64,000 nt of DNA from Neodothiora populina (taxonomy: Eukaryota), in contig NW_027191408.1 in the NCBI RefSeq assembly GCF_041146345.1, positions 496,001-560,000 on the forward strand, in the 5' to 3' direction. Made by a program: the position numbers and the translations under genes. Below, piece after piece: positions 1 to 64,000 of the stretch; position 1 is the first letter of the stretch, and the number at the start of each line of letters is the position of its first letter. The notes beneath the pieces were generated by a model. It was given only the letters and a program-made list of their open reading frames with translations. It was not told the DNA's origin and did not search any database.

Positions 1-1600
1 GCGAAAGTCGTTGCGCATCGTAGCGAACCGCGAATGGATTATAAGGTCCGGTCATGGGCGGCGCCTGCATGACTGAGGGAGGTGGTGGGAGAGTAGATGT
101 TCGAGACGCGTTACTGTAGCTAGGCATCTGAGACGTGGGTGGAAGCATCGTGGTAGCAATTGGTTGTGGAAGTGGACCGGCCATATGGCGATCAGCTGAG
201 CTCGACTGCTGCGGCACTGAGCTGTATACGTGTTGCTGTGGTTGTTGCTGTGGCTGGTCGTTGCCTGGTCCGAATGATTGAAGGGTTGGCGCAGATGCTT
301 GGGCCATAGGAAAGCTCGAGGTCCTCCTACGGACTCTTCTGTCCATGTCGGGGCTCGTGGGGGTTGCCTCTGCAGGCTGACTGTAAGAAGGTGGAGAGAG
401 GCCTGTCTGGACAGTCGAGTGGTTGCGGTTTCGTCTGCGCAGACGCGGGGAGGTCGGTCGGGCAGAGAGCTGTCGATCTCCGCCGCTGATACCACGAACG
501 ATACTGGCGAGGACGTCCCTTTCTTTCTTGTAGAACTCTGCGTCTTCGGAGACCTCCTTGACTTGCTGCTCCAACTTGGATATAGTTGATGCTGCCTCCA
601 TTTCCTTCTTCTTGCGTCGTTCTCTGAACCTGGCACTTGCACCGGCATTGCGCTTTCGCTTCTCATCTGCGACTCGAGATGCTGCTTGCACATCTACTGG
701 GAATCTCACATCCCCCTCTGTAGTCTTCAGCGTCATCATTTGATAGGTACTTTGTCCCGCAGATGTCGACACTGGTATAGCTAGTTGTGAACTGCTAGCG
801 ACCGCTGGTACACTCCTACCCCTACTGGCACTTCTCGAGGGATCACCAACACTCAGATACCCAGAGGCTTGGTCATATCCCGAATAGCCGGTGGGTGAGT
901 TCTCGTCATAGCCAGAGTAGCCTGGACTTGGGCTTGCGCTGTATCGTTGATATTCAGGGCTCAATCTCCTTGGCAGATCTGAAGGCGGTGGAACTATATT
1001 AGGGTACCCATAGCTCGTCTGATGGGTCGGTGCTGGTGATGCTAACATGGGAGGGGCACCTGAATTGCTTTGCTCCACCATATAAGATCTTGAACGTGGA
1101 GATGATGGGAACGGGTTTTGCTGAGCATTTATGCTGCCATTGGCAGGATTGATATGAGACAAGCTGATTGCCCGACGAATCGGAGACTTCGGTGTGAGCA
1201 CCTTTCTCCCTGCGCGGTCAGCATCCACAAATTGGTTCGAGCCCGGATGTCCGGGGGCATGTGGACCGCCAAGTAGGGGAGGTAGCGTAGCCATTTCGTC
1301 TCGGGATGAAGAAACTTCGTCTGCCTTACGCCTTCTTTGACTCGGGTCATTCTCGACAACAGGGTTCAACACCGAAGGAAGTGTCACCGCACGTTTGCCC
1401 GAAGGAGATGCGCCGCCCGGGGGGATCCCGGGAGGTACTCTCAGAAGAGGCGGAAGTTCGAAACCTCGTGTAGAAGATCCTGCGGATGACTGAGTAGCTG
1501 GCAGCTCCGCTGCTGCTACCGCCCCCGTAGATGCAACTCGCTGATGAGCGGATAGCTGAGAGCTCTTTAAGTAACCTGGTGCAGAAGGGCGCTGGGACAT
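1..1600 (-). CDS. bZIP transcription factor (3' end runs off the window)
   Basis: Manual translation gives an open minus frame from ~1909 to the window edge, first ATG at 1600 (MSQRPSAPG...). It contains YQMMTLKTTEGDVRFPVDVQAASRVADEKRKRNAGASARFRERRKKKEMEAASTISKLEQQV, a basic region with N-x7-R plus a zipper. Absent from the ORF track because the stop is outside the window. Confidence 0.85.
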   Translation of the reverse strand, partial: MSQRPSAPGYLKSSQLSAHQRVASTGAVAAAELPATQSSAGSSTRGFELPPLLRVPPGIPPGGASPSGKRAVTLPSVLNPVVENDPSQRRRKADEVSSSRDEMATLPPLLGGPHAPGHPGSNQFVDADRAGRKVLTPKSPIRRAISLSHINPANGSINAQQNPFPSSPRSRSYMVEQSNSGAPPMLASPAPTHQTSYGYPNIVPPPSDLPRRLSPEYQRYSASPSPGYSGYDENSPTGYSGYDQASGYLSVGDPSRSASRGRSVPAVASSSQLAIPVSTSAGQSTYQMMTLKTTEGDVRFPVDVQAASRVADEKRKRNAGASARFRERRKKKEMEAASTISKLEQQVKEVSEDAEFYKKERDVLASIVRGISGGDRQLSARPTSPRLRRRNRNHSTVQTGLSPPSYSQPAEATPTSPDMDRRVRRRTSSFPMAQASAPTLQSFGPGNDQPQQQPQQHVYSSVPQQSSSADRHMAGPLPQPIATTMLPPTSQMPSYSNASRTSTLPPPPSVMQAPPMTGPYNPFAVRYDAQRLS

Positions 1601-2459
1601 TAAATCCTTCCCTCGAGCTTGAACACCCTCCCACGATCCAGACCATGAGCGTTGCGTATCGTCTGCGCCTTTCCTATCGGCTTGCCCAAATGCCTGTAGG
1701 AAAGGCGAATCGTGCCGAGGAGGCTGATTCTCCGGGTGAGCTCTATCCAGGTTGTAATGGGTCCTATAACTACTTGGATCGTGAGGGAAGACGTAGGATG
1801 GTCTTGTTGCAAACTGTGATGCCGCCAGTTTGAATGATTGACGTGGAACGGCCGAGCGCCCACGATTGTAATTCCTGGTGGCTTGTCTGATTACGGACTT
1901 GAGGATATATTAGGTAACACCAGGGTAAATCCGGAGATGATAAATCCAAATGCTTTTGGCTATGAATCACTGTGCAGCGTAGACAAGACAAAGTAGGCTT
2001 TGCAGGGTCGTGAGAAGGACAATTTCGAGGCTGCGGGCCAGTGTGATACTGACGAAAAGGAGGAAGAAATGGAGTGATGGTGCGGTAGGTACAGGAAAGA
2101 GGCAAGCCAACGTATGAGGAGATGCGAGGTAAATGGAACAACACTATTCGACCAACACCAGGCTAGGCTAAGCAGTGATATAAGAAGATCGGCAGGTCAC
2201 GGCGTGAAATGACATGACAGCAACTTGTGCGCGGACCAGAGCATGTCCAACCTGGCATGGTCGCACTCATTTGCAAGGAGCTGTAGACGGGGATGAGGCG
2301 CCGCGACTCGAGCGAGTTAGACTTTGGTACAATTAATTCACCTGGGGTGCTTGCGGCGCGTGGAAGACGAGAACCGTGCGTGCCGTAGTTGTGCGTGATG
2401 CTTCCTCGTTCCTAGCTGCTGGATTTGTTAGTGTTGCGTTAATATTTCTACGCCATAGC

Positions 2460-5400
2460 GCTCAGTGCGGTGCGGGTCCCTGTCTTGACGCTTGGGCGGC
2501 GAGAATGCCAGGCACCGATAACTTGGCGACCGCACAGTGATGGACCAAAGTTGAACTTGTGCATCATGGATCGCTTAGCGGGGCTGCATCCAACAGCACG
2601 GATATGTGGTAAATTACCCTCTCACAATAGCCGATGTCTGCTCGCAGCCGCTCCGTGGACCATGGGATCGCACGCGAGGAGGTTTGGAGCACTCCTGGGT
2701 TCGTGAGCGTCAGATCTGAGACCGAACCTCCCATCGGCAGCTGCCAGCCCATTCGTGGGACCGACGCATGATGATGTGGCCATATGTTTAGATCGTGCGT
2801 GATGAAGAGGTCTCGTCGAAAAGCAATGCAGCAATGCTAGTCAGCCGCATGGTGGCGCCTCCATAGCCCATCCGTGCGTTGTCAATCTCGTTCACAAGAG
2901 GAATGGAGGAAAGTCACCACAAACCAAGAAGTCGGCACGAATCTGAGTTCAGGTGTACGCAAACTAATCATCACCTGTTACTCTAACCTGTGAAGATCGT
3001 GACTATCGAGTTTCTAGATCCAACTGTCCTCTTACCGGGGAAGCCCCGCCGAAAACCCAGAAGAAGACGGTGCTTCTGTGCTTGTATACTTTGTTTGGGT
3101 TGTCGGAAAGATATACTGCAGCACCTAGGGCGATCCAATAGTGTTTCCGAAATTCATCATTTTTTTAACACTACTGCTGAACGGCGAAACGGAGCGGGGG
3201 GTGGGTCGTTTGCCCACTTCTAATGCACAATGGATAGACCCCATCTCGAGTCACACTCGCTACTAATGCCGGCAGAGGCCTTCAGGACGGCATGAACCCT
3301 GTCAAACGCAGCATCTGACTGTATGGCAACTTTGCCTTTCGAGGTAACGACTAGAAAGCTGCAACACCGTTCTCGGCCGCTTTAGCAAACCCGTAGACAC
3401 TAACCCTACCCTGACCGTTCGTCCACAATGCATAAGCCCCATGCGCGCCGTTGGCAATTTTTCTTTAAATGTGGTGGAGCGAATGATACAGTACCTAGCT
3501 TAGCTGCTGTATGTATCTCTTGTCGAACAGTGTGCAGGTCGTGCTACGGGTCTCCTGCAAGCAATCACCATCAAATGCGGATGACTCGTCAATGTGCCGA
3601 CCCACTAGACCAGAGTGTCGGTGTGATAGCCAGATGCGGTGAATGATTGATGATGGAATGATCACCGCTTCGGCTTCAAGACTGCATGGACCGCAGTAAG
3701 TGGTGCTGTACCGACCGTATGTACCATCGTATTGTTGTGGACGGCAAATGCTCTACGAAAGACCACGAAATGTACAGTACTCGTACAATTCCGAAGCATT
3801 GACCCGAGGTATTGAGGGTTATCCACACAGAGTGCCATTCGAGTCTGACCGACAGAGCAACATGTGCAACGCGGACGATTAAACCCAACCTGCAGGACTA
3901 GGTCGGTCGGTCTCTAAATTAAAATGGGCTCGTTGATTTAGACTCGGCATGCGCATCGCATTGCATGTGTATCATGTGAGGGGTCAAATCAAGTCAGTCA
4001 GATTGCGCATGGTGCCAACAAGGCGCTGTTAGTTTTACTCGCCGAATTTTGTCATTGGTCAAAAATCTCGACTTCTCATGCTACCAACAGCTGCACGGCC
4101 ACCCACGCAGGGTGAGTTATCATGACGCTTGTGGATCTGCACATGCAATACGTTCGTACGGAAGCGATAGCCTGGAAAGCAAAAAGGGCCATTTGCGAGG
4201 CTTTCATGCTCTGCAAATGCCTATCATTATTACATTACACCATCCTTGTGAAGCTTGTCTCATTTTTGACCGCTTCGCTAGCAATCTGTAGGGTACCAAT
4301 CTTTTGTGATTGACCCTTTCTAAATTAAGAAGATCCGAGTCTTATTGCGAGCTCGATGCTTTCATTGATGGCACGCATTAGTTACGCTTGTATCTTTTTA
4401 CATCCTAGCGGCCGGCGGTCACGGCTTTCCTTAGATGACTACGGCTAGAACAATTCTCGAAGGAGTGGAACCGCAATTCTGCCAGTCCTAACGGGGAGTC
4501 GCGGAAGGTGGACATGCTGAAACGCATTAACCATATAGGGTAGCGTTTCAGATTACGATGGGCTTTTTCCCCCCAAGAGTGCCACAGCCGTGGACAAATT
4601 GCCCGAGGAGCAGTGCCGAGTTGACGAGGGCGCTAGAGACCAGGTACTTGTATCTCATTGTGAGAAAGGTCCCCGTACTAATGCGACGCATCTGTAATAG
4701 AGCAGGAATTTCGCACTTGAAATGACTGAATGTCCTTTTGTGCCGGCCTCAACAAGTCAGAGGAAGGAAGAGAAAGACACTCGCATAGCATGTTGTGCTG
4801 CAGGAGAGCCTTGTACTATATATCCATATTCGATGGCGCGTCGCATCGCAAGGGGTCACCTACTGGATATCGTGGCATCTGCGAGAACCCCGCGTCACAT
4901 TGTTAGTCGTGTTCCATGCACAACATAACCCAGCCTTGACCATTTCTGGCAGACTACACTAGCACACTCGCCTCGCTGACCTGCCTACTCAGACCTTTGT
5001 CCCTACAATGTGCAGTACTATATTTCCAACCGAGAATCGATTACGTTTGATGGGCGAAATGATGTGCCCTTCTCCTGCATCGCATCACTGGGCTCATACG
5101 AGAGTTATTGACTAAGATCACCAAAGGCCACTAGAGTTGTGGTGTAATAATGACGTTTAATTCCATATTTTGGGCACTCCAGGAGTTGCCCGAGACGAGT
5201 TGAATCTGCCTTCACAGCTTCCCCATTGAGAGATGTCGCACGATGCGCCACGTAAGGTTTCAAGAACAAGTGATTATGATAACCATGGTTGGTGGGTCAC
5301 CCACCCCAAAAACGATTTGCTCAGCCGAACTTGGAACGTTTCCAAACTGATTATGGCCAATGCTCATCACCGCGTACCTGAAGTCCGTGCTACGTAGCAC

Positions 5401-5740
5401 GTGGAAGTGAAATCATTAACACATGGCACCTGTGCACCCTGCACAATTTGAAATGTCGAAACCGACCGATGGTAAGCCTCCTACATCACCTTTTCCCTCT
5501 TACCGGTCCTACTGTACATACCTACTGGTACACACCTTAGTATTGACAACGACATCAAAAGCAAACTGTCAGCCGGAGTAATGTCATATACTCCGTCAGG
5601 GGCAAGGCACCATAAACTTGGAACGATGTCGCAAATACGGACAAGTACCAAGTTTACAAAATCGTGGAAGGATTAAGGCTATATTATGACGGCATCTGAT
5701 CTACCGCTATGTGTAACACTAAAGGGGACTGTGTAAGACA
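2460..5740 (+). ncRNA. Large structured non-coding RNA, candidate telomerase RNA (TER); ends approximate
   Basis: No credible ORF. More than a dozen mutually nested helices of 8-24 bp, including long-range ones; G-U pairs favour the + strand. CTAACCCTA (1.5 x complement of TTAGGG) at 3400-3408. Pseudoknot and CR4/5 not securely located. Confidence 0.6.
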
Positions 5741-6049
5741 AGCCAACTTAAGCATACAGCATAATATGCGTCAGCTCCTTGCACTTTCAAGCCAGACCTT
5801 TCCGAAACTATAGAAGCTGTTCTATCTCGCAAGGAACTCCTCCGCTGACCGCCTAGCACCGGTGTGGCCTCTGTCCATGGCGCAACACGGCTAACAGCAC
5901 CCTCGGTATTTTCAATTACGATCGGTCTATACTGCTGATCATGTGTGCCGGGCATGGATGCTCGCCGTCGTTGATGGATTTTTCTCTGCGTTTTAATGCT
6001 GACAGCCACGAGTGCATCCCTTAGGGCGATGAGTGCTATTCGAAGCCTT

Positions 6050-7052
6050 TCATGCTATTGTTGTCATTCTAAACTTGTTCAATGGACATCCGGAAACGCC
6101 GATTGGGACCTTGAAAGTCGCTCCTTGCAGCTTGGTACTTTCGGGGTACTTTTCAGGTTCTTCGTCCGCAGCCGTGGTGATGTATAGATCTTGCCCGGCG
6201 ATGCCAGGACAAGTGACACAGCGGGTGGGAAGCTCTATTTCGGCGATGATTTCGCCATCCGGGTTCAACCTGACAACCTTCCATGTTCCGTGCATTGCAA
6301 TCCAGAAGCAGCCCTCGGCGTCCTGACAGTGTCCATCTGGAACACCTCCCTCGATCGGACATTTGAAGAACGGCTTCGCAGCACTGACGTCAATCTTGCC
6401 CGTTGCTGCGTCGTAGGGATATTTCTTGATCTCAGTAGTTGGCGAGTCTGTAAAGTAAACTGATTTACCGTCTGGAGTCCAAGATATGCCGTTCGGGATG
6501 GTCACTGGCTCAATGATACGATGAAGACTAAGGTCTGAATCTAATCGGAACAGTACACCTTCAGGATTATCAGCATGTTGCTCGGCCAGACCGACAGCAT
6601 ATATGGATATGTGTTATACCTTCCGGGCTCGGCTCGTGAATCAACGGATCGTTCATTGTTCCTACGAAGTATCGTCCCTGGCTATCCACAGCACCGTCGT
6701 TGCTTCTCATTCTGTGTTCCTTGTTTTGTTGCACCTCTTCCGTGTCCCACATTTTCTTGATATATCTCCATTCCGCGGTTTTCTTGTTCATAATGCCATA
6801 TCCTGATTTACCGCCAAACACGAATTCATCATCATTGCCCTCGATATTCGCTGTGGTACCGACCGAGATTGGAAGGTCGAATACTTTGTGTGATGATGGG
6901 CCAATGTTGAGATCGACCGTATGCATTTTCTGCTTGATGATATCGAAGAAGCGGAGGGTGTTGCTCTCTTTGTCCCAGAATGGAGCTTCACCGAGTCCAC
7001 AGTCTGTCTTGAGCCATGGCTCAGTGACCTTGTATCTCTTGATTTCAGGCAT
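6050..7052 (-). CDS. SMP-30/gluconolactonase/regucalcin-family protein; intron 6559-6619
   Basis: Motifs LGEAPFW, RSNDGAVD.QGRYFVGTM, IPNGISW, PDG.CQD.EG.FWIA. A GT..AG intron of 61 nt joins the two ORFs in frame. Confidence 0.93.
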
Positions 7053-10000
7053 GATTTTCTTTGGGTCTTCCTTTCCAAGGACACAGAAAGAACCAAGGGC
7101 AAAGTGAATTATGGCTTATAGAACGACAGGGTATTTCGAGCTTGCAAGATGGAGGATGGTATGGAAAAAGGTTACTCGGACTACGTCGAACCTACTGCAG
7201 CAGCTGCTTGAATGACGTGGAAGCGTCAACGTGATGCTCGGGGCGACTCTACACCTCGGCGAATACTTGCCCGAAGACTTCTCCGCACCGTACACATCCG
7301 GCTCGTCGCTTTGATCAGGTACCTTGCACCTAAATCATGAAGCATCAATCGAGTGCGATTGATTGAATACACAAGTGCGAAACTACAATACAGTATGAAA
7401 ACCCTGTGTCAGTGCTTGGGGCAAATGACTCTATAATAGATAAAGCACAGTGCAGAAAGCTACCTTGGCCATACTTGTGTCAGATATCAGGGTAGGTATG
7501 CGAAGGATCTACCGCACAGTACTATAGTATCTCGGAGTGCTGTCCCGGGAGGACATCGCTCTTACTAGCTTGGTAGACGAACCTCGGAGCTGAGCAGCAC
7601 GTGTAATTAATCTTCGAGGTCAACAAGACAAACACGAAAAAGTGCCAACACATGCACGACATCTTGAGCACCAACGGTGAGCTGCAGGCAGGCACCACTG
7701 CATATCCAGGTGTGACACCATCCCATCCATGGCGTCGGGTCGCATGCCACGTCAACCTACCTGGGTACCTAATGTCAGACACCTTCACGGGAGCGCGGAG
7801 TTGGCGCCCGGCAAGGAACCTCGCATATGTGCATATCACCCTCTTAGACGCCCTTACTTGGCCTACCTTATACTGCACTGTGGTACCCACCCTGCACTTG
7901 ACCTGCTTCTCAACGAAAATAATCCACGATGCGCCGTAGATCTGTTATTTATTGCCTTCATGCAGCTTGCTCTTCTGCCATTCCGCGTCCCGCTTCGCCT
8001 GCCTCGCTACCAACCCGGACCCTATAGGCTCTCTCGATCGGGCCATGCATAGACACGCAATGATTACACCGCCCTGTTCGAGGACGCGTGACGAGCTTTT
8101 AGACGTTGCAGTAGGCAGATGCTACGCCTCGTCGCATATTGTAATTGCTACACACAGTCAATCCTGATCTAATGTGCGAAGGGAACCACGCTAGGTGGCT
8201 CACCTGACCTGCGACCTTACTCACTCTTGATCTGTAACTTTTTGGCACATTTGCCGACCTCGTCCATGTCATGTCGCCTACAGAGACTGTGTTTGTTCTT
8301 CCGCTCACGACAGTGCAGAAGAGAAATCGACATGTCTTGACCATGTGCAGCGCAATTATACACGGCCACTAGAAATCATACTCTGAACCTTTGTTTACTC
8401 TGCGGTAACGTCAAGCCAAGGTAAAGCCGACTAAATGGTGCCTTTTCGCCTCTCGAAGTCCTGGTGCTCAGCTATATGGCACTGGAATACCTGCAATCAT
8501 CCCGCTTTTCGATTGTGAAGGACCCGACATCGAAGCTGGCGATCATGACTCCTCGATCGTACAGGCTCCACATTGTGGCTGCGCCCCGTCACAGACAGTG
8601 GTGGGCCCGGTAAGCGCTCGAGTTATTCTCTTTCATGCATTTAATAGGAAGACGAGCACAGTGGCCACAGCAGGCAAGCAAGCAAACAGGTGGTGGATCG
8701 CCGGCATCCTGCACAGCGCATCCCATGCGCGCCATACGGCGAGCGGTCCAAAGACAAGAGAAAAAGACGTCTTCCCACGTGGTCCTGCTGATGCCACTGC
8801 ATACTGCACATACATACCTGGCCACTGCATATCCGCCCGGCTGCATACTGCACAATATGCACTGCTGCTGCCGCACACATTCGCATCGCTCTGCGTTGCG
8901 CCAACGCCAGCGCCAACGCCAACGCCGTCCATTCCTCCCTCCCGTCCTCCCTCCCTTGCCGTCCTTCCAAGCGGCAAGCCTGTCACATCATAAGTACCGA
9001 TCTAGGAATCACCTGCATCGGGCTTTGTCGCGCGCGCGCGCGACATATCTTTCTCTCTGTCACGCTTTCTCGCATCTTGCACCGCATTTGGTTCGTGTGG
9101 GTTTTAGGCACAGCGCACGACATTGGGCTTGATTTGTTTGTCCCTCCTCCGCTTACCTCTTCGGAAGTCGGCATGACATGAGCCTTCTCCGATAATTGAA
9201 TACATATAAGGCGAGCAGTCGCTGCCTCCCGCATTCAGGGTCCGGCCCTTTTCGCAGGCAGGTGGCTCTGAAGTTGCTGACCTGCTGGCACGGCGAAATG
9301 CTCTCTCTGGATGTATACATACATACATTACATATATTATCATCTTTCAAGCGGGAGGAATTGCGCCTTTTCTGACATCGTTCGGTAGATTGCGCCGCGT
9401 GTGCGCCACACATGGGTAAGATACAGTAGATACAGTACAAGGACGGTCAAACAAGGCACAGTACAGTACACAGGTGACGGGCGGCAGCGACTTATCAAGC
9501 CCTTCCCGAGGCCTAAACCACGTCGTCGGAAGTTCTCAAGTATTCGTGTGTTCTCGTGCATACCACTATAACTACCATCCATCGTGGGGAACAATGAAAT
9601 ATACACTGCTGCCTGTTACCTGAGATTGGCAAGAGGACATGTTTCTGCCGGATGCGAACACTTTCTCCAGGTACACTGCACTAGGTGTATGCAGACCGGT
9701 CAGACCGGTCAGGGAGGCAAACCGGTCAAGAAGCGCAAGTAATATAGCTGGCAAGCCAGCTAAGGTAAGGTAACATGAGGTAAGGAAGAAAGGATGTCGG
9801 GCTAGTTGCCTTATCGCCACGTATATCAGTAGCAGTATAAGAAGTACGCGAAGTAAGATGAAGTACAGTATATGAAGGATTGTGAATACACTATACGAGC
9901 CAGCCATCCGCAGTACCCTAGACAGCGCCTTCCTCAGACACAACGAATCTCGTATACCGAACGCCTTGTTTTTCTCTCTTGGTCCGCGACGAATCCGGTC

Positions 10001-10935
10001 AGTCAGGCAACCATCATCGATTATCCATTGGTCCAGAATCCGTAAGTCGAGTCAGGAGCAAGAGAGTTCCATATATCTCTCAAGTGTCCTTCCTACCATA
10101 CTTGTCTGAGTGCTGCTTCATCGATAGTACAGATGTAGATTTGTGAAGTGCTTCTCAGATTAAAGTGTAGATGTGAGATCCTGCATGAGAACCCGCTCGG
10201 ACAGTGATTTGCTTGTGAGATGGTGTCGACTTAGTGCTTGGATGTTTGTGAGAGAGGAAAACAAGGTGTCGCATAATTACTCCTTGAGTGATCGTTGGAA
10301 GGTAAAGTGATGTAGAGTGTCTTATTTTCTCACTGCTTGAATGGTAGTCTGATTGCTGGAATCATGGGGCTGAAAGTAAAGTACTTTAGGTAGAGTAAGC
10401 AATGATCATGAAGAAGGACCTTGACTTCAACCATACGTATGTATGTACAAGGACGACTCGTTCTCTTGTACAAGTCTTATACTATACTTTATATGCTCCA
10501 TCAAGACACAACGTAAGCGATTGAGAGAGCGGTAGTGATAACAGTACCGTATACGAGATGGAGGCGGAACCTACGGCAGCTCTTCATGTCACAAGTGGAA
10601 CAAGGCAGTGTGAGAGGGATGATCGGTAGGTGGGGAATAAAAGGCTTTGTATGTGTATGTATATGTATATGTGTAAATACATTTTTCTTTCTCTCGAGAG
10701 CGGAAAGAAAAAAAGAGAGAGAAAAGGGAAAATCACACCTTTCTTCTTCTTCATCTTACTTCTTTCACCTCTTCTGAGTGGTTGATCGCCCTAGGATGTC
10801 ATTTCCCTATTAGTGTAAGAGTACCTTATATTTTTCTGTCTTCTTGCAAAAAATCGAAGACAACCCCTTGATAATATGCGCTTCTGAGAATCTTCTTCAC
10901 CATCTTCCTTTCTTGACAACATCTTCTGTGTGAGA

Positions 10936-13900
10936 TTACCGCCTCTCCACGAGCAAGAGATGCATGGCCGCATAACCCAGCAGCAAAAACGCACCGCAAA
11001 ACACTGCCAGTCCCACAGCATCCTGTGTGAGAGCGAGGACGTTGAAGCCGAAGCTCGACAGGATTGCTGATCCAGGGACTTCAATGTCTAGACCGTACTT
11101 CTTGTCGATCAAAGACAGGTAGCGGACTTCGTTGACGATGAGACCTTCGAAGCCGTAGTGGAAAATAGATAGCTAGTGATATAGTTAGTGTTTGAAATGG
11201 AAAGGACGGTTAAAAGACTATCTACTTACTGTCTGCAGCCACCTCAGAGCCTTGGGGATGGTTTCGTGGTTCAGCAAGAAGCCGCCAAAGAGAAGTGAAA
11301 ATAGCATTACTAATACACCGACGAGATTTGCGACGCCCGGGTTGCGAATGACAATACCAATGCAGAGACATACGGTGGCGGCCGCGAGATTGAATAGAAC
11401 AATGAAGAGCATGAATTTGCCGAATTCAGGGCCTGTAGGTAGAAGTCCCGTCATGGGATAGACGATACACCCAGTGATAATCGGCGGAAGCAGGCGCAGG
11501 GGCACAATATCGAAGATGATCTTGCTGATGTAGTATGAGATGGGATAGTAGTAGCCTTTGGCGCGCTCGCGAGTGAAAAGCAAACGCTCAGGAGCGAAGG
11601 CTGTCAGAGAGGTCAGAGACGAAAAGCCGAACAGAGCCAAAAGGAAAAAGAAGAAACCGAGACGGTTCTGGAAGCCCTTGAGATCGTCGGTGAGCCCGTA
11701 GAACAGCCAGCCCAGGAACACAGCAAGCAGTATAGCAATAGCATAGTGAGTGAGCATCAGTTGGGGATTGCGATACAGATTGCGCCAGGTCCTCTTGCTC
11801 AAAATCAAGGTCTGACCGATGACACCCGTCTTGCGGTATCCTCGCATCGTACCGAGGTGGACATCGCCGTTGGCGGCACCGTTCGCGTGGCCGTTAGCCT
11901 GACTAGCATCATCGACTGCACCGTGGATATCCTGTGACAACGCCTCTGCAACATCTGACTCGGCAAAACTTGCAATGAGAGTGTCAAGATCCGTGCCAGT
12001 GGAGCCCGCTGGAGGAGGTGGAAGCTGGTGAGGATCGTCGAGGATTTGAGGTGGAGGTGCACCTTGCTGCTTAGATAGCTTCAGCCATTGTTGCGTTGTC
12101 TCGTAGTTGTTCTCAACAGAGGAGGCGTCAGAGCGTATGGTACTAGGTCCTTGCGATTGCTTCCTGGTGAATAGCTGCCTCTCTTGTTGTTGTCTCACAG
12201 AGCTTTTACGGCTGCTCTTTGGTCGCAAGAGTGAGTCGGAGGTGTAAGAACCTGGTTCGAAGCTTGCCACACTCGGCACCGACTTCACTGCTATCGTGCT
12301 GCTAGCCCTCGTCTGCGTGCCATCGTCAAGCGCGAAGATGGAGCTATCTTCGGGGATCTGTGGATGGACGGTACTCGCATGCATTGTCAGATCAACCAGG
12401 TAATCGGCGATGTTGAAACCAGGGGGGCACGGGTAGCCAAGGTTGTCGAAATAGGTCTGGCAGCTGGAGAAGGGACCCGAGTAGACAAGTCTACCCTTGG
12501 CCAGCAAGACCAGTTGGTCGAACAGAGCTACAATGTTGGAGCGAGGTTGATGAATAGTGAAGACCACGGTTCGGTTGTACGTCTTGCATAGGTTGACCAG
12601 GCATTCGATCACGTTGAAAGCATTGAAGGCATCGAGGCCACTTGTTGGCTCATCTAGAAACAGGATACTGGGGCTTGTGACCAATTCGCAGGCGATACCA
12701 ACGCGACGCTTCTCGCCACCGGATATGCCTCTGCCATTGCCTTCTTCTGAGCCGATGATCTGATCGCGTATGTGATAGATGCCGAGCTGACGTTCGACAT
12801 CGTCCACCCTCTGGGATTTGGCGGCATAGCTCATATCTCTGGGAAGTCGCAGCAGTGCGCTGTCCACGATGGTTTCGTGTACAGTCAGGGTGGGCAGCAT
12901 AGTGTCTTCTTGGTCAACAAAGCCAATAACGCTCCGGAAATCATCGTCTGAGATTTTTTCGCCGTTGACGTAGAAGCTACCGCTAGCAGTACCACGTTTG
13001 TTCTTTCTGGCGAGGATATCGAGGAATGTTGTTTTACCTGCGCCCGATGCACCCATGATAGCCATCAGTTGTCCGGGATGGACAGCACCCGCAATACCGT
13101 TGAGGATTTGTTTGCCCTTGAGATTGTAGGATAGATTCTCAAAGTAGAGGGCGGCCGGTTTGTGGTCTGCCAGCAACTGGGCACTCTCCTCTTCCTCGTC
13201 GTCAGACAGATGAATGGGTCCGTGTCCGGTGGCAGATCTCCTTGCGAAAATCCATACCAGGACGATCATGGCGACAACGAACAAGGCGCAGCCAGCGATG
13301 ACACTAGCGATCAGAGGAGTGTTTATTTTCTTGACCGGTCTCTCGTATCCAGGAACATCGGTCTTGTAGAGGCACTCTCCGGAGTGACAATTCAGCAGAA
13401 TGCTCTCATCGCCAAAAACACTGGAGATGAGTTCGTTCATGGCAGGCTCGAGGAACTTGCTACCGTCTTGCGCGCTGCCGCCGTCCGTGTGGATGGAGCT
13501 GAATTGTGCCGGACCCTTGATGCTTTCCTCCAGGAATTCGCTGATGTCGATGGAGCCATCTTCACCACAGAGCATACGATCGGGAATGCAGCGACACTTG
13601 ATGTTCTCACACTTGTAGCTGGTGGTGTTCCTGGTGTCTGTGGCGGTGGCGGTCCAGTCACACGTGTCCAGCGCGCAGTAGAAGGACTCTTTCTGGTCAA
13701 CCCAAAACTGGAAATTGCACTCTTCTCTCTCGGCGTGACAGGAGAAGGTGGCTTGCGGTTTCTTCTCTTTCAGCGTATCCAGGATCTTGCGATTGGTGAT
13801 GTCGCAGATCTGGTAGTTTTCCTTGACCACGAGACCTTCTCTGTAACAGACGCCGTCTTGACCGTCGGGCATCATGGCGTTGCACGCATCGTTGGTCTTG

Positions 13901-14277
13901 CAGACGTTGCAGTTTATGCCTTCCCAGCCCTCTTTGCAATCGCAATCGTGGCCCTGTCGAGGGAGGCGATTGCTGCCGTCGGCGAGCGAGCCACAGAGCG
14001 GTTCGCTGCAGTCCTCGCCACCAAAGCCAGGAGGACAGCGACATTTGCCCGAGGACTGGGTGCAGTTCGCATACTGATGACAGACAAAGTCGTCGAGGTT
14101 ACAGTTGAAGCAGGGCGGGCAGTCTGCGGGTCGGTCGTTGTAGATGCTGAAGAGGTCCGGGTCTTGCGAGTAGAGCTCGTTGGACGTCGTGTAGCCGTTC
14201 ATCTTGACCGATGCGGTCGCAGGAAGCGCACATGCGAGCAGCGGCGCAGCGTAGGCAAGCCATGACCGGCGATGCAT
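10936..14277 (-). CDS. ADP1: ABCG half-transporter with N-terminal EGF-like Cys-rich domain (ADP1-type); intron 11173-11229
   Basis: Signal peptide, EGF-like Cys repeats, Walker A GASGAGKT, signature ISGGEKRR, Walker [13 protein letters not shown]-terminal TMD. Last exon [15 protein letters not shown]...LLVERR* ends at 10936. Confidence 0.93.
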
Positions 14278-15037
14278 GGCTGTTGGTCAGATGTGATGGA
14301 GCAGAAACTTGGCCGCCAACGAGAAGCGATGGGAGGCTGGAAGTGGACAAGTAGCTAAGGTAGTTGCGCAACGACTGTACACGTCCGTTATCGCATGCGC
14401 CGACAGCCCAAAAAGGCAGGAACGGCAGAGGCAGGTACAGTAAGAAAAACCAGGACAACGCAGTGGCAATCAGATGCTTGCGCCGCGCATGTAGTCCTAG
14501 GACGAGATAGAGACAGAAAATAACAAGAGAAAGACTTACTGCCTGGAGTGAACGCAGGTGGATCATGTCTCGAGGTGTCGCTGTACGGAACAGTACTGTA
14601 CAGTAATTACAGTAGGGAAGGTGCACAACTGTACGGGGAAGCTCGTGATGCCGACTGCCCGATCTGGTCATCCCTCGTCATCAGTGCCTTATCCAGCGAA
14701 AGTAGGTGGGTTCTCCGTCATGCACGGCCCCGATACCTCACCGTCACGCCGTTGCACGGACGTTTTGGCTTAGTCCGCTCCTCGTGGCTGGGGCTTGGCA
14801 ATACCCAGCTCTCCCCGCAAAACCTGTCTCCCTCGGCTTTACGCTTTGTGCTTCGTTTGAGACTCTGATGTCGAGTAATGTGCTGCATCATGCAACTGAG
14901 ACGTTGGATAATGATAATGTGACTCTCGTAACAGTTGCAACTCGTAGTACAGTACAGTACAGTACAATACCGTACCTATGGTGATTACACGGGCACTGCA
15001 GAAGGCAAGTTCTCCTGAGAAGAGGCCATGTCTATGT

Positions 15038-15928
15038 CTATGCATTCATTGTCTCGACTGCCTCATGTACTAGATCTCTGGCCACTTTGTCAGCCGTAGC
15101 CTTTTCGAGTTTCGGCAGCTCCTGTTGCCAGAATTGCCACCTCTCTTCGCAATAGCCCTTCCAGCCCTTTTCTCTGCCTCCAAGTTTAGTACCTGCCGCA
15201 CCCATATTACCCCGAAACTCCTTGTTGTCGATACTGAACGCCTTCAGTGCAGACTTGGCATATATGACCCAGACCGCCGCCGTCCCTGTCCATGCGGCGG
15301 CCGTGATGCTGTCTTTGGGTTGGTCGTTCTCGATGGCCGTTCTCAGAGCCCAGAGACCATTCAGTGATGTATCGAGTGCCTCGACACTCTGACCATCTTC
15401 AGACGAAGAAGTTTTGTAAGCATTGGTCAGGCGGGCAAGAAAGCTGTTCATGTTGATCCATCCATCTCTCGACTCCTCGTCTACTACCCCTTCTTCTTGT
15501 TCAGGAAGGGGATAGTTGAAGTACTTTCTCGTCTCCTGCCCGAACAGCGGCAGATCTGACCATAATTGGCCCTGCGAGTCCTTCTCTACAATTCCCAGAG
15601 GAGCTTGCTCTGCCAATGTAGACAATAAATCAACAAGTTTTGCGTGCCTGGGCGACGCGTGAGGCGTCTTTGAGGCTATCAACAGCACGCTGTCCCAGAG
15701 TTGGCGAAGACTGTCATTGCTGAGGTCTTCGGGAAGCTCGAACACTTGGTTGCTGGAATTGCCGTCCGAACGAGACTTTTCGAGCGCCTGCACAAGAGGC
15801 TGTTGAATCTTGGATATGGTGGCGTCCAGATTGAGGTCCCCAGATAGATAAGACGTGAGTGTGCTGTAGTTCTCGCTGTCGGAGACCGCCTGTAGGTGCG
15901 GCGAGGTTCGGGATTTCTCAGTCCACAT
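15038..15928 (-). CDS. DUF3632-like fungal protein
   Basis: 296-aa ORF with family-like motifs KLVDLL..L, LWSDLPLFG.E.R, W.NMNSFLARL, LWALR.AIE, ERWQFW. Confidence 0.78.
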   Translation of the reverse strand: MWTEKSRTSPHLQAVSDSENYSTLTSYLSGDLNLDATISKIQQPLVQALEKSRSDGNSSNQVFELPEDLSNDSLRQLWDSVLLIASKTPHASPRHAKLVDLLSTLAEQAPLGIVEKDSQGQLWSDLPLFGQETRKYFNYPLPEQEEGVVDEESRDGWINMNSFLARLTNAYKTSSSEDGQSVEALDTSLNGLWALRTAIENDQPKDSITAAAWTGTAAVWVIYAKSALKAFSIDNKEFRGNMGAAGTKLGGREKGWKGYCEERWQFWQQELPKLEKATADKVARDLVHEAVETMNA

Positions 15929-17154
15929 ATTGATGCTATGTCAGCTTGACCAAGGCACTGCTGTGGTGACTGGGCTAATGATGGAGCGAGGAGGAAAAGA
16001 GGCAAGGGCGAGGGTATGCGAGACGAGTGCACGTCGGATAGATCTGGAAGGCAAAGAACAACAACCGGCGTGGTCAAAGAGAGAGAATCGATACAGCATA
16101 TTGATCGGTGACCACCGATATGTAAGGTGTTCTATGTACTTTATTGCATATGAACTATGACCCGGTTTTATTTTGTCTGCACGCAACGCATGAGCGCACG
16201 TTGTGCCTCCTGCAGGCAGGCCTTACTTACCTGCCTTGATAGGCAAAGACGAGTCGACATGCTCCAATCATTGGACCAGAGCGATCCGGACAAGGGGGCT
16301 GTACAGTATCTCAGGCAAGCAGAGTCAGGAAAGCCGATCATACTGTACGGCATGATGCTTCGCGCAAGAGGCGAGGTCCGAAGACTGAGGTGCGTTCTTC
16401 GTCCCTGTACCTGCACTAAGCATAGCAACCCCTACGGCCCGTGCCTTGCCGATCATTGCGAGATCTATGGGAACATGGGCCGACATGCCTCGGTGTTTGC
16501 GACCACTAGATTGCTTCATCCCTATGCCTTGTCTCTGTATACAAGAATAAGTTTGCACTTGGCAGATAGTCGCAAGCAGTGCGTGCAGCTTCTCGCGGCT
16601 CCGAGACTGAGCATGTTGTCTCTTATCTGCGGGTCATTGGCTAATCTGTGTGTGTTTGACATGGCATCGCGAAAAGTGACCCCTCTTCTCTCTCTTTTAT
16701 GCTTCTGGCTCTGATGAAGTCCCAGGACCGTCTTTCCTGAATGAGGAAGGCATGTGAACGTTTCGCATCCGACATTTATGAGTCGCAATTAAGCAGATCT
16801 CGCTCTTGAGCACATCTATTGGTCGAAGAGAGAGTCTCCTAGCGAGGCCAAGGAGCATAATACACTATTGCTCTATCTATCCTACCTTATCGTGCAGGAC
16901 ACCGCCTTGTCGTCGAAGAGACGGTTGATTACTGACAAGAAATGACAAGGAGGGGTAAGATCGATAGTTGCATTAGATATAGACATCGTACTCTGTCGTC
17001 TAGCAAGGCCAATGGTACAAATAGCGTGACCTGTTCCCATTGTTTCTCTACAGCATCATCATCATCAGCATCATCAGTCCAGCCCCTCGAGTCCAGCAAT
17101 CCACTTTCGCTCTTCGCTGCCACCAGTTGTCTTCTCCTCTCTCTCATAATCATC

Positions 17155-17749
17155 ATGCTCTTCCAGCCTCTTCTTTCGGCCATTGTGCTCCTCGCAGCTT
17201 CTGCTGTCGCCTCGCCCATTGAGATTGAGAAGCGTCAAAACTCGGATGTGACCTGCGGTAGCACTGTCTACTACCCTTCTTCTCTCCAGCTTGCATTAAA
17301 CGCTGGATACAGCCACTACAAGGCCGGTAAGTCGCGAACATCCAAGCCATCGTAGCAAAAGAAGAACAAAAAAAAAGATATGCCCCCGAGTACCCCCTTT
17401 CCACCACCATAAGTGAAAAACGAAAAGAGAGACATACACCACACAATTATTCCCCTATCATAGCCCAAGTTTGATTTCTTCAACGCTCCCAATCTAACAA
17501 TCCCTCCCCCGGAAATCAGGCACGGAAGTGAACGACTACCCCCACACCTACAACAACTACGAAGGCTTCACCTTCTCGCGCGCCTCCGGCCCTTACCAAG
17601 AATTCCCCATCCTCAAGGGCAAGGCCTACACCGGTGGCTCTCCCGGCGCCGACAGGATCATCTTCAACACCAAGGGTGTCTATGTTGGATCCATCACTCA
17701 CACTGGCGCTTCCGGAAACGACTTTGTTGGGTGCTCTGATACTTCTTAA
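17155..17749 (+). CDS. Secreted guanyl-specific ribonuclease, RNase T1/N1/F1 family; intron 17327-17519
   Basis: Signal peptide plus KR|Q propeptide site. Catalytic set YPH, EFP, PGADR, ITH present; Cys in VTCG and VGCS. Confidence 0.95.
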
Positions 17750-18656
17750 GTGTTTGATGGATTGAGAAGTGGGGAGTGGTGGGAGGGATGGTGGTCATGG
17801 GTTGCTGTACCCGTGCTCGTTGGATTGAGCCATGGGACTTTGGTGGAGAGACTTGAGGAGCAAAAGAGGCAATCTACGTAGGCTGAAAGGACCAAAATCC
17901 AAATGATGTTGAAGAGACTCGACGCGGTCCCCAGGGAACTACTGAAGCATTCGAAAGCAGACAGCGAGATTAGAATTGTCCACCACAAGCTTCTATTTCT
18001 GAACAGAGACGAGATTTCTGACTCGACAAGTGAAATCGGATCTCATCGAAACATCGCCAGCATAAAAGTTATATCATAGTACCTCAAGTAAGCTATCTTG
18101 CGTAGTGTGGTGAACAATAAACCCGGAAATTGAACAGTCAAGTCCTATGCATGAGTGTGGATCATTCTAAACACGCCTTCGATACAAAAGTCAGTGTTGA
18201 TCGAGTAAGAGCGAGAAGGAGCATGGAAAGTGAATAGCCAAGCCATATTCACAATCACAGAACGGACCCGGCAAAAATAAAGAGTGAGGTGGATTTGTAC
18301 TCACATATCTTGCCTACCGCCTCAAAACGACCTGATACAAAGCAGTGAGGAAGAAATGAAAATAAGAAATCGAATTGTCGATTTATATACATAAAACATA
18401 GGAAACTCCGACAATGAATACGAATAAAGGACACGGCAAAGCGAGAAGCACTTCTGTTATTGCTTCTGTGTTGGATCTACTATCTCCCTTCTCGTTGCTA
18501 GACTCGGTGAGTGTCTGTTACACACTGGCAGCCTGTACTGTCCTTTGTACATCCATCCTAAAACGCCTTTTGATTCCCAAAACTCCGCACAGTGTCTTTC
18601 CTGACACAAAATAAAATCAAGCGAAGAAGAAAAATAGTGCTTGGCTATTGTCAACC

Positions 18657-21600
18657 TTAATTACTTCCACGAGCCCTCAATCTCCTCCCACCTGCTGCGG
18701 GAGCGTTCTCTCTCCCCTCTGCGGTTCCAGCGAAGGTGTTGCGGGTCGTCCTCGTCATAGGAAGCTTGCTGCCCGCATTTTCCGGTGCTGCCATCGTGTG
18801 GGCTCTCTTGAGCGTCTTTGGGGGCATCGCGTCGACCTGCTCTACACTTTCAGGCGCAGGAAGAGAGTTCGATGTGATGTTGACGTCGATTTCCCGCAGT
18901 CCAGGGAGGTTCTGCGGTAGACTGGCCGGGCGACCGCGCTCTGCAGAGGTTTCTTCGGCGGTGCTGTCGGGAGAGTCGGTATATACGACTCCTTTGCTCG
19001 GGGAGCTCTGAATCTTTCGCGGAGAAGCTGATGAAACTGGGCGATCATTGTCGTCTGTGGCCGGCTGTTCTTGGTCCAACAGCGCGTCGTGGGATGCTGT
19101 TCTAGGCAGAGTGGATGGGTAGTCGTAGGTCGTCTTCGTAGGTGTTTGACCTGTGGACTGGTATTCTGCCAGCTCACTTGCTTTTGTCTCGTTGTGCAGA
19201 GCTCTCAGGAGTGCTCTGATCTCACCCTCGTTGCCGAGTTCGGGGAAGGTCACCGCGAGTGCTGCAGCGCGTTCTTCCATGTCTGTCGAGAGCGACTGGG
19301 TACGGGTGTAGCTGGTGTCCATGTGTGCGCCGACGCTCTTGTAGCTTTCCTGCACGTTCGACGAGAGCTGTGCAAGCGAGGTCGTATGCGCTTCGTGATG
19401 CGTCTCGTTTTGTTGGCGCACTCTGGCGACAATCTCGTCGAGTGAAGAAAGCTGTGTGCTGAGGTGGACCATTTGCTTGTCGACGATTCCAACAGTCTCG
19501 ACATGCACTGCTTCTGTTGTACTCTTGATCTTCTCGCTAGTGCCGTTCGCGAATCCCCAATCACCCTTGATCTTCATCTTTATATGCTCTCTCGACTGTA
19601 TACACGAGTCGACAAGACTCTGTGTTTTGGCATGCAGTGCGTCTGCCTCGCCATCGTAAGACTGGCGGGAAACAGCGTACTCATCTTCGGACGTCTTGAT
19701 GCGCTTAGCGGCATGAGATATTTGTTCCGCAAGACGCTTCTCTTGGGCTTCCGCCGTCGTGGTGATGAGGCCGGTGATTTGTGCCAGCAATTCGTCTCTT
19801 TCTTTCACTGCGCGGCTGCGCTCTTCCTCCATGGCTTGTTCTAGTGCTTGATGCGAGCCCTGACCTGCTTCGACGAAAGTGGAATTTGCGGCAGATATTT
19901 GCGCGCGCAAACGAGCGGCTTCCGTCTGCTGCTCACTGAGCTGCTTGACAACATCATCAAAAATGGATTTGAATTCTTTTCCGAGACCGGCGTACGATTT
20001 ATGGAGCTGGTTGTGGAAGTTCTCGAGTTCGCCGGCAATGCCTGCGGTTATACGCTGCGCCGCCGTGGACAGATCTTTCATGCCCGCACCGACGTTCTGC
20101 TGAACGTCTTCTCGCAGAGTCTTGATTTCCTCGAGCACTTGATTCATATCGTCTCGAGACTTTGCTGTTTGCACATTCACCTCGGAAGACGAAAGCTGAA
20201 AGGCATCTGATTTCTCCTGAAGGAAGACCTGCGAAGCCTGGAGCTCCGAGAGCTCTGACTCGACGAATGATTGCATTCTCGTCGACATGTTCTGCAGCAG
20301 TTGCTCCTGCTTCTGACGTAGGCTCTCGATGCGTGCGTCCACTGAATCGGTTGTGTCTAGCACACGGTCTTTCGAAGAGGTCCAATGGATGCGATTCAGT
20401 GAATGTAGATCAGATCTCCTGTGCAATTTCGCGTGCAGGCCTGAGATATCTCCAGTTGTTTTGTCGAGAGTTGTAAGAAGCTTTCCTCCGATATCCGCGA
20501 GCTGTGATTCGGTGCGTTGATGAGCTTTTCGCAGGGTGGTTTCGTCGGCGAGGTTGCGCTTGGTACGAGCCAGGACAATCTCGGTCTTCTCGAGCAGACT
20601 CTTTGTTCCGTCTAGCATCAGCTTGGCCTGCTCATTTTCTCTCTTCAATCCAGTGAAGCTAGTGTTGAGGATGTGTAATTCCTGGACCTTGTTGCGAAGA
20701 TTGTTTTCTACGGTCTCGATCTTGGCTTTCTGCTCATCGGCCAGAATGCGCCGCGATTCACTCTCTGTCATGATTTCCTCGTAGTTTTCCTGGGTGAGAT
20801 AGACACCGTTACGCTGACGGGTAGCAATGAGCTCACTCTTCAGCTTCTCAATTTCTGCCGTGAATTCTTTGAGGAGGGTCTTCTTGGAGACCAACTGGTT
20901 GACCTGTGGCTTATTGCGGATGTTCTTCGCACGGAAAGCGTAATCAAGGGTAGAAATCGTCTCTTCCAGATTGCTCTTCGCAGGAGATAGGGTGGCAATG
21001 ATACAGGTCTTGGTCCTACCTCCCAGCGAATCTTGCAGCAAGCGTGTGAGTTTCGATTCGCGGTATGGGATATGAGAGCCCTTTTCGACCAGGGCATTGA
21101 TGACACGGCCGAGAGTGAGCAAGCTCTTGTTGATAAGACCAGCCTCGGCGGCACGTTTGTTCTCAGCACCACTGCGCTGGATGTTCTCACTTCCGGCAAG
21201 ATCGACCAAGTTGAGTTTTCCAGCACAGATGTAGTCTTCGCCTGTGTCTGATGTGCGCTTCATCAACACAGTAATGGTGAAGACGGTATGACTGCGGGAA
21301 CTAAGGTCGTTGCATTTGGTCGCGGCAACTTGACGTTTGATGGAGCCATTCTTGAGCAGTTCGAGACCCTTGGAGGCATTCTTGATGTGGGACTCCTCCA
21401 TTCCTTGGACGAGGGTAGTAGTCTGGCCTTTTTTGCTGTTGTCGTCGTAGATCTTAAGCTTCACGTTGTCGTCTGCTGCCAAGAGATCGCGAAGTTCTTC
21501 GTTGTAGAGTTCAATAAAGGAGCATTTGACCACGACTTCTTGTTCCTCATCGCCGATCTTGTGAAAGAGCGAGTGAAGTACTCGAGGTATGATACCGGCG

Positions 21601-22043
21601 TTATCCGGCAAAGGTTGCATATCAGAGATGTCGCCAGACATGGTATATGTTTTGCCGGTGCCGGTCTGGCCATAGGCGAAGATGGTGCAGTTGAATCCTC
21701 CGAGTACCTTGGGAATCACGGATCAGCAGCGCACACGGAATGTAGAGAATTCGATGCATACCTCGTCCAGTATGGGTTCGACGACATCCTCGAAGATCAT
21801 GGTCTGATCAGCAGCAGGCGAAAAGACTCGATCAAAATTGTATATCTTGTTACTGAGAGCATTCGGCCCCATGGAAAGCTCGAGTTTGGTTCCTTTGACG
21901 CCGTCGGCAGACACTGACGACGCCGCTGTTCTCGCGTACTTCACGATCGTTGCGACCTCTACATCGCACTACGACATTGATGTTGGTCTCTTCCTCGTGT
22001 TCGAAATCTCTTTCCTTTCGCTTGACTCCGTTGCTGCTGCTGC

Positions 22044-22074
<31 letters not shown>

Positions 22075-22260
22075 GCCTCCTTGTACAGACCTGGCCGGCG
22101 AATTAGTTCTACTCGGAGCCAGTGAGCGAGCGGGTGATTTGTGTGAGCGCTGTGTGGGAGTAGCCGTGTGCGCGCGCGATGGCGGCGGGCGTGATGTCGT
22201 CGGAGGGCGCATGGTGGTTCTCTTAGTAGCTGCCACCGAGGGCCTTCCAGGCGCTGACAT
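18657..22260 (-). CDS. bimC: Kinesin-5 (BimC/Eg5); intron 21708-21761; apparent +1 frameshift at ~21915
   Basis: NINVVVRCRGRN, FAYGQTGTGKT, SSRSH, LVDLAGSE, HIPYRESKLTRLLQDSLGG, coiled coil, BimC box (YQSTGQTP). Confidence 0.95.
22032..22077. repeat. (GCT)n(GCC)n trinucleotide run encoding poly-Gly/poly-Ser in the BimC N-terminus
   Basis: gctgctgctgctgctgccgccgccgcc... directly visible. Confidence 0.9.
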
Positions 22261-22869
22261 CTTGTCTCGGTTTTCTTGTACTTCTTCTCCACTAAGCGCA
22301 GGATCTACTGCGGGCAGAGCCAGACTGAGTCTGATCTATAAGTAACCCAGTATGCTGTACACGCCAGTGGACAATGGGTGGTGTAGGATAGAATAGAATG
22401 GCAATATCTCGTGTCGAATGTCGTGTATACCAATTGCGTGTCAAGGGTAGAGAGAACAAAAGACGGAGCAACTTCAACAACATAAAATTGTACTGCACAT
22501 CATCCACTCTACATGGAATGCGGGTACTCTGTGGTCGGGTACGGTAGTGTACAGCAGGAGTGTGCATAGGTACCTAGACAGTGTTTACTGCATTTCCATT
22601 TTAGGTTCCATTGTTTACAAACGCCGGAAGCTCGAGCCGCCCGCTCTTCGGATCCCTGCGTTGGCTCTTGGCAATCCTCTTTCTCTGCCACGTGAAACAG
22701 GCATCTTGTCCCGTGCTATGAAGTACTACAGCCAGGTATTCTTGATACCGGATGACGTCCGCTCCCACCCTCCTTCCTCCGATAACACCGTCTCTCAAGC
22801 GCCTTCCCCCTCCCCTCCCTCGCACTTGGGTCCTTATCGGCTGCTCAATCCACCATCATCAGCATTCCA

Positions 22870-22872
22870 CCA

Positions 22873-22909
<37 letters not shown>

Positions 22910-22925
22910 ACATCGGCATCATCAC
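22870..22925. repeat. (CAT)n microsatellite in the BimC/PHAF1 divergent intergenic region
   Basis: About 11 perfect CAT units plus degenerate flanks. Confidence 0.9.
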
Positions 22926-23218
22926 AACAACACTTGTCGTTTGTCAGACGCGTCTTCTTGCGTCTACTCGCACTGTCTGACCGCCTGCCAGCCTCTCAAC
23001 AACTCCCCACTCCACCGTCGGTCAACCATGTCTCGCTAGCACCCTCGTCGCCCCGCTGCCTTTGCTTGGCCACATGATGGAGCAGGAGCACATGATGACA
23101 CAGCAGCAGCCACCTTGATATCTACCTTATTGTACTGTATCTTGCATCCCACAGTACTTACTCTCTACAACACAACTACCCACACTCTGTCGTTGTCTCT
23201 TGCAGATAGCCACGCAAC

Positions 23219-24940
23219 ATGCCTCTCGCCTCTCTTGCTCTGCGTCCTGGCCAGTCCCTCGACTTCATGCGTATGTATTGAGGAATCGACATCATCCCCC
23301 CTTGACATACTAACGTCCCAGCAGAGCTGGGCGCCTCTATCCAGGAAATATGCACCGAGTTGAGACAGCAGTCACGCACCTACCGAAAGCTGGACCTCTC
23401 CTTCTCCGCCGACAACCCCTTGGACAGTCCGGTCGTCGTCGATCTCCCTGACAACGGCATTCGATTGCGCTTTGATGGCCCAGACCAGCGCCTGCGTCTT
23501 ATAGAAGTCTTGGACTTCCATCGCTCCAACCTCACCTATAAGAACGAAGGTCTGATCCCAAACCTGGAGACTGCTCTTCACAGCCCAAATCGAGCCAGGA
23601 GCACTTTGATGTACCGGCGTGTCTACCAGCTCTTTGGTCCCTCCTACCCAGGCGACTTCCTACCCTCCAGCGACAAGTCGGGCCTTGGTACTTATGTGCT
23701 GTCTTACCCGGGCATCGCCTTTTCCTTTCCTCTCCAGACTCTGGCCTGGTCACCCAAGGTCGATCATGCCACCATGCTCTCCAATTCCGCTGCACCTGTG
23801 ACATCGTTGGCTATCTTCGAGGGCAACTCCTGGCGTGAAGGTCGAAAGGATCTCTTCACACGCAAGCCTGCCAATCCTCGGTCTTCGAGTCTTGCTGCTG
23901 CCACTGACGAGATAGAACATGTCAATATCCATGGCGCCGGCAGCGTCGAAATGCAACGACGGTCGGGTTCACGATTCTGGCTTATACTCGGTCAAACCAC
24001 TCCACAAGACCTCGTGACTGAGCTTGGTCCCCCAGACTCGATATTCAAACGTCCCGCGCACGGCGAATCACCTCCCCAGAAAGCAGCCGATGCCATGTCC
24101 AGGGGCAGAGGAAGACGCTCTTCGGCAATGAGAGTGCCCAGCTCCTACGGCTCTGCGCGATCGTCTAGGTCGACTCCGTCCAGCCTTTCCTCTAATAACA
24201 CGGATACCTACGCGACCACCGATTTCGAGGACGATGATGACAGTGATACTATACATGGCGGAGAGACAGAAGGCGGCATACAAGAACATTACTATTGTTA
24301 TTTCTCACATGGCTTCGACATCCTGCTTGGCTCTCCTGCCACTGTGTCTCCCTTGCCAGGACAGGCATCAGCTCTTCCAGAGCAACAAGTCTTGACGAGT
24401 TCCGAATCACACAAGGTAGCGACGAGGATAGTCTTGCACGGCAACATACCAGGGAGTTATCCTTTCAATCGGCATCGACGGTCACGCTGGTCGCTGATTC
24501 GTGATGTCTATCCAGCCTCCAGCGACGGCGCCGAGATTGGCTCGGAGAGTAGATTTCCCTGGTTTCACAAGCAACTTGTTGGGGCATTCCAGGACGTATG
24601 GCCCGAGAAGGACATGTCTCAAGGCATGGTAATAGTGCGCAATTGGACCGGACGAGATGATGACAGCGATAGTCCATCCAACTCCGCCATCTGGATTGGC
24701 GGGCAGATGGACGACATCTCGAGCGGGCATTCGAGTGGCAATTCGCATGGTTTGGACTTTGATGGCTTGGATGACTTGGATGATGAGGAGTGGGATGCGG
24801 TGGAACCGATCGGGGACGCACCGCCTAAGAAGCGAGGTGGCGAGGATCGCTGGCTGCGGAACACCAAGCTCTACAAGTTCCCGGGACTCATGTTTGAAGT
24901 CATGGAGAACGGGGCCATCAGCGCCTTGACCGTCTATTGA
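23219..24940 (+). CDS. UPF0183 / PHAF1 (phagophore assembly factor 1)-like protein; intron 23271-23324 (tandem CAGCAG acceptor)
   Basis: Spliced start MPLASLALRPGQSLDFMQLGAS. Motifs NGIRLRFDGPDQRLRLIEVLDF, FGPSYPG, YVLSYPGIAFSF, TTPQDLVTELGPP, GNIPGSYPFNRHRR, FPGLMFEVMENG. Confidence 0.88.
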
Positions 24941-25758
24941 GATGCGGGCACGTTCGGTCAGCGTTGGTTTTAGCTCTGGCTCAGCTGGTGGGCAAGACAG
25001 CAACGAGTGTGTGGTTCAGGGTGTTTCGTTGTGGTGACTCTGCGATACCCGGACTATGCAGACTACGTTAGCAATGGCATTTTCACTCACTGGGTACCGA
25101 GAGGTCGTGATTGTGTATTGATGGTTCGCAATGGTCAAGTGATTGTGCCAGGTAATCGCAATTTTATTCGGCTGAATGGCTTTGATGGAAAGGTTGCGCG
25201 GCACGTCTAATGAGAGGACCAGACACAAACCCGACTCAACAAAAAAAGGACCCTCAGAAGCCTGGAAAACCATCAGGATAATCACACACTTCAAAAGAAT
25301 AGTCCTGCTTAGTATGGGTCATAGAGCCAGTGCTTCTGCACCTCCAAACAATCATCCCGAAACCGAGCATCATGTCGAGAATATCGGAAGCGGTCGAACA
25401 GGGTTGCCCTCTGGACCAGATGCGCCAAGGACAAGGGTTTTGCGGAGAGTGGGTGGTTTGACTTTTGTGGGGAGCAGGGCAGGCGCAGCAGCAGTTGCAG
25501 CAGGAGCGTTATTTGGCCAGCGTGTGAGAGGTAGGTAAGGTGAGGTTCCCTTCCCAAGCAGTACACACAGGTCGCTTACTACTGCCCGCGCACGTACTTG
25601 CACTCATTTGCTCTTCTTGTCTTTTGTTACATTTGCTTTTTACATCCTTCTCCTGGTCGTTTGTGGGAAGACAAAAAGTGCTATTGCCATTACCTTGTGC
25701 CTGCCAACGTCAATCAACTTGTTGAACTTGGGATCAATAGACCCTTTATTCCACCAAG

Positions 25759-27410
25759 ATGCCTAGTCTGAGATCGATACTCTACTATGGCTACCACCTG
25801 GGAGAGTCTCGCGCCATGCTGCAGTGGAAGCTGTGGCACGACGCCGTGCACGAGCGCGACGAGTCGAAAGAGTCGCCAGAGTTGAAGGAGTGCTTCAAGT
25901 ATCTCAAGATGACCAGTCGCAGTTTCGCCGCTGTCATCCAAGAGTTGCACCCTGAGTTGCTGGTGCCAGTGTGCTTGTTCTATCTGATCCTGCGCGGACT
26001 GGACACCATCGAGGACGACATGACCATTCCAATTGAGGAGAAGGAGCCCCTGCTGCGCAACTTCCAGGACGCCATCTACCAGCCAGGATGGAACTACAAT
26101 GGAAACGGGCCCAACGAGAAGGACCGCGAGCTCTGCGTGCACTTTGATGTTGTCGTCGCCGAGTTCCTGAAGATCAAGGAGCCTTATCAGGTCATCATCG
26201 CAGACATCACCAAGAGAATGGGCAACGGCATGGCAGATTACGCGAAGAAGACGGTGGACGGCCAATTCCGAGTGGAGACGGTCGATCAGTACTACGAGTA
26301 CTGCCACTACGTTGCCGGTCTTGTTGGCGAGGGTCTGACCCGTCTGTTTGTCGAGGCCGACCTCGCCAACCCTGCTCTTCTGGAACGTACCGACCTGCAC
26401 GAGTCCATGGGCCAATTCCTCCAGCAGACAAACATCATCCGTGACATTCGCGAGGACCACGACGACAAGCGTTACTTCTGGCCCCGCGAGATCTGGGCCA
26501 AGCATGTCGACAAGTTCGAGGACCTTTTCCTCCCTGAGAACAAAGAGAAGGCATTGGCTTGCAGCTCTGAGATGGTCCTTCTCGCTCTCCGTCGTGCTGA
26601 CGACTGCCTTTTTTACCTCGCGGGAATCCGTGAACAGAGTGTCTTCAACTTCTGCGCCATACCGCAAAGCATGGCCATTGCCACGTTGGAGTTGTGCTTC
26701 AACAACCCGGCCATCTTCGAGAAGAATGTCAAGATCACCAAGGGTACTGCCTGCAAATTGATGACCGAGAGCACTCAGAACCTGCAGGTGGTGTGCGGTG
26801 TCTTCAAGAAATACGCCAGGATAATCCACAAGCGCAACAACCCCCGGGACCCCAACTTCCTTGCCATCAGCGTCGCATGCGGAAAGGTACCTTGTTTCTC
26901 CGTCGAGTCATCGAGCATCTACTGACGCCATCTGACCATTAGATTGAAAAGTTCATCGAGGGCATCTTCCCTTCACAGACGGCACGGACATACAAGCTCG
27001 GTCAGGCAACGTCTGATCTCGGCACAGACCCCGAGAAGCCCATCATGAGTGCCTCCGAAATCGAAGCAAAGAAGAAGATCGATGCGGAGAACAAGGAGGA
27101 AGTGTACTACATCATGGTCGCCGTCTTCATCACTCTAGCATTCGTCACAGTCTCCATGGTACGTTCGAGTCTTTCGTTTTCATCTACAAGGCATATGCAT
27201 CTGCACAAAGTGCTAACGAAAGTTCAGTTCTTCCTGGCCTGGCTCTTTGGCGCTCGCTTCGACATTGCATGGCAACAGCTTCGTTCAGGCCAGATCTGGG
27301 CACCTGAAAACAAGGAGGCAGCTCAAGCTGCCGTCAGTTCCTTCGATGCTGCTCGCGCGTCCGCCACCTCTGTCATTGGCGGCGTTGGTCACGGGCACGG
27401 GGAGCTTTAA
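25759..27410 (+). CDS. ERG9: Squalene synthase; introns 26887-26942 and 27159-27227
   Basis: [52 protein letters not shown]-terminal TM anchor. Confidence 0.97.
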
Positions 27411-28108
27411 GAGGGGAATGATTCACGGTGTGCTTCTGATGATGACCGACAAGAGTGTCACGATCAGGAGAGCAAAAAAAAAAAGCCTGTATAAGAACAG
27501 AGTGTCATGGTCGAGAGAGCTGAAGAGTCTGCTCCTCTGCGGACATGAAAGAAAGACAAAACATCAAGGAAAGGCGAGGTTTGTTACTTGATATATATGA
27601 TATCCTTCTGTAATTACTTATGTATAGTTCCGGGGGCACTAGTACGGAGTGTTATGATTACTATATGATCGAACATGAATCTGGAGCTCTTGTGCTGCTT
27701 CTACTTGTGTAGAGGGTGTGTTGTTTCGGACCAGAAATCGCTGCTACCCTCGGTGATTGCTGGACCTTGCAAATTTGTTGCGCGAACGCTATACCACTGC
27801 ACTATGCTGTACCCCATACCTTCTTACTCCTTTTAATACCATCGTGTTTCTACAACACCCTCTACCATACTACTCCGTGTTTTTATGCTACAGTGTTTCT
27901 ACCCCGCACGTCAAACAAAGCAAACATCAATGCTATGCTCGTCTCCCCATAGAATTTTGATGGTACAACAACAAACACATTAGAGATCCACGTATGCCTG
28001 TTGTACAGTGAGACACAAGCAGCTGTTGTATACTCAGAACGCACTCAACTCTCACATCGTACGGCCATTTAGACTTGAAAGGAAACAGAGAAAGAAAAGA
28101 AAAGAAAC

Positions 28109-29097
28109 ATGGACGCTCTCGAGTCAAACCTCCAGTCAATCCTGACACCTGTGACCCAGAACCTGCCCAAACCAATCCGCGACCTGGGCATTTCTCTGCT
28201 GGGAAACCACTGCTACAAGACTCTCATCTACGACGTGCAGATCAGCGACTCATCGTGTCTCAAGCTGGCGATCAGCAAAGGTCTCGGCATCGGCATCATC
28301 GGCGCCAGCGCCACAGTCAAGATCCCTCAGCTGCTCAAGCTCATCAACTCGCAGTCCGCCGCCGGCATCTCCTTCCTGTCGTACTTGCTCGAGACGGCCA
28401 GTTATCTCGTGTCTCTGGCCTACAATGCGCGCCAGGGCTTCCCCTTCAGCACGTACGGAGAGACCGCCTTGATCGCGGTGCAGAACGTCGCCATCGCCGT
28501 CCTCGTGCTGCAGTACTCGGGCAAGGGACCCATGGCAGCTGTTTACATCGCCGGTCTGGCCGCGGCAGGGTATGCCTTGTTCAGCGCCAATGTCATTGAC
28601 ATGCAGACGCTGGGCTACTTGCAGGCCGGAGCTGGCGCCGTGGGCGTTGCTTCCAAACTGCCTCAGATCCTCACGATTTGGTCCGAGGGCGGAACGGGAC
28701 AGTTGAGCGCTTTCGCCGTAAGTTTTTTTTCCCTTCCCTACAACTATAGCCTTCTTGTCTACCCTTATATTCATGCATGAAATACTGACGTAACCCCGCC
28801 ATCAAGGTCTTCAACTACCTCGTCGGCTCCCTGACGCGCATCTTCACCACCCTGCAAGAAGTAGACGACAAACTGATCCTCTACGGCTTCATCTCAGGCT
28901 TCATCCTGAACGCCGTCCTGGCCACCCAAATGATCTATCACTGGAACAGCCCTGCCTCTTCTGCTTCGGCGAGCAAACCAAAGAAGCTCACGGGTAAGAA
29001 ACACCCGGGCCATACTGTTGTCGCCAGTCCCGCTGCTGCCAGGAGCAGTGGTGCCGAGGGCAAGGGTAAGAGCCCGAGTACGCGCAGAAGAGGTTAG
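28109..29097 (+). CDS. MPDU1: Mannose-P-dolichol utilization defect 1 (PQ-loop) protein; intron 28718-28806
   Basis: CLKLAISKGLG, two PQ motifs (KIPQ, KLPQ), GFPFSTYGE, TGQLSAFAVFNYL.GSL.RIFTTLQEVDD. Confidence 0.92.
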
Positions 29098-29960
29098 ATC
29101 GAAAAGAAAAGAAAAGAAAAGAAAAGAAAAGCAAGTCAAGTCAAGCGGGACTGGAGCCAGAAGGCATAGCTGTCACAGCCAGCAAGCGCCCTCGTCTTGA
29201 AGCAGACCGGTCTGTTCGCCGTCTATCCCAGCCATCTATTTCGTCTGTCTAGAAAAAAACCCAAAAAGTAAAGGAGGGAAGAAAGTAGGAGGAAGATACT
29301 ACCTCATTTGTCTCCTCTCTTTGATATCTCGCATTTTTCTCATGGTTTTGCTTGCTGTTTTCTTGTACTTTGAACTTGTGTCTTCTCGCGCGTCTATGGT
29401 TGATTTCGGGGCTTTTTTTTTGGTCGTCTTCCATCTCCAAGTGCTCCTCATCCTCCTTTCTCTTCGTCTTTGCTCTTCGTTGCCTCACTCGTCTATTACA
29501 TCTTTCTAGGCCCGGCTCTGTTTACCGCCTGCCTGCCTGCCTGTCTTGCATCGAAAGCAGTATTTGCTCCGCGATCTCGTACGGTAAGTCCACCTTATCT
29601 CCATCCTCCTGCTGAAAAACATTGCTCGTCACCTACAATGTCTCGAGGATATCACAGACACAGCAACACAAATTGCCCACTAAACTCACGGACTTCAAGT
29701 GGTGCTTGATGTGAAGAAAAACCAAGGAAACACATATCCCGAGACTCTGGCAGTTTGTTTGCAACGGAGAAAAAGTTTACTTTTCCTCCCCCTTATGCAT
29801 CATGGAAAAACGTATATACATGTTTCTAAAGGACTACCTTGAGAGATAAAGAAAAAGGCATTAAGCATATCTATTTCATTTTCCCGTTCCACGATACCGC
29901 CCTTTTCAACTCTCTCCCAGCGAAGGAGAAAGAGGAGTATCCGAAGACAGAAAAAGAAAC

Positions 29961-31236
29961 CTAAGCCCATTTACCCAGCACAGCCATGAGACCAGCACCA
30001 GCGCACATGGTGACAAACGCCGCCATGACAGTCTTGATGCTGGCGCGCTGCATGTAATTGGAGAACATGAACTCGTGCGCCATGAGCTCGACCAGACCGG
30101 TATAAATCAAGATGCCGGCGCTGACGCTGTCGAAGACGCCGTTGACGATCAGCGTCGTCTGGCTGCCCGGCGGGTATGATTGGCGCACGCCAAGGCCGAT
30201 GGCGATGGCGATGGGCGTGCTGATTCCGTAGCCGATCGCGAGGAAGTAAGGCGTCCATTTCTTAGATTTCGGCCATGGTACCGATGCGAGACGGGATCCC
30301 AGACCGAGTCCTTCGAAGGTCTGGTGGAACACGAGGACGACGTACAGAGTCGGGAACTCGGAGCCTGCGACGGCCAGGGTGAGGCCGACAAAGACGGAGT
30401 GGAAGATGACGCCGAACTCCAGGATGAAAATCGCAGTCAATTGCGCGCTGTACGACTCCGGGGAAATGTGCCCGTGACCCTGGTGCTCCTCGCCTTGCTG
30501 GTTCTCCCAGTCTGAGTCCACATCCTCGGCGTCGACGTGCTTTCTGGAGTGGCTCAAATGGTCGTCACCCATTACATGAGGATTCGTCGGGCAAGACGGA
30601 GAAGCAGTCGGGTTCATTTCGTACTCTGGCTGTGCCACAGCGGCTTCCTCATCCGTGTGCTTTTCACCGTGGGCGTGAGCAGCAGGCTTACTGATCTCTG
30701 CTTCTCCTCCCTCACTCTCGACATCGTCGCCGTGACTGTGGCCGAACTTTGCATAGCGCATGACCATCAGCTCGACGAAGAACAACGAAAACACAGTCAT
30801 GAGAGCGATGCCCTCGACCCATGAGTACTCTGTGATCGGACCAGTCAAGCACGGATTCGTCAGAGCCTCATTCGCCGGTGCCAGAAGATGGATGAACGCT
30901 GTGGCGATGATCACACCCGAGCCAAAGAACTTTGCAATAAAGAAAGCCCATTCCGGCACTCCGAGTCCTCGGTGTCGGCCAGCAAAGATTGGGAACCAAG
31001 CGCCTGAAACATCCATGTTAGTTTGTTATATTCTCATCGGGACTCAATCTGGTCTTACCGAGTGATGATCCGACTAAGATGACAAAGACGGCCGAAATTC
31101 GCACTCCCATGCGTCCATCGTATTCGTTACTGGTATCACAATGTCCAGGAGTACCTATGAGATCGTCCTCTGTGTTGGTCTCCTCAGTAGCTTGCCGTAC
31201 CACATGGTAAGCCAATTGTGTCGCGAGGTCGGCCAT
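29961..31236 (-). CDS. ZIP-family zinc transporter (Zrt2/ZrfB-like); intron 31004-31058
   Basis: KFFGSGVIIATAFIHLL, His-rich loop, LEFGVIFHSVFVGLTL, FHQTFEGLGLG, MAVLGKWA end. Confidence 0.95.
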
Positions 31237-31536
31237 TCCGGGTAGGGCTCCGGGGAACGGAGACTCGAGCTACAACTGAGGAATGGAGCTTCTTTTGTCC
31301 TTTTTGGCTGCCTTATGGAAACCTGGGCTTGGCGGGCGCCTTGTCGCTGTTGGAACAAAGATCAATTGGAACTAAATTACCTGGAAAAAGTGAAGCGAGG
31401 TGTTATTTGGACAGGCTGGTATGGTTTATTAATGTACAGCAGCCGGGCGGGTAAGATGTCAATTGCGTAAAGAGCGATGGGGGCCAGAGGGAAATGTGGG
31501 CGCATCAGCGGTGACGAAAAACCAAGTCAAGAAAAC

Positions 31537-32887
31537 ACCTTGATGGTCTCCCAGTCCGATCGTATTCCGGCCTTCAATGCCCCGTATAGATAGCGGCAGT
31601 CCCGTAGCTGTCCGGCTACCGGTTCGGCCCAAAGCAGTAAAGCGCGCATCTCGTGATACTTACTTTGTCGACAGTGCAGAGAGAGGTCAGCTAACACTGC
31701 AATGGTGTTCGCCTTTTGCTACTAATATCACACAAACCAACTCGGTCGACACCTAGTCTCAAGGAAGCCAGGTAATGCGAAGGTTGCATCTATGCATCAA
31801 ATTAAGAAAAAAAAGCCAGATCTTCGGCGCGCACATGCACCGCATGGCGAGTCCTCGCAGATCTGCTTAAACCAATGACAGCGTGTCGATTAGCCATACA
31901 AGTGGCTGTCTATAGTCTCGAATGTCTCTCGACATCATTATATTTTTGGGGGTAGGCCGCAGTAGTGCAGGTATGGTGTGCAGGAAGCACCATCAAGGTC
32001 ATTCTTGGCACGCCTACTAGTTCGGTCTTTGACCCAAAGGCGTCATCTGATTCGCTGGCTCGATAAACATCACTCTGCTTCTGTCCACCTGCTCGTGCGG
32101 TAAACGAACTGTGCCTATACAAATAGAGCTGAAGGTTATTCTTCCCTCCACGGATTTTTGAATATAGAGTTGACATAGAGATTTGCCCCTGCCATTTGTA
32201 GTGGAGAGGCAGATATTGAGTTTTCCCGTGGCCATACAGGCAGTCATCGCTCATCGCAGAGTGATTGACTATACCAATCTGAGCCTTGTGTTGATCAAGA
32301 ACCACACAACAACAATACAGCAGATGAGAGTGTCAAGACCCTGACCACTCAGCTTATCCATATTCTGCAGACTTCGAATTCGAGAAAAAAGAAAGGAGAC
32401 ATCCGCAGTAGAGTCAATTCAAGTAAATCCAACTCAAACTTTGCAACCACCGAAACCTCGCGCCAAAACAATTCGATGCATCGCTGTACGGGACACAAAC
32501 CAGTCGTTTACCATCTATACAGCATCTCCCGCGGGGCACATTTCCTTTCTCATCGAAGGATCGTGTTTCAGTGACACACACCTTGATGGGGGGCGTCTCT
32601 TTCATACACTAAAGTATTCCCTGTGATGGTTGTATTACACCTGCGATCCACACTATAGCTCCATATACCCATCTCTTCTCAGCGATTGCTGACCCTCGAT
32701 AACGCCTCCAACAAACTCTCTTCCTAAGAAAAACCACAGGCCAAACAAAGACCGTTAGCGAACGAGGATTAGAACCAGAGACAGGGACTGTTCGTGGCGC
32801 ATTTTCCCCTTCTACGCCCGAGCCTATTTCTTTTCTTCAGCGTCGAGTACTGCACACGATGTCGTCAGCTAAAAAAACACCTTGATG
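31537..32887. promoter_or_regulatory. Four CATCAAGGT (ZafA-type zinc-response) sites upstream of the ZIP gene
   Basis: Identical 9-mer at 31537-31545(-), 31991-31999(+), 32580-32588(-), 32879-32887(-). CAAGGT is the Aspergillus ZafA core. Confidence 0.8.
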
Positions 32888-33716
32888 TTTTGTCTCCAAT
32901 AAAACACTCGGTCCTGTCCCTGTCTTTCGAGATCCACTAGAATCAGAACAAAAAGGACCTAATAATCCACAATCCTTCGACTATACGAATCCACAATTGA
33001 AATTTGCAATTACCGTAGCGAGCGTTACTGGGGTCAGCATCGCCGCGATTGGGAAACGAAGAGGATAGGTCCGGTCCGCGGTCACTTGGGAAGAGGTATC
33101 GTAGCGATCATTTGACCACTTTTAGGGGCGGATACAGGAGACGGATCTGAAGCTGTTGGTTCAATAGGGGCGGGTGGGTCTGCGTAAAGGATCGGGTTGG
33201 TCTGATGGGAGTGTTGGGGAAAAGAATCACCCGGGTTGCGAATCTGATTCAGCACCAGCACCAGGACCGGATCACCTGTTCGCCTCGACGGATAAGAAAT
33301 CCGTGTCCTCAAGGAAGCCAAAGGTACTCATGTATCCCGGTGTAAGTATGTATGAAGTCAAGTCTCGATGACAGTGCTAGATAAGCAAAACAGGCGTGAC
33401 AGTCTCCATTCGATGGACGATGGCATTCAGACTTCGTGTCTGCTCTCTCTTCCATCGCTCCTTGTTCTCCTTCTATAGCCCATTACTGAAGCCTTGACGA
33501 AGGCCTCAGCAAGAAGTTCTGAGCCCTTCTCCTCCACGGTACTTTACGCAAGAATGATCTGAAGCAGAAGAAGAACGTGATCTTACTGGCTTGTAAACAA
33601 TCAAACAACCATAATTAGCTAAGTCCTTCCACCTCTGCTTCTTTCTGCTTTGATCCTTCGTCACGCTTCGAACAGAGAGAATGGTCAGCACTAGACCGTG
33701 AGCGATTCTTTATTCT

Positions 33717-33718
<2 letters not shown>

Positions 33719-33751
<33 letters not shown>
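33719..33751. repeat. (CT)n microsatellite
   Basis: About 16 units directly visible. Confidence 0.95.
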
Positions 33752-33753
<2 letters not shown>

Positions 33754-34127
33754 CCCCAGAAAGCGTGTTCAACAGATCGGACAATCCTAGAAAGCAAAGT
33801 ATCTTCCAAACATACGTATATCCATGTTTCGCTCGAATGTTTTACAGTCAGGCCTGATGAAGAAGAAGAAGCAAAAGACCAAGCATATCGCTGCAATATG
33901 GTATGCAAGCATACAGCGGCGAAAAAAGGAATTGTTTCTTTGGTAGAAAGATAATCAATAGCAAATAGGTATCGAACGAAACAAAAAAAAAGAAACTAGC
34001 GCCTTTGATCCATCCAACAGAAACGCCCATAGTGAAAAGAATAGACCTATGCAGAACGAACAGACAGACCCATCGACCAAGCCTGTATGCGTCTATGAAC
34101 AATGCAAGATCAGTGTTGGCAAGAATA

Positions 34128-37100
34128 TCAGCTTTTGCGTCCCGTAGCGATCAGTCTGACTCGCAACTCCCTGACCGCGCCCTCCCAGCCGTCTCCGCGC
34201 TCCCCACAGCGACGAGCAAGGAAGCCCTGCATGTTATGTTCGTTGTACTGCTCTCCGTACACGACTTTGCCCTGGACGCCGATATGCGTGCCGACTTCGA
34301 AGCCGCCGTCGTCGAACGTGACGATCGCGGCCGAGACCTCGAAGCTCAGTCGCACTTTGGTCTGCACTTTGGGCAGAAGCACGTCGACTTGGACGCCGAG
34401 TCTTTCATCGGAAAGAATCGCGACTGAGACGGGGTGTTCGACGCGTAGACGGCGAATCGCGTCGGTGATCTTGTTGGTAACGTCCCAGCCTGTACTCACA
34501 AAGTGTAGCAGGGCTTTGATGCTCGTGCTGCGTTGCTCGAGGCATTGGAGCTGTGCGCGCATGAGTTGCAGGAAGAAGCGTGTTTCGGTGGGCAGAGCTG
34601 CTGTGTCGCTGCCGCCAACATAGGTCAGAGAGATTGGTTGGTTCTCTAGCTTGTATGGTTGCTTGTTAGAGCCTGGGATCAAGAAGGCCCCGGAGTCAAA
34701 GTAAAGAGCGATGGTTGAGCGGTATGTCATGGTGAGGGTCGAAGAACTCGCCGACGTTATAAACCATCCTGAGGCGGCTTCTAATTTCGCTACTGATGCT
34801 GCACAAATTGTTAGTCTTCCAGGCGCCATGTGCAAGACGAGAACGAGAAAATTACCCTTCAAATCCGCGACCTCGTCGATCGTCCAGCCGCGGCAAGACT
34901 CCTTCACTCGTTCGGCTTCTCTGATCGCCGCCAAACACTCCGTTTGTCCATCAGTGTACCCCTCAATCAAGTCGTCCTGTTCTCTCAGTTGTTCCTGCAG
35001 AGTGGCAAGCATACGCTTACGCTCCTCAATGTCGTCTTTGAGGCTGACCAGGCGCTCTCTCGACGCGCCGAGCTCGACCTTGTCCTCTCGGGATGTCGCC
35101 GCTGCGGCGTCCTCCAGCTCGCCAGCCTCAGTGCTGAGCTTCTCGTGTTGTGCAAGCAGATTGGGAAGCAAGCTATCAAGGAGCTCGTTACGCTCGCTCA
35201 GAACGCGTTCGTCGTTTGTCAGGCCCGTCTTTATACCTTTCAGACCTTCCTCGAGTCCGTCAAGCAGCTTGCCACGCCAGTCGTACCAGATCTCCTTGCT
35301 TCCGAAACGAGCATTCGTTTTGATGCTGCGCATGTGGACGTCGAGCTCTGCTTTGCGCTGAGCATCTCCATTTACATAGGCAGATATAAGCGGCGGTGAT
35401 TCGGCGTAGACATCCTTTTCTAGCGTCTTCACGAATGACTTGCCCTCAGAGATGTAGCGTTTGAGTTCACGACAAGAATGCTGGAACAGATCAAGCATTG
35501 GCATGGTGCACGCGCCTGCGACTGCAGCACTCTCCAGCTCTATGTCGTCTCCGTGCTTTCCCTCATCCTCATTGCCAGATGCCTCTCTGCTCGGCGTAGG
35601 TGCAATAGTGAATCTACGCTTCGTTGGTAGAGCGAGGTCCATGAATTTGATGCCTGCCATATCCAGGAACTCGTTCAGCTTCACCTTTGGAGCTTCCTTG
35701 TTGGTGCTAGACACCGCGAAAAGCTCTCTAGCAACCTGCTGTCCGAGATCAGCCACTGCAGCCTGAGGCATGAGTTGCGGTGTCTTGGACTTGGGCGTAA
35801 GTCCCTTTCTAGGAGAGACTGCTCTCTTGACCGGAGACTTCATCGGAGTCATGCCTCTGAGACGTCTGAGCGGTGTCGTGCCAGTGTCTTTCCTGGGAGT
35901 GGACAACAATCTCATGGAGTTCGTGAATGTCCGCGAACGATCTGCCGATACACCCTGAGGGGTGAGGACAATGCTGTCTGGTTCAGGCGCTTGTTGCGGG
36001 GTCATCATCGCTGTTGCAGGGGATGCCGGAGCGACATCGAGGTTTGCAGCTGGGATTCTTGGTATACTCTGCATCGCCTGTGGTGAAGCAAGCTGCTGAG
36101 CGGGTGAGTTTCGAGATTGTTGAGGGGTCATCGAATTTGTGTCTGGTGACGATTGTTGAGCTACTGCTGCTTGTTGGGTGACTTGAGGCGCCGGCTCTGA
36201 GGGCGTTGCTGGCGTTTCGATGGGTGATCGTTCCAGCTGTTGTTGCACCACAGGCGATGCAGAACGAAGTACATCCATGTCCACCTCGGCAGGGCTTCCT
36301 AACGCAGCGCGCAGAGGAGATCCAGCTTCCGAAACTGTATGAGAATGGTGAGATACGGTGGATACTGCCTGGCCAGCATTTGGCAAAGTCGGATAGACGA
36401 TTTCTTCTGCATGGGCAACGAGGGTCTTCTGCTCGCTTGGAGGGGAGAAACTTTGTGTGAGTTCTTCAGCTGGCAATGTCGTGGGCGGCGCTTCAGGTGT
36501 CAATGAGGCGACGTCCGAAGCTGCAGTGTAGGTAGCTAATGGACTCTTACGTGAGTGCTCTGCCTTACCGGCGTCAGAGCTACGCAGAGCTGATGCTGGA
36601 CTCCTGGATGTAGCTTCGGAGATCGATGCAGCGAAAGAGTCCTCACGGTCAGGTGTCTTCGAAGCCAGACGCAGACTCTTGCGAGGCGACTGGTTGTTCT
36701 TCCGGTGTGAGGCAGGACTTTGACGGCCTTTGGCAGGGCTCTTGCGAGGCGATGCGGCACTCTTCCTCGCCGAGCTCGTCCTGGATCCAGCCGAGTCCTT
36801 GACGGCAGAACCGTGAAGTTGGTTCTCGAAAATTGGAGTAAGAAGCTTTTTGGCTGATTGGTCTTCCGCCTCGCGGAAGTGGCCATCACGGTTGGGGGTT
36901 GTTGGCACTTCGGTCTTTGCAGGGGAGAGCCCATCTTTCGGAGTCGTCGGCCTGCTTACTTCAGTCGCAAGATTCTGCACATTGATGCCACCAACAACCG
37001 CAGTAAAGTCCATAGACATGTTTTCATTGCCTTTTCCTGGGGTTTCTTGCTCAGTAGTCGAGGCGGCATCGGATCTGTGAATGCCTCCAATAGCCGTGGT

Positions 37101-38981
37101 GAACTCCATAGTCTGATCATCATGAGTCGAAGACATGGCAGAGGAGCGCCTGCTGCGTAGACTTGTACGTCGCTTGGCTGGCGAGGCTTTGGCTTGAATT
37201 CCTCCAATTGCCACAGTAAAGTCCATGGTCGCATCACCAAGAGACAATCGCTGTGCGGAGGAACGTCTGCGCTTTGCACTGACCTGGGCCACTGTGCGTC
37301 TTTGCGGATGAGCAGTAGCGCTGGCCGAAGATGTCTCGTCTTCTATAGTCGAGAGCCGCCTCTTCAAGATTTTTTGGGTTTCTGGGCTCTTGTCCGTAGT
37401 GTTCTGTATGATCTTCCCAATAGCCTGTGTAAACTCCATGGTCTGGTCGTCAAAGGACTGTGTAGGCTCGTGTGCTTTCGGAGGACTCAATATGCCACCG
37501 ACTGCACGCGTCATGTCCATACTCACGTCGTCATCACTAGCATCCGCATCGATTTGCTGCAGACGGCCGGGTTGCTGCTGAGGATTTGGGAGGATGCCTC
37601 CGACAGCACAAGTCATGTCCATGTCCATGGTCATGTCATTGTCTCCGAGCTCCGTTGGTCGTGGAGAGTCTTGGTAGTCAGTATTATTGGTGGACAAGAT
37701 GCGACCCAAAGAACGAGTGAAATCCATGCTCATATCGTTAGTATCAGGCTCGGTATCTTGGCCCACGGTCGACGGTACGCCTTGAGGTTTGCGATGGGAA
37801 TATGCATTTCTAAAGGCAGGTGAGAAGGGGTTGATGTTTTCCTGGTCCTGAACCGCGATGATGTTCTTCGCCATGGGAGGGGGACCGTAGTTTTGCTGAG
37901 CCCAAGGCTTGAATTGGTGATCGACTTCTTGGGTAACCATTTCCATGGACATGTCGCCGTTTTCATCGACGTCCTCTTCATCATCGTAATACTCTCCAGC
38001 TCGTTCGTCGTAGTCGATGCCTCGCGTACCCGCCATCTCCGATGCCTGCCTAAGACGCTGTGTCAAGCTGGAGTCTGTACTGTCTGTGTCTGCTGATTGT
38101 AGCGATTGCACAGTGTTGTTGTTGTCGTGATTGGTGTTGTCGTCATCATCATCATCATCATCGAGACTCATGCCTGTGCTCTCTCCGTCCAGGTCGGAGT
38201 CGTATTCTCCGTCGTCCTCGTCTTCTTCTCCATCTTCGGCATCATCGCCCTCCACCTCGCTGCTTCCATCAATAATACTACTGCCACTCACAGGACTAGA
38301 AGAGAATTCGTCCTCGGGATTGTTGAAGTTCATGGGTGGAATGACAGAGCTGCGCCTGTGTTTCTTTTGATGGGCGTCGCGCTGATGCTCTGGCGAAGCG
38401 GGCAGATCTTCATCATCGTCGGCCTGCTCTGGCGGTGTAGAGGGCGGATCCGAAGCCTGCTCCCAACTGTGTCCGTCCGGAGTCATGGCAGAAAAGGCAC
38501 TTGCATTAGATGCCGAGGAGGCGCGTCGACTGTGCTCAGATGAGGCCAACGAGGAAGTTGTCGCGTCCCGCATATATTCAATGACATCCCAGGTGTGCAG
38601 CGTAGCCTCGGGCGCGAACGAGACTCGACGGTTGGCGAGAGACTTACGCCGCGCCTCCTTCCGTTTCAGTTCCTCATCTCGGGAAGGAAGGATGCCCTTT
38701 GGGGGCAACTGGATGACCTGCGTCACTGCCGACTATTGATGAAGCCAGAGTCAAAACATGTACAAGTGATGATCCGAAAGTCCTCTGCTTACCCGCCTGC
38801 GCCCTTTTACGGGTGATGTTCTACGCGTTGCCTCGAGTTCCTCAGGTCCAATACTTCGACTACGCGCTTTTGACTTCTTGCTGGCCTTGGGCGGCGATGT
38901 TGATTTGTTTGCCGCGGGCATCTTTAGCGGTGAGAGATCGAATGTTGATCGCACCGGCGACATGTTCTCCTTGTCTTCCAT
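34128..38981 (-). CDS. spc7: Kinetochore scaffold Spc7/Spc105/KNL1; introns 38733-38792 and 34799-34855
   Basis: KGIL and RRVSFAPEATLHTW PP1-docking motifs; MELT-like repeats (MDFT, MDMT, MEFT); C-terminal Spc7 domain (FLDMAGIKFM, SCRELKRYISEG, WYDWR). Confidence 0.93.
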
Positions 38982-39448
38982 GTTCACCAGTTGAATACAA
39001 TGCAATGGTCGACATGCGCAAACAGAGTAAAGTATATGTCAAAGATGGCACGGCATGTTTGGCGAAAGTCGATGTTGTTGCCGTCGCCCACTTGGGACTA
39101 GCCTCTGTGCATTTGTTTGTACAGTAAACAAATGCAGATTGCTTGGCGGTGTCATAACTCGGCTGCCCGTCTTTTCTTGAAGTTCTTGTCACCGAGTCAA
39201 GTCGCCGAGGAATCCCCGCTCCATCTATTCAAGCGCACAGCAAATCCCGTCTGCAACAGTAGCCAAGCCTCACAGCCTCGCTTAACGCACGGCCGGAGCA
39301 CGGAGAGCGCTGGTGGAATCTTCACTGCTTGTCTGTCTCTGCGTGCCACTCGATCTTTTCGCGACAGCGACCGACAATTCGACGACTCCCGGTATCCTTC
39401 AGTCCGCCAACTCCTCTCAACTAACCCGGACAATTTCATACCGTCAAC

Positions 39449-40287
39449 ATGGCCACTGAGCTTGCCGTCCAGAGCGAGCGCGCTTTCCAGAAGCAGCCTC
39501 ACATCTTCCAGAACTCCAAGGTGACAAAGAAGTCTACCAGAGTCGGCAAGGGAGGCAGAAGATGGTACAAGGACGTCGGTCTTGGTTTCAGGACCCCCAA
39601 GAACGCCATCGAGGGTACCTACATCGGTACGTCGATTGGTGTTGGAATCTCGATGATCTTGATCTGAGATGCGAGAAGAGAAGCGGCACTCTGGCTGCTG
39701 GTGCGCTTCTTCATCGCAGTGATTGCGTCTCCGCGTCTCCCTGTGCGGCATCGAGGCATCTATGCGAAGGACATGCAGCGGAAAAGTCCGAGCTTGCAGA
39801 GGAAGACGCAGGAAAATGAAAAACAAATTCAAGGGCACGATGGGAGACGCAATCACGGAAGAAAATCAGAGAGACGGTGTAGTGTCCTTGCGACTCAAAT
39901 GCTGACAGCACAATACAGACAAGAAGTGCCCCTTCGTCGGTGAGGTCTCCATCCGTGGCCGTATCCTGACCGGAACTGTCGTTTCCACCAAGATGCACCG
40001 TACTCTCATCATCCGTCGCGAGTACCTCCACTTCGTCCCCAAGTACGCCCGTTACGAGAAGCGCCACAAGAACCTTGCCGCACACGTCTCCCCTGCTTTC
40101 CGTGTCGAGGAGGGTGACCAGGTCACCGTTGGCCAATGCAGACCTCTTTCCAAGACCGTACGCCTCTCAAAGACAAAGATCCAAAACCCGAAAATCGCTT
40201 TTCTAATCTCTTCAACAGGTCCGCTTCAACGTTCTCCGTGTCCTTCCCCGCACCGGCAAGGCCGTCAAGTCCTTCAGCAAGTTCTAG
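39449..40287 (+). CDS. RPS11: 40S ribosomal protein S11 (uS17); introns 39627-39918 and 40158-40218
   Basis: [48 protein letters not shown]. Confidence 0.98.
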
Positions 40288-41432
40288 ATGGATGTAATAT
40301 CATCCACACCTTCTCAAGATGGTCATTTACGGGAGTCTCTCTGGGATTACGGCGGGCCAAAAAAAATGATGGCACCTATCGTAAAGCGGGTTTTGTTTAG
40401 CTCGAAAAATGCCATGTCGCAAAGTTCGAATTGTCATCACGATTCCTCAGCCCTCGCCCTAGTCCAGTGCGACAAAAGTTAGCAAGTCATGTTCTCAAAT
40501 GGAACATCGCTGCAACACAAATGTAGCCTTTTTGTCACGATGCCGCACTACACTTTGAGAACACGGGATCAAATGATCCTTGTTCTCTCGCAATGCTATA
40601 CCCTAGGAAACGTTTTGCCTGTGTTAGACAGCTGTGTACACCGTGTTTCGCCTCTCGTCATAAGTCCATACACATTTCTTGCAGTAGTCCTTGTCTCCGC
40701 CTTGCGCGCATTGAAACGTCGCTGTATATTGTAATCAGCTCTTTTGACTGCTATTCTTGCTTACCTTGTATTGAAAAGTGAGCCAATAACCACGTGTACA
40801 AGCGTTACAGTGCTGTAGATGAACTGATTGTGAAAGTCACATGAGCATCCTTATAGGTGTGCTGGTTTTGCATAAAACCTATGCAATCTCTCTCCCACAG
40901 CGTCGCCTGTGCGCCCTAAACCGCTTTAGGCCCTTTGTTGGTATGTCTGTTCAGTCGAGCCAGGGCGCGCTGTTGTATAATTCACGTCTTCAAGCCGAAC
41001 AATTTGGCTCGCGTATCGTATTCTAGCTACTTGTTGTCTCGGTAAGTAAACATTTCATACTCGATAGGTAACATGGGAAAGGTCGAGCCTGTGTGTTGAG
41101 AGCAAGACAAGCAAAATCATCATTCTATTCTCATTGTTTTCGTCTTCATGAATACATGCAGTATAAGGATCCCTTGTACCCTGTCCCAGATCTCGACAAA
41201 ACACCCACTAACAACCTCTTGTTCCATTCAGCAGATATAATCCTATATATTCACTGATATCTTTTTCAGTCTTGTACGCGTCTGGCGCTGCACTCCAGCA
41301 ATTCCGCCACGCGGACGTGATATCTTGTGCTTTGAATACACAGGTCTTGGCGGCGATGAATATGTTGTCTTGACCTCTCATTCTCACGAATATAACACTC
41401 CTTCGTTTTTAAACCACCGTCTGTAATCAGAC

Positions 41433-44400
41433 ATGGCTCTTCACATTGACTTGACAGTTGATGAAGACGTAAGACTCGCCGACAAATCAGCCATTCCTCG
41501 ACCCTCGAAATCCAAGCAGAAACACTCGCAGTTATCTCGCGACCTGGCGGTTGATATCAAGCATCAGTTGTCTCGACGTTCTTTATCTGGTCAGAGTTCC
41601 CGTGCGGATCTGTTAGGCACCCGTGGCGCCCCGACCGTGATCAGTGACAGCGATTCTGTTTCCATCGCCACATCTCATGGGACTTTTCGCGCTCCCGTGG
41701 CATTCTCGAGCGCTGGTAGCCCTTCCAGCCACACTACGACGGTGACCCAATCTGTCGACCTACAAAAGAACAGCGGAGAAGCCAAAGTCGGTGACTCGAT
41801 CGTAAATGGTGGTCTCGGAATGTCTAGCGTACACTCAGGAAAGAAGATCCAAGGGCTTATAAAGGGCCCATTTTCTGATTCATCTGATGCATCGGCAATG
41901 AAAGCAAGTGCTTTTACTGATGGTTCTGTACGGAAGCGAAAATTCCAGGACGATGCTTTCGCCAAGTCTGACAGCCAAAAGAAGGCGAGATTAGTTGAAG
42001 ACTCACTGAGCAATCAAACGACCACCTCGCAGCCATCTCATCAGGTAAAACTTTCCAGTCTCGTGGCCACCGTTATGTGCCTGAATGCTGACTGATACTA
42101 ATGCAATAGTCTCTGGAAGGAAGATCTAGAGGCAACTCGGCATCGATAAATAGACCTGGTAGGGGCCACGAAGTGCATACTGTACACAACAAACCGGCCG
42201 CATGTTCGTCAGCAGCCCCATCCACCTCGTCCCGGCCAGCTAAAGCTCACCCTGCGAATGGCGTCCTCAATTCGGAACCAAGAGTGCTACCGACCCCTGT
42301 TAATCAAGCGGGTCGTCCACAATTGCAAGGAGATATTACTTCCCAAAGTGCCGATGCGTCAACTTCGGCATCAGTAAAGACTTCAAATAGTGTCCAACCA
42401 AATCCGAGCTCTAGAACAGAGCTTGACAACATCTTGGAGCGCGTACTTGGAAGACGAGCTAATTCTTGGAAGCGCGATGAACCTGCATATTGGAACTATG
42501 TCAAAGACCTTTATCTAACCTGGTCAACAGCCAAGAGGAATGGGTCTAAAGCATCACTGGAATCCCTGGAGAACGTTGTTAAATCTATATGCAAGGACGA
42601 CGAAGATTCTCGGGTTGATTATCCTCCGAATAGTCCTTTATCAGAACCACTCGAGGAATCCACGGAATGGGATTCTGGGACAACTCCGAAGAACAAAAAG
42701 GGATCGTCTAATATTCCACGAGCAGCGCATGAACCCACTCACAAGTTGACTCAGGAATCCAAGGAAAATCCAGGCCAGGACCACAGCCGGCGGCTCGACA
42801 GCAACAGCCACCAGCCATCTAAGATAGACAGCAACGAGGGTGCATTACAAGTGCATTCAGCCAACGCGAGGCAAACGCCGACGTCTCCAGAACGCACAGT
42901 CGTTGTAAAAGATTACAACGAAATTGGTCGCGACAAGAACAAGGCTATATCACCAAAGAAACCAAAAGCCATGACATTTTCACATTCTAAGACCGCTACT
43001 GCAAATCACAATCCAGATGATAATACTAGAAGACATCCAGTTGCGCACGACCATACAAATAAGGCTACTGATGTTGCCGCACCAATATGTGCGATAAGTG
43101 CTAGTTCGGAACCGATCAGAACATTTGGGCAACCGTCGAAGCCGGAAGTGAGGGCTTCAAAAGCCCAGACAGAGACCACTGCAGAGACTCATGATTCCAT
43201 ACAGCAACAGCTTCGAGAGAACGCCGCGAGAGAAAAGAAGGTCTCTCTTGCTGAAGCTCAGTCAATCATGAAAAATCACTTGGCAGAAATGCACAGGGAT
43301 CATGAGTACAAGGTCCATGCCGAGATGCGCCGAGCCCATATGCATACGTTTCCAACATTCAATACTCCCGCCACAGACGTCCCACTTACCACTCGATATG
43401 GTATGACGTGCGTCGCGAAGTCTGTTTCACCATTCCAGGGCATGGAAGCAATCGAGAGGAGGAATGCATCTGGTAAAGACAAGATGATCAAGATCGAAGC
43501 AAGAACGTACAAGAATAATAGAACCACGTCGAAGATCACGTTGGGTTGCGAGGTGTCTACTATAGATCCCCATAAACCAGAAGTGCATGGCTATACTGGT
43601 GACATGCCAAGGTATACCCACTACGTCAGCATTAACCGTAATGTCTTGGGACAAAATACGAAGCAAATGCACGTTTGGCCATACTTTGGCTCGGACGTGG
43701 AGTCAGACGAAACTTGGGAGGCACAAGTCCAAGACGACCTTCGAAAACGTTTTGATGTCGATGTAGAGCAATGGCCTCGCAAGATTTATCGTGCTCAGCA
43801 GGTGCAGGTCTACATGCCTTATGTCGAGTCTTTCCTTGATGAGATCGGTTGCGGCATGTCAGATATACTGTATTACCTGCTCGAGCCTGATGAAGACGGC
43901 ATTCGGACGGCGTCGAAAGACTGCTTAAGCCGCAATAAGGTGTGTGAGGAGGATCTCGATCGTTCAAGCACTAGATGGGTCAAAGTTTTCTCCAAGCTTC
44001 AAAGACCATCATCAGACATGCTGCGAAAGGCTGCAATTGCCTGTACAGTATTTTCTCGTGCGTTGCAACACTTCAGCAAGAGCACAGACCACTTGACCAT
44101 GTGGCATATCGCTCGGAAGCACCAGGCTGCGCATTTGTCAGATGAGACGCAAGAACCTGACATTGACCCCTATAGCTTTGCCTGTCGGATATGTCATCTA
44201 CATGACTGTCCCTATCATGGTGAAGTGCTCGATGTCGATAACTCTTCCGATCTTTACGAAGACGATTTGGATGCAGACTACCCGCCCAACATCAACCACA
44301 AAAAGCGGGTCGCGTTACCAACAAGCGCTTATGACGATGGAGATTATGAAGCCGAAACTCGATTTCCCAAACGAGGCTTGGATTGGTGGCTGAGAAAAAG

Positions 44401-45901
44401 TCACTCCGGGAATCACGCTAAACGAGGACCTTTCTACCCCTGCTCTCATCCCGGCCTGACCTGCGATGAAGCACAGTGTCAATGTTTCCGTGACAAGGTG
44501 CACTGTGAGAAAGCGTGTGCATGCCCCATGGGCTGTAATCGACGCTTTCGCGGCTGTTCATGCAAGGAAAACAGCCTGAAGAGGTGTTTGCAGGATGACA
44601 GGTGTGAGTGCTTCAGATTGAACCGAGAATGCGACCCTGATGTGTGTGGAGAATGCGGAGTCGACATCGTCTTGGATCGCGAGCGTTATAACGACGATGA
44701 GCTCCTAAGCACGTGTTGTAGGAATGCAGCCATACAGCATGGCAGACCGAAGCGTACTGTGCTCGGTGCCAGTAAGGTTCATGGCTTCGGCTTGTTTGCA
44801 GGAGAGGCCATCAAAGCACATGATTTCCTCGGCGAATATGTTGGCGAAATCATTCCAGAAAGAGAAAGCGAGCGAAGGGGAATCATATACGAGAAGCAGA
44901 AATTGAGCTATGTCTTCTTGCTCAACAAAGACCAAGAGCTCGACAGCCAACATTACGGAAACAAGATTCGCTTCATCAACCACGCTGCTATGGGAGATGG
45001 ACTGAGGAACGTGTACCCAAAGGTCGTGTTCTGTAACATGGCTCATCGTATCGGCATGTTCGCCCTAAAACCGATTGCAGCCGGTGAAGAGTTGTTCTTC
45101 AATTACGGCAGGCAGTACCACAAGCGTTTGTTCAATGGTCGGCCTGACGAGTCAAGCGACGACGTACAATCGAAGACGAAGACACTGAAGTCCAGATCTG
45201 TTCCCTTAAGAGACATCGCTGAAGACACCAGCGAAGCAGATGAGCAAAGACCAGGGCGATCTCGAACGCAGAAAGTGCCCAAAGGGTCTCGCGTCGGAAG
45301 CACGAGCAAAGCAAGATCAAAAGTGAGATCGAAAGTACGATCCAGAGTACGGTCAGAAGTGAGGCCCGAAGTGAAGCCCGAAGTGAAGTCCAAAGTGAGA
45401 TCGACCATGATCGCCTCAGGCACGACCAAGTCTGCCGCGAGAAAGTCCCAGAACCAAGACGGACTGCACGTGACGACGTCTGGCGTCGAGGGGGCGCAGC
45501 CCATCTTGGCTCGCAGCAAAGACACTTCAGACCTACCGCGCACTAAGCCACGCCCGCAAAAGGGAAAAGCATACCTAACAGACAATGAGGGTGACGACGA
45601 CTACAACGACATCTACAATTTCCCGTGGGAGAGAGATGATCTTCCCTCGCGCCGACATGCTGATGAATCACCATTGTTTGTCAACGACGGAGACGACACA
45701 AGCGACTACGGTGCCGGCCAGGAAGAAGTGGCAGACAGTGAAGGCGACGACGGCAGCGATGACGTCCCGAGACGAAGTTCCAGGTCTACGACCAGAGCAA
45801 GTCGTCCGAGAACAAGTCGTTCGAAGACGAGCCGGTCGAGGGCGAGTCAGTCGAGAGTCTGGCTCTCGAGAGCGAGTCACTCGAGAGCCAGACGGCCGTA
45901 G
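41433..45901 (+). CDS. kmt6: H3K27 methyltransferase EZH2/KMT6/SET-7 (PRC2 catalytic subunit); intron 42045-42109
   Basis: CRICHLHDCPYH, CXC domain (PCSHPG...CEKACAC...RECDPDVCGEC), SET domain (GFGLF, LGEYVGE, GNKIRFINH, GEELFFNYG). Confidence 0.92.
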
Positions 45902-46507
45902 AATCTAGTATCTGGGTAGAACAAAACGAAAACGAGCATTAGCATAGCATGGGCGACATATCTTAGCATGGTTGATGAGAGAGGGGAGGAACAAATTGGA
46001 GGCTTCAGACAGCCGATTGAACGTGATAACCGGGTTTTCGAAATCTTGGCTGTAAGGCCCTGAGTGTGCACATTCCCACTGCAGCTATCTTCACCTTGAC
46101 ACGGACAGATACAAAGTATCGAAGACAGTGCTGAAGGCTAAAAGGCACGCTATAGCATTCTAGGATAAGGAACAGCACGGTATCACTGAGATTCGCTTTG
46201 TTCAGATGTAGACTTAAGCAGCTAGTCAACGCTGGTTTCTTGATGTTCGTTACAGAGAGTAGATATATAATTGATGAGTAGAGTGAGCGTCGCAAAGTAT
46301 TTGTGCCAGGGTTAATGACTTCTGGGCACCGACTGATCGTGAGGTTCATTCGCAAACAGAGTGATCTGATTCCCCCTTTGCCTTCCATAGGCAGCCTCGA
46401 ATCTTTGTTGAATACCACTAGGATAACAAGTCATCTCGACAGCCGTACGTGCCAAGGCGCACCTCCATCGAGATCGTTCCGACTGTGCCGTATCCTTATG
46501 AGGCTAC

Positions 46508-47951
46508 TTACAAGAGAACCGTCGAGTTTGTGGTGACATTCACACCACGGGGAGCACTGATAGTGAGATTATTCACCCTGAGCGCCGAGTCAAAGATGTT
46601 GAGTGTGTAACCCGTCAGGCCGGCGAGATCCCTTTGAGTAATCGGCACATCGAGCACGACTTTGAACAGCAACCACACGGGAGAAGTGCCGAGGAACGCA
46701 ACGACTTGCAGAAGGATCACGCCCCAGAACAGCCATGTCAGCGCGGTCATGATCAGGTGCGCCTTCATGTACAGTTTTGCAAGACGGAAGAATGTGGGCT
46801 TGTGCAGTGCCGTGCTTCTGATTGCGTCCTTGAACGATAGCGGTTCCGTCGGCGATGGAGCTAGCAGGCCGGAGGGTGGAGAGTCGGTGAATGTCCTATC
46901 GAAAGGCACGATTGGGTCGTCCGTGTCCGGGAGCAGGGATGCCTGCATGCGAGCGCGCGCGGCGATGGCGGGCGTGAAGAATATGACTTCCAAGGTCGGC
47001 TTGATCAAGGACTTGGTGAACATATATGCAGTCTTCCTCAGGAAATAGAAGAATCCAATATGAACCACATGAGAGCTTTGTGATTTTGCAAAGGTCTTTG
47101 AAGCCTGAGGCCCCTTCAAGAATGAGACAAGCCAGTTGAACATGGCCGGCAACAACCCTGGAAGCTCAAAAGCGATACTGCAAGCAAGGACGGGCAACCA
47201 CATGTATTGAAAGACCGAGAACCATGTCAACGGCAGACGTCTGAACCAGAATTTATGACGAGGCTTAGACATGATGATATGCAACCAGGCCATGTCCGCT
47301 TGCTCTATGATCATCCTCGCGGGGATTTGCGCTAGCACGTTTGCCAATTGATTATGGCTATTCATCCATGATGAATAACTCAGGATGAAAGTGAACACAC
47401 CTGTCAAAGCAAAGTACTGCAACCCGATGACAGCATAAGCGCCGATACCTCGAAGGAAGCTCATGTCTCCAGCCTCGGCTTGCAAATGCTTGAATGTGGA
47501 TCTGAAACTTGAGGTCACATAAAAGTTCCTGATCTCTGAAGGACTCGACTTCTCTGCACTATCGTCGTCCTTTTTCGAAGTTGCTTGGTGGTCGATACTC
47601 TCTGCAATCCCGTACTGCACCGAATCTGTCCCTCCGGGTACAGGCGACTCGACACAAGCTAAGTTGAACACCAATTCATTCAGCACGTATCCAGCCTATT
47701 GCCACTATTAGCTGGCGAAGTCGCTCGAGGGGGTGTTTGATCCCTACAAATTGCTGGCCTATAAAGCCGATAACGAACGTGAGTACTGGCACAATACCAA
47801 ACAGCATCGAGCTATTTTTTGAAGGGTTTATCGTGTCAGCATTCAACGATGCATTGCTCCCAGTCAAATTGGTCGTATTTCCAGGGACATCTACCAGGCT
47901 TACTTCAGCACTCCCGAGCGCGAGAGCAGACAGTAACGTGCGGCCATCCAT
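46508..47951 (-). CDS. Uncharacterised multi-pass membrane protein; intron 47696-47747
   Basis: Two ORFs join in frame through a GT..AG intron. Hydrophobic segments and motifs TSSFRSTFKHL, AWLHIIMSKP, RMQASLLP...IVPFDRTF typical of a fungal membrane family. Confidence 0.78.
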
Positions 47952-49153
47952 TGCGCTATCATGAACACGTTGGAACAAGAGGAGAAGAAGAGGATCCGTA
48001 CTTTGCCCTCATGGAGAGGATACGGGCCTAGTTTATAGTGGCATGCATTAACCAAGCCATGGCATACAGTACTCGGGCCGTGAAGCTTGGATAGTGGAGC
48101 TACTGCTATCGAGAAAGGGTTAATCGTTGGCATCCTAAATCCTATTTTGTCGCGCGCCTAGGGTAAAAAGACTTCGTCTCGTTCGACTGCGCCTGCCTGC
48201 GCTGTGGCAAAGCATGAGTTAGCGGCGCGGACTGCAACCATGGTCGCGCGTTTCTAGAGCTACGCCACCGTGTGACCGAAGCCACTGATCCTCCGAGCGT
48301 CGCCTTGAGTGTCGCTTCGAGTCAGCCTTGACCGGTGCATGCTGCACAACCAGTCGAGCCAGTGACGAACAATTCTTGTAGGAAGCAAAGTTGCCCTTTA
48401 CATGCAGCAGTAACATGTTTGAGCATATGAAGAAAACGATGTATATGCGGAGCGCATTTTCTGAACTAGTGGTGCACCGGTTCGATCTTGCCGTCAATGA
48501 TGGGTCCGCATGCAAAGTTAATGGGCAAGGTAGACACGAGCGGCGTTGATGACCTTCCAGATGTCAGAACATCCATGCTACAGGTAGCTTCCAGCAAGCT
48601 ATTCCAAGAGACATCGAAGAACGCGAGCTTCGCCAGTTCTGGCATAGTCAAGTTGCGAATGTGCAGGACCATAACAGTGCGAGGATGTGTCCCAAATAGG
48701 TAATTTTTATATCCGGCCTCCGCGGATTTATAGCGCGTGATATTCCTGCCTTTTTGGGCAACTTGGATTGATACTCCATGTTAACTCCACCCAACGTCGG
48801 CAGAAGGTCACCCATGTTGTCAAGAGCAATACTTCCTCCGTGTCTGAATGGTCGGATAGATGTTTATCACCGTATGTCTACCGACAGTCGATTAGTCTTT
48901 CAGTAGCAATGCCCATTTTGTGTTTGACAATGGTCGGATAGATATTTCTCCATCGGAGGTCGGGCGAACGGTCACACCGAAGACCGATATAGTAACGAGG
49001 TACCATCGTTGTTGTTGATGTATGGATGGACATATAAAAAGAGTAGTGACGCTCCCTTCGATATGTCTGGAACTATTACCAAAGCATCCTTCCTCCCACA
49101 GGAGAAATCGAACTTTGGGCTACCTCGAGAACCATAGCCAGCCGACATAGTCC

Positions 49154-50187
49154 ATGGACTCGAAGAACTACATCGAGAAAGTTGCCATCGTTGGAGTAAG
49201 CAGACTTAAATTCACACACATGCATAGACTCATTGGCTAACCTCAAATTTCTAGGCTGGGGGTAACTGTGGAAGTTACATAGCAGAAGCTCTGTTGAAGA
49301 CCAAGAAGCACAATGTTTCAGCTGTTACTCGAGCCGACAGTACCAACAAGCTGCCCGAAGGCGTGAATAGGATTGAAGTCGACTACAATGATCAAAGCTC
49401 TCTCGTACACGCCCTGCAAGGTCAGGACGCTCTGATCATTACAATGAGCGTAACAGCACAACCTGGTACAGAGGCGAAGCTCATCGATGCTGCTGCTGAA
49501 GCTGGAGTGCCATGGATATTACCTAACGAGTGGGGCGTAGACTCTACCAACACTTCTCAAAGCGAGGACATCTTGATTGCTACGCCGAAGCGTCAGCTAC
49601 GTAAACAGATACTTGATCTGGGAGTGAGTTCCTTCATCGGGGTATCTACTGGCTTCTGGTACGAATGGAGCCTCGCAGTTCCCATCGCTTTTGGATTCGA
49701 CTTCAAAGCTCGTGAAGTGACTCTTTACGATGAGGGCGACACTCGTATCTCCATATCTACATGGCCGCAAGTCGGTCGTGCGGCCGCCAGTCTATTGAGC
49801 CTGAAGATCCACCCAGACGATGAATCCGACAACTCCCCATGCCTCGAGAAGTTCAAGAATGACTTCATCTATGTCAATTCTTTCACCGTCAGTCAGAAGG
49901 AACTTCTAGAGTCTGCTCTACGTGTCACTGGGACCAGCCTGCAAGACTGGAACGTGAAGAAGGAACCCGTCAAGGCTCGTTATGCCGATGGCCTGAAGGA
50001 ATTTCAAGGTGGAGATAGGATGGGCTTTGGCAAGCTATTGTATGCTCGAGTCTTCTATCCTGATGACAGTGGCAATACAGAAAAGACAAGAGGCCTTGAG
50101 AACAAATTGTTGGGATTGCCCAAGGAAGATATGGACGAGTATACGCGACTTGCTATCGAAAGATCGAAGACTGTGCAATGGGGTTAG
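49154..50187 (+). CDS. NmrA/isoflavone-reductase-like oxidoreductase (CipA-like); intron 49196-49254
   Basis: Rossmann motif KVAIVGAGGNCG across the splice junction; LIDAAAEAGVPWILPNEWG, GFWYEWSL, STWPQVGRA. Confidence 0.92.
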
Positions 50188-51252
50188 ATGATTGACGTAG
50201 CTGTTAGGAGAGCTCACTACGGAATTGAATGTTTCGCTATTCGAGCGTAAACAAGCTAGATAGCTATCAGACCTGTAGCCCTCTCATGCCATCAATGGAT
50301 GTAGACAATGTTCACAGTTCGATTTCAGCTTTGGTTAGTAAGCTTATTCGAATAATGTGTGAAGCATGTTTGGTGAATAGCCATTATTATGCAAGAGCAT
50401 GCTATATCCACGGTATGCAAGGTACAGTGTGTGTTTAACGGTGCAACCTTCTGCGGTTGTGATGAATAGATACTGATACTGTCTTGTACACCTGGCGGTG
50501 GACAATGATCCTTCTACATCACTTGTTGACGTTGTGAATGTTGACAATAATAGGAGTGATGTTAATACCGTAATTTGAGATGTCTAGGTAAAGAACATTC
50601 CATCTGTGCACGTTCATATACGTGCGTGTCGATCTGCATTGTTGAGCTACGGTATGGTCTGGAGCAGTGCCAGACAACGTAAATGCAAGTATTGCTGTTT
50701 CACGTATGGTCGAACGCATCGTGCATTTCCATCCTCCTTTATGAACATTTCTCGGCTTCATACCTTATGCTAGTACAGGTCTGGATTGTCAGTCTCTCCG
50801 AGTCGTCTTACGGATTATATGCACGCATGTTGCAGATCACATCACCTTGTTCACCAATCGCAAATGCGAGCAAGAATGAAGCACGATTGGACGTGTGGAT
50901 GGCCACTGTTCGAGTGGGGTAATGGATCTCTTCCGATTACACGAAGCATTCATCAATCGCATTAAGCACATGAAGCCTCTGTGGGCTAAGAATGAACGCT
51001 GAGAAAAGCTTTCGTACTTAACTCCGATATGGGTTAGTTTCACATGCGCCTGCCAATCGAAGGATTCGGCTTTCACGCATACCGTGTCTGAAGGATGGAG
51101 ACAGCCTTCAGGGGTATAATATTGCGTCGAGCCTCAGCCCACAGGTATGATCCTACATTGCTTATTCTCCTTTTCTAGCTTGTACCCAGTCTCAGTCGCA
51201 CACCTGAATTACATCTTGTCTTGACGCAAAAAATCATAGCATAGACGTTGCA

Positions 51253-52871
51253 ATGGCTTTTGTGATCATTGGCGCCGTTTCGCGTGGTATTGGTGGCACA
51301 ATCGGATTAGGTCGCGAAGCTTATTTATACAACAAAGAGAAGAGAGAGCTCTCACGTGCATCAGTCAATAACAACGGAACTCTTTCTATGAGTCCAAGCG
51401 CTGGGTAAGCAGAGAAAGCAACGATAGTGCTCAGGCGCCACCTACTATAACTCACTCGTACTTTGGCGATGGGCCAAAGGTAGAAGAAAGCGATGAGCAT
51501 GATTGGGAGCTCGATGAAGCTGCTCAGCCGCCACCTTCGTATGAGGACTCACAAGCCACTTTGAGAAAATCTACGTCTGTTGGGACTTTGGTGCAACAAG
51601 TGGTCCCAGTGACCTCTGACTTATCAGTTACAATAGAACCGACAGCAAGGCTCCCGTACCCGGTCATACTCCCACAGCGCCGTCCTGGAGCCAAAGCCTG
51701 TGGATTCGTGCATGGTTATGCACCAGATCTCGCCGCTTGTGGCATCGATCAAGACACCTTCATTCGGTTTATCGACAATCTGTACATTGCCACTCAGGCT
51801 TCACCGGTCTTCCAGGTCATATACATCGCTGCAAAAATTACTGGCATGGTACCCGAGACCACAGCAATGGCATTTGCCATAGCTGTGCAGGTCGCAGCCA
51901 AGACGGCGGCAGAGCTTCAAGGCCGTTACCATGTCAACTCTTTCCTGGATGATGTCAACAGAGAACTCTTCATGCCGCGTGGACTATATGCTATGATTGT
52001 CAAATACAAGACTAACAAAGCATCCTCGAACTACGCCTCGTCTTACGACACTACCGAGATCGGGGTTGAAAACGTAGATGTGATGGCCACCAAAGCAATC
52101 GCCCGCTACCAACCCGACGACAACTCTGGAAACGCTAATGTAGTGAAAGCAAAACTCAAGACCGTCCGTCTGTTTTCTGGCAGCAGCAAGGGTGAGAGAC
52201 AAATGCCAACGACATGCGCTCCATTGATATTTCCCGTATCAGACGAGGTGTCCTTGCCCGGGACTCCAGACGAGTCGTCTCCGAGCCTGTCACCACAGAT
52301 CTCACTGTCCCCACAGACCAGTAACACGACAACAGGCACAGCTAGATCACTATCGCCACGACCACACTCACCCAATCCAACAAGCAGGCCAACGTCCCCC
52401 ATTGACGGCAGCGGTAGCTTGCTCGACAAGACTAAGCGCGCAGGCAAATTCGTAGCCGACTATTATGACCGTCGCGACCAGGCGACCTATATAGTCGACC
52501 ACCCGACCTCAACTCTGTCAACACAAACACCAACTCCTCGATTCCGCTCCCGCTACGCAGACCCCAATCATGCAGCCTCCAACGGCCATTTCATAAACTT
52601 GGTGACCGGCGGAGCGGTGAACATGAAAACCGCCAAACAGCGCAAGGCGGAGGCAGCGGCGAGACGAGGACGACCAGGGGAAACTAGACCAAGAGGTCCT
52701 GTCAGCTTGATGCTTGATGGTGTGAAGAGTGTGTTGAATGAGGATGCAATGTATCATGGTTATCATGGTGTGAAGAAGGTGTTGAGTGAGGATGTCATGT
52801 ATCTCATGGTTGTCAACATGCCGTCGGAGAGCGAATTGCGTGAGGCGCAGGAGGCGCTGTTGAACGAGTAG
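51253..52871 (+). CDS. Conserved fungal hypothetical protein (PVILPQRRPG family); frame break near 51404
   Basis: N-terminal GIGGTIGLG.EA, then DEHDWELDE, LPYPVILPQRRPG..GFV..YAP.L..CGI.Q, FRSRYADPNH, YLMVVNMPSE. Confidence 0.75.
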
Positions 52872-54254
52872 GTGCTTAGCCACTGAACTCGGATGATGAG
52901 CTGCAATCGTAGATTGCTTTGATGTGGCTAATATATAGTGCTTTCAATCGTCACCACAGGTTCCAAGGCAGTTGAGGCTACGAAGAGGGATCGCACTTTG
53001 GCTTGTTTGGTATTTGTCGTAAGTCTCTATATCCTTCAATGCGAGGCCATGGTTCTATTGACGTTGTAGTCAAAAAGTAAATGTTTCTTTGTATAGGTGT
53101 TGTTTTGAATAGGTAAGTCTAGTGTCTCTGACTGCTTCCACGTGCACTTTTTTCTACGGATCCACTTTATCACTTTACTTGTTGGTCTTCTGTTGGCATA
53201 CTTGTGTCCGATCAACAAGGAGCAAATAATATCATCAAATCGGCGGAAAAAGCGAAGCTCAGTGAAAAAGCGGGGTATCTCACTTCTCACTCACTCACTT
53301 ACCCCACATTCACTCACTTCTGGCTCTCACTTTTTCTATCGTTTTCCTGCAACTCTTCTCTCTCACATATACTTTACTCTTTTGCTTGCACGTCTGTGTT
53401 ATTTGGGCCTAAATTGATTATGCTTCGTAAGTTCAAGCGCGGAAAAGACTATCATGGTTATAGTGGTACCTCGTCGCTAAAAGCCCCATGCTTTGTGTGG
53501 ACGGCACATCCAGACCTGGATTCTTCTTGTGTATCTCTATTCGTGCTTAGCTTTCTTGCAATGACCATCACTTTGTTTTGTTACATATTCTGCCGAACTG
53601 CGAGTGTCTAGTTGCAGCGTTAGGACGGACACTTCGGTTCCATCGCTTCTGGTCCTCACTTGTACACTACGCTTCCTTTCTCGCTTGTATGATAGTTTCA
53701 TGCTTGCATAGCTGGCATGCAGGGCAGACTCTGGTCCATTCACCTATGTTAACGTTCCGTCGTCGTGCAAACCCAAGGGCACAAGAGCCTATATGTTGAT
53801 GTATTGGGAGGTGGTCATCTATACACGCCTGGTCTGAATAGTCCGCATTACGTGACCTGCTCTGATGTGCATCTTGTTGCCTCGTACGAGTAATCTCATC
53901 TGGACTCGTCTATTGTTGGTAAGCTTCCATTCCTATTTGATCTCAAGCTATGGTCCTCACATATGTAAAGTAGCCCAGTACACTCACTTATCCACTTACA
54001 AAAATGTTTCGCTAGCAGACAATCTCGAGGCCTTATTACCCGTCACGGACCACATTAAGATCCCTCGCGTTTCCCTTCAGCAGCGTGAATCAAGTAAGAC
54101 CATTAATTACAGCAAGAGCTCTATCCCCCTAGATGGACGTTTTGACCTACTCAACGAATCTGGGAACAAGATATTCCCATATCTCATTACCACTTACTTC
54201 CATCAAAAACAAGGTGGGTAAGGCTATATGAATGGCAATGACGGACAACGCATC

Positions 54255-54373
54255 ACGTACGACCACAGGCAGCTGAAAACTGGGCATCCCGTCCGCTCTG
54301 CCAGACATAAGCAGTTGACCGGCAGATTAGTACTACGGTGGGTGACCACGTGGGAATCCCTGCTGCTGTACGT
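54255..54373 (+). rRNA. Dispersed 5S rRNA gene
   Basis: 119 nt ACGTACGACCAC...CCCGTCCGCTCT...GATTAGTA...GGGTGACCAC.TGGGAATCCC...GTACGT with paired ends. T-run terminator follows; TATA at about -30 (54225). Confidence 0.97.
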
Positions 54374-54499
54374 TTTTCGATTTTGCCTTCTTTTGCTCGA
54401 ATGAGGTCAGGATAGCAGTCACGCTTATGCTCTTGGATTTTTTGTACGTTTGAGCTTTCTTTGCCTGTCTGATCTTCTTTGGAAAGGAGGACGCTGAGT

Positions 54500-55080
54500 A
54501 CGCTATACATGTCTAGCGTTCTTCGAATAGATATCCAGAGTCTTGCTGCGATTATTACTCTAGCATCACCGTCATAAGCCTTGTCGGTGAAAACATCTTT
54601 GACTTCATCTCGTCGATTGGGACAGTCTGAGGCAGGTGATATATAAGTCTCTTGATTACGTCTTGTGAGATCATCATATCTATACTCCGCTCTGCCTCTG
54701 GCTATCTACATATCTTGCGTTCTCCAATCAGATACTCAGAGTCTTGCTACGACCACTTACTATCGCCACTAGAGTCAGTAGGTTTTGCCGGAATTGGACA
54801 TCTGCCTTGTCTTGTTGATAAGCGGGTAAGTAAGGTGAATGATAAATCTAGTTCATGATTGCCTTTTAGCAAGACTACTGTATCTATACTCCACTTTATC
54901 CATATTCATTCTGCTCTCGAACAAAGCACGCTGTATATGTACATCCTTATCGCTTCTCCGATCGATAGGCATAGTGTTACTGTCGTTATCTGAATTAGGT
55001 AGATTCGGTACTCCATGCCTAAGTATATGCCTCGTCTTGTCTATAGCGGAAGACTGAGGGACCTGTCCTTTGTCTGCAAA
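54500..55080. repeat. Degenerate ~200-bp tandem repeat (about 2.5-3 copies), TpA-rich
   Basis: CAGAGTCTTGCT at 54536 and 54737; TATCTATACTCC at 54677 and 54881; TGCCTyGTCTTGT at ~54803 and ~55028. Confidence 0.65.
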
Positions 55081-55751
55081 AGAGATTCACGCCTTAGTCT
55101 GATCTGCTTTCAGCTTACTTTCGGTCTCCTGGATTCCTGCCTGAAGGGACAGTGAGGGGGGGGGGGAGGTGGATCGAGATGTACACGTATAGATGTATAT
55201 AAGGTATTTGCCCGACGCTACTTGCAATCAAGATCATACATACTTACTACCTTCTCCTTTGAGATGAAATCCTCAATATTACTTCTGTCCAGCCCTATCC
55301 TGTCGTGTCTTGTCGCGTTCAGTCCCGTTCTGTTCGTTCATCTAGCTCCTATCCAGTTTCCTCTCCTCTGAGCCAGTCCTGTCACGTACTGCTCTCCTTC
55401 CTCGCCTGCCCGTTGCACAAGGTAAGTACATACCTCGAACCTAGAAAGTCGACTTCCAAGTCGAGCATTGAAAAGGGTTCAGAGGATTAGACTCAAGGAT
55501 GTGCGAGCGCGCCGTTATTCAACATGGACATACCTGGACTTATCCGTCTTATGCGTGTTGTATATCTTTGTTCCTTGCTAAGGAACAGGGAGGAGAGTGA
55601 TGCACAATCGTTGTGCGATAGAGAGCATGAAACGCAAACCCAGATACAAGACTTACGTAAAGTCTCGATGCTAATGAGTAGGCCAAACGGCTCGTGCATG
55701 TCGAAGTAAGAAGTCACGTTTTCTTCCAGACTGATATAGCCCGTATTATCA

Positions 55752-55754
<3 letters not shown>

Positions 55755-55795
<41 letters not shown>
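55755..55795. repeat. (CT)n microsatellite; a (GAT)n-like run follows at 55900-55940
   Basis: Directly visible. Confidence 0.9.
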
Positions 55796-55796
<1 letters not shown>

Positions 55797-57236
55797 CTGC
55801 CTTGCTGCATAGATATATAGCTCGAACCCTGCAGTCTAGACTCATGCGCGACGATCTCTCGTGGACAGACCTGGGAGGAAATGAATGGATCAATCTTCAA
55901 TGATGATGATGATAATGATGATGATCGTGATGATGGTGAACGAGGATAATGAGCATAGGCATAATGAGCCTTGCTAACAAGGACAAAGACGACGCCTGAG
56001 TAGGGTTCAGACTCGGGTGCACTCAACCCGTTAGTCCCATCGGTCTCGGACGACAATAGCATGAGAACGAAACCAAAGGGTTGATGCTAATATCTAGTCA
56101 AGCAAAATGTCTAAATCCTATTTCCTCTAGACCAACCCTGTCCTATCACGTCCTTCCCACAGACCACATGAGCTATTGTAGCTGCAGAGGTGTCCACTAT
56201 TGACCTCCGAATTGAACTGCTGAAGCTGAGCACTCGAGATACTTTACTTAGACTTATAGTGGTTGAGCATGGATGTACACGTGTGCACGAACAAGTCTTG
56301 CTAACGAGGACGATCGGGAAGGATGATGGACAGGGTGACGATACAGGGGTTGGCGATGACGGGGGTGATGGGGACGATAATGAAGATGATAAGTCTCGCC
56401 AGCAAGGACAGCGCCGACTGAACAGGCTCCAGACTCAGTGAACCTCCCAGTCTCAGCGATACTCGAGAACAAAGCTTATCACCATAGACTACCCTTTGGT
56501 GTCTCACGAATCACCCTGAGAACCAATAACCTATACTACGCGCCTACAGAACAACAGCTTGCAAATGGTCTACCAAAGATATTGACCACGAACAGAGTCG
56601 TGACGTTCAAAAGGGCATCAGGAGTCGAAGAATCTCTTGATGGGTCTGCGTGGCAATACTGACATGGCTGAATGACTCGAAGACTCGTGATGCACCTACG
56701 AGGGGGCTGGGAATTGAATGGTCGATGTGTAGAGTCAAGCAACTTTTTTTCCCTTACTTAGGGAGGGATAATGCAATCGATTCCTCGGCATAACCACTAT
56801 ACAGGTACGTACTCAACACAGGCAGCATCATATCGTCTTCGAAGGATGATGCTGTGAAGCACGAGGCCTTATGCTAATGACTCGAGGTTCAAGTAAGATC
56901 TTCGACGTTCGTGCGTGTTGAAAACGAGGTGATCAGTATGATTGGAGTTTACTATTGTGATGAATTCGAAACTATAATCTTTGCGAGTGGAGACCGAATG
57001 TCTGGAATATCACGGGTAGAAGAAAGAACAGAAAGGTGTGTGGAAACATCTGCAATGCATGTCTACAGTAAACACTATAGGATTTTTACCTAAGCTCAGC
57101 ACAGCGGCGATGACAGAACCCCAGAAGAGGCGATCTCGCAGAAAGAAAGACAGAAGAATAGCAAGGTTATCAATGTACCGACCCCTCACCCGCAGAATAA
57201 CAAAAGCCTCAACCTTCCCGACTCCAACGCCTGTCC

Positions 57237-60153
57237 TTAAAAGTCCATCTTCTCAATATCAGCAGTGTTGTAGTAACTAGAATCCTCTTCGTCACCGACG
57301 CCTGGCTCTCCGCCAGCTCCACTGATGACGTCCCCTCCGCTGGGGAAGCCACCCTGGAGTTCACTGATCGCGACGGCGTTGTCTTCTTCACCATCTGAGC
57401 CCTCAAGGATAGTGTCCGTCTGTGCCTTGAACGCCTCGTCGACACCACCAATCATATTCTTGACCTTGCTTGCTGCTCGCTCTGCAGTATTTCCAAAACT
57501 TGGGCGTCTGCTGGATGACCTGACCGAGGGCGCTCGCGAACCTGCGCGAGACGCCGCCTCTTTGACCAGGCCAGTCGCGTCTGAGCGGGCTTTTGAGGTC
57601 GCGCGTGACGTTTTCTTCGCCAGGTCGGTCGTCGCAGGAAGAGCAGCACCAACCGTGTCGGCGATGGAGTGAGCAGCAGTGCCTGCCGCTTTCTCGACAC
57701 TTTCGACAATGGCTTCCACTGTGTCCTTCACACCAGTGGTCAGGGCAGGTGATTTACTTCTACCACGCGAGGGAGAGCGGGTGAGTCCAAGTGCTGAGCC
57801 AATTGTGTTGAGAAATCCACTGTGTTGAGCTTTTGCACTTGCCTCGGCGTACTCATTCGTGATGGTGTTGCCATCTGGAGTCGATGACTTGTCCACTTCG
57901 GTGGCAGCATGCGCGCCTTCAGCGGTAGATCCGGCATCTTGGGTAATGTCAGCGCTTTCTTCTTGGTCTCGAGCTATAGCTCGTTGCTCTCTTCTTCGGC
58001 AAAAGCAAAGCTATCAGGGGCTTCGAAGGCGCGAGCGAAATCATTACCTAAGTCTTCTGCCGGCGTCTCCTCTTCTTCACCAGGCAGCTTTCCGTCCTCG
58101 TCCTCGGCGTCATCTTCGACTTGTTGCATGACAAAGTCCCATTCTGCTTTCGAGACTTTGCTGACAGAGAGCCTGCTCTGCTTGACGAGTCCCATATTCT
58201 CGAGCACATCTCCTGACTTGCTGTGTTTCTGCAAGTCTTTGAGGCTCACTTTGCTAGGGAACTTCTGTTTGAACTGAACATGCACAAGCATCCATTTCGG
58301 ATTGCTCGCATCACCTTTGGGGTCAAAGTATGCACTCTTGCGATCAAAGGCTGCATGATCTGGACTGGCCTCTTGGACAATCTCCATGATTCCGACAATG
58401 CCTGGTACCTTGCAGTTGCTCTCGTAGAAGAAAGCCAGATCGCCCTTCTTCATAGCCTTGAGATTGTTCTGCGCTTGGCCATTGCGTATGCCTATCATAT
58501 ATAGCGGTCAGAACTGGTTGCGTATTTACAGATAGTTAAATTACCTTCCCAGGGCTCTGGCTCAGAGCGAGAGCGCAAGTCCTCGATGCTAAATCTGACG
58601 TCTACATCTTCGCCATCTGCGTTCCTCTCGATACGAGTATTGGGCTCAGCCTTCATGAGCCAATACTGTGCGCCAGTGTCTGCGACGTCATCTGCATCGG
58701 TCTGGCCTTTGGTCTTCTTTGTCGGCCGTCCCTTGGTCAAAGTTGAAGATGTCTTGCGTTTGGAACCTGAGCTTTTGCGAGTAGTGGAGTCAGCAGCTTC
58801 CAAGAGCTCATCTTCGACCTGGTCATCAACACCGTCCATTGCAGCGTGGTAGTGGGCGTGCTTTGGCAAAGTCTCGGCTTCCTCAGCACTCTCGGACTCC
58901 TCGCTTTCTTCGGGCTCAGAAACTTCAACGTTGACTTTCTTCGTGCTGCCTGGTGGACGAATTCGGCGCTTAGCTGCTGGCTTCGTTGTCGGCTGCTTCG
59001 TGGCTGCTGGCTTAGCAGTACCCTTGGGACGACCGCGACCTCTCTTGGGGAGTAACTCCTCATCCTGAGCCGCCTCTTCTTCCTGGGGCTTGACAGTTTT
59101 AGGAAGTCCACGATCTCTCCTGAATGAAGGTTCATCCGCGGCCGAGCTGTCTTCTAGTTCCTGTTCTACCTCATGTTCTTCTTCCTTTTCGGGCTCGGAC
59201 TCCACTTCGGTCTCTGCCGCGGGCTCAAGACCACGACCACGACCGCGATGTCCAGTGGTAGGAGCGGTATCTTTCTGCGTTGCTGCCTTGTTTCCACGCT
59301 TCTTTGTGGCGGGAAGCTCAACCAAGTCCGCGGTCGCGTCTCTCGCGGGTTGCCTCGTGGACCGTCTGGGTTGAATATCGCTGGACTTTGCGCGCATGGC
59401 TTTCTTGGGCGGGACAGATTCAGGAGGACTAGCAAATGCGTCCTTTCGTGGTCTGCCACGTTTCTCGGGCGGTTCTTCGGCAGCATCCTCGTCCTCGGCG
59501 GAGATTTCGACAGAGACCTCAGGACTTGTCTTTGCAGGTCTTCCGCGCTTCTTCGGGGGCTCGGCTGCAGCAGTTTCAGTCTTGGCTGGTCTTCCACGTT
59601 TCTTAAGAGGCTCGGTAACAGATCTTGAGGCCGGCCTTCCCCTCTTCTTTGGCAACTCCTCCAATTCCTCTTCTTGCTCTTCCTCAGCAGCCGGCGCAAC
59701 GACAGTCTTCGCGGGTCTGCCTCTCTTCTTGGTAGGAACGCCTTCGGTCAGCGGCTCTACTGTCTCGGGTTGCATCAGAGTGTCAGCTGCCTCTTGTATG
59801 ATGTCTTCGGCCTTGGCTCTTGCTGGACGACCTCTCTTCTTGACGTCCTTTTCAATCATCGATGTAGGCGCGTCGTCGTTCTCGATGGACGAGGCGGAGA
59901 GTGAAGGCGAACCAATGGGCTTCGGTGTCTTTGTTACAGGCGCGCCGCGTTTCGGACGCGTTGATGTGGCGGAAGTGGGAACAGCTTTGCCGCGGGACTT
60001 CGTTGCAGTCGCTGGTGTCTGAGATGGCTCATCTTCTTCGTCTTCGGCGGGCACATGGTAGGGCGATGTTTGTGCTCTTGGTGTAGCGATTGCCTGTCTG
60101 GAGGCAGGCGTAGTGGCAGCTGCCTTGGCCTTCTTCGATCCCTTGGGGGGCAT
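57237..60153 (-). CDS. Multi-AT-hook + EVE domain protein (THYN1-like); intron 58492-58544; junction near 57975-58048 ambiguous
   Basis: About 7 KRGRP motifs. EVE domain YWLMKAEP...FSIEDL...PWEGIRN..A.NNL..MKKGDLAFFYESNCK.PGIVG...RLSV. Low-complexity tail lies in another frame (57237-57973). Confidence 0.85.
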
Positions 60154-61531
60154 GTTGTCGAACAGAGTTGATCTGATACGACGCGTCCAAAGAGACACTC
60201 AATGTTGTGGAAACAAAGATGTAAACAACAGACCGACGCGAGATATGATGGGATTGATGATGGTGACTGTCAGAATGATAAAGTAGTCGAACTGTTCAGT
60301 GGAAATGGGGGATGCACGACAAGCAAAGACAAAAGCTGGAAAGAAATAAAGAGGGAAGGCACCACGCGACGGTGATGAGGCCGGGGTTAAGCTCCAGAAA
60401 GTCGCGTAAGTCAGGAATGGAAGGTACAGTACTGACGCTGACGCTGACGCTGGACCGGGCGCTGCGTGTGACCTCACCGCACCCAGCAAACACGCACCAC
60501 GCTGTTTAGGTATGTCTTACAATTTACCTGGCCACCTTGGAAATAGTAGAATCAGTCAAAGGCTTCGATGCCGAGTGCAGAACAGCTGCTTGACCTTGAT
60601 GATAAGAATCTTCAAATCGACCTTGACCTTGAACACGAGAAGATGCGGCTTCAGCATTGTGCGTACCTTGTGCATGTGCAAAGGTTTCCTGCTTGTCCCA
60701 GCATCTGCGGCATGTCTCGATGAAACCCAGGTGCAGAGCACAGGAAGGGAAATGCTCGGCGTACAATTCAAGTGCCAGGATCACTCTCGGCAATCATGTA
60801 GCAAACGCACACTAGCCACCTCATGGCATACAAGCCCTGCCTTACCACACCTTTCACCTTCAGTAATCACAATTCGGTCAAGCAACAGAATGTACAGACA
60901 CAACCTGAGGCATACAACAGATGTTCCCCGCCCGCCGACGTGATCTGCATCCGCCAAGGCATCCGTTTGTCTACATACAAATATCTCAACATAAGGTATA
61001 CTTGCATATCGCACGTTATTATTGTAACATGAGGTTTCACTACTCCATCTCCAGCTGCAATCATGGAACCTGTGATGAAACTTCAAGAGAGTTTTGCTTT
61101 AGTTGTCGTCGTGGTGCTACAGTGGTAGATAATATGGAGGACTAAGTTCATTCTTACGCCATCTGAGGTTCTATTTGAGGCATTGCATGGTACGAAAAGT
61201 ACTATTTGCACAGGCGGCAATGTTCGCTCACCTCAAGTCAGTCGAACATCTCAAGTCAGTTGGTCGCACAGATTCTTCACATTGGTCCTCTGTACTCGGA
61301 GGAAAGGCGTGGGCCGCAGTCTCTCACAAGTCGCACACTCGTGATAAGAACAAAACGAGAGGCGTCGAGTGTCAGGAGCAAAAGCAACAAGTCTTCTTAT
61401 CGAGGAAGTGTGAAACTGAATTACGATTCTTTCCCCATTTTTTGGAACAGCTCGTTAAAAGGTTAAAACTCCCATGCATCCCGCGTTGATAGAATCATGC
61501 CATCTCAACCATGGCAGTCATTCTGAGCACT

Positions 61532-62676
61532 CTAGTAGCGCTTGCCCTCACGGAGCACATCCGAGTACTCCTCGAGCGGGGATCGGATGAGCTTGGTCTC
61601 CTTCCACAGGTTGGGGGTAAGGAAGCCGTAAGTGTTGGTGATGGCGACGAAGGTGGCCTTGAGGGTGTTCTCAAGGGTCTTGGTGCTACCGGAAGAGGCA
61701 GAGTAGGCGTCGGAGACACCAGCAAGCTGGAGGAGACGCTTGACGGCGGGGGAGGCAACGAGACCGGTACCGCGAGGAGCAGGGATAAGCTGGGGATGTG
61801 TCAGTTCTGTTTGTTGCCTTCTTGTATATGACCAAAAGAAAAACTTACTCTGACGGTGACGGAGCCGCACTTGCCGGACTCCTTGACGGGGATGGAGTGA
61901 GGCTCTCCGAGGTTGGAGCCCCAGTATCCTCTTCTGATGGGAACAACAGCGAGCTTGGCGATGATGATGGCGGCACGGATGGCAGTGGCGACTTCCTTGG
62001 AGGTCTTGATACCGAGACCGACGTGACCCTCGGAGTCACCGATGACAACGACGGCCTTGAAGCGGGTACGCTGACCGGCACGGGTCTGCTTCTGGACGGG
62101 CTTGATCTGTAGGGAGGACGCTCGAATCAGTATGTGCTCTCGTTTCATGTCGGACTCTGTGCAATTGGATTCCCCAAGCAGTGCCATTTTTCTTTCCTCT
62201 CTTGCTTGCAATGTCAGTGTCCGCCTTGGCGTTCACAACAACGTGTGGTGCGCAGACCACCCATTGCGACTTCTCAACCAGGTCCGTAGATGCTGAACGT
62301 CTCTTTTCCCTTCTTCTGACCTCTGGCTCTTGTTCGCTTGCTCGTTTCCCCCTCTTCTGCACAGAATCTTCACTCGGCTGCAGAGCTGTTTTCTCACCTT
62401 CATGACCTCATCCTTGAGCTTGGGGAGGAAGAAGTCGACGATCTGGTACTCCTTGATGGGGAGAGAGTGGAGGTAGATCTCCTCCATGTTCTTGATCTTG
62501 CCGGCCTTGACGAGACGACCGAGCTTGGTGACGGGCTGCCACTCCTTCTCAGCGTCCTTTGCGCCGCCACGACGAGGTCCCCTGCGGCCACGGCCACGGC
62601 CACGCTCTCCACCGCGGTCACCACGGCTGCCGAATCCACCGCGTCCTGCGGGTGCTGGTGCTGCTGCGTCTGCCAT
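61532..62676 (-). CDS. RPS2: 40S ribosomal protein S2 (uS5); introns 62107-62397 and 61790-61848
   Basis: RG-rich N-terminus, [40 protein letters not shown]. Confidence 0.98.
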
Positions 62677-63642
62677 CTTGATTGTAGAAGTTTCCTTTGG
62701 TCAAGGGAAGATGGTCGAATTGTCGTCGCTGGGGAATGAACGGTTCCTGGCGAAGCAAAGCTGAGACGGAGCCCACTCAGATTCTGAAAGTTGCGCGTGG
62801 GTGCTCCGTGCTTGCTTAGCGAGAATTTCGGTGCCAAGTCTTTGGGTTGTGTGCAGCCTGTGAGTTGGTCTTGGCATTTGTCCTCTTCCCCCACACCGCT
62901 TACTGTAGAGTGCAGCCCGATCGTGGTATGGTACATTACTCGTGGAAAAGTACATCTAGCAGTCTGCATTGTTGTATCCAATTAAAACAACAGTGTCTTG
63001 AGAACTTTGGGCGATATTCTTTCGCTTCAGCACAATGCCTTTGGTCATTCAACAATTTTCTGTTCGTAGAAATAACAACAAGAACGTAATGTCCAAACCC
63101 ATGTCGCTCATAGTCATGACATGGCAGAGAAGAGAAACCACATGAAACTCCTCGGCTCCGATCTCCCCCATAACCTGGTCCTGCCGCTGGTGTCGCAGTG
63201 TACCTCTGTTTTTTTTTACTTGAATCATTTCTCTATCCTAACCATTCTTTTCATGCACCGGTTACGCGCAGAGCCTCGTGAAGCGGGGCCTATGACGGAC
63301 GGCTGCTGCGGCTCTGGATCTTGCTTGATATGTGGAGTCTTGGTGCTGCCTTCCAAGGTCGATCGACATTTCTTGTTCTAGTTTTGTGCCCACACAATTT
63401 GGGATCATCTCGCCCAATTCCCTTCCAGTAAACAGCGTACAGCATGTGTGCTCGGTGTGTTGGGCGTTCTTCCCAGACCGGCCTTTCCTCTCCGCTCCTA
63501 CCACAGCATGATGCGGAGAGGCGTACTTGCGAGCCGAAAGCCTTGTTGATGTGAAAAGCGATCGGCTCGGTGATATGTTGTAGACTCTTGCAGGTGGTGC
63601 ACAGCCTTTTTCAACTTTTCGAGACATGATCGGGTGCGCCGC

Positions 63643-64000
63643 TTAATAGCTCTGGGGGAATTGGCTGGCTGGAGGACTGTTAAGCATATTCTGTCGCTCG
63701 TTCCTTCCCTTCTTGATGTGCCTCTTCAGTGCAGTGGAATCGAGCGGCTTCAACAATTCAAAGCTGCACAGCAGCTCGCCCGAGACCGACATGACGGCGC
63801 CCCAATTGTCGAACTCTCCGCAGTACTATAACGAGCTGTCAGCCATGGCGTCATACGTCTCGTCTGCGAGGCTACTTACATTTGGCGCTGAAAAGACTGT
63901 CACAAGAACTCTATCCGTGAAAAACTCATAGCCGTCCTCGACGACCATGTGCGCTCGGCAGACCAAATCGAAGTCATGCTTTGCCAAAAATTCCATAATG
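63643..64000 (-). CDS. ppz1: Ser/Thr protein phosphatase PPZ-type, 3' part; intron 63826-63879
   Basis: [24 protein letters not shown]...[35 protein letters not shown]...PQSY*. Confidence 0.9.

Follow-up and report, generated by a model that had tools for sequence, protein, structure and literature searches.

The window, a 64,000-nucleotide stretch of Neodothiora populina DNA, carries on its plus strand a histone methyltransferase gene in two exons. The spliced translation agrees letter for letter with P0002, "hypothetical protein AAFC00_002148 [Neodothiora populina]". The features of the gene and of its product are listed here in window coordinates.

41433..45901, plus strand: KMT6/EZH2-type histone methyltransferase gene, two exons, 1467 aa (from the ORF, the intron and relatives)
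41433-42044, plus strand: exon 1 (spliced gene model)
42045..42109, plus strand: intron, 65 nt, GT..AG (GTAAA...AATAG), whose excision gives exactly the annotated 1467-aa protein
42110-45898, plus strand: exon 2, followed by the stop codon TAG to 45901 (long ORF 42110-45901)
44552..44659, plus strand: CXC (pre-SET) Cys-rich domain (Pfam PF18264 preSET_CXC, E 2.1e-07, P0001 residues 814-849)
44783..45109, plus strand: SET catalytic domain (Pfam PF00856, E 8.6e-19, P0001 residues 891-999; AlphaFold2 pLDDT >90)
44969-44986, plus strand: RFINHA, within the SET domain
45095-45109, plus strand: FFNYG, the end of the SET domain, protein residues 1200-1204
45110..45898, plus strand: C-terminal tail, 263 aa, S/R/D/K-rich, predicted disordered (composition, AlphaFold2)
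45317..45403, plus strand: species-specific tandem repeat of about 7 [K/R/E]-V-[R/K]-[S/P] units, immediately before the motif (TRF)
45425..45448, plus strand: TKSAARKS, H3K27-like motif, residues 1310-1317 (direct sequence and conservation in relatives)
45443-45445, plus strand: codon AAG of the motif lysine, K1316
45764..45784, plus strand: VPRRSSR, a second element conserved in the tail, close to the C-terminus after an acidic block (alignment)

The CXC domain lies directly before the SET domain, both exceed the curated Pfam cut-offs, and the cysteine columns of the CXC domain were nearly invariant in an alignment of 115 homologues. The closest PDB relatives were chains of Chaetomium thermophilum Ezh2 (5kkl_B/5bjs_B, E 3e-48 to 1e-47) and then human EZH1/EZH2 (E 1e-46 to 7e-45, among them 7e-46 for EZH1 and 7e-45 for EZH2), with the next SET family, represented by SUV39H2, far behind at E 3e-14. 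A second, weak phmmer stretch (7.6 bits) related residues 499-715 of P0001 to residues 121-349 of Ezh2; Pfam gave zero matches in the N-terminal 800 aa, which hold conserved blocks common to relatives. Judged by its domains and closest homologues, this 1467-aa CXC+SET protein of a member of the Dothideales is an EZH2/KMT6 orthologue, in agreement with the original prediction, which had named the gene an H3K27 methyltransferase of this type.

The motif codons are in frame with the long ORF: positions 45422-45451 read ACG ACC AAG TCT GCC GCG AGA AAG TCC CAG, encoding TTKSAARKSQ, with GGC (G) before them. The letters thus confirm that TKSAARKS is present as first described. Placed against residues 22-28 of histone H3 (TKAARKS), it matches at 7/7 positions with one serine inserted, and AARKS is an exact copy of H3 24-28; the residue at -1 of the motif lysine is arginine, R1315. 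The likeness to H3 22-28 proposed at the outset is upheld in relatives for the A-R-K core, whereas the TK...S flank of N. populina is not conserved. Residues following the lysine (SQNQD, TEDRS or SESKD in different copies) are acidic or polar, unlike H3. The motif had also been assigned to a "post-SET tail"; it does follow the SET domain and does lie in the tail, but at 110 aa beyond FFNYG it is not part of the post-SET element.

An AlphaFold2 model of the single chain (CXC-SET-tail, 83-row alignment) is consistent with a flexible tail. Past a helix at 256-262 (model numbering) the tail has no secondary structure, and its means over 10-residue blocks, after dropping to 61, stay at 37-55 from about residue 261 on; the motif itself had pLDDT <50 and did not rise over its neighbours in this model. 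The repeat upstream of the motif, which TRF reports with period 12 at 45315-45360 and 45356-45398, falls in a gap of the relatives' tail alignments. Near the C-terminus, each fixed residue of P-R-R-S-x-R is shared by between 13 and 16 of 16 relatives. Acidic blocks, PRRSxR and RN.xL..F are further conserved short elements of these tails and suggest contacts with several partners.

A short basic word in a tail of this composition can arise by chance. ARKS appeared in 2.2% of 20,000 composition-preserving shuffles of the N. populina tail and AARKS in 0.11%, while the analytic expectation for TK(x)AARKS at the same composition was 1.5e-5. ARKS by itself, noticed post hoc in a K/R/S-rich sequence, would be weak evidence, and it is conservation in orthologues that raises the motif above chance. 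In an alignment of 17 diverged relatives, whose tails were otherwise barely alignable, the motif lysine and the alanine at -2 were each present in 17/17 and were the sole tail columns so conserved past the third residue after the domain. Arginine occupied -1 in 14/17, with lysine or isoleucine in the other 3/17, and a 26-sequence alignment recovered the same motif column. Serine or threonine followed the lysine in 14/17 aligned relatives, N. populina included, but this position varies: it is methionine in A. pullulans, histidine in P0003 and alanine in many type I copies. The stronger conservation of the lysine relative to the Ser/Thr points to a lysine-directed function rather than a phosphosite. 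In the relatives the motif follows the SET domain by 78-132 aa and is framed by the same elements on either side; the similarity extends to [S/A] preceding it, D/E/Q at +3 and an arginine about 8 residues downstream.

Counts across whole clades, compared with shuffles that keep each tail's composition, also exceeded expectation. Among representative tails, 26/139 contained ARK[ST], against 2.76 +/- 1.66 in shuffles (maximum 10 in 500 shuffles). There was an excess in the Dothideales-like clade, with 12/15 tails (shuffle mean 0.39, maximum 3 in 300 shuffles), in the Pleosporales clade (7/13, shuffle mean 0.39) and, for ARK[STA], in the Mycosphaerellales/Cladosporiales-like clade (20/49, shuffle mean 1.30). 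The tripeptide ARK was present in 55 tails, compared with 18 for the permuted AKR and 19 for KRA. In the sister clade (n=49), the corresponding element was ARK in 24, RAxK in 8, RAK in 9 and another form in 8; it frequently reads RAKG or RATK in place of RARK, and its +1 residue is mostly alanine or valine. N-terminal regions of the same proteins showed a mild excess of ARK[ST] (10 vs a shuffle mean of 3.2), at a density of 0.24 per 1000 aa as against 0.89 in tails, so basic disordered regions of this kind may favour ARK[ST] in general, which would account for some of the signal. In the 35-row clade that includes Exophiala oligosperma, ARK[ST] was not enriched (3/35 vs a shuffle mean of 0.91), so fungal PRC2 does not in general require the motif. 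The original prediction had named absence from orthologues as the outcome that would speak against it. We found the A-R-K core conserved, the lysine in 17/17 relatives and three Dothideomycete clades enriched. On the alignments, then, the element is a conserved, lysine-centred short linear motif of the KMT6 tail.

Related elements occur elsewhere in these proteins. In Aureobasidium the tail form is ARKT, and a second copy comes closer still to H3K27, with the pattern K-[A/F]-A-x-K-S-A-P (for example, TTKFARKSAPSS). ARKSAP is found N-terminally in some Pleosporales. In the type I copy, RRARKA, four residues in a run of five are basic. Many relatives also contain RGRPRK-type AT-hooks and a conserved GGARPGAGRKP element. 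We considered whether the Dothideales ARKS might be a decayed GGARPGAGRKP and rejected this, since P0199, P0195 and P0210 have both elements in one tail, separated by 38 to about 120 aa; P0137, which has both 11 aa apart, also speaks against it. Two other candidates were discarded: HIARK[S/H] at residue 872 as an instance of the tail motif, because its region is conserved and probably folded, and the N. populina LRKS (WWLRKS) before the CXC domain as a human-type automethylation loop, because relatives read WWMNE.., WWFEN.. and similar.

Complex prediction weakly favours a contact between tail and SET domain. With CXC-SET (268 aa) and a 43-aa tail piece, three runs gave ipSAE values of 0.35, 0.18 and 0.34, with a median of 0.34, whereas the highest value among three controls was 0.00; the runs shared at least 1% of contacts and partner pLDDT was at least 35. 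In calibration the mark was reached by 51/78 solved complexes and 2/108 mismatched pairs, and at values of 0.60 or below by 5/78 solved complexes and all 4 passing mismatches (of 180), the calibration set being one of complexes without peptides and disordered chains. Solved PRC2-H3 peptide complexes exist, and a pass may be a memory of those structures.

Taking these observations together, we propose that the motif is a putative substrate mimic in cis, an automethylation or pseudo-substrate site of fungal PRC2. We give this reading a probability of roughly 45%. With about 110 residues between the SET domain and the motif, the tail would be long enough to fold back, and K1316 could then occupy the lysine channel as a cis pseudo-substrate, or act in trans if the enzyme dimerizes. 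In the SET active site K1316 might be automethylated. Before methylation, the motif would compete with H3 tails; once methylated, K1316 would leave the active site and, with arginine at -1, could become readable by a methyl-lysine pocket such as that of EED. What the analysis shows is the match to H3, the predicted disorder of the tail and the conservation and enrichment of the motif; that K1316 reaches the active site, becomes methylated or alters activity is an inference.

The conserved lysine could instead serve for docking or modification without any use by KMT6 itself. A different enzyme, for instance an H3K9 methyltransferase, might methylate it for a chromodomain reader of the HP1 kind, as happens with the ARKT of G9a; other possible fates are acetylation, ubiquitylation or sumoylation, or a contact with the nucleosome or with a further PRC2 subunit. 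The core A-R-K-[S/T] is indeed common to H3K9 and H3K27 contexts, the Aureobasidium ARKT is the G9a motif that HP1 is reported to bind once methylated (PMC2175347), an invariant Lys and Ala would suit any such use, and the acidic blocks, PRRSxR and RN.xL..F suggest multiple partners. We nevertheless consider a docking site unlikely, though it is the alternative we take most seriously: the motif is part of the enzyme whose own substrate it copies and so has a very high local concentration there, which makes self-methylation the simpler account, and the N. populina AARKS, together with ARKSAP and KSAP copies elsewhere, fits the K27 context and not that of K9. A function centred on the neighbouring hydroxyl residue is improbable. 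R-x-[S/T] suits Aurora-type kinases, and a basophilic site R-K-[S/T] of the Aurora/PKA kind, as at H3S10 and H3S28, would explain the frequent Ser/Thr at +1 (14/17); it would not explain why methionine in A. pullulans, histidine in P0003 and mostly alanine or valine in the sister clade are tolerated there, under less constraint than the lysine, kept in 17/17, and Ala(-2).

Two further explanations dispense with histone mimicry. A generic basic patch, serving as a nuclear localisation signal or as a DNA or RNA contact, would be in keeping with K/R-rich tails, with AT-hook-like elements nearby in relatives, with the strongly basic type I RRARKA and with the mild ARK excess in N-terminal regions. 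Yet the N. populina and Aureobasidium copies have just two adjacent basic residues, with small residues (S-A-A, S-S-A) before them and acidic or polar residues after; charge alone would not hold Ala(-2) invariant, and GGARPGAGRKP is a distinct element, found alongside ARKS in P0199, P0195 and P0137. We rate such a patch, too, as improbable. Least probable of all is a functionless resemblance, in which the aligner stacked unrelated ARK triplets from low-complexity tails. MAFFT is able to align short identical words in disordered regions, and the 2.2% of N. populina tail shuffles that contain ARKS make a single match unsurprising; such a resemblance would have to produce 12/15 clade members with ARK[ST] where 0.39 are expected, at a shared position (78-132 aa past SET) with shared flanking elements and neighbouring residues, while permutations matched in composition are two to three times rarer than ARK.

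Automethylation and histone mimicry are established means of regulating animal lysine methyltransferases (EZH2, G9a, SETDB1, SUV39H), and the literature we searched treats automethylation of PRC2 as an animal feature. That search turned up neither automethylation of a fungal PRC2 nor measurements of methylation, binding or activity for the tail of any fungal KMT6, in keeping with the original view that an H3K27 mimic in such a tail was undescribed. Solved fungal Ezh2 chains all end about 30 aa past the SET domain and the native tail is in none of them, and a tail-borne mimic would thus be invisible to structural work. A tail ARK[S/T] across Dothideales, Pleosporales and Mycosphaerellales-like fungi offers a cheap, testable hypothesis for how PRC2 might be switched or restrained, and the species concerned include studied ones: Plenodomus lingam, Bipolaris maydis, Hortaea werneckii and Aureobasidium pullulans. 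H3K27me3 controls secondary-metabolite and effector genes in such fungi. If the mimic hypothesis is wrong, a conserved short linear motif in a chromatin enzyme is still left.

The substrate-mimic reading has counterparts among several known enzymes. G9a automethylates its own ARKT motif, creating an HP1 binding site, and the same report describes G9a activity as unchanged by the modification (PMC2175347). Like G9a/GLP, the fungal protein would carry a copy of its own histone target outside the catalytic domain, and the Aureobasidium orthologues share ARKT itself; unlike it, G9a is an H3K9 enzyme with an N-terminal site and HP1 as reader. SETDB1 is reported to automethylate H3K9-like motifs (bioRxiv 10.1101/2025.10.22.683908), and an autoregulatory loop occludes the active site of Clr4/SUV39H (PMC6771381). 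These, too, place a histone-like lysine on the methyltransferase, where it controls partner binding or blocks the active site, but they are H3K9 enzymes with sites in or beside the catalytic domain, unlike the fungal motif on its long tail. An artificial parallel is 5kkl_B, a fusion of C. thermophilum Ezh2, an H3.1 K27M peptide and Suz12, in which the peptide TKAARMSAP lies 40-50 residues past FFNYG. Here also an H3K27-type peptide is C-terminal of SET, with SAP after the mutated lysine as in the KSAP copies, but it was engineered by crystallographers, unlike the natural fungal motif.

The nearest functional comparison is human EZH2, which is described as automethylating K510, K514 and K515 in cis on a flexible pseudo-substrate loop (PMC6771386); K510me3 is reported to activate PRC2 through EED, whose activators are said to need arginine at -1 (PMC11980035). 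The fungal candidate site is likewise on the PRC2 catalytic subunit, in a disordered segment, with arginine at -1 as for K510 (R1315 in N. populina and its counterpart in 14/17 relatives). As expected of a pseudo-substrate, AARKS resembles the substrate, stands on a flexible tail (pLDDT 37-55) and has its target lysine conserved in 17/17. The two sites are not homologous: the human loop, with its conserved lysines, lies between SANT2 and CXC, and the fungal motif lies 110 aa after SET. Lee et al. state that the human loop is absent from C. thermophilum PRC2 and suggest that its function is newly evolved and confined to animals (PMC6771381). JARID2 K116me3 and other non-histone R-K sites are methylated by PRC2, bind EED and stimulate the enzyme, as reported in PMC11980035. 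The fungal motif is also an R-K site and a candidate activator of the EED type; JARID2 is a separate animal accessory protein, whereas the fungal site would be built into the catalytic subunit. A more far-reaching form of the hypothesis, which we regard as doubtful, would make the Dothideomycete KMT6 tail a built-in, JARID2-like starter, in which one or more H3K27 mimics are automethylated and then bound by EED in cis or within a dimer; the mimics tentatively assigned to this role would be ARKS here, ARKT and KAAxKSAP in Aureobasidium, and RARKAP in Mycosphaerellales. Were it true, organisms without JARID2 and PALI would possess a self-contained allosteric switch for de novo H3K27me3, and PRC2 automethylation would have evolved twice, once in fungi and once in animals, in different parts of the protein.

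The H3K27-like motif claimed by the original prediction, TKSAARKS, is present in the window: the forward strand at 45422-45451 encodes T T K S A A R K S Q, directly after a Gly codon, within an open frame of 1263 codons (42110-45901). Spliced to an upstream exon, this frame yields a product of 1467 residues that equals P0002, the database entry 'hypothetical protein AAFC00_002148 [Neodothiora populina]', letter for letter; the open frame and this identical public annotation are the basis of the gene model. N. populina is an ascomycete of the Dothideales (Dothioraceae).

Gene elements and tail features
41433, + strand: start ATG of exon 1, 612 nt
42045-42109, + strand: GT..AG intron, 65 nt, joining exon 1 to the long frame
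45315-45398, in frame: tandem repeat of period 12 that encodes [K/R/E]V[R/K][S/P] about 7 times and ends in the stretch immediately upstream of the motif
45443-45445, + strand: codon of the motif lysine, K1316 (TKSAARKS, residues 1310-1317)
45764-45784: VPRRSSR, with an acidic block just before it
45794-45888, in frame: tandem repeat of period 15, encoding an extra R/S-rich C-terminal extension

An antisense open frame of 165 codons (45103-45600, - strand) overlaps the tail-coding region and is most likely a by-product of a repetitive, GC-balanced coding strand. None of the neighbouring genes, all of ordinary housekeeping types, has a link to the KMT6 motif.

Neighbouring genes in the window
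11221-14286, - strand: ABC-2/ABC-G type transporter
18660-21722, - strand: kinesin motor
23306-24937, + strand: PHAF1
29964-31025, - strand: ZIP zinc transporter
34131-38732, - strand: Spc7/Knl1 kinetochore protein with MELT repeats
49255-50184, + strand: NmrA-like protein

Pfam identified preSET_CXC (E 2.1e-07) and SET (E 8.6e-19) domains, and the top match among all solved structures was to the PRC2 Ezh2 chains of Chaetomium thermophilum (E 3e-48). Human EZH1 (7e-46) and EZH2 (7e-45) were also among the best, and the next SET family, SUV39H2, reached only 3e-14. Because it combines CXC and SET with Ezh2, EZH1 and EZH2 as best matches among solved structures, the protein is the KMT6/EZH2-type enzyme; from homology we infer H3K27 specificity. 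Its SET domain ends in FFNYG (residues 1200-1204), after which 263 residues remain, rich in S, R, D and K. An AlphaFold2 model from an 83-row alignment gave pLDDT above 90 for CXC-SET and 37-55 for the tail, which is without secondary structure; the motif therefore lies mid-way in a long, predicted disordered tail. Its earlier description as part of the post-SET tail holds for the tail, 110 residues past SET, but not for the post-SET element proper. Within the first 40 residues after SET, Mycosphaerellales-like proteins (for example P0146, P0137, P0167) carry [K]-K-S-A-P-H-V-R-N-x-N-L-V..F, an element whose A-K-K-S-A-P start resembles the H3K27 context; the equivalent in the N. populina group is K-T-K-N-R-A-L-I..F, at about 45170-45215.

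Composition-preserving shuffles of the N. populina tail contained ARKS in 2.2% and AARKS in 0.11% of cases, so that the evidence against chance from this tail alone is modest; the relatives supply the decisive evidence. A word-indexed homologue search contributed 120 of 127 proteins at E <= 1e-10, and HMMER, run exhaustively against 1.84 billion cluster representatives, contributed the best 150 of 544 at E <= 1e-30. Among the matches listed, the group closest to N. populina, which includes Aureobasidium species, comprises 30 sequences with 26 unique tails, and in all 30 the pattern [S/A]-A-[R/K/I]-K-[S/T/M/H] aligns at a single position. From among the same matches we drew a 17-sequence alignment with near-duplicates removed (N. 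populina, P0003-P0006, P0122, P0151, P0199, P0123 and 8 of 25 Aureobasidium-type sequences). Past the third residue after the domain, the sole tail columns identical in 17 of 17 were the Ala at -2 and the motif Lys. Absence from orthologues, named beforehand as the observation that would count against the motif, was thus not what we found. Arg at -1 is kept in 14 of 17, the exceptions being Lys (P0003, P0151) and Ile (P0006). Elsewhere in the tail, strong conservation is confined to the extreme C-terminus, where an acidic run precedes P-R-R-S-x-R-x-R (13-16 of 16 relatives by residue); one possibility for this VPRRSSR element is an arginine-rich anchor for a nucleosome or partner. Neither the period-12 nor the period-15 repeat was found in relatives in the tail alignments, and for this reason the N. 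populina tail appears to expand by microsatellite-like slippage while ARK stays.

A recognisable SET C-terminus was present in 148 of the best 150 of 544 matches, and 139 of these 148 had tails of at least 60 residues.

Words in the 139 tails (best 150 of 544), against 500 shuffles; counts are inflated by relatedness
ARK: 55 tails; shuffle 17.3 +/- 3.9, maximum 32
ARK[ST]: 26 tails; shuffle 2.8 +/- 1.7, maximum 10
ARK[STA]: 42 tails; shuffle 4.4 +/- 2.0, maximum 12

Permuted words occurred in 18 (AKR), 19 (KRA), 27 (KAR) and 28 (RAK) of these 139 tails, and RKA in 46, partly because ARKA contains RKA. A FastTree phylogeny of 153 CXC-SET cores (the 139 representatives plus 15 extra, one short core dropped) placed N. 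populina and Aureobasidium in one clade of 15 rows with local support of 90.

ARK[ST] by clade (best 150 of 544 plus extras); counts are inflated by relatedness, and labels extend the names of a few members to the whole clade
Dothideales-like (N. populina, Aureobasidium), 15 rows: 12; shuffle 0.39
Pleosporales (Lojkania, Lophiotrema, Massariosphaeria, Byssothecium, Plenodomus lingam, Bipolaris maydis), 13 rows: 7; shuffle 0.39
Mycosphaerellales/Cladosporiales-like (Hortaea werneckii, Cladosporium halotolerans), 49 rows: 6; shuffle 0.68
Exophiala oligosperma clade, 35 rows: 3; shuffle 0.91, not enriched

In the 49-row clade, ARK[STA] reached 20 against a shuffle value of 1.30. The argument for the motif is one of conservation amid divergence, not of independent events.

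As an internal control we used 99 N-terminal regions (40,896 residues) from the same proteins. They contained 10 occurrences of ARK[ST] against a shuffle mean of 3.2, and the tails 17 against 2.1; at 0.89 versus 0.24 per 1000 residues, the tails are the main site. The weaker N-terminal excess may reflect either a mimic theme extending beyond the tail or basic disordered regions that favour the word somewhat. Some Pleosporales carry ARKSAP N-terminally (Byssothecium, GTKARKSAPSAA; Corynespora, LTARKSAPTS). In N. populina, HIARKH is encoded at 44105-44122 in a conserved upstream block, with HIARKS in P0003-P0006.

Two forms of the tail motif could be distinguished. Type I, with consensus G-N-x-R-A-(R)-K-[A/S/T/V], follows an acidic run at 41-54 residues past SET; across the 49 rows of the Mycosphaerellales/Cladosporiales-like clade (best 150 of 544 plus extras) its column reads ARK in 24 (often ARKAP), RAxK in 8, RAK in 9 and other in 8. 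Type II, that of N. populina, lies 78-132 residues past SET, with consensus [S/A]-A-R-K-[S/T]-x-[D/E/Q] (AARKSESKD, AARKSDQSS, SSARKSEDQS, SSARKTEDRS). The Hortaea tail has both. Aureobasidium tails (P0007-P0012, P0014-P0031, P0056, P0078-P0088) bear a further copy 21-58 residues downstream of their type II ARK[T/M] motif, with pattern K-[A/F/P]-A-[M/I/R/V]-K-S-[A/T/V]-(P), reading LKAAMKSA or LKAAIKSAP and, in A. pullulans, TTKFARKSAPSS; in P0012 Asn replaces its Lys. Compared with the N. populina motif, this copy is the nearer match to H3 K23-P30; it has no counterpart in the window. GGAR[P/R/A]G[A/S]GR[K/P] is strongly conserved in KMT6 tails of many Pezizomycotina (for example P0035, P0013, P0053, P0055, P0057, P0077, P0096), often adjoined by RGRPRK-type AT-hook-like strings; our search of the literature on KMT6 and AT-hooks found no description of it. 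Both can stand alongside ARKS within a single tail and are features separate from it. The GGAR element is missing from the N. populina (45110-45898) and Aureobasidium tails, and the AT-hooks from that of N. populina.

We propose that the tail motif may act as a tethered substrate mimic that would enter the lysine channel. This reading fits because the residues conserved in the motif (small residue, Arg and Lys) are the ones by which a PRC2 target is defined, because the Lys varies less than the Ser/Thr after it, and because the motif is carried by the enzyme's own flexible tail. Well-documented analogues make such a mechanism reasonable to suppose. We put the probability that KMT6 methylates its own motif Lys with a regulatory role at roughly 0.45, a little short of even. 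The unmethylated motif may inhibit, the methylated motif may activate, or a different reader may be recruited. Complex prediction of CXC-SET with a 43-residue tail piece lends weak support (ipSAE 0.35, 0.18 and 0.34; best of three controls 0.00); agreement between runs covers 1% of contacts or more, and partner pLDDT is 35 or higher. In a calibration that covers neither peptides nor disordered chains, the mark was attained by 51 of the 78 solved complexes and by 2 of the 108 mismatched pairs; at or below 0.60 it is reached by only 5 of the 78, and by all four passing mismatches (of 180). PRC2-H3 peptide complexes are among the solved structures, and the prediction may have passed because the predictor had already learned them.

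The same conserved Ala and Lys might serve another lysine-directed partner or writer, which we consider unlikely, though the least so among the alternatives. A kinase site, to which the [S/T] of the type II consensus could belong, is improbable given the better-kept Lys; a generic basic patch, for which the K- and R-rich tail and the N-terminal excess could speak, is equally so beside the invariant Ala at -2. A motif without function, as the 2.2% of shuffles containing ARKS might allow, seems least probable of all when set against ARK[ST] in 12 of 15 tails of the Dothideales-like clade and the lower counts of the permuted words.

All solved fungal Ezh2 chains (5kkl_B, 5bjs_B, 5vk3_B, 5wfc_B) end about 30 residues past SET, so the native KMT6 tail has not been seen structurally. 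These C. thermophilum constructs continue through a protease-site linker, LVPRGS, into Suz12, and 5kkl_B has an H3.1 K27M peptide engineered 40-50 residues past FFNYG. In line with the original prediction, the openly available literature searched yielded no account of a fungal PRC2 that automethylates or bears a histone mimic. A fungal review touching automethylation only cites the human paper; Lee et al. describe C. thermophilum PRC2 as without the automethylation loop and suggest a possibly recent evolutionary origin for PRC2 automethylation (PMC6771381), and a 2022 review notes the greater length of fungal KMT6 proteins and, beyond CXC and SET, their conservation among one another (PMC8788455).

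The published automethylation precedents are close. Human EZH2 automethylates K510, K514 and K515 on a flexible pseudo-substrate loop (PMC6771386), and K510me3 activates a second PRC2 through EED, such activators being said to need Arg at -1 (PMC11980035). Automethylation of ARKT lets G9a bind HP1 (PMC2175347), and SETDB1 automethylates H3K9-like motifs (bioRxiv 10.1101/2025.10.22.683908). WWLRKS (44384-44401) places LRKS just before CXC, at the site of the human loop, and is not kept in relatives. Since the fungal motif follows SET and the pre-CXC segment is unconserved in relatives, motif and human loop are not homologous; the fungal motif would be a histone-mimic or automethylation site at a new position, and in a lineage for which none has been reported.
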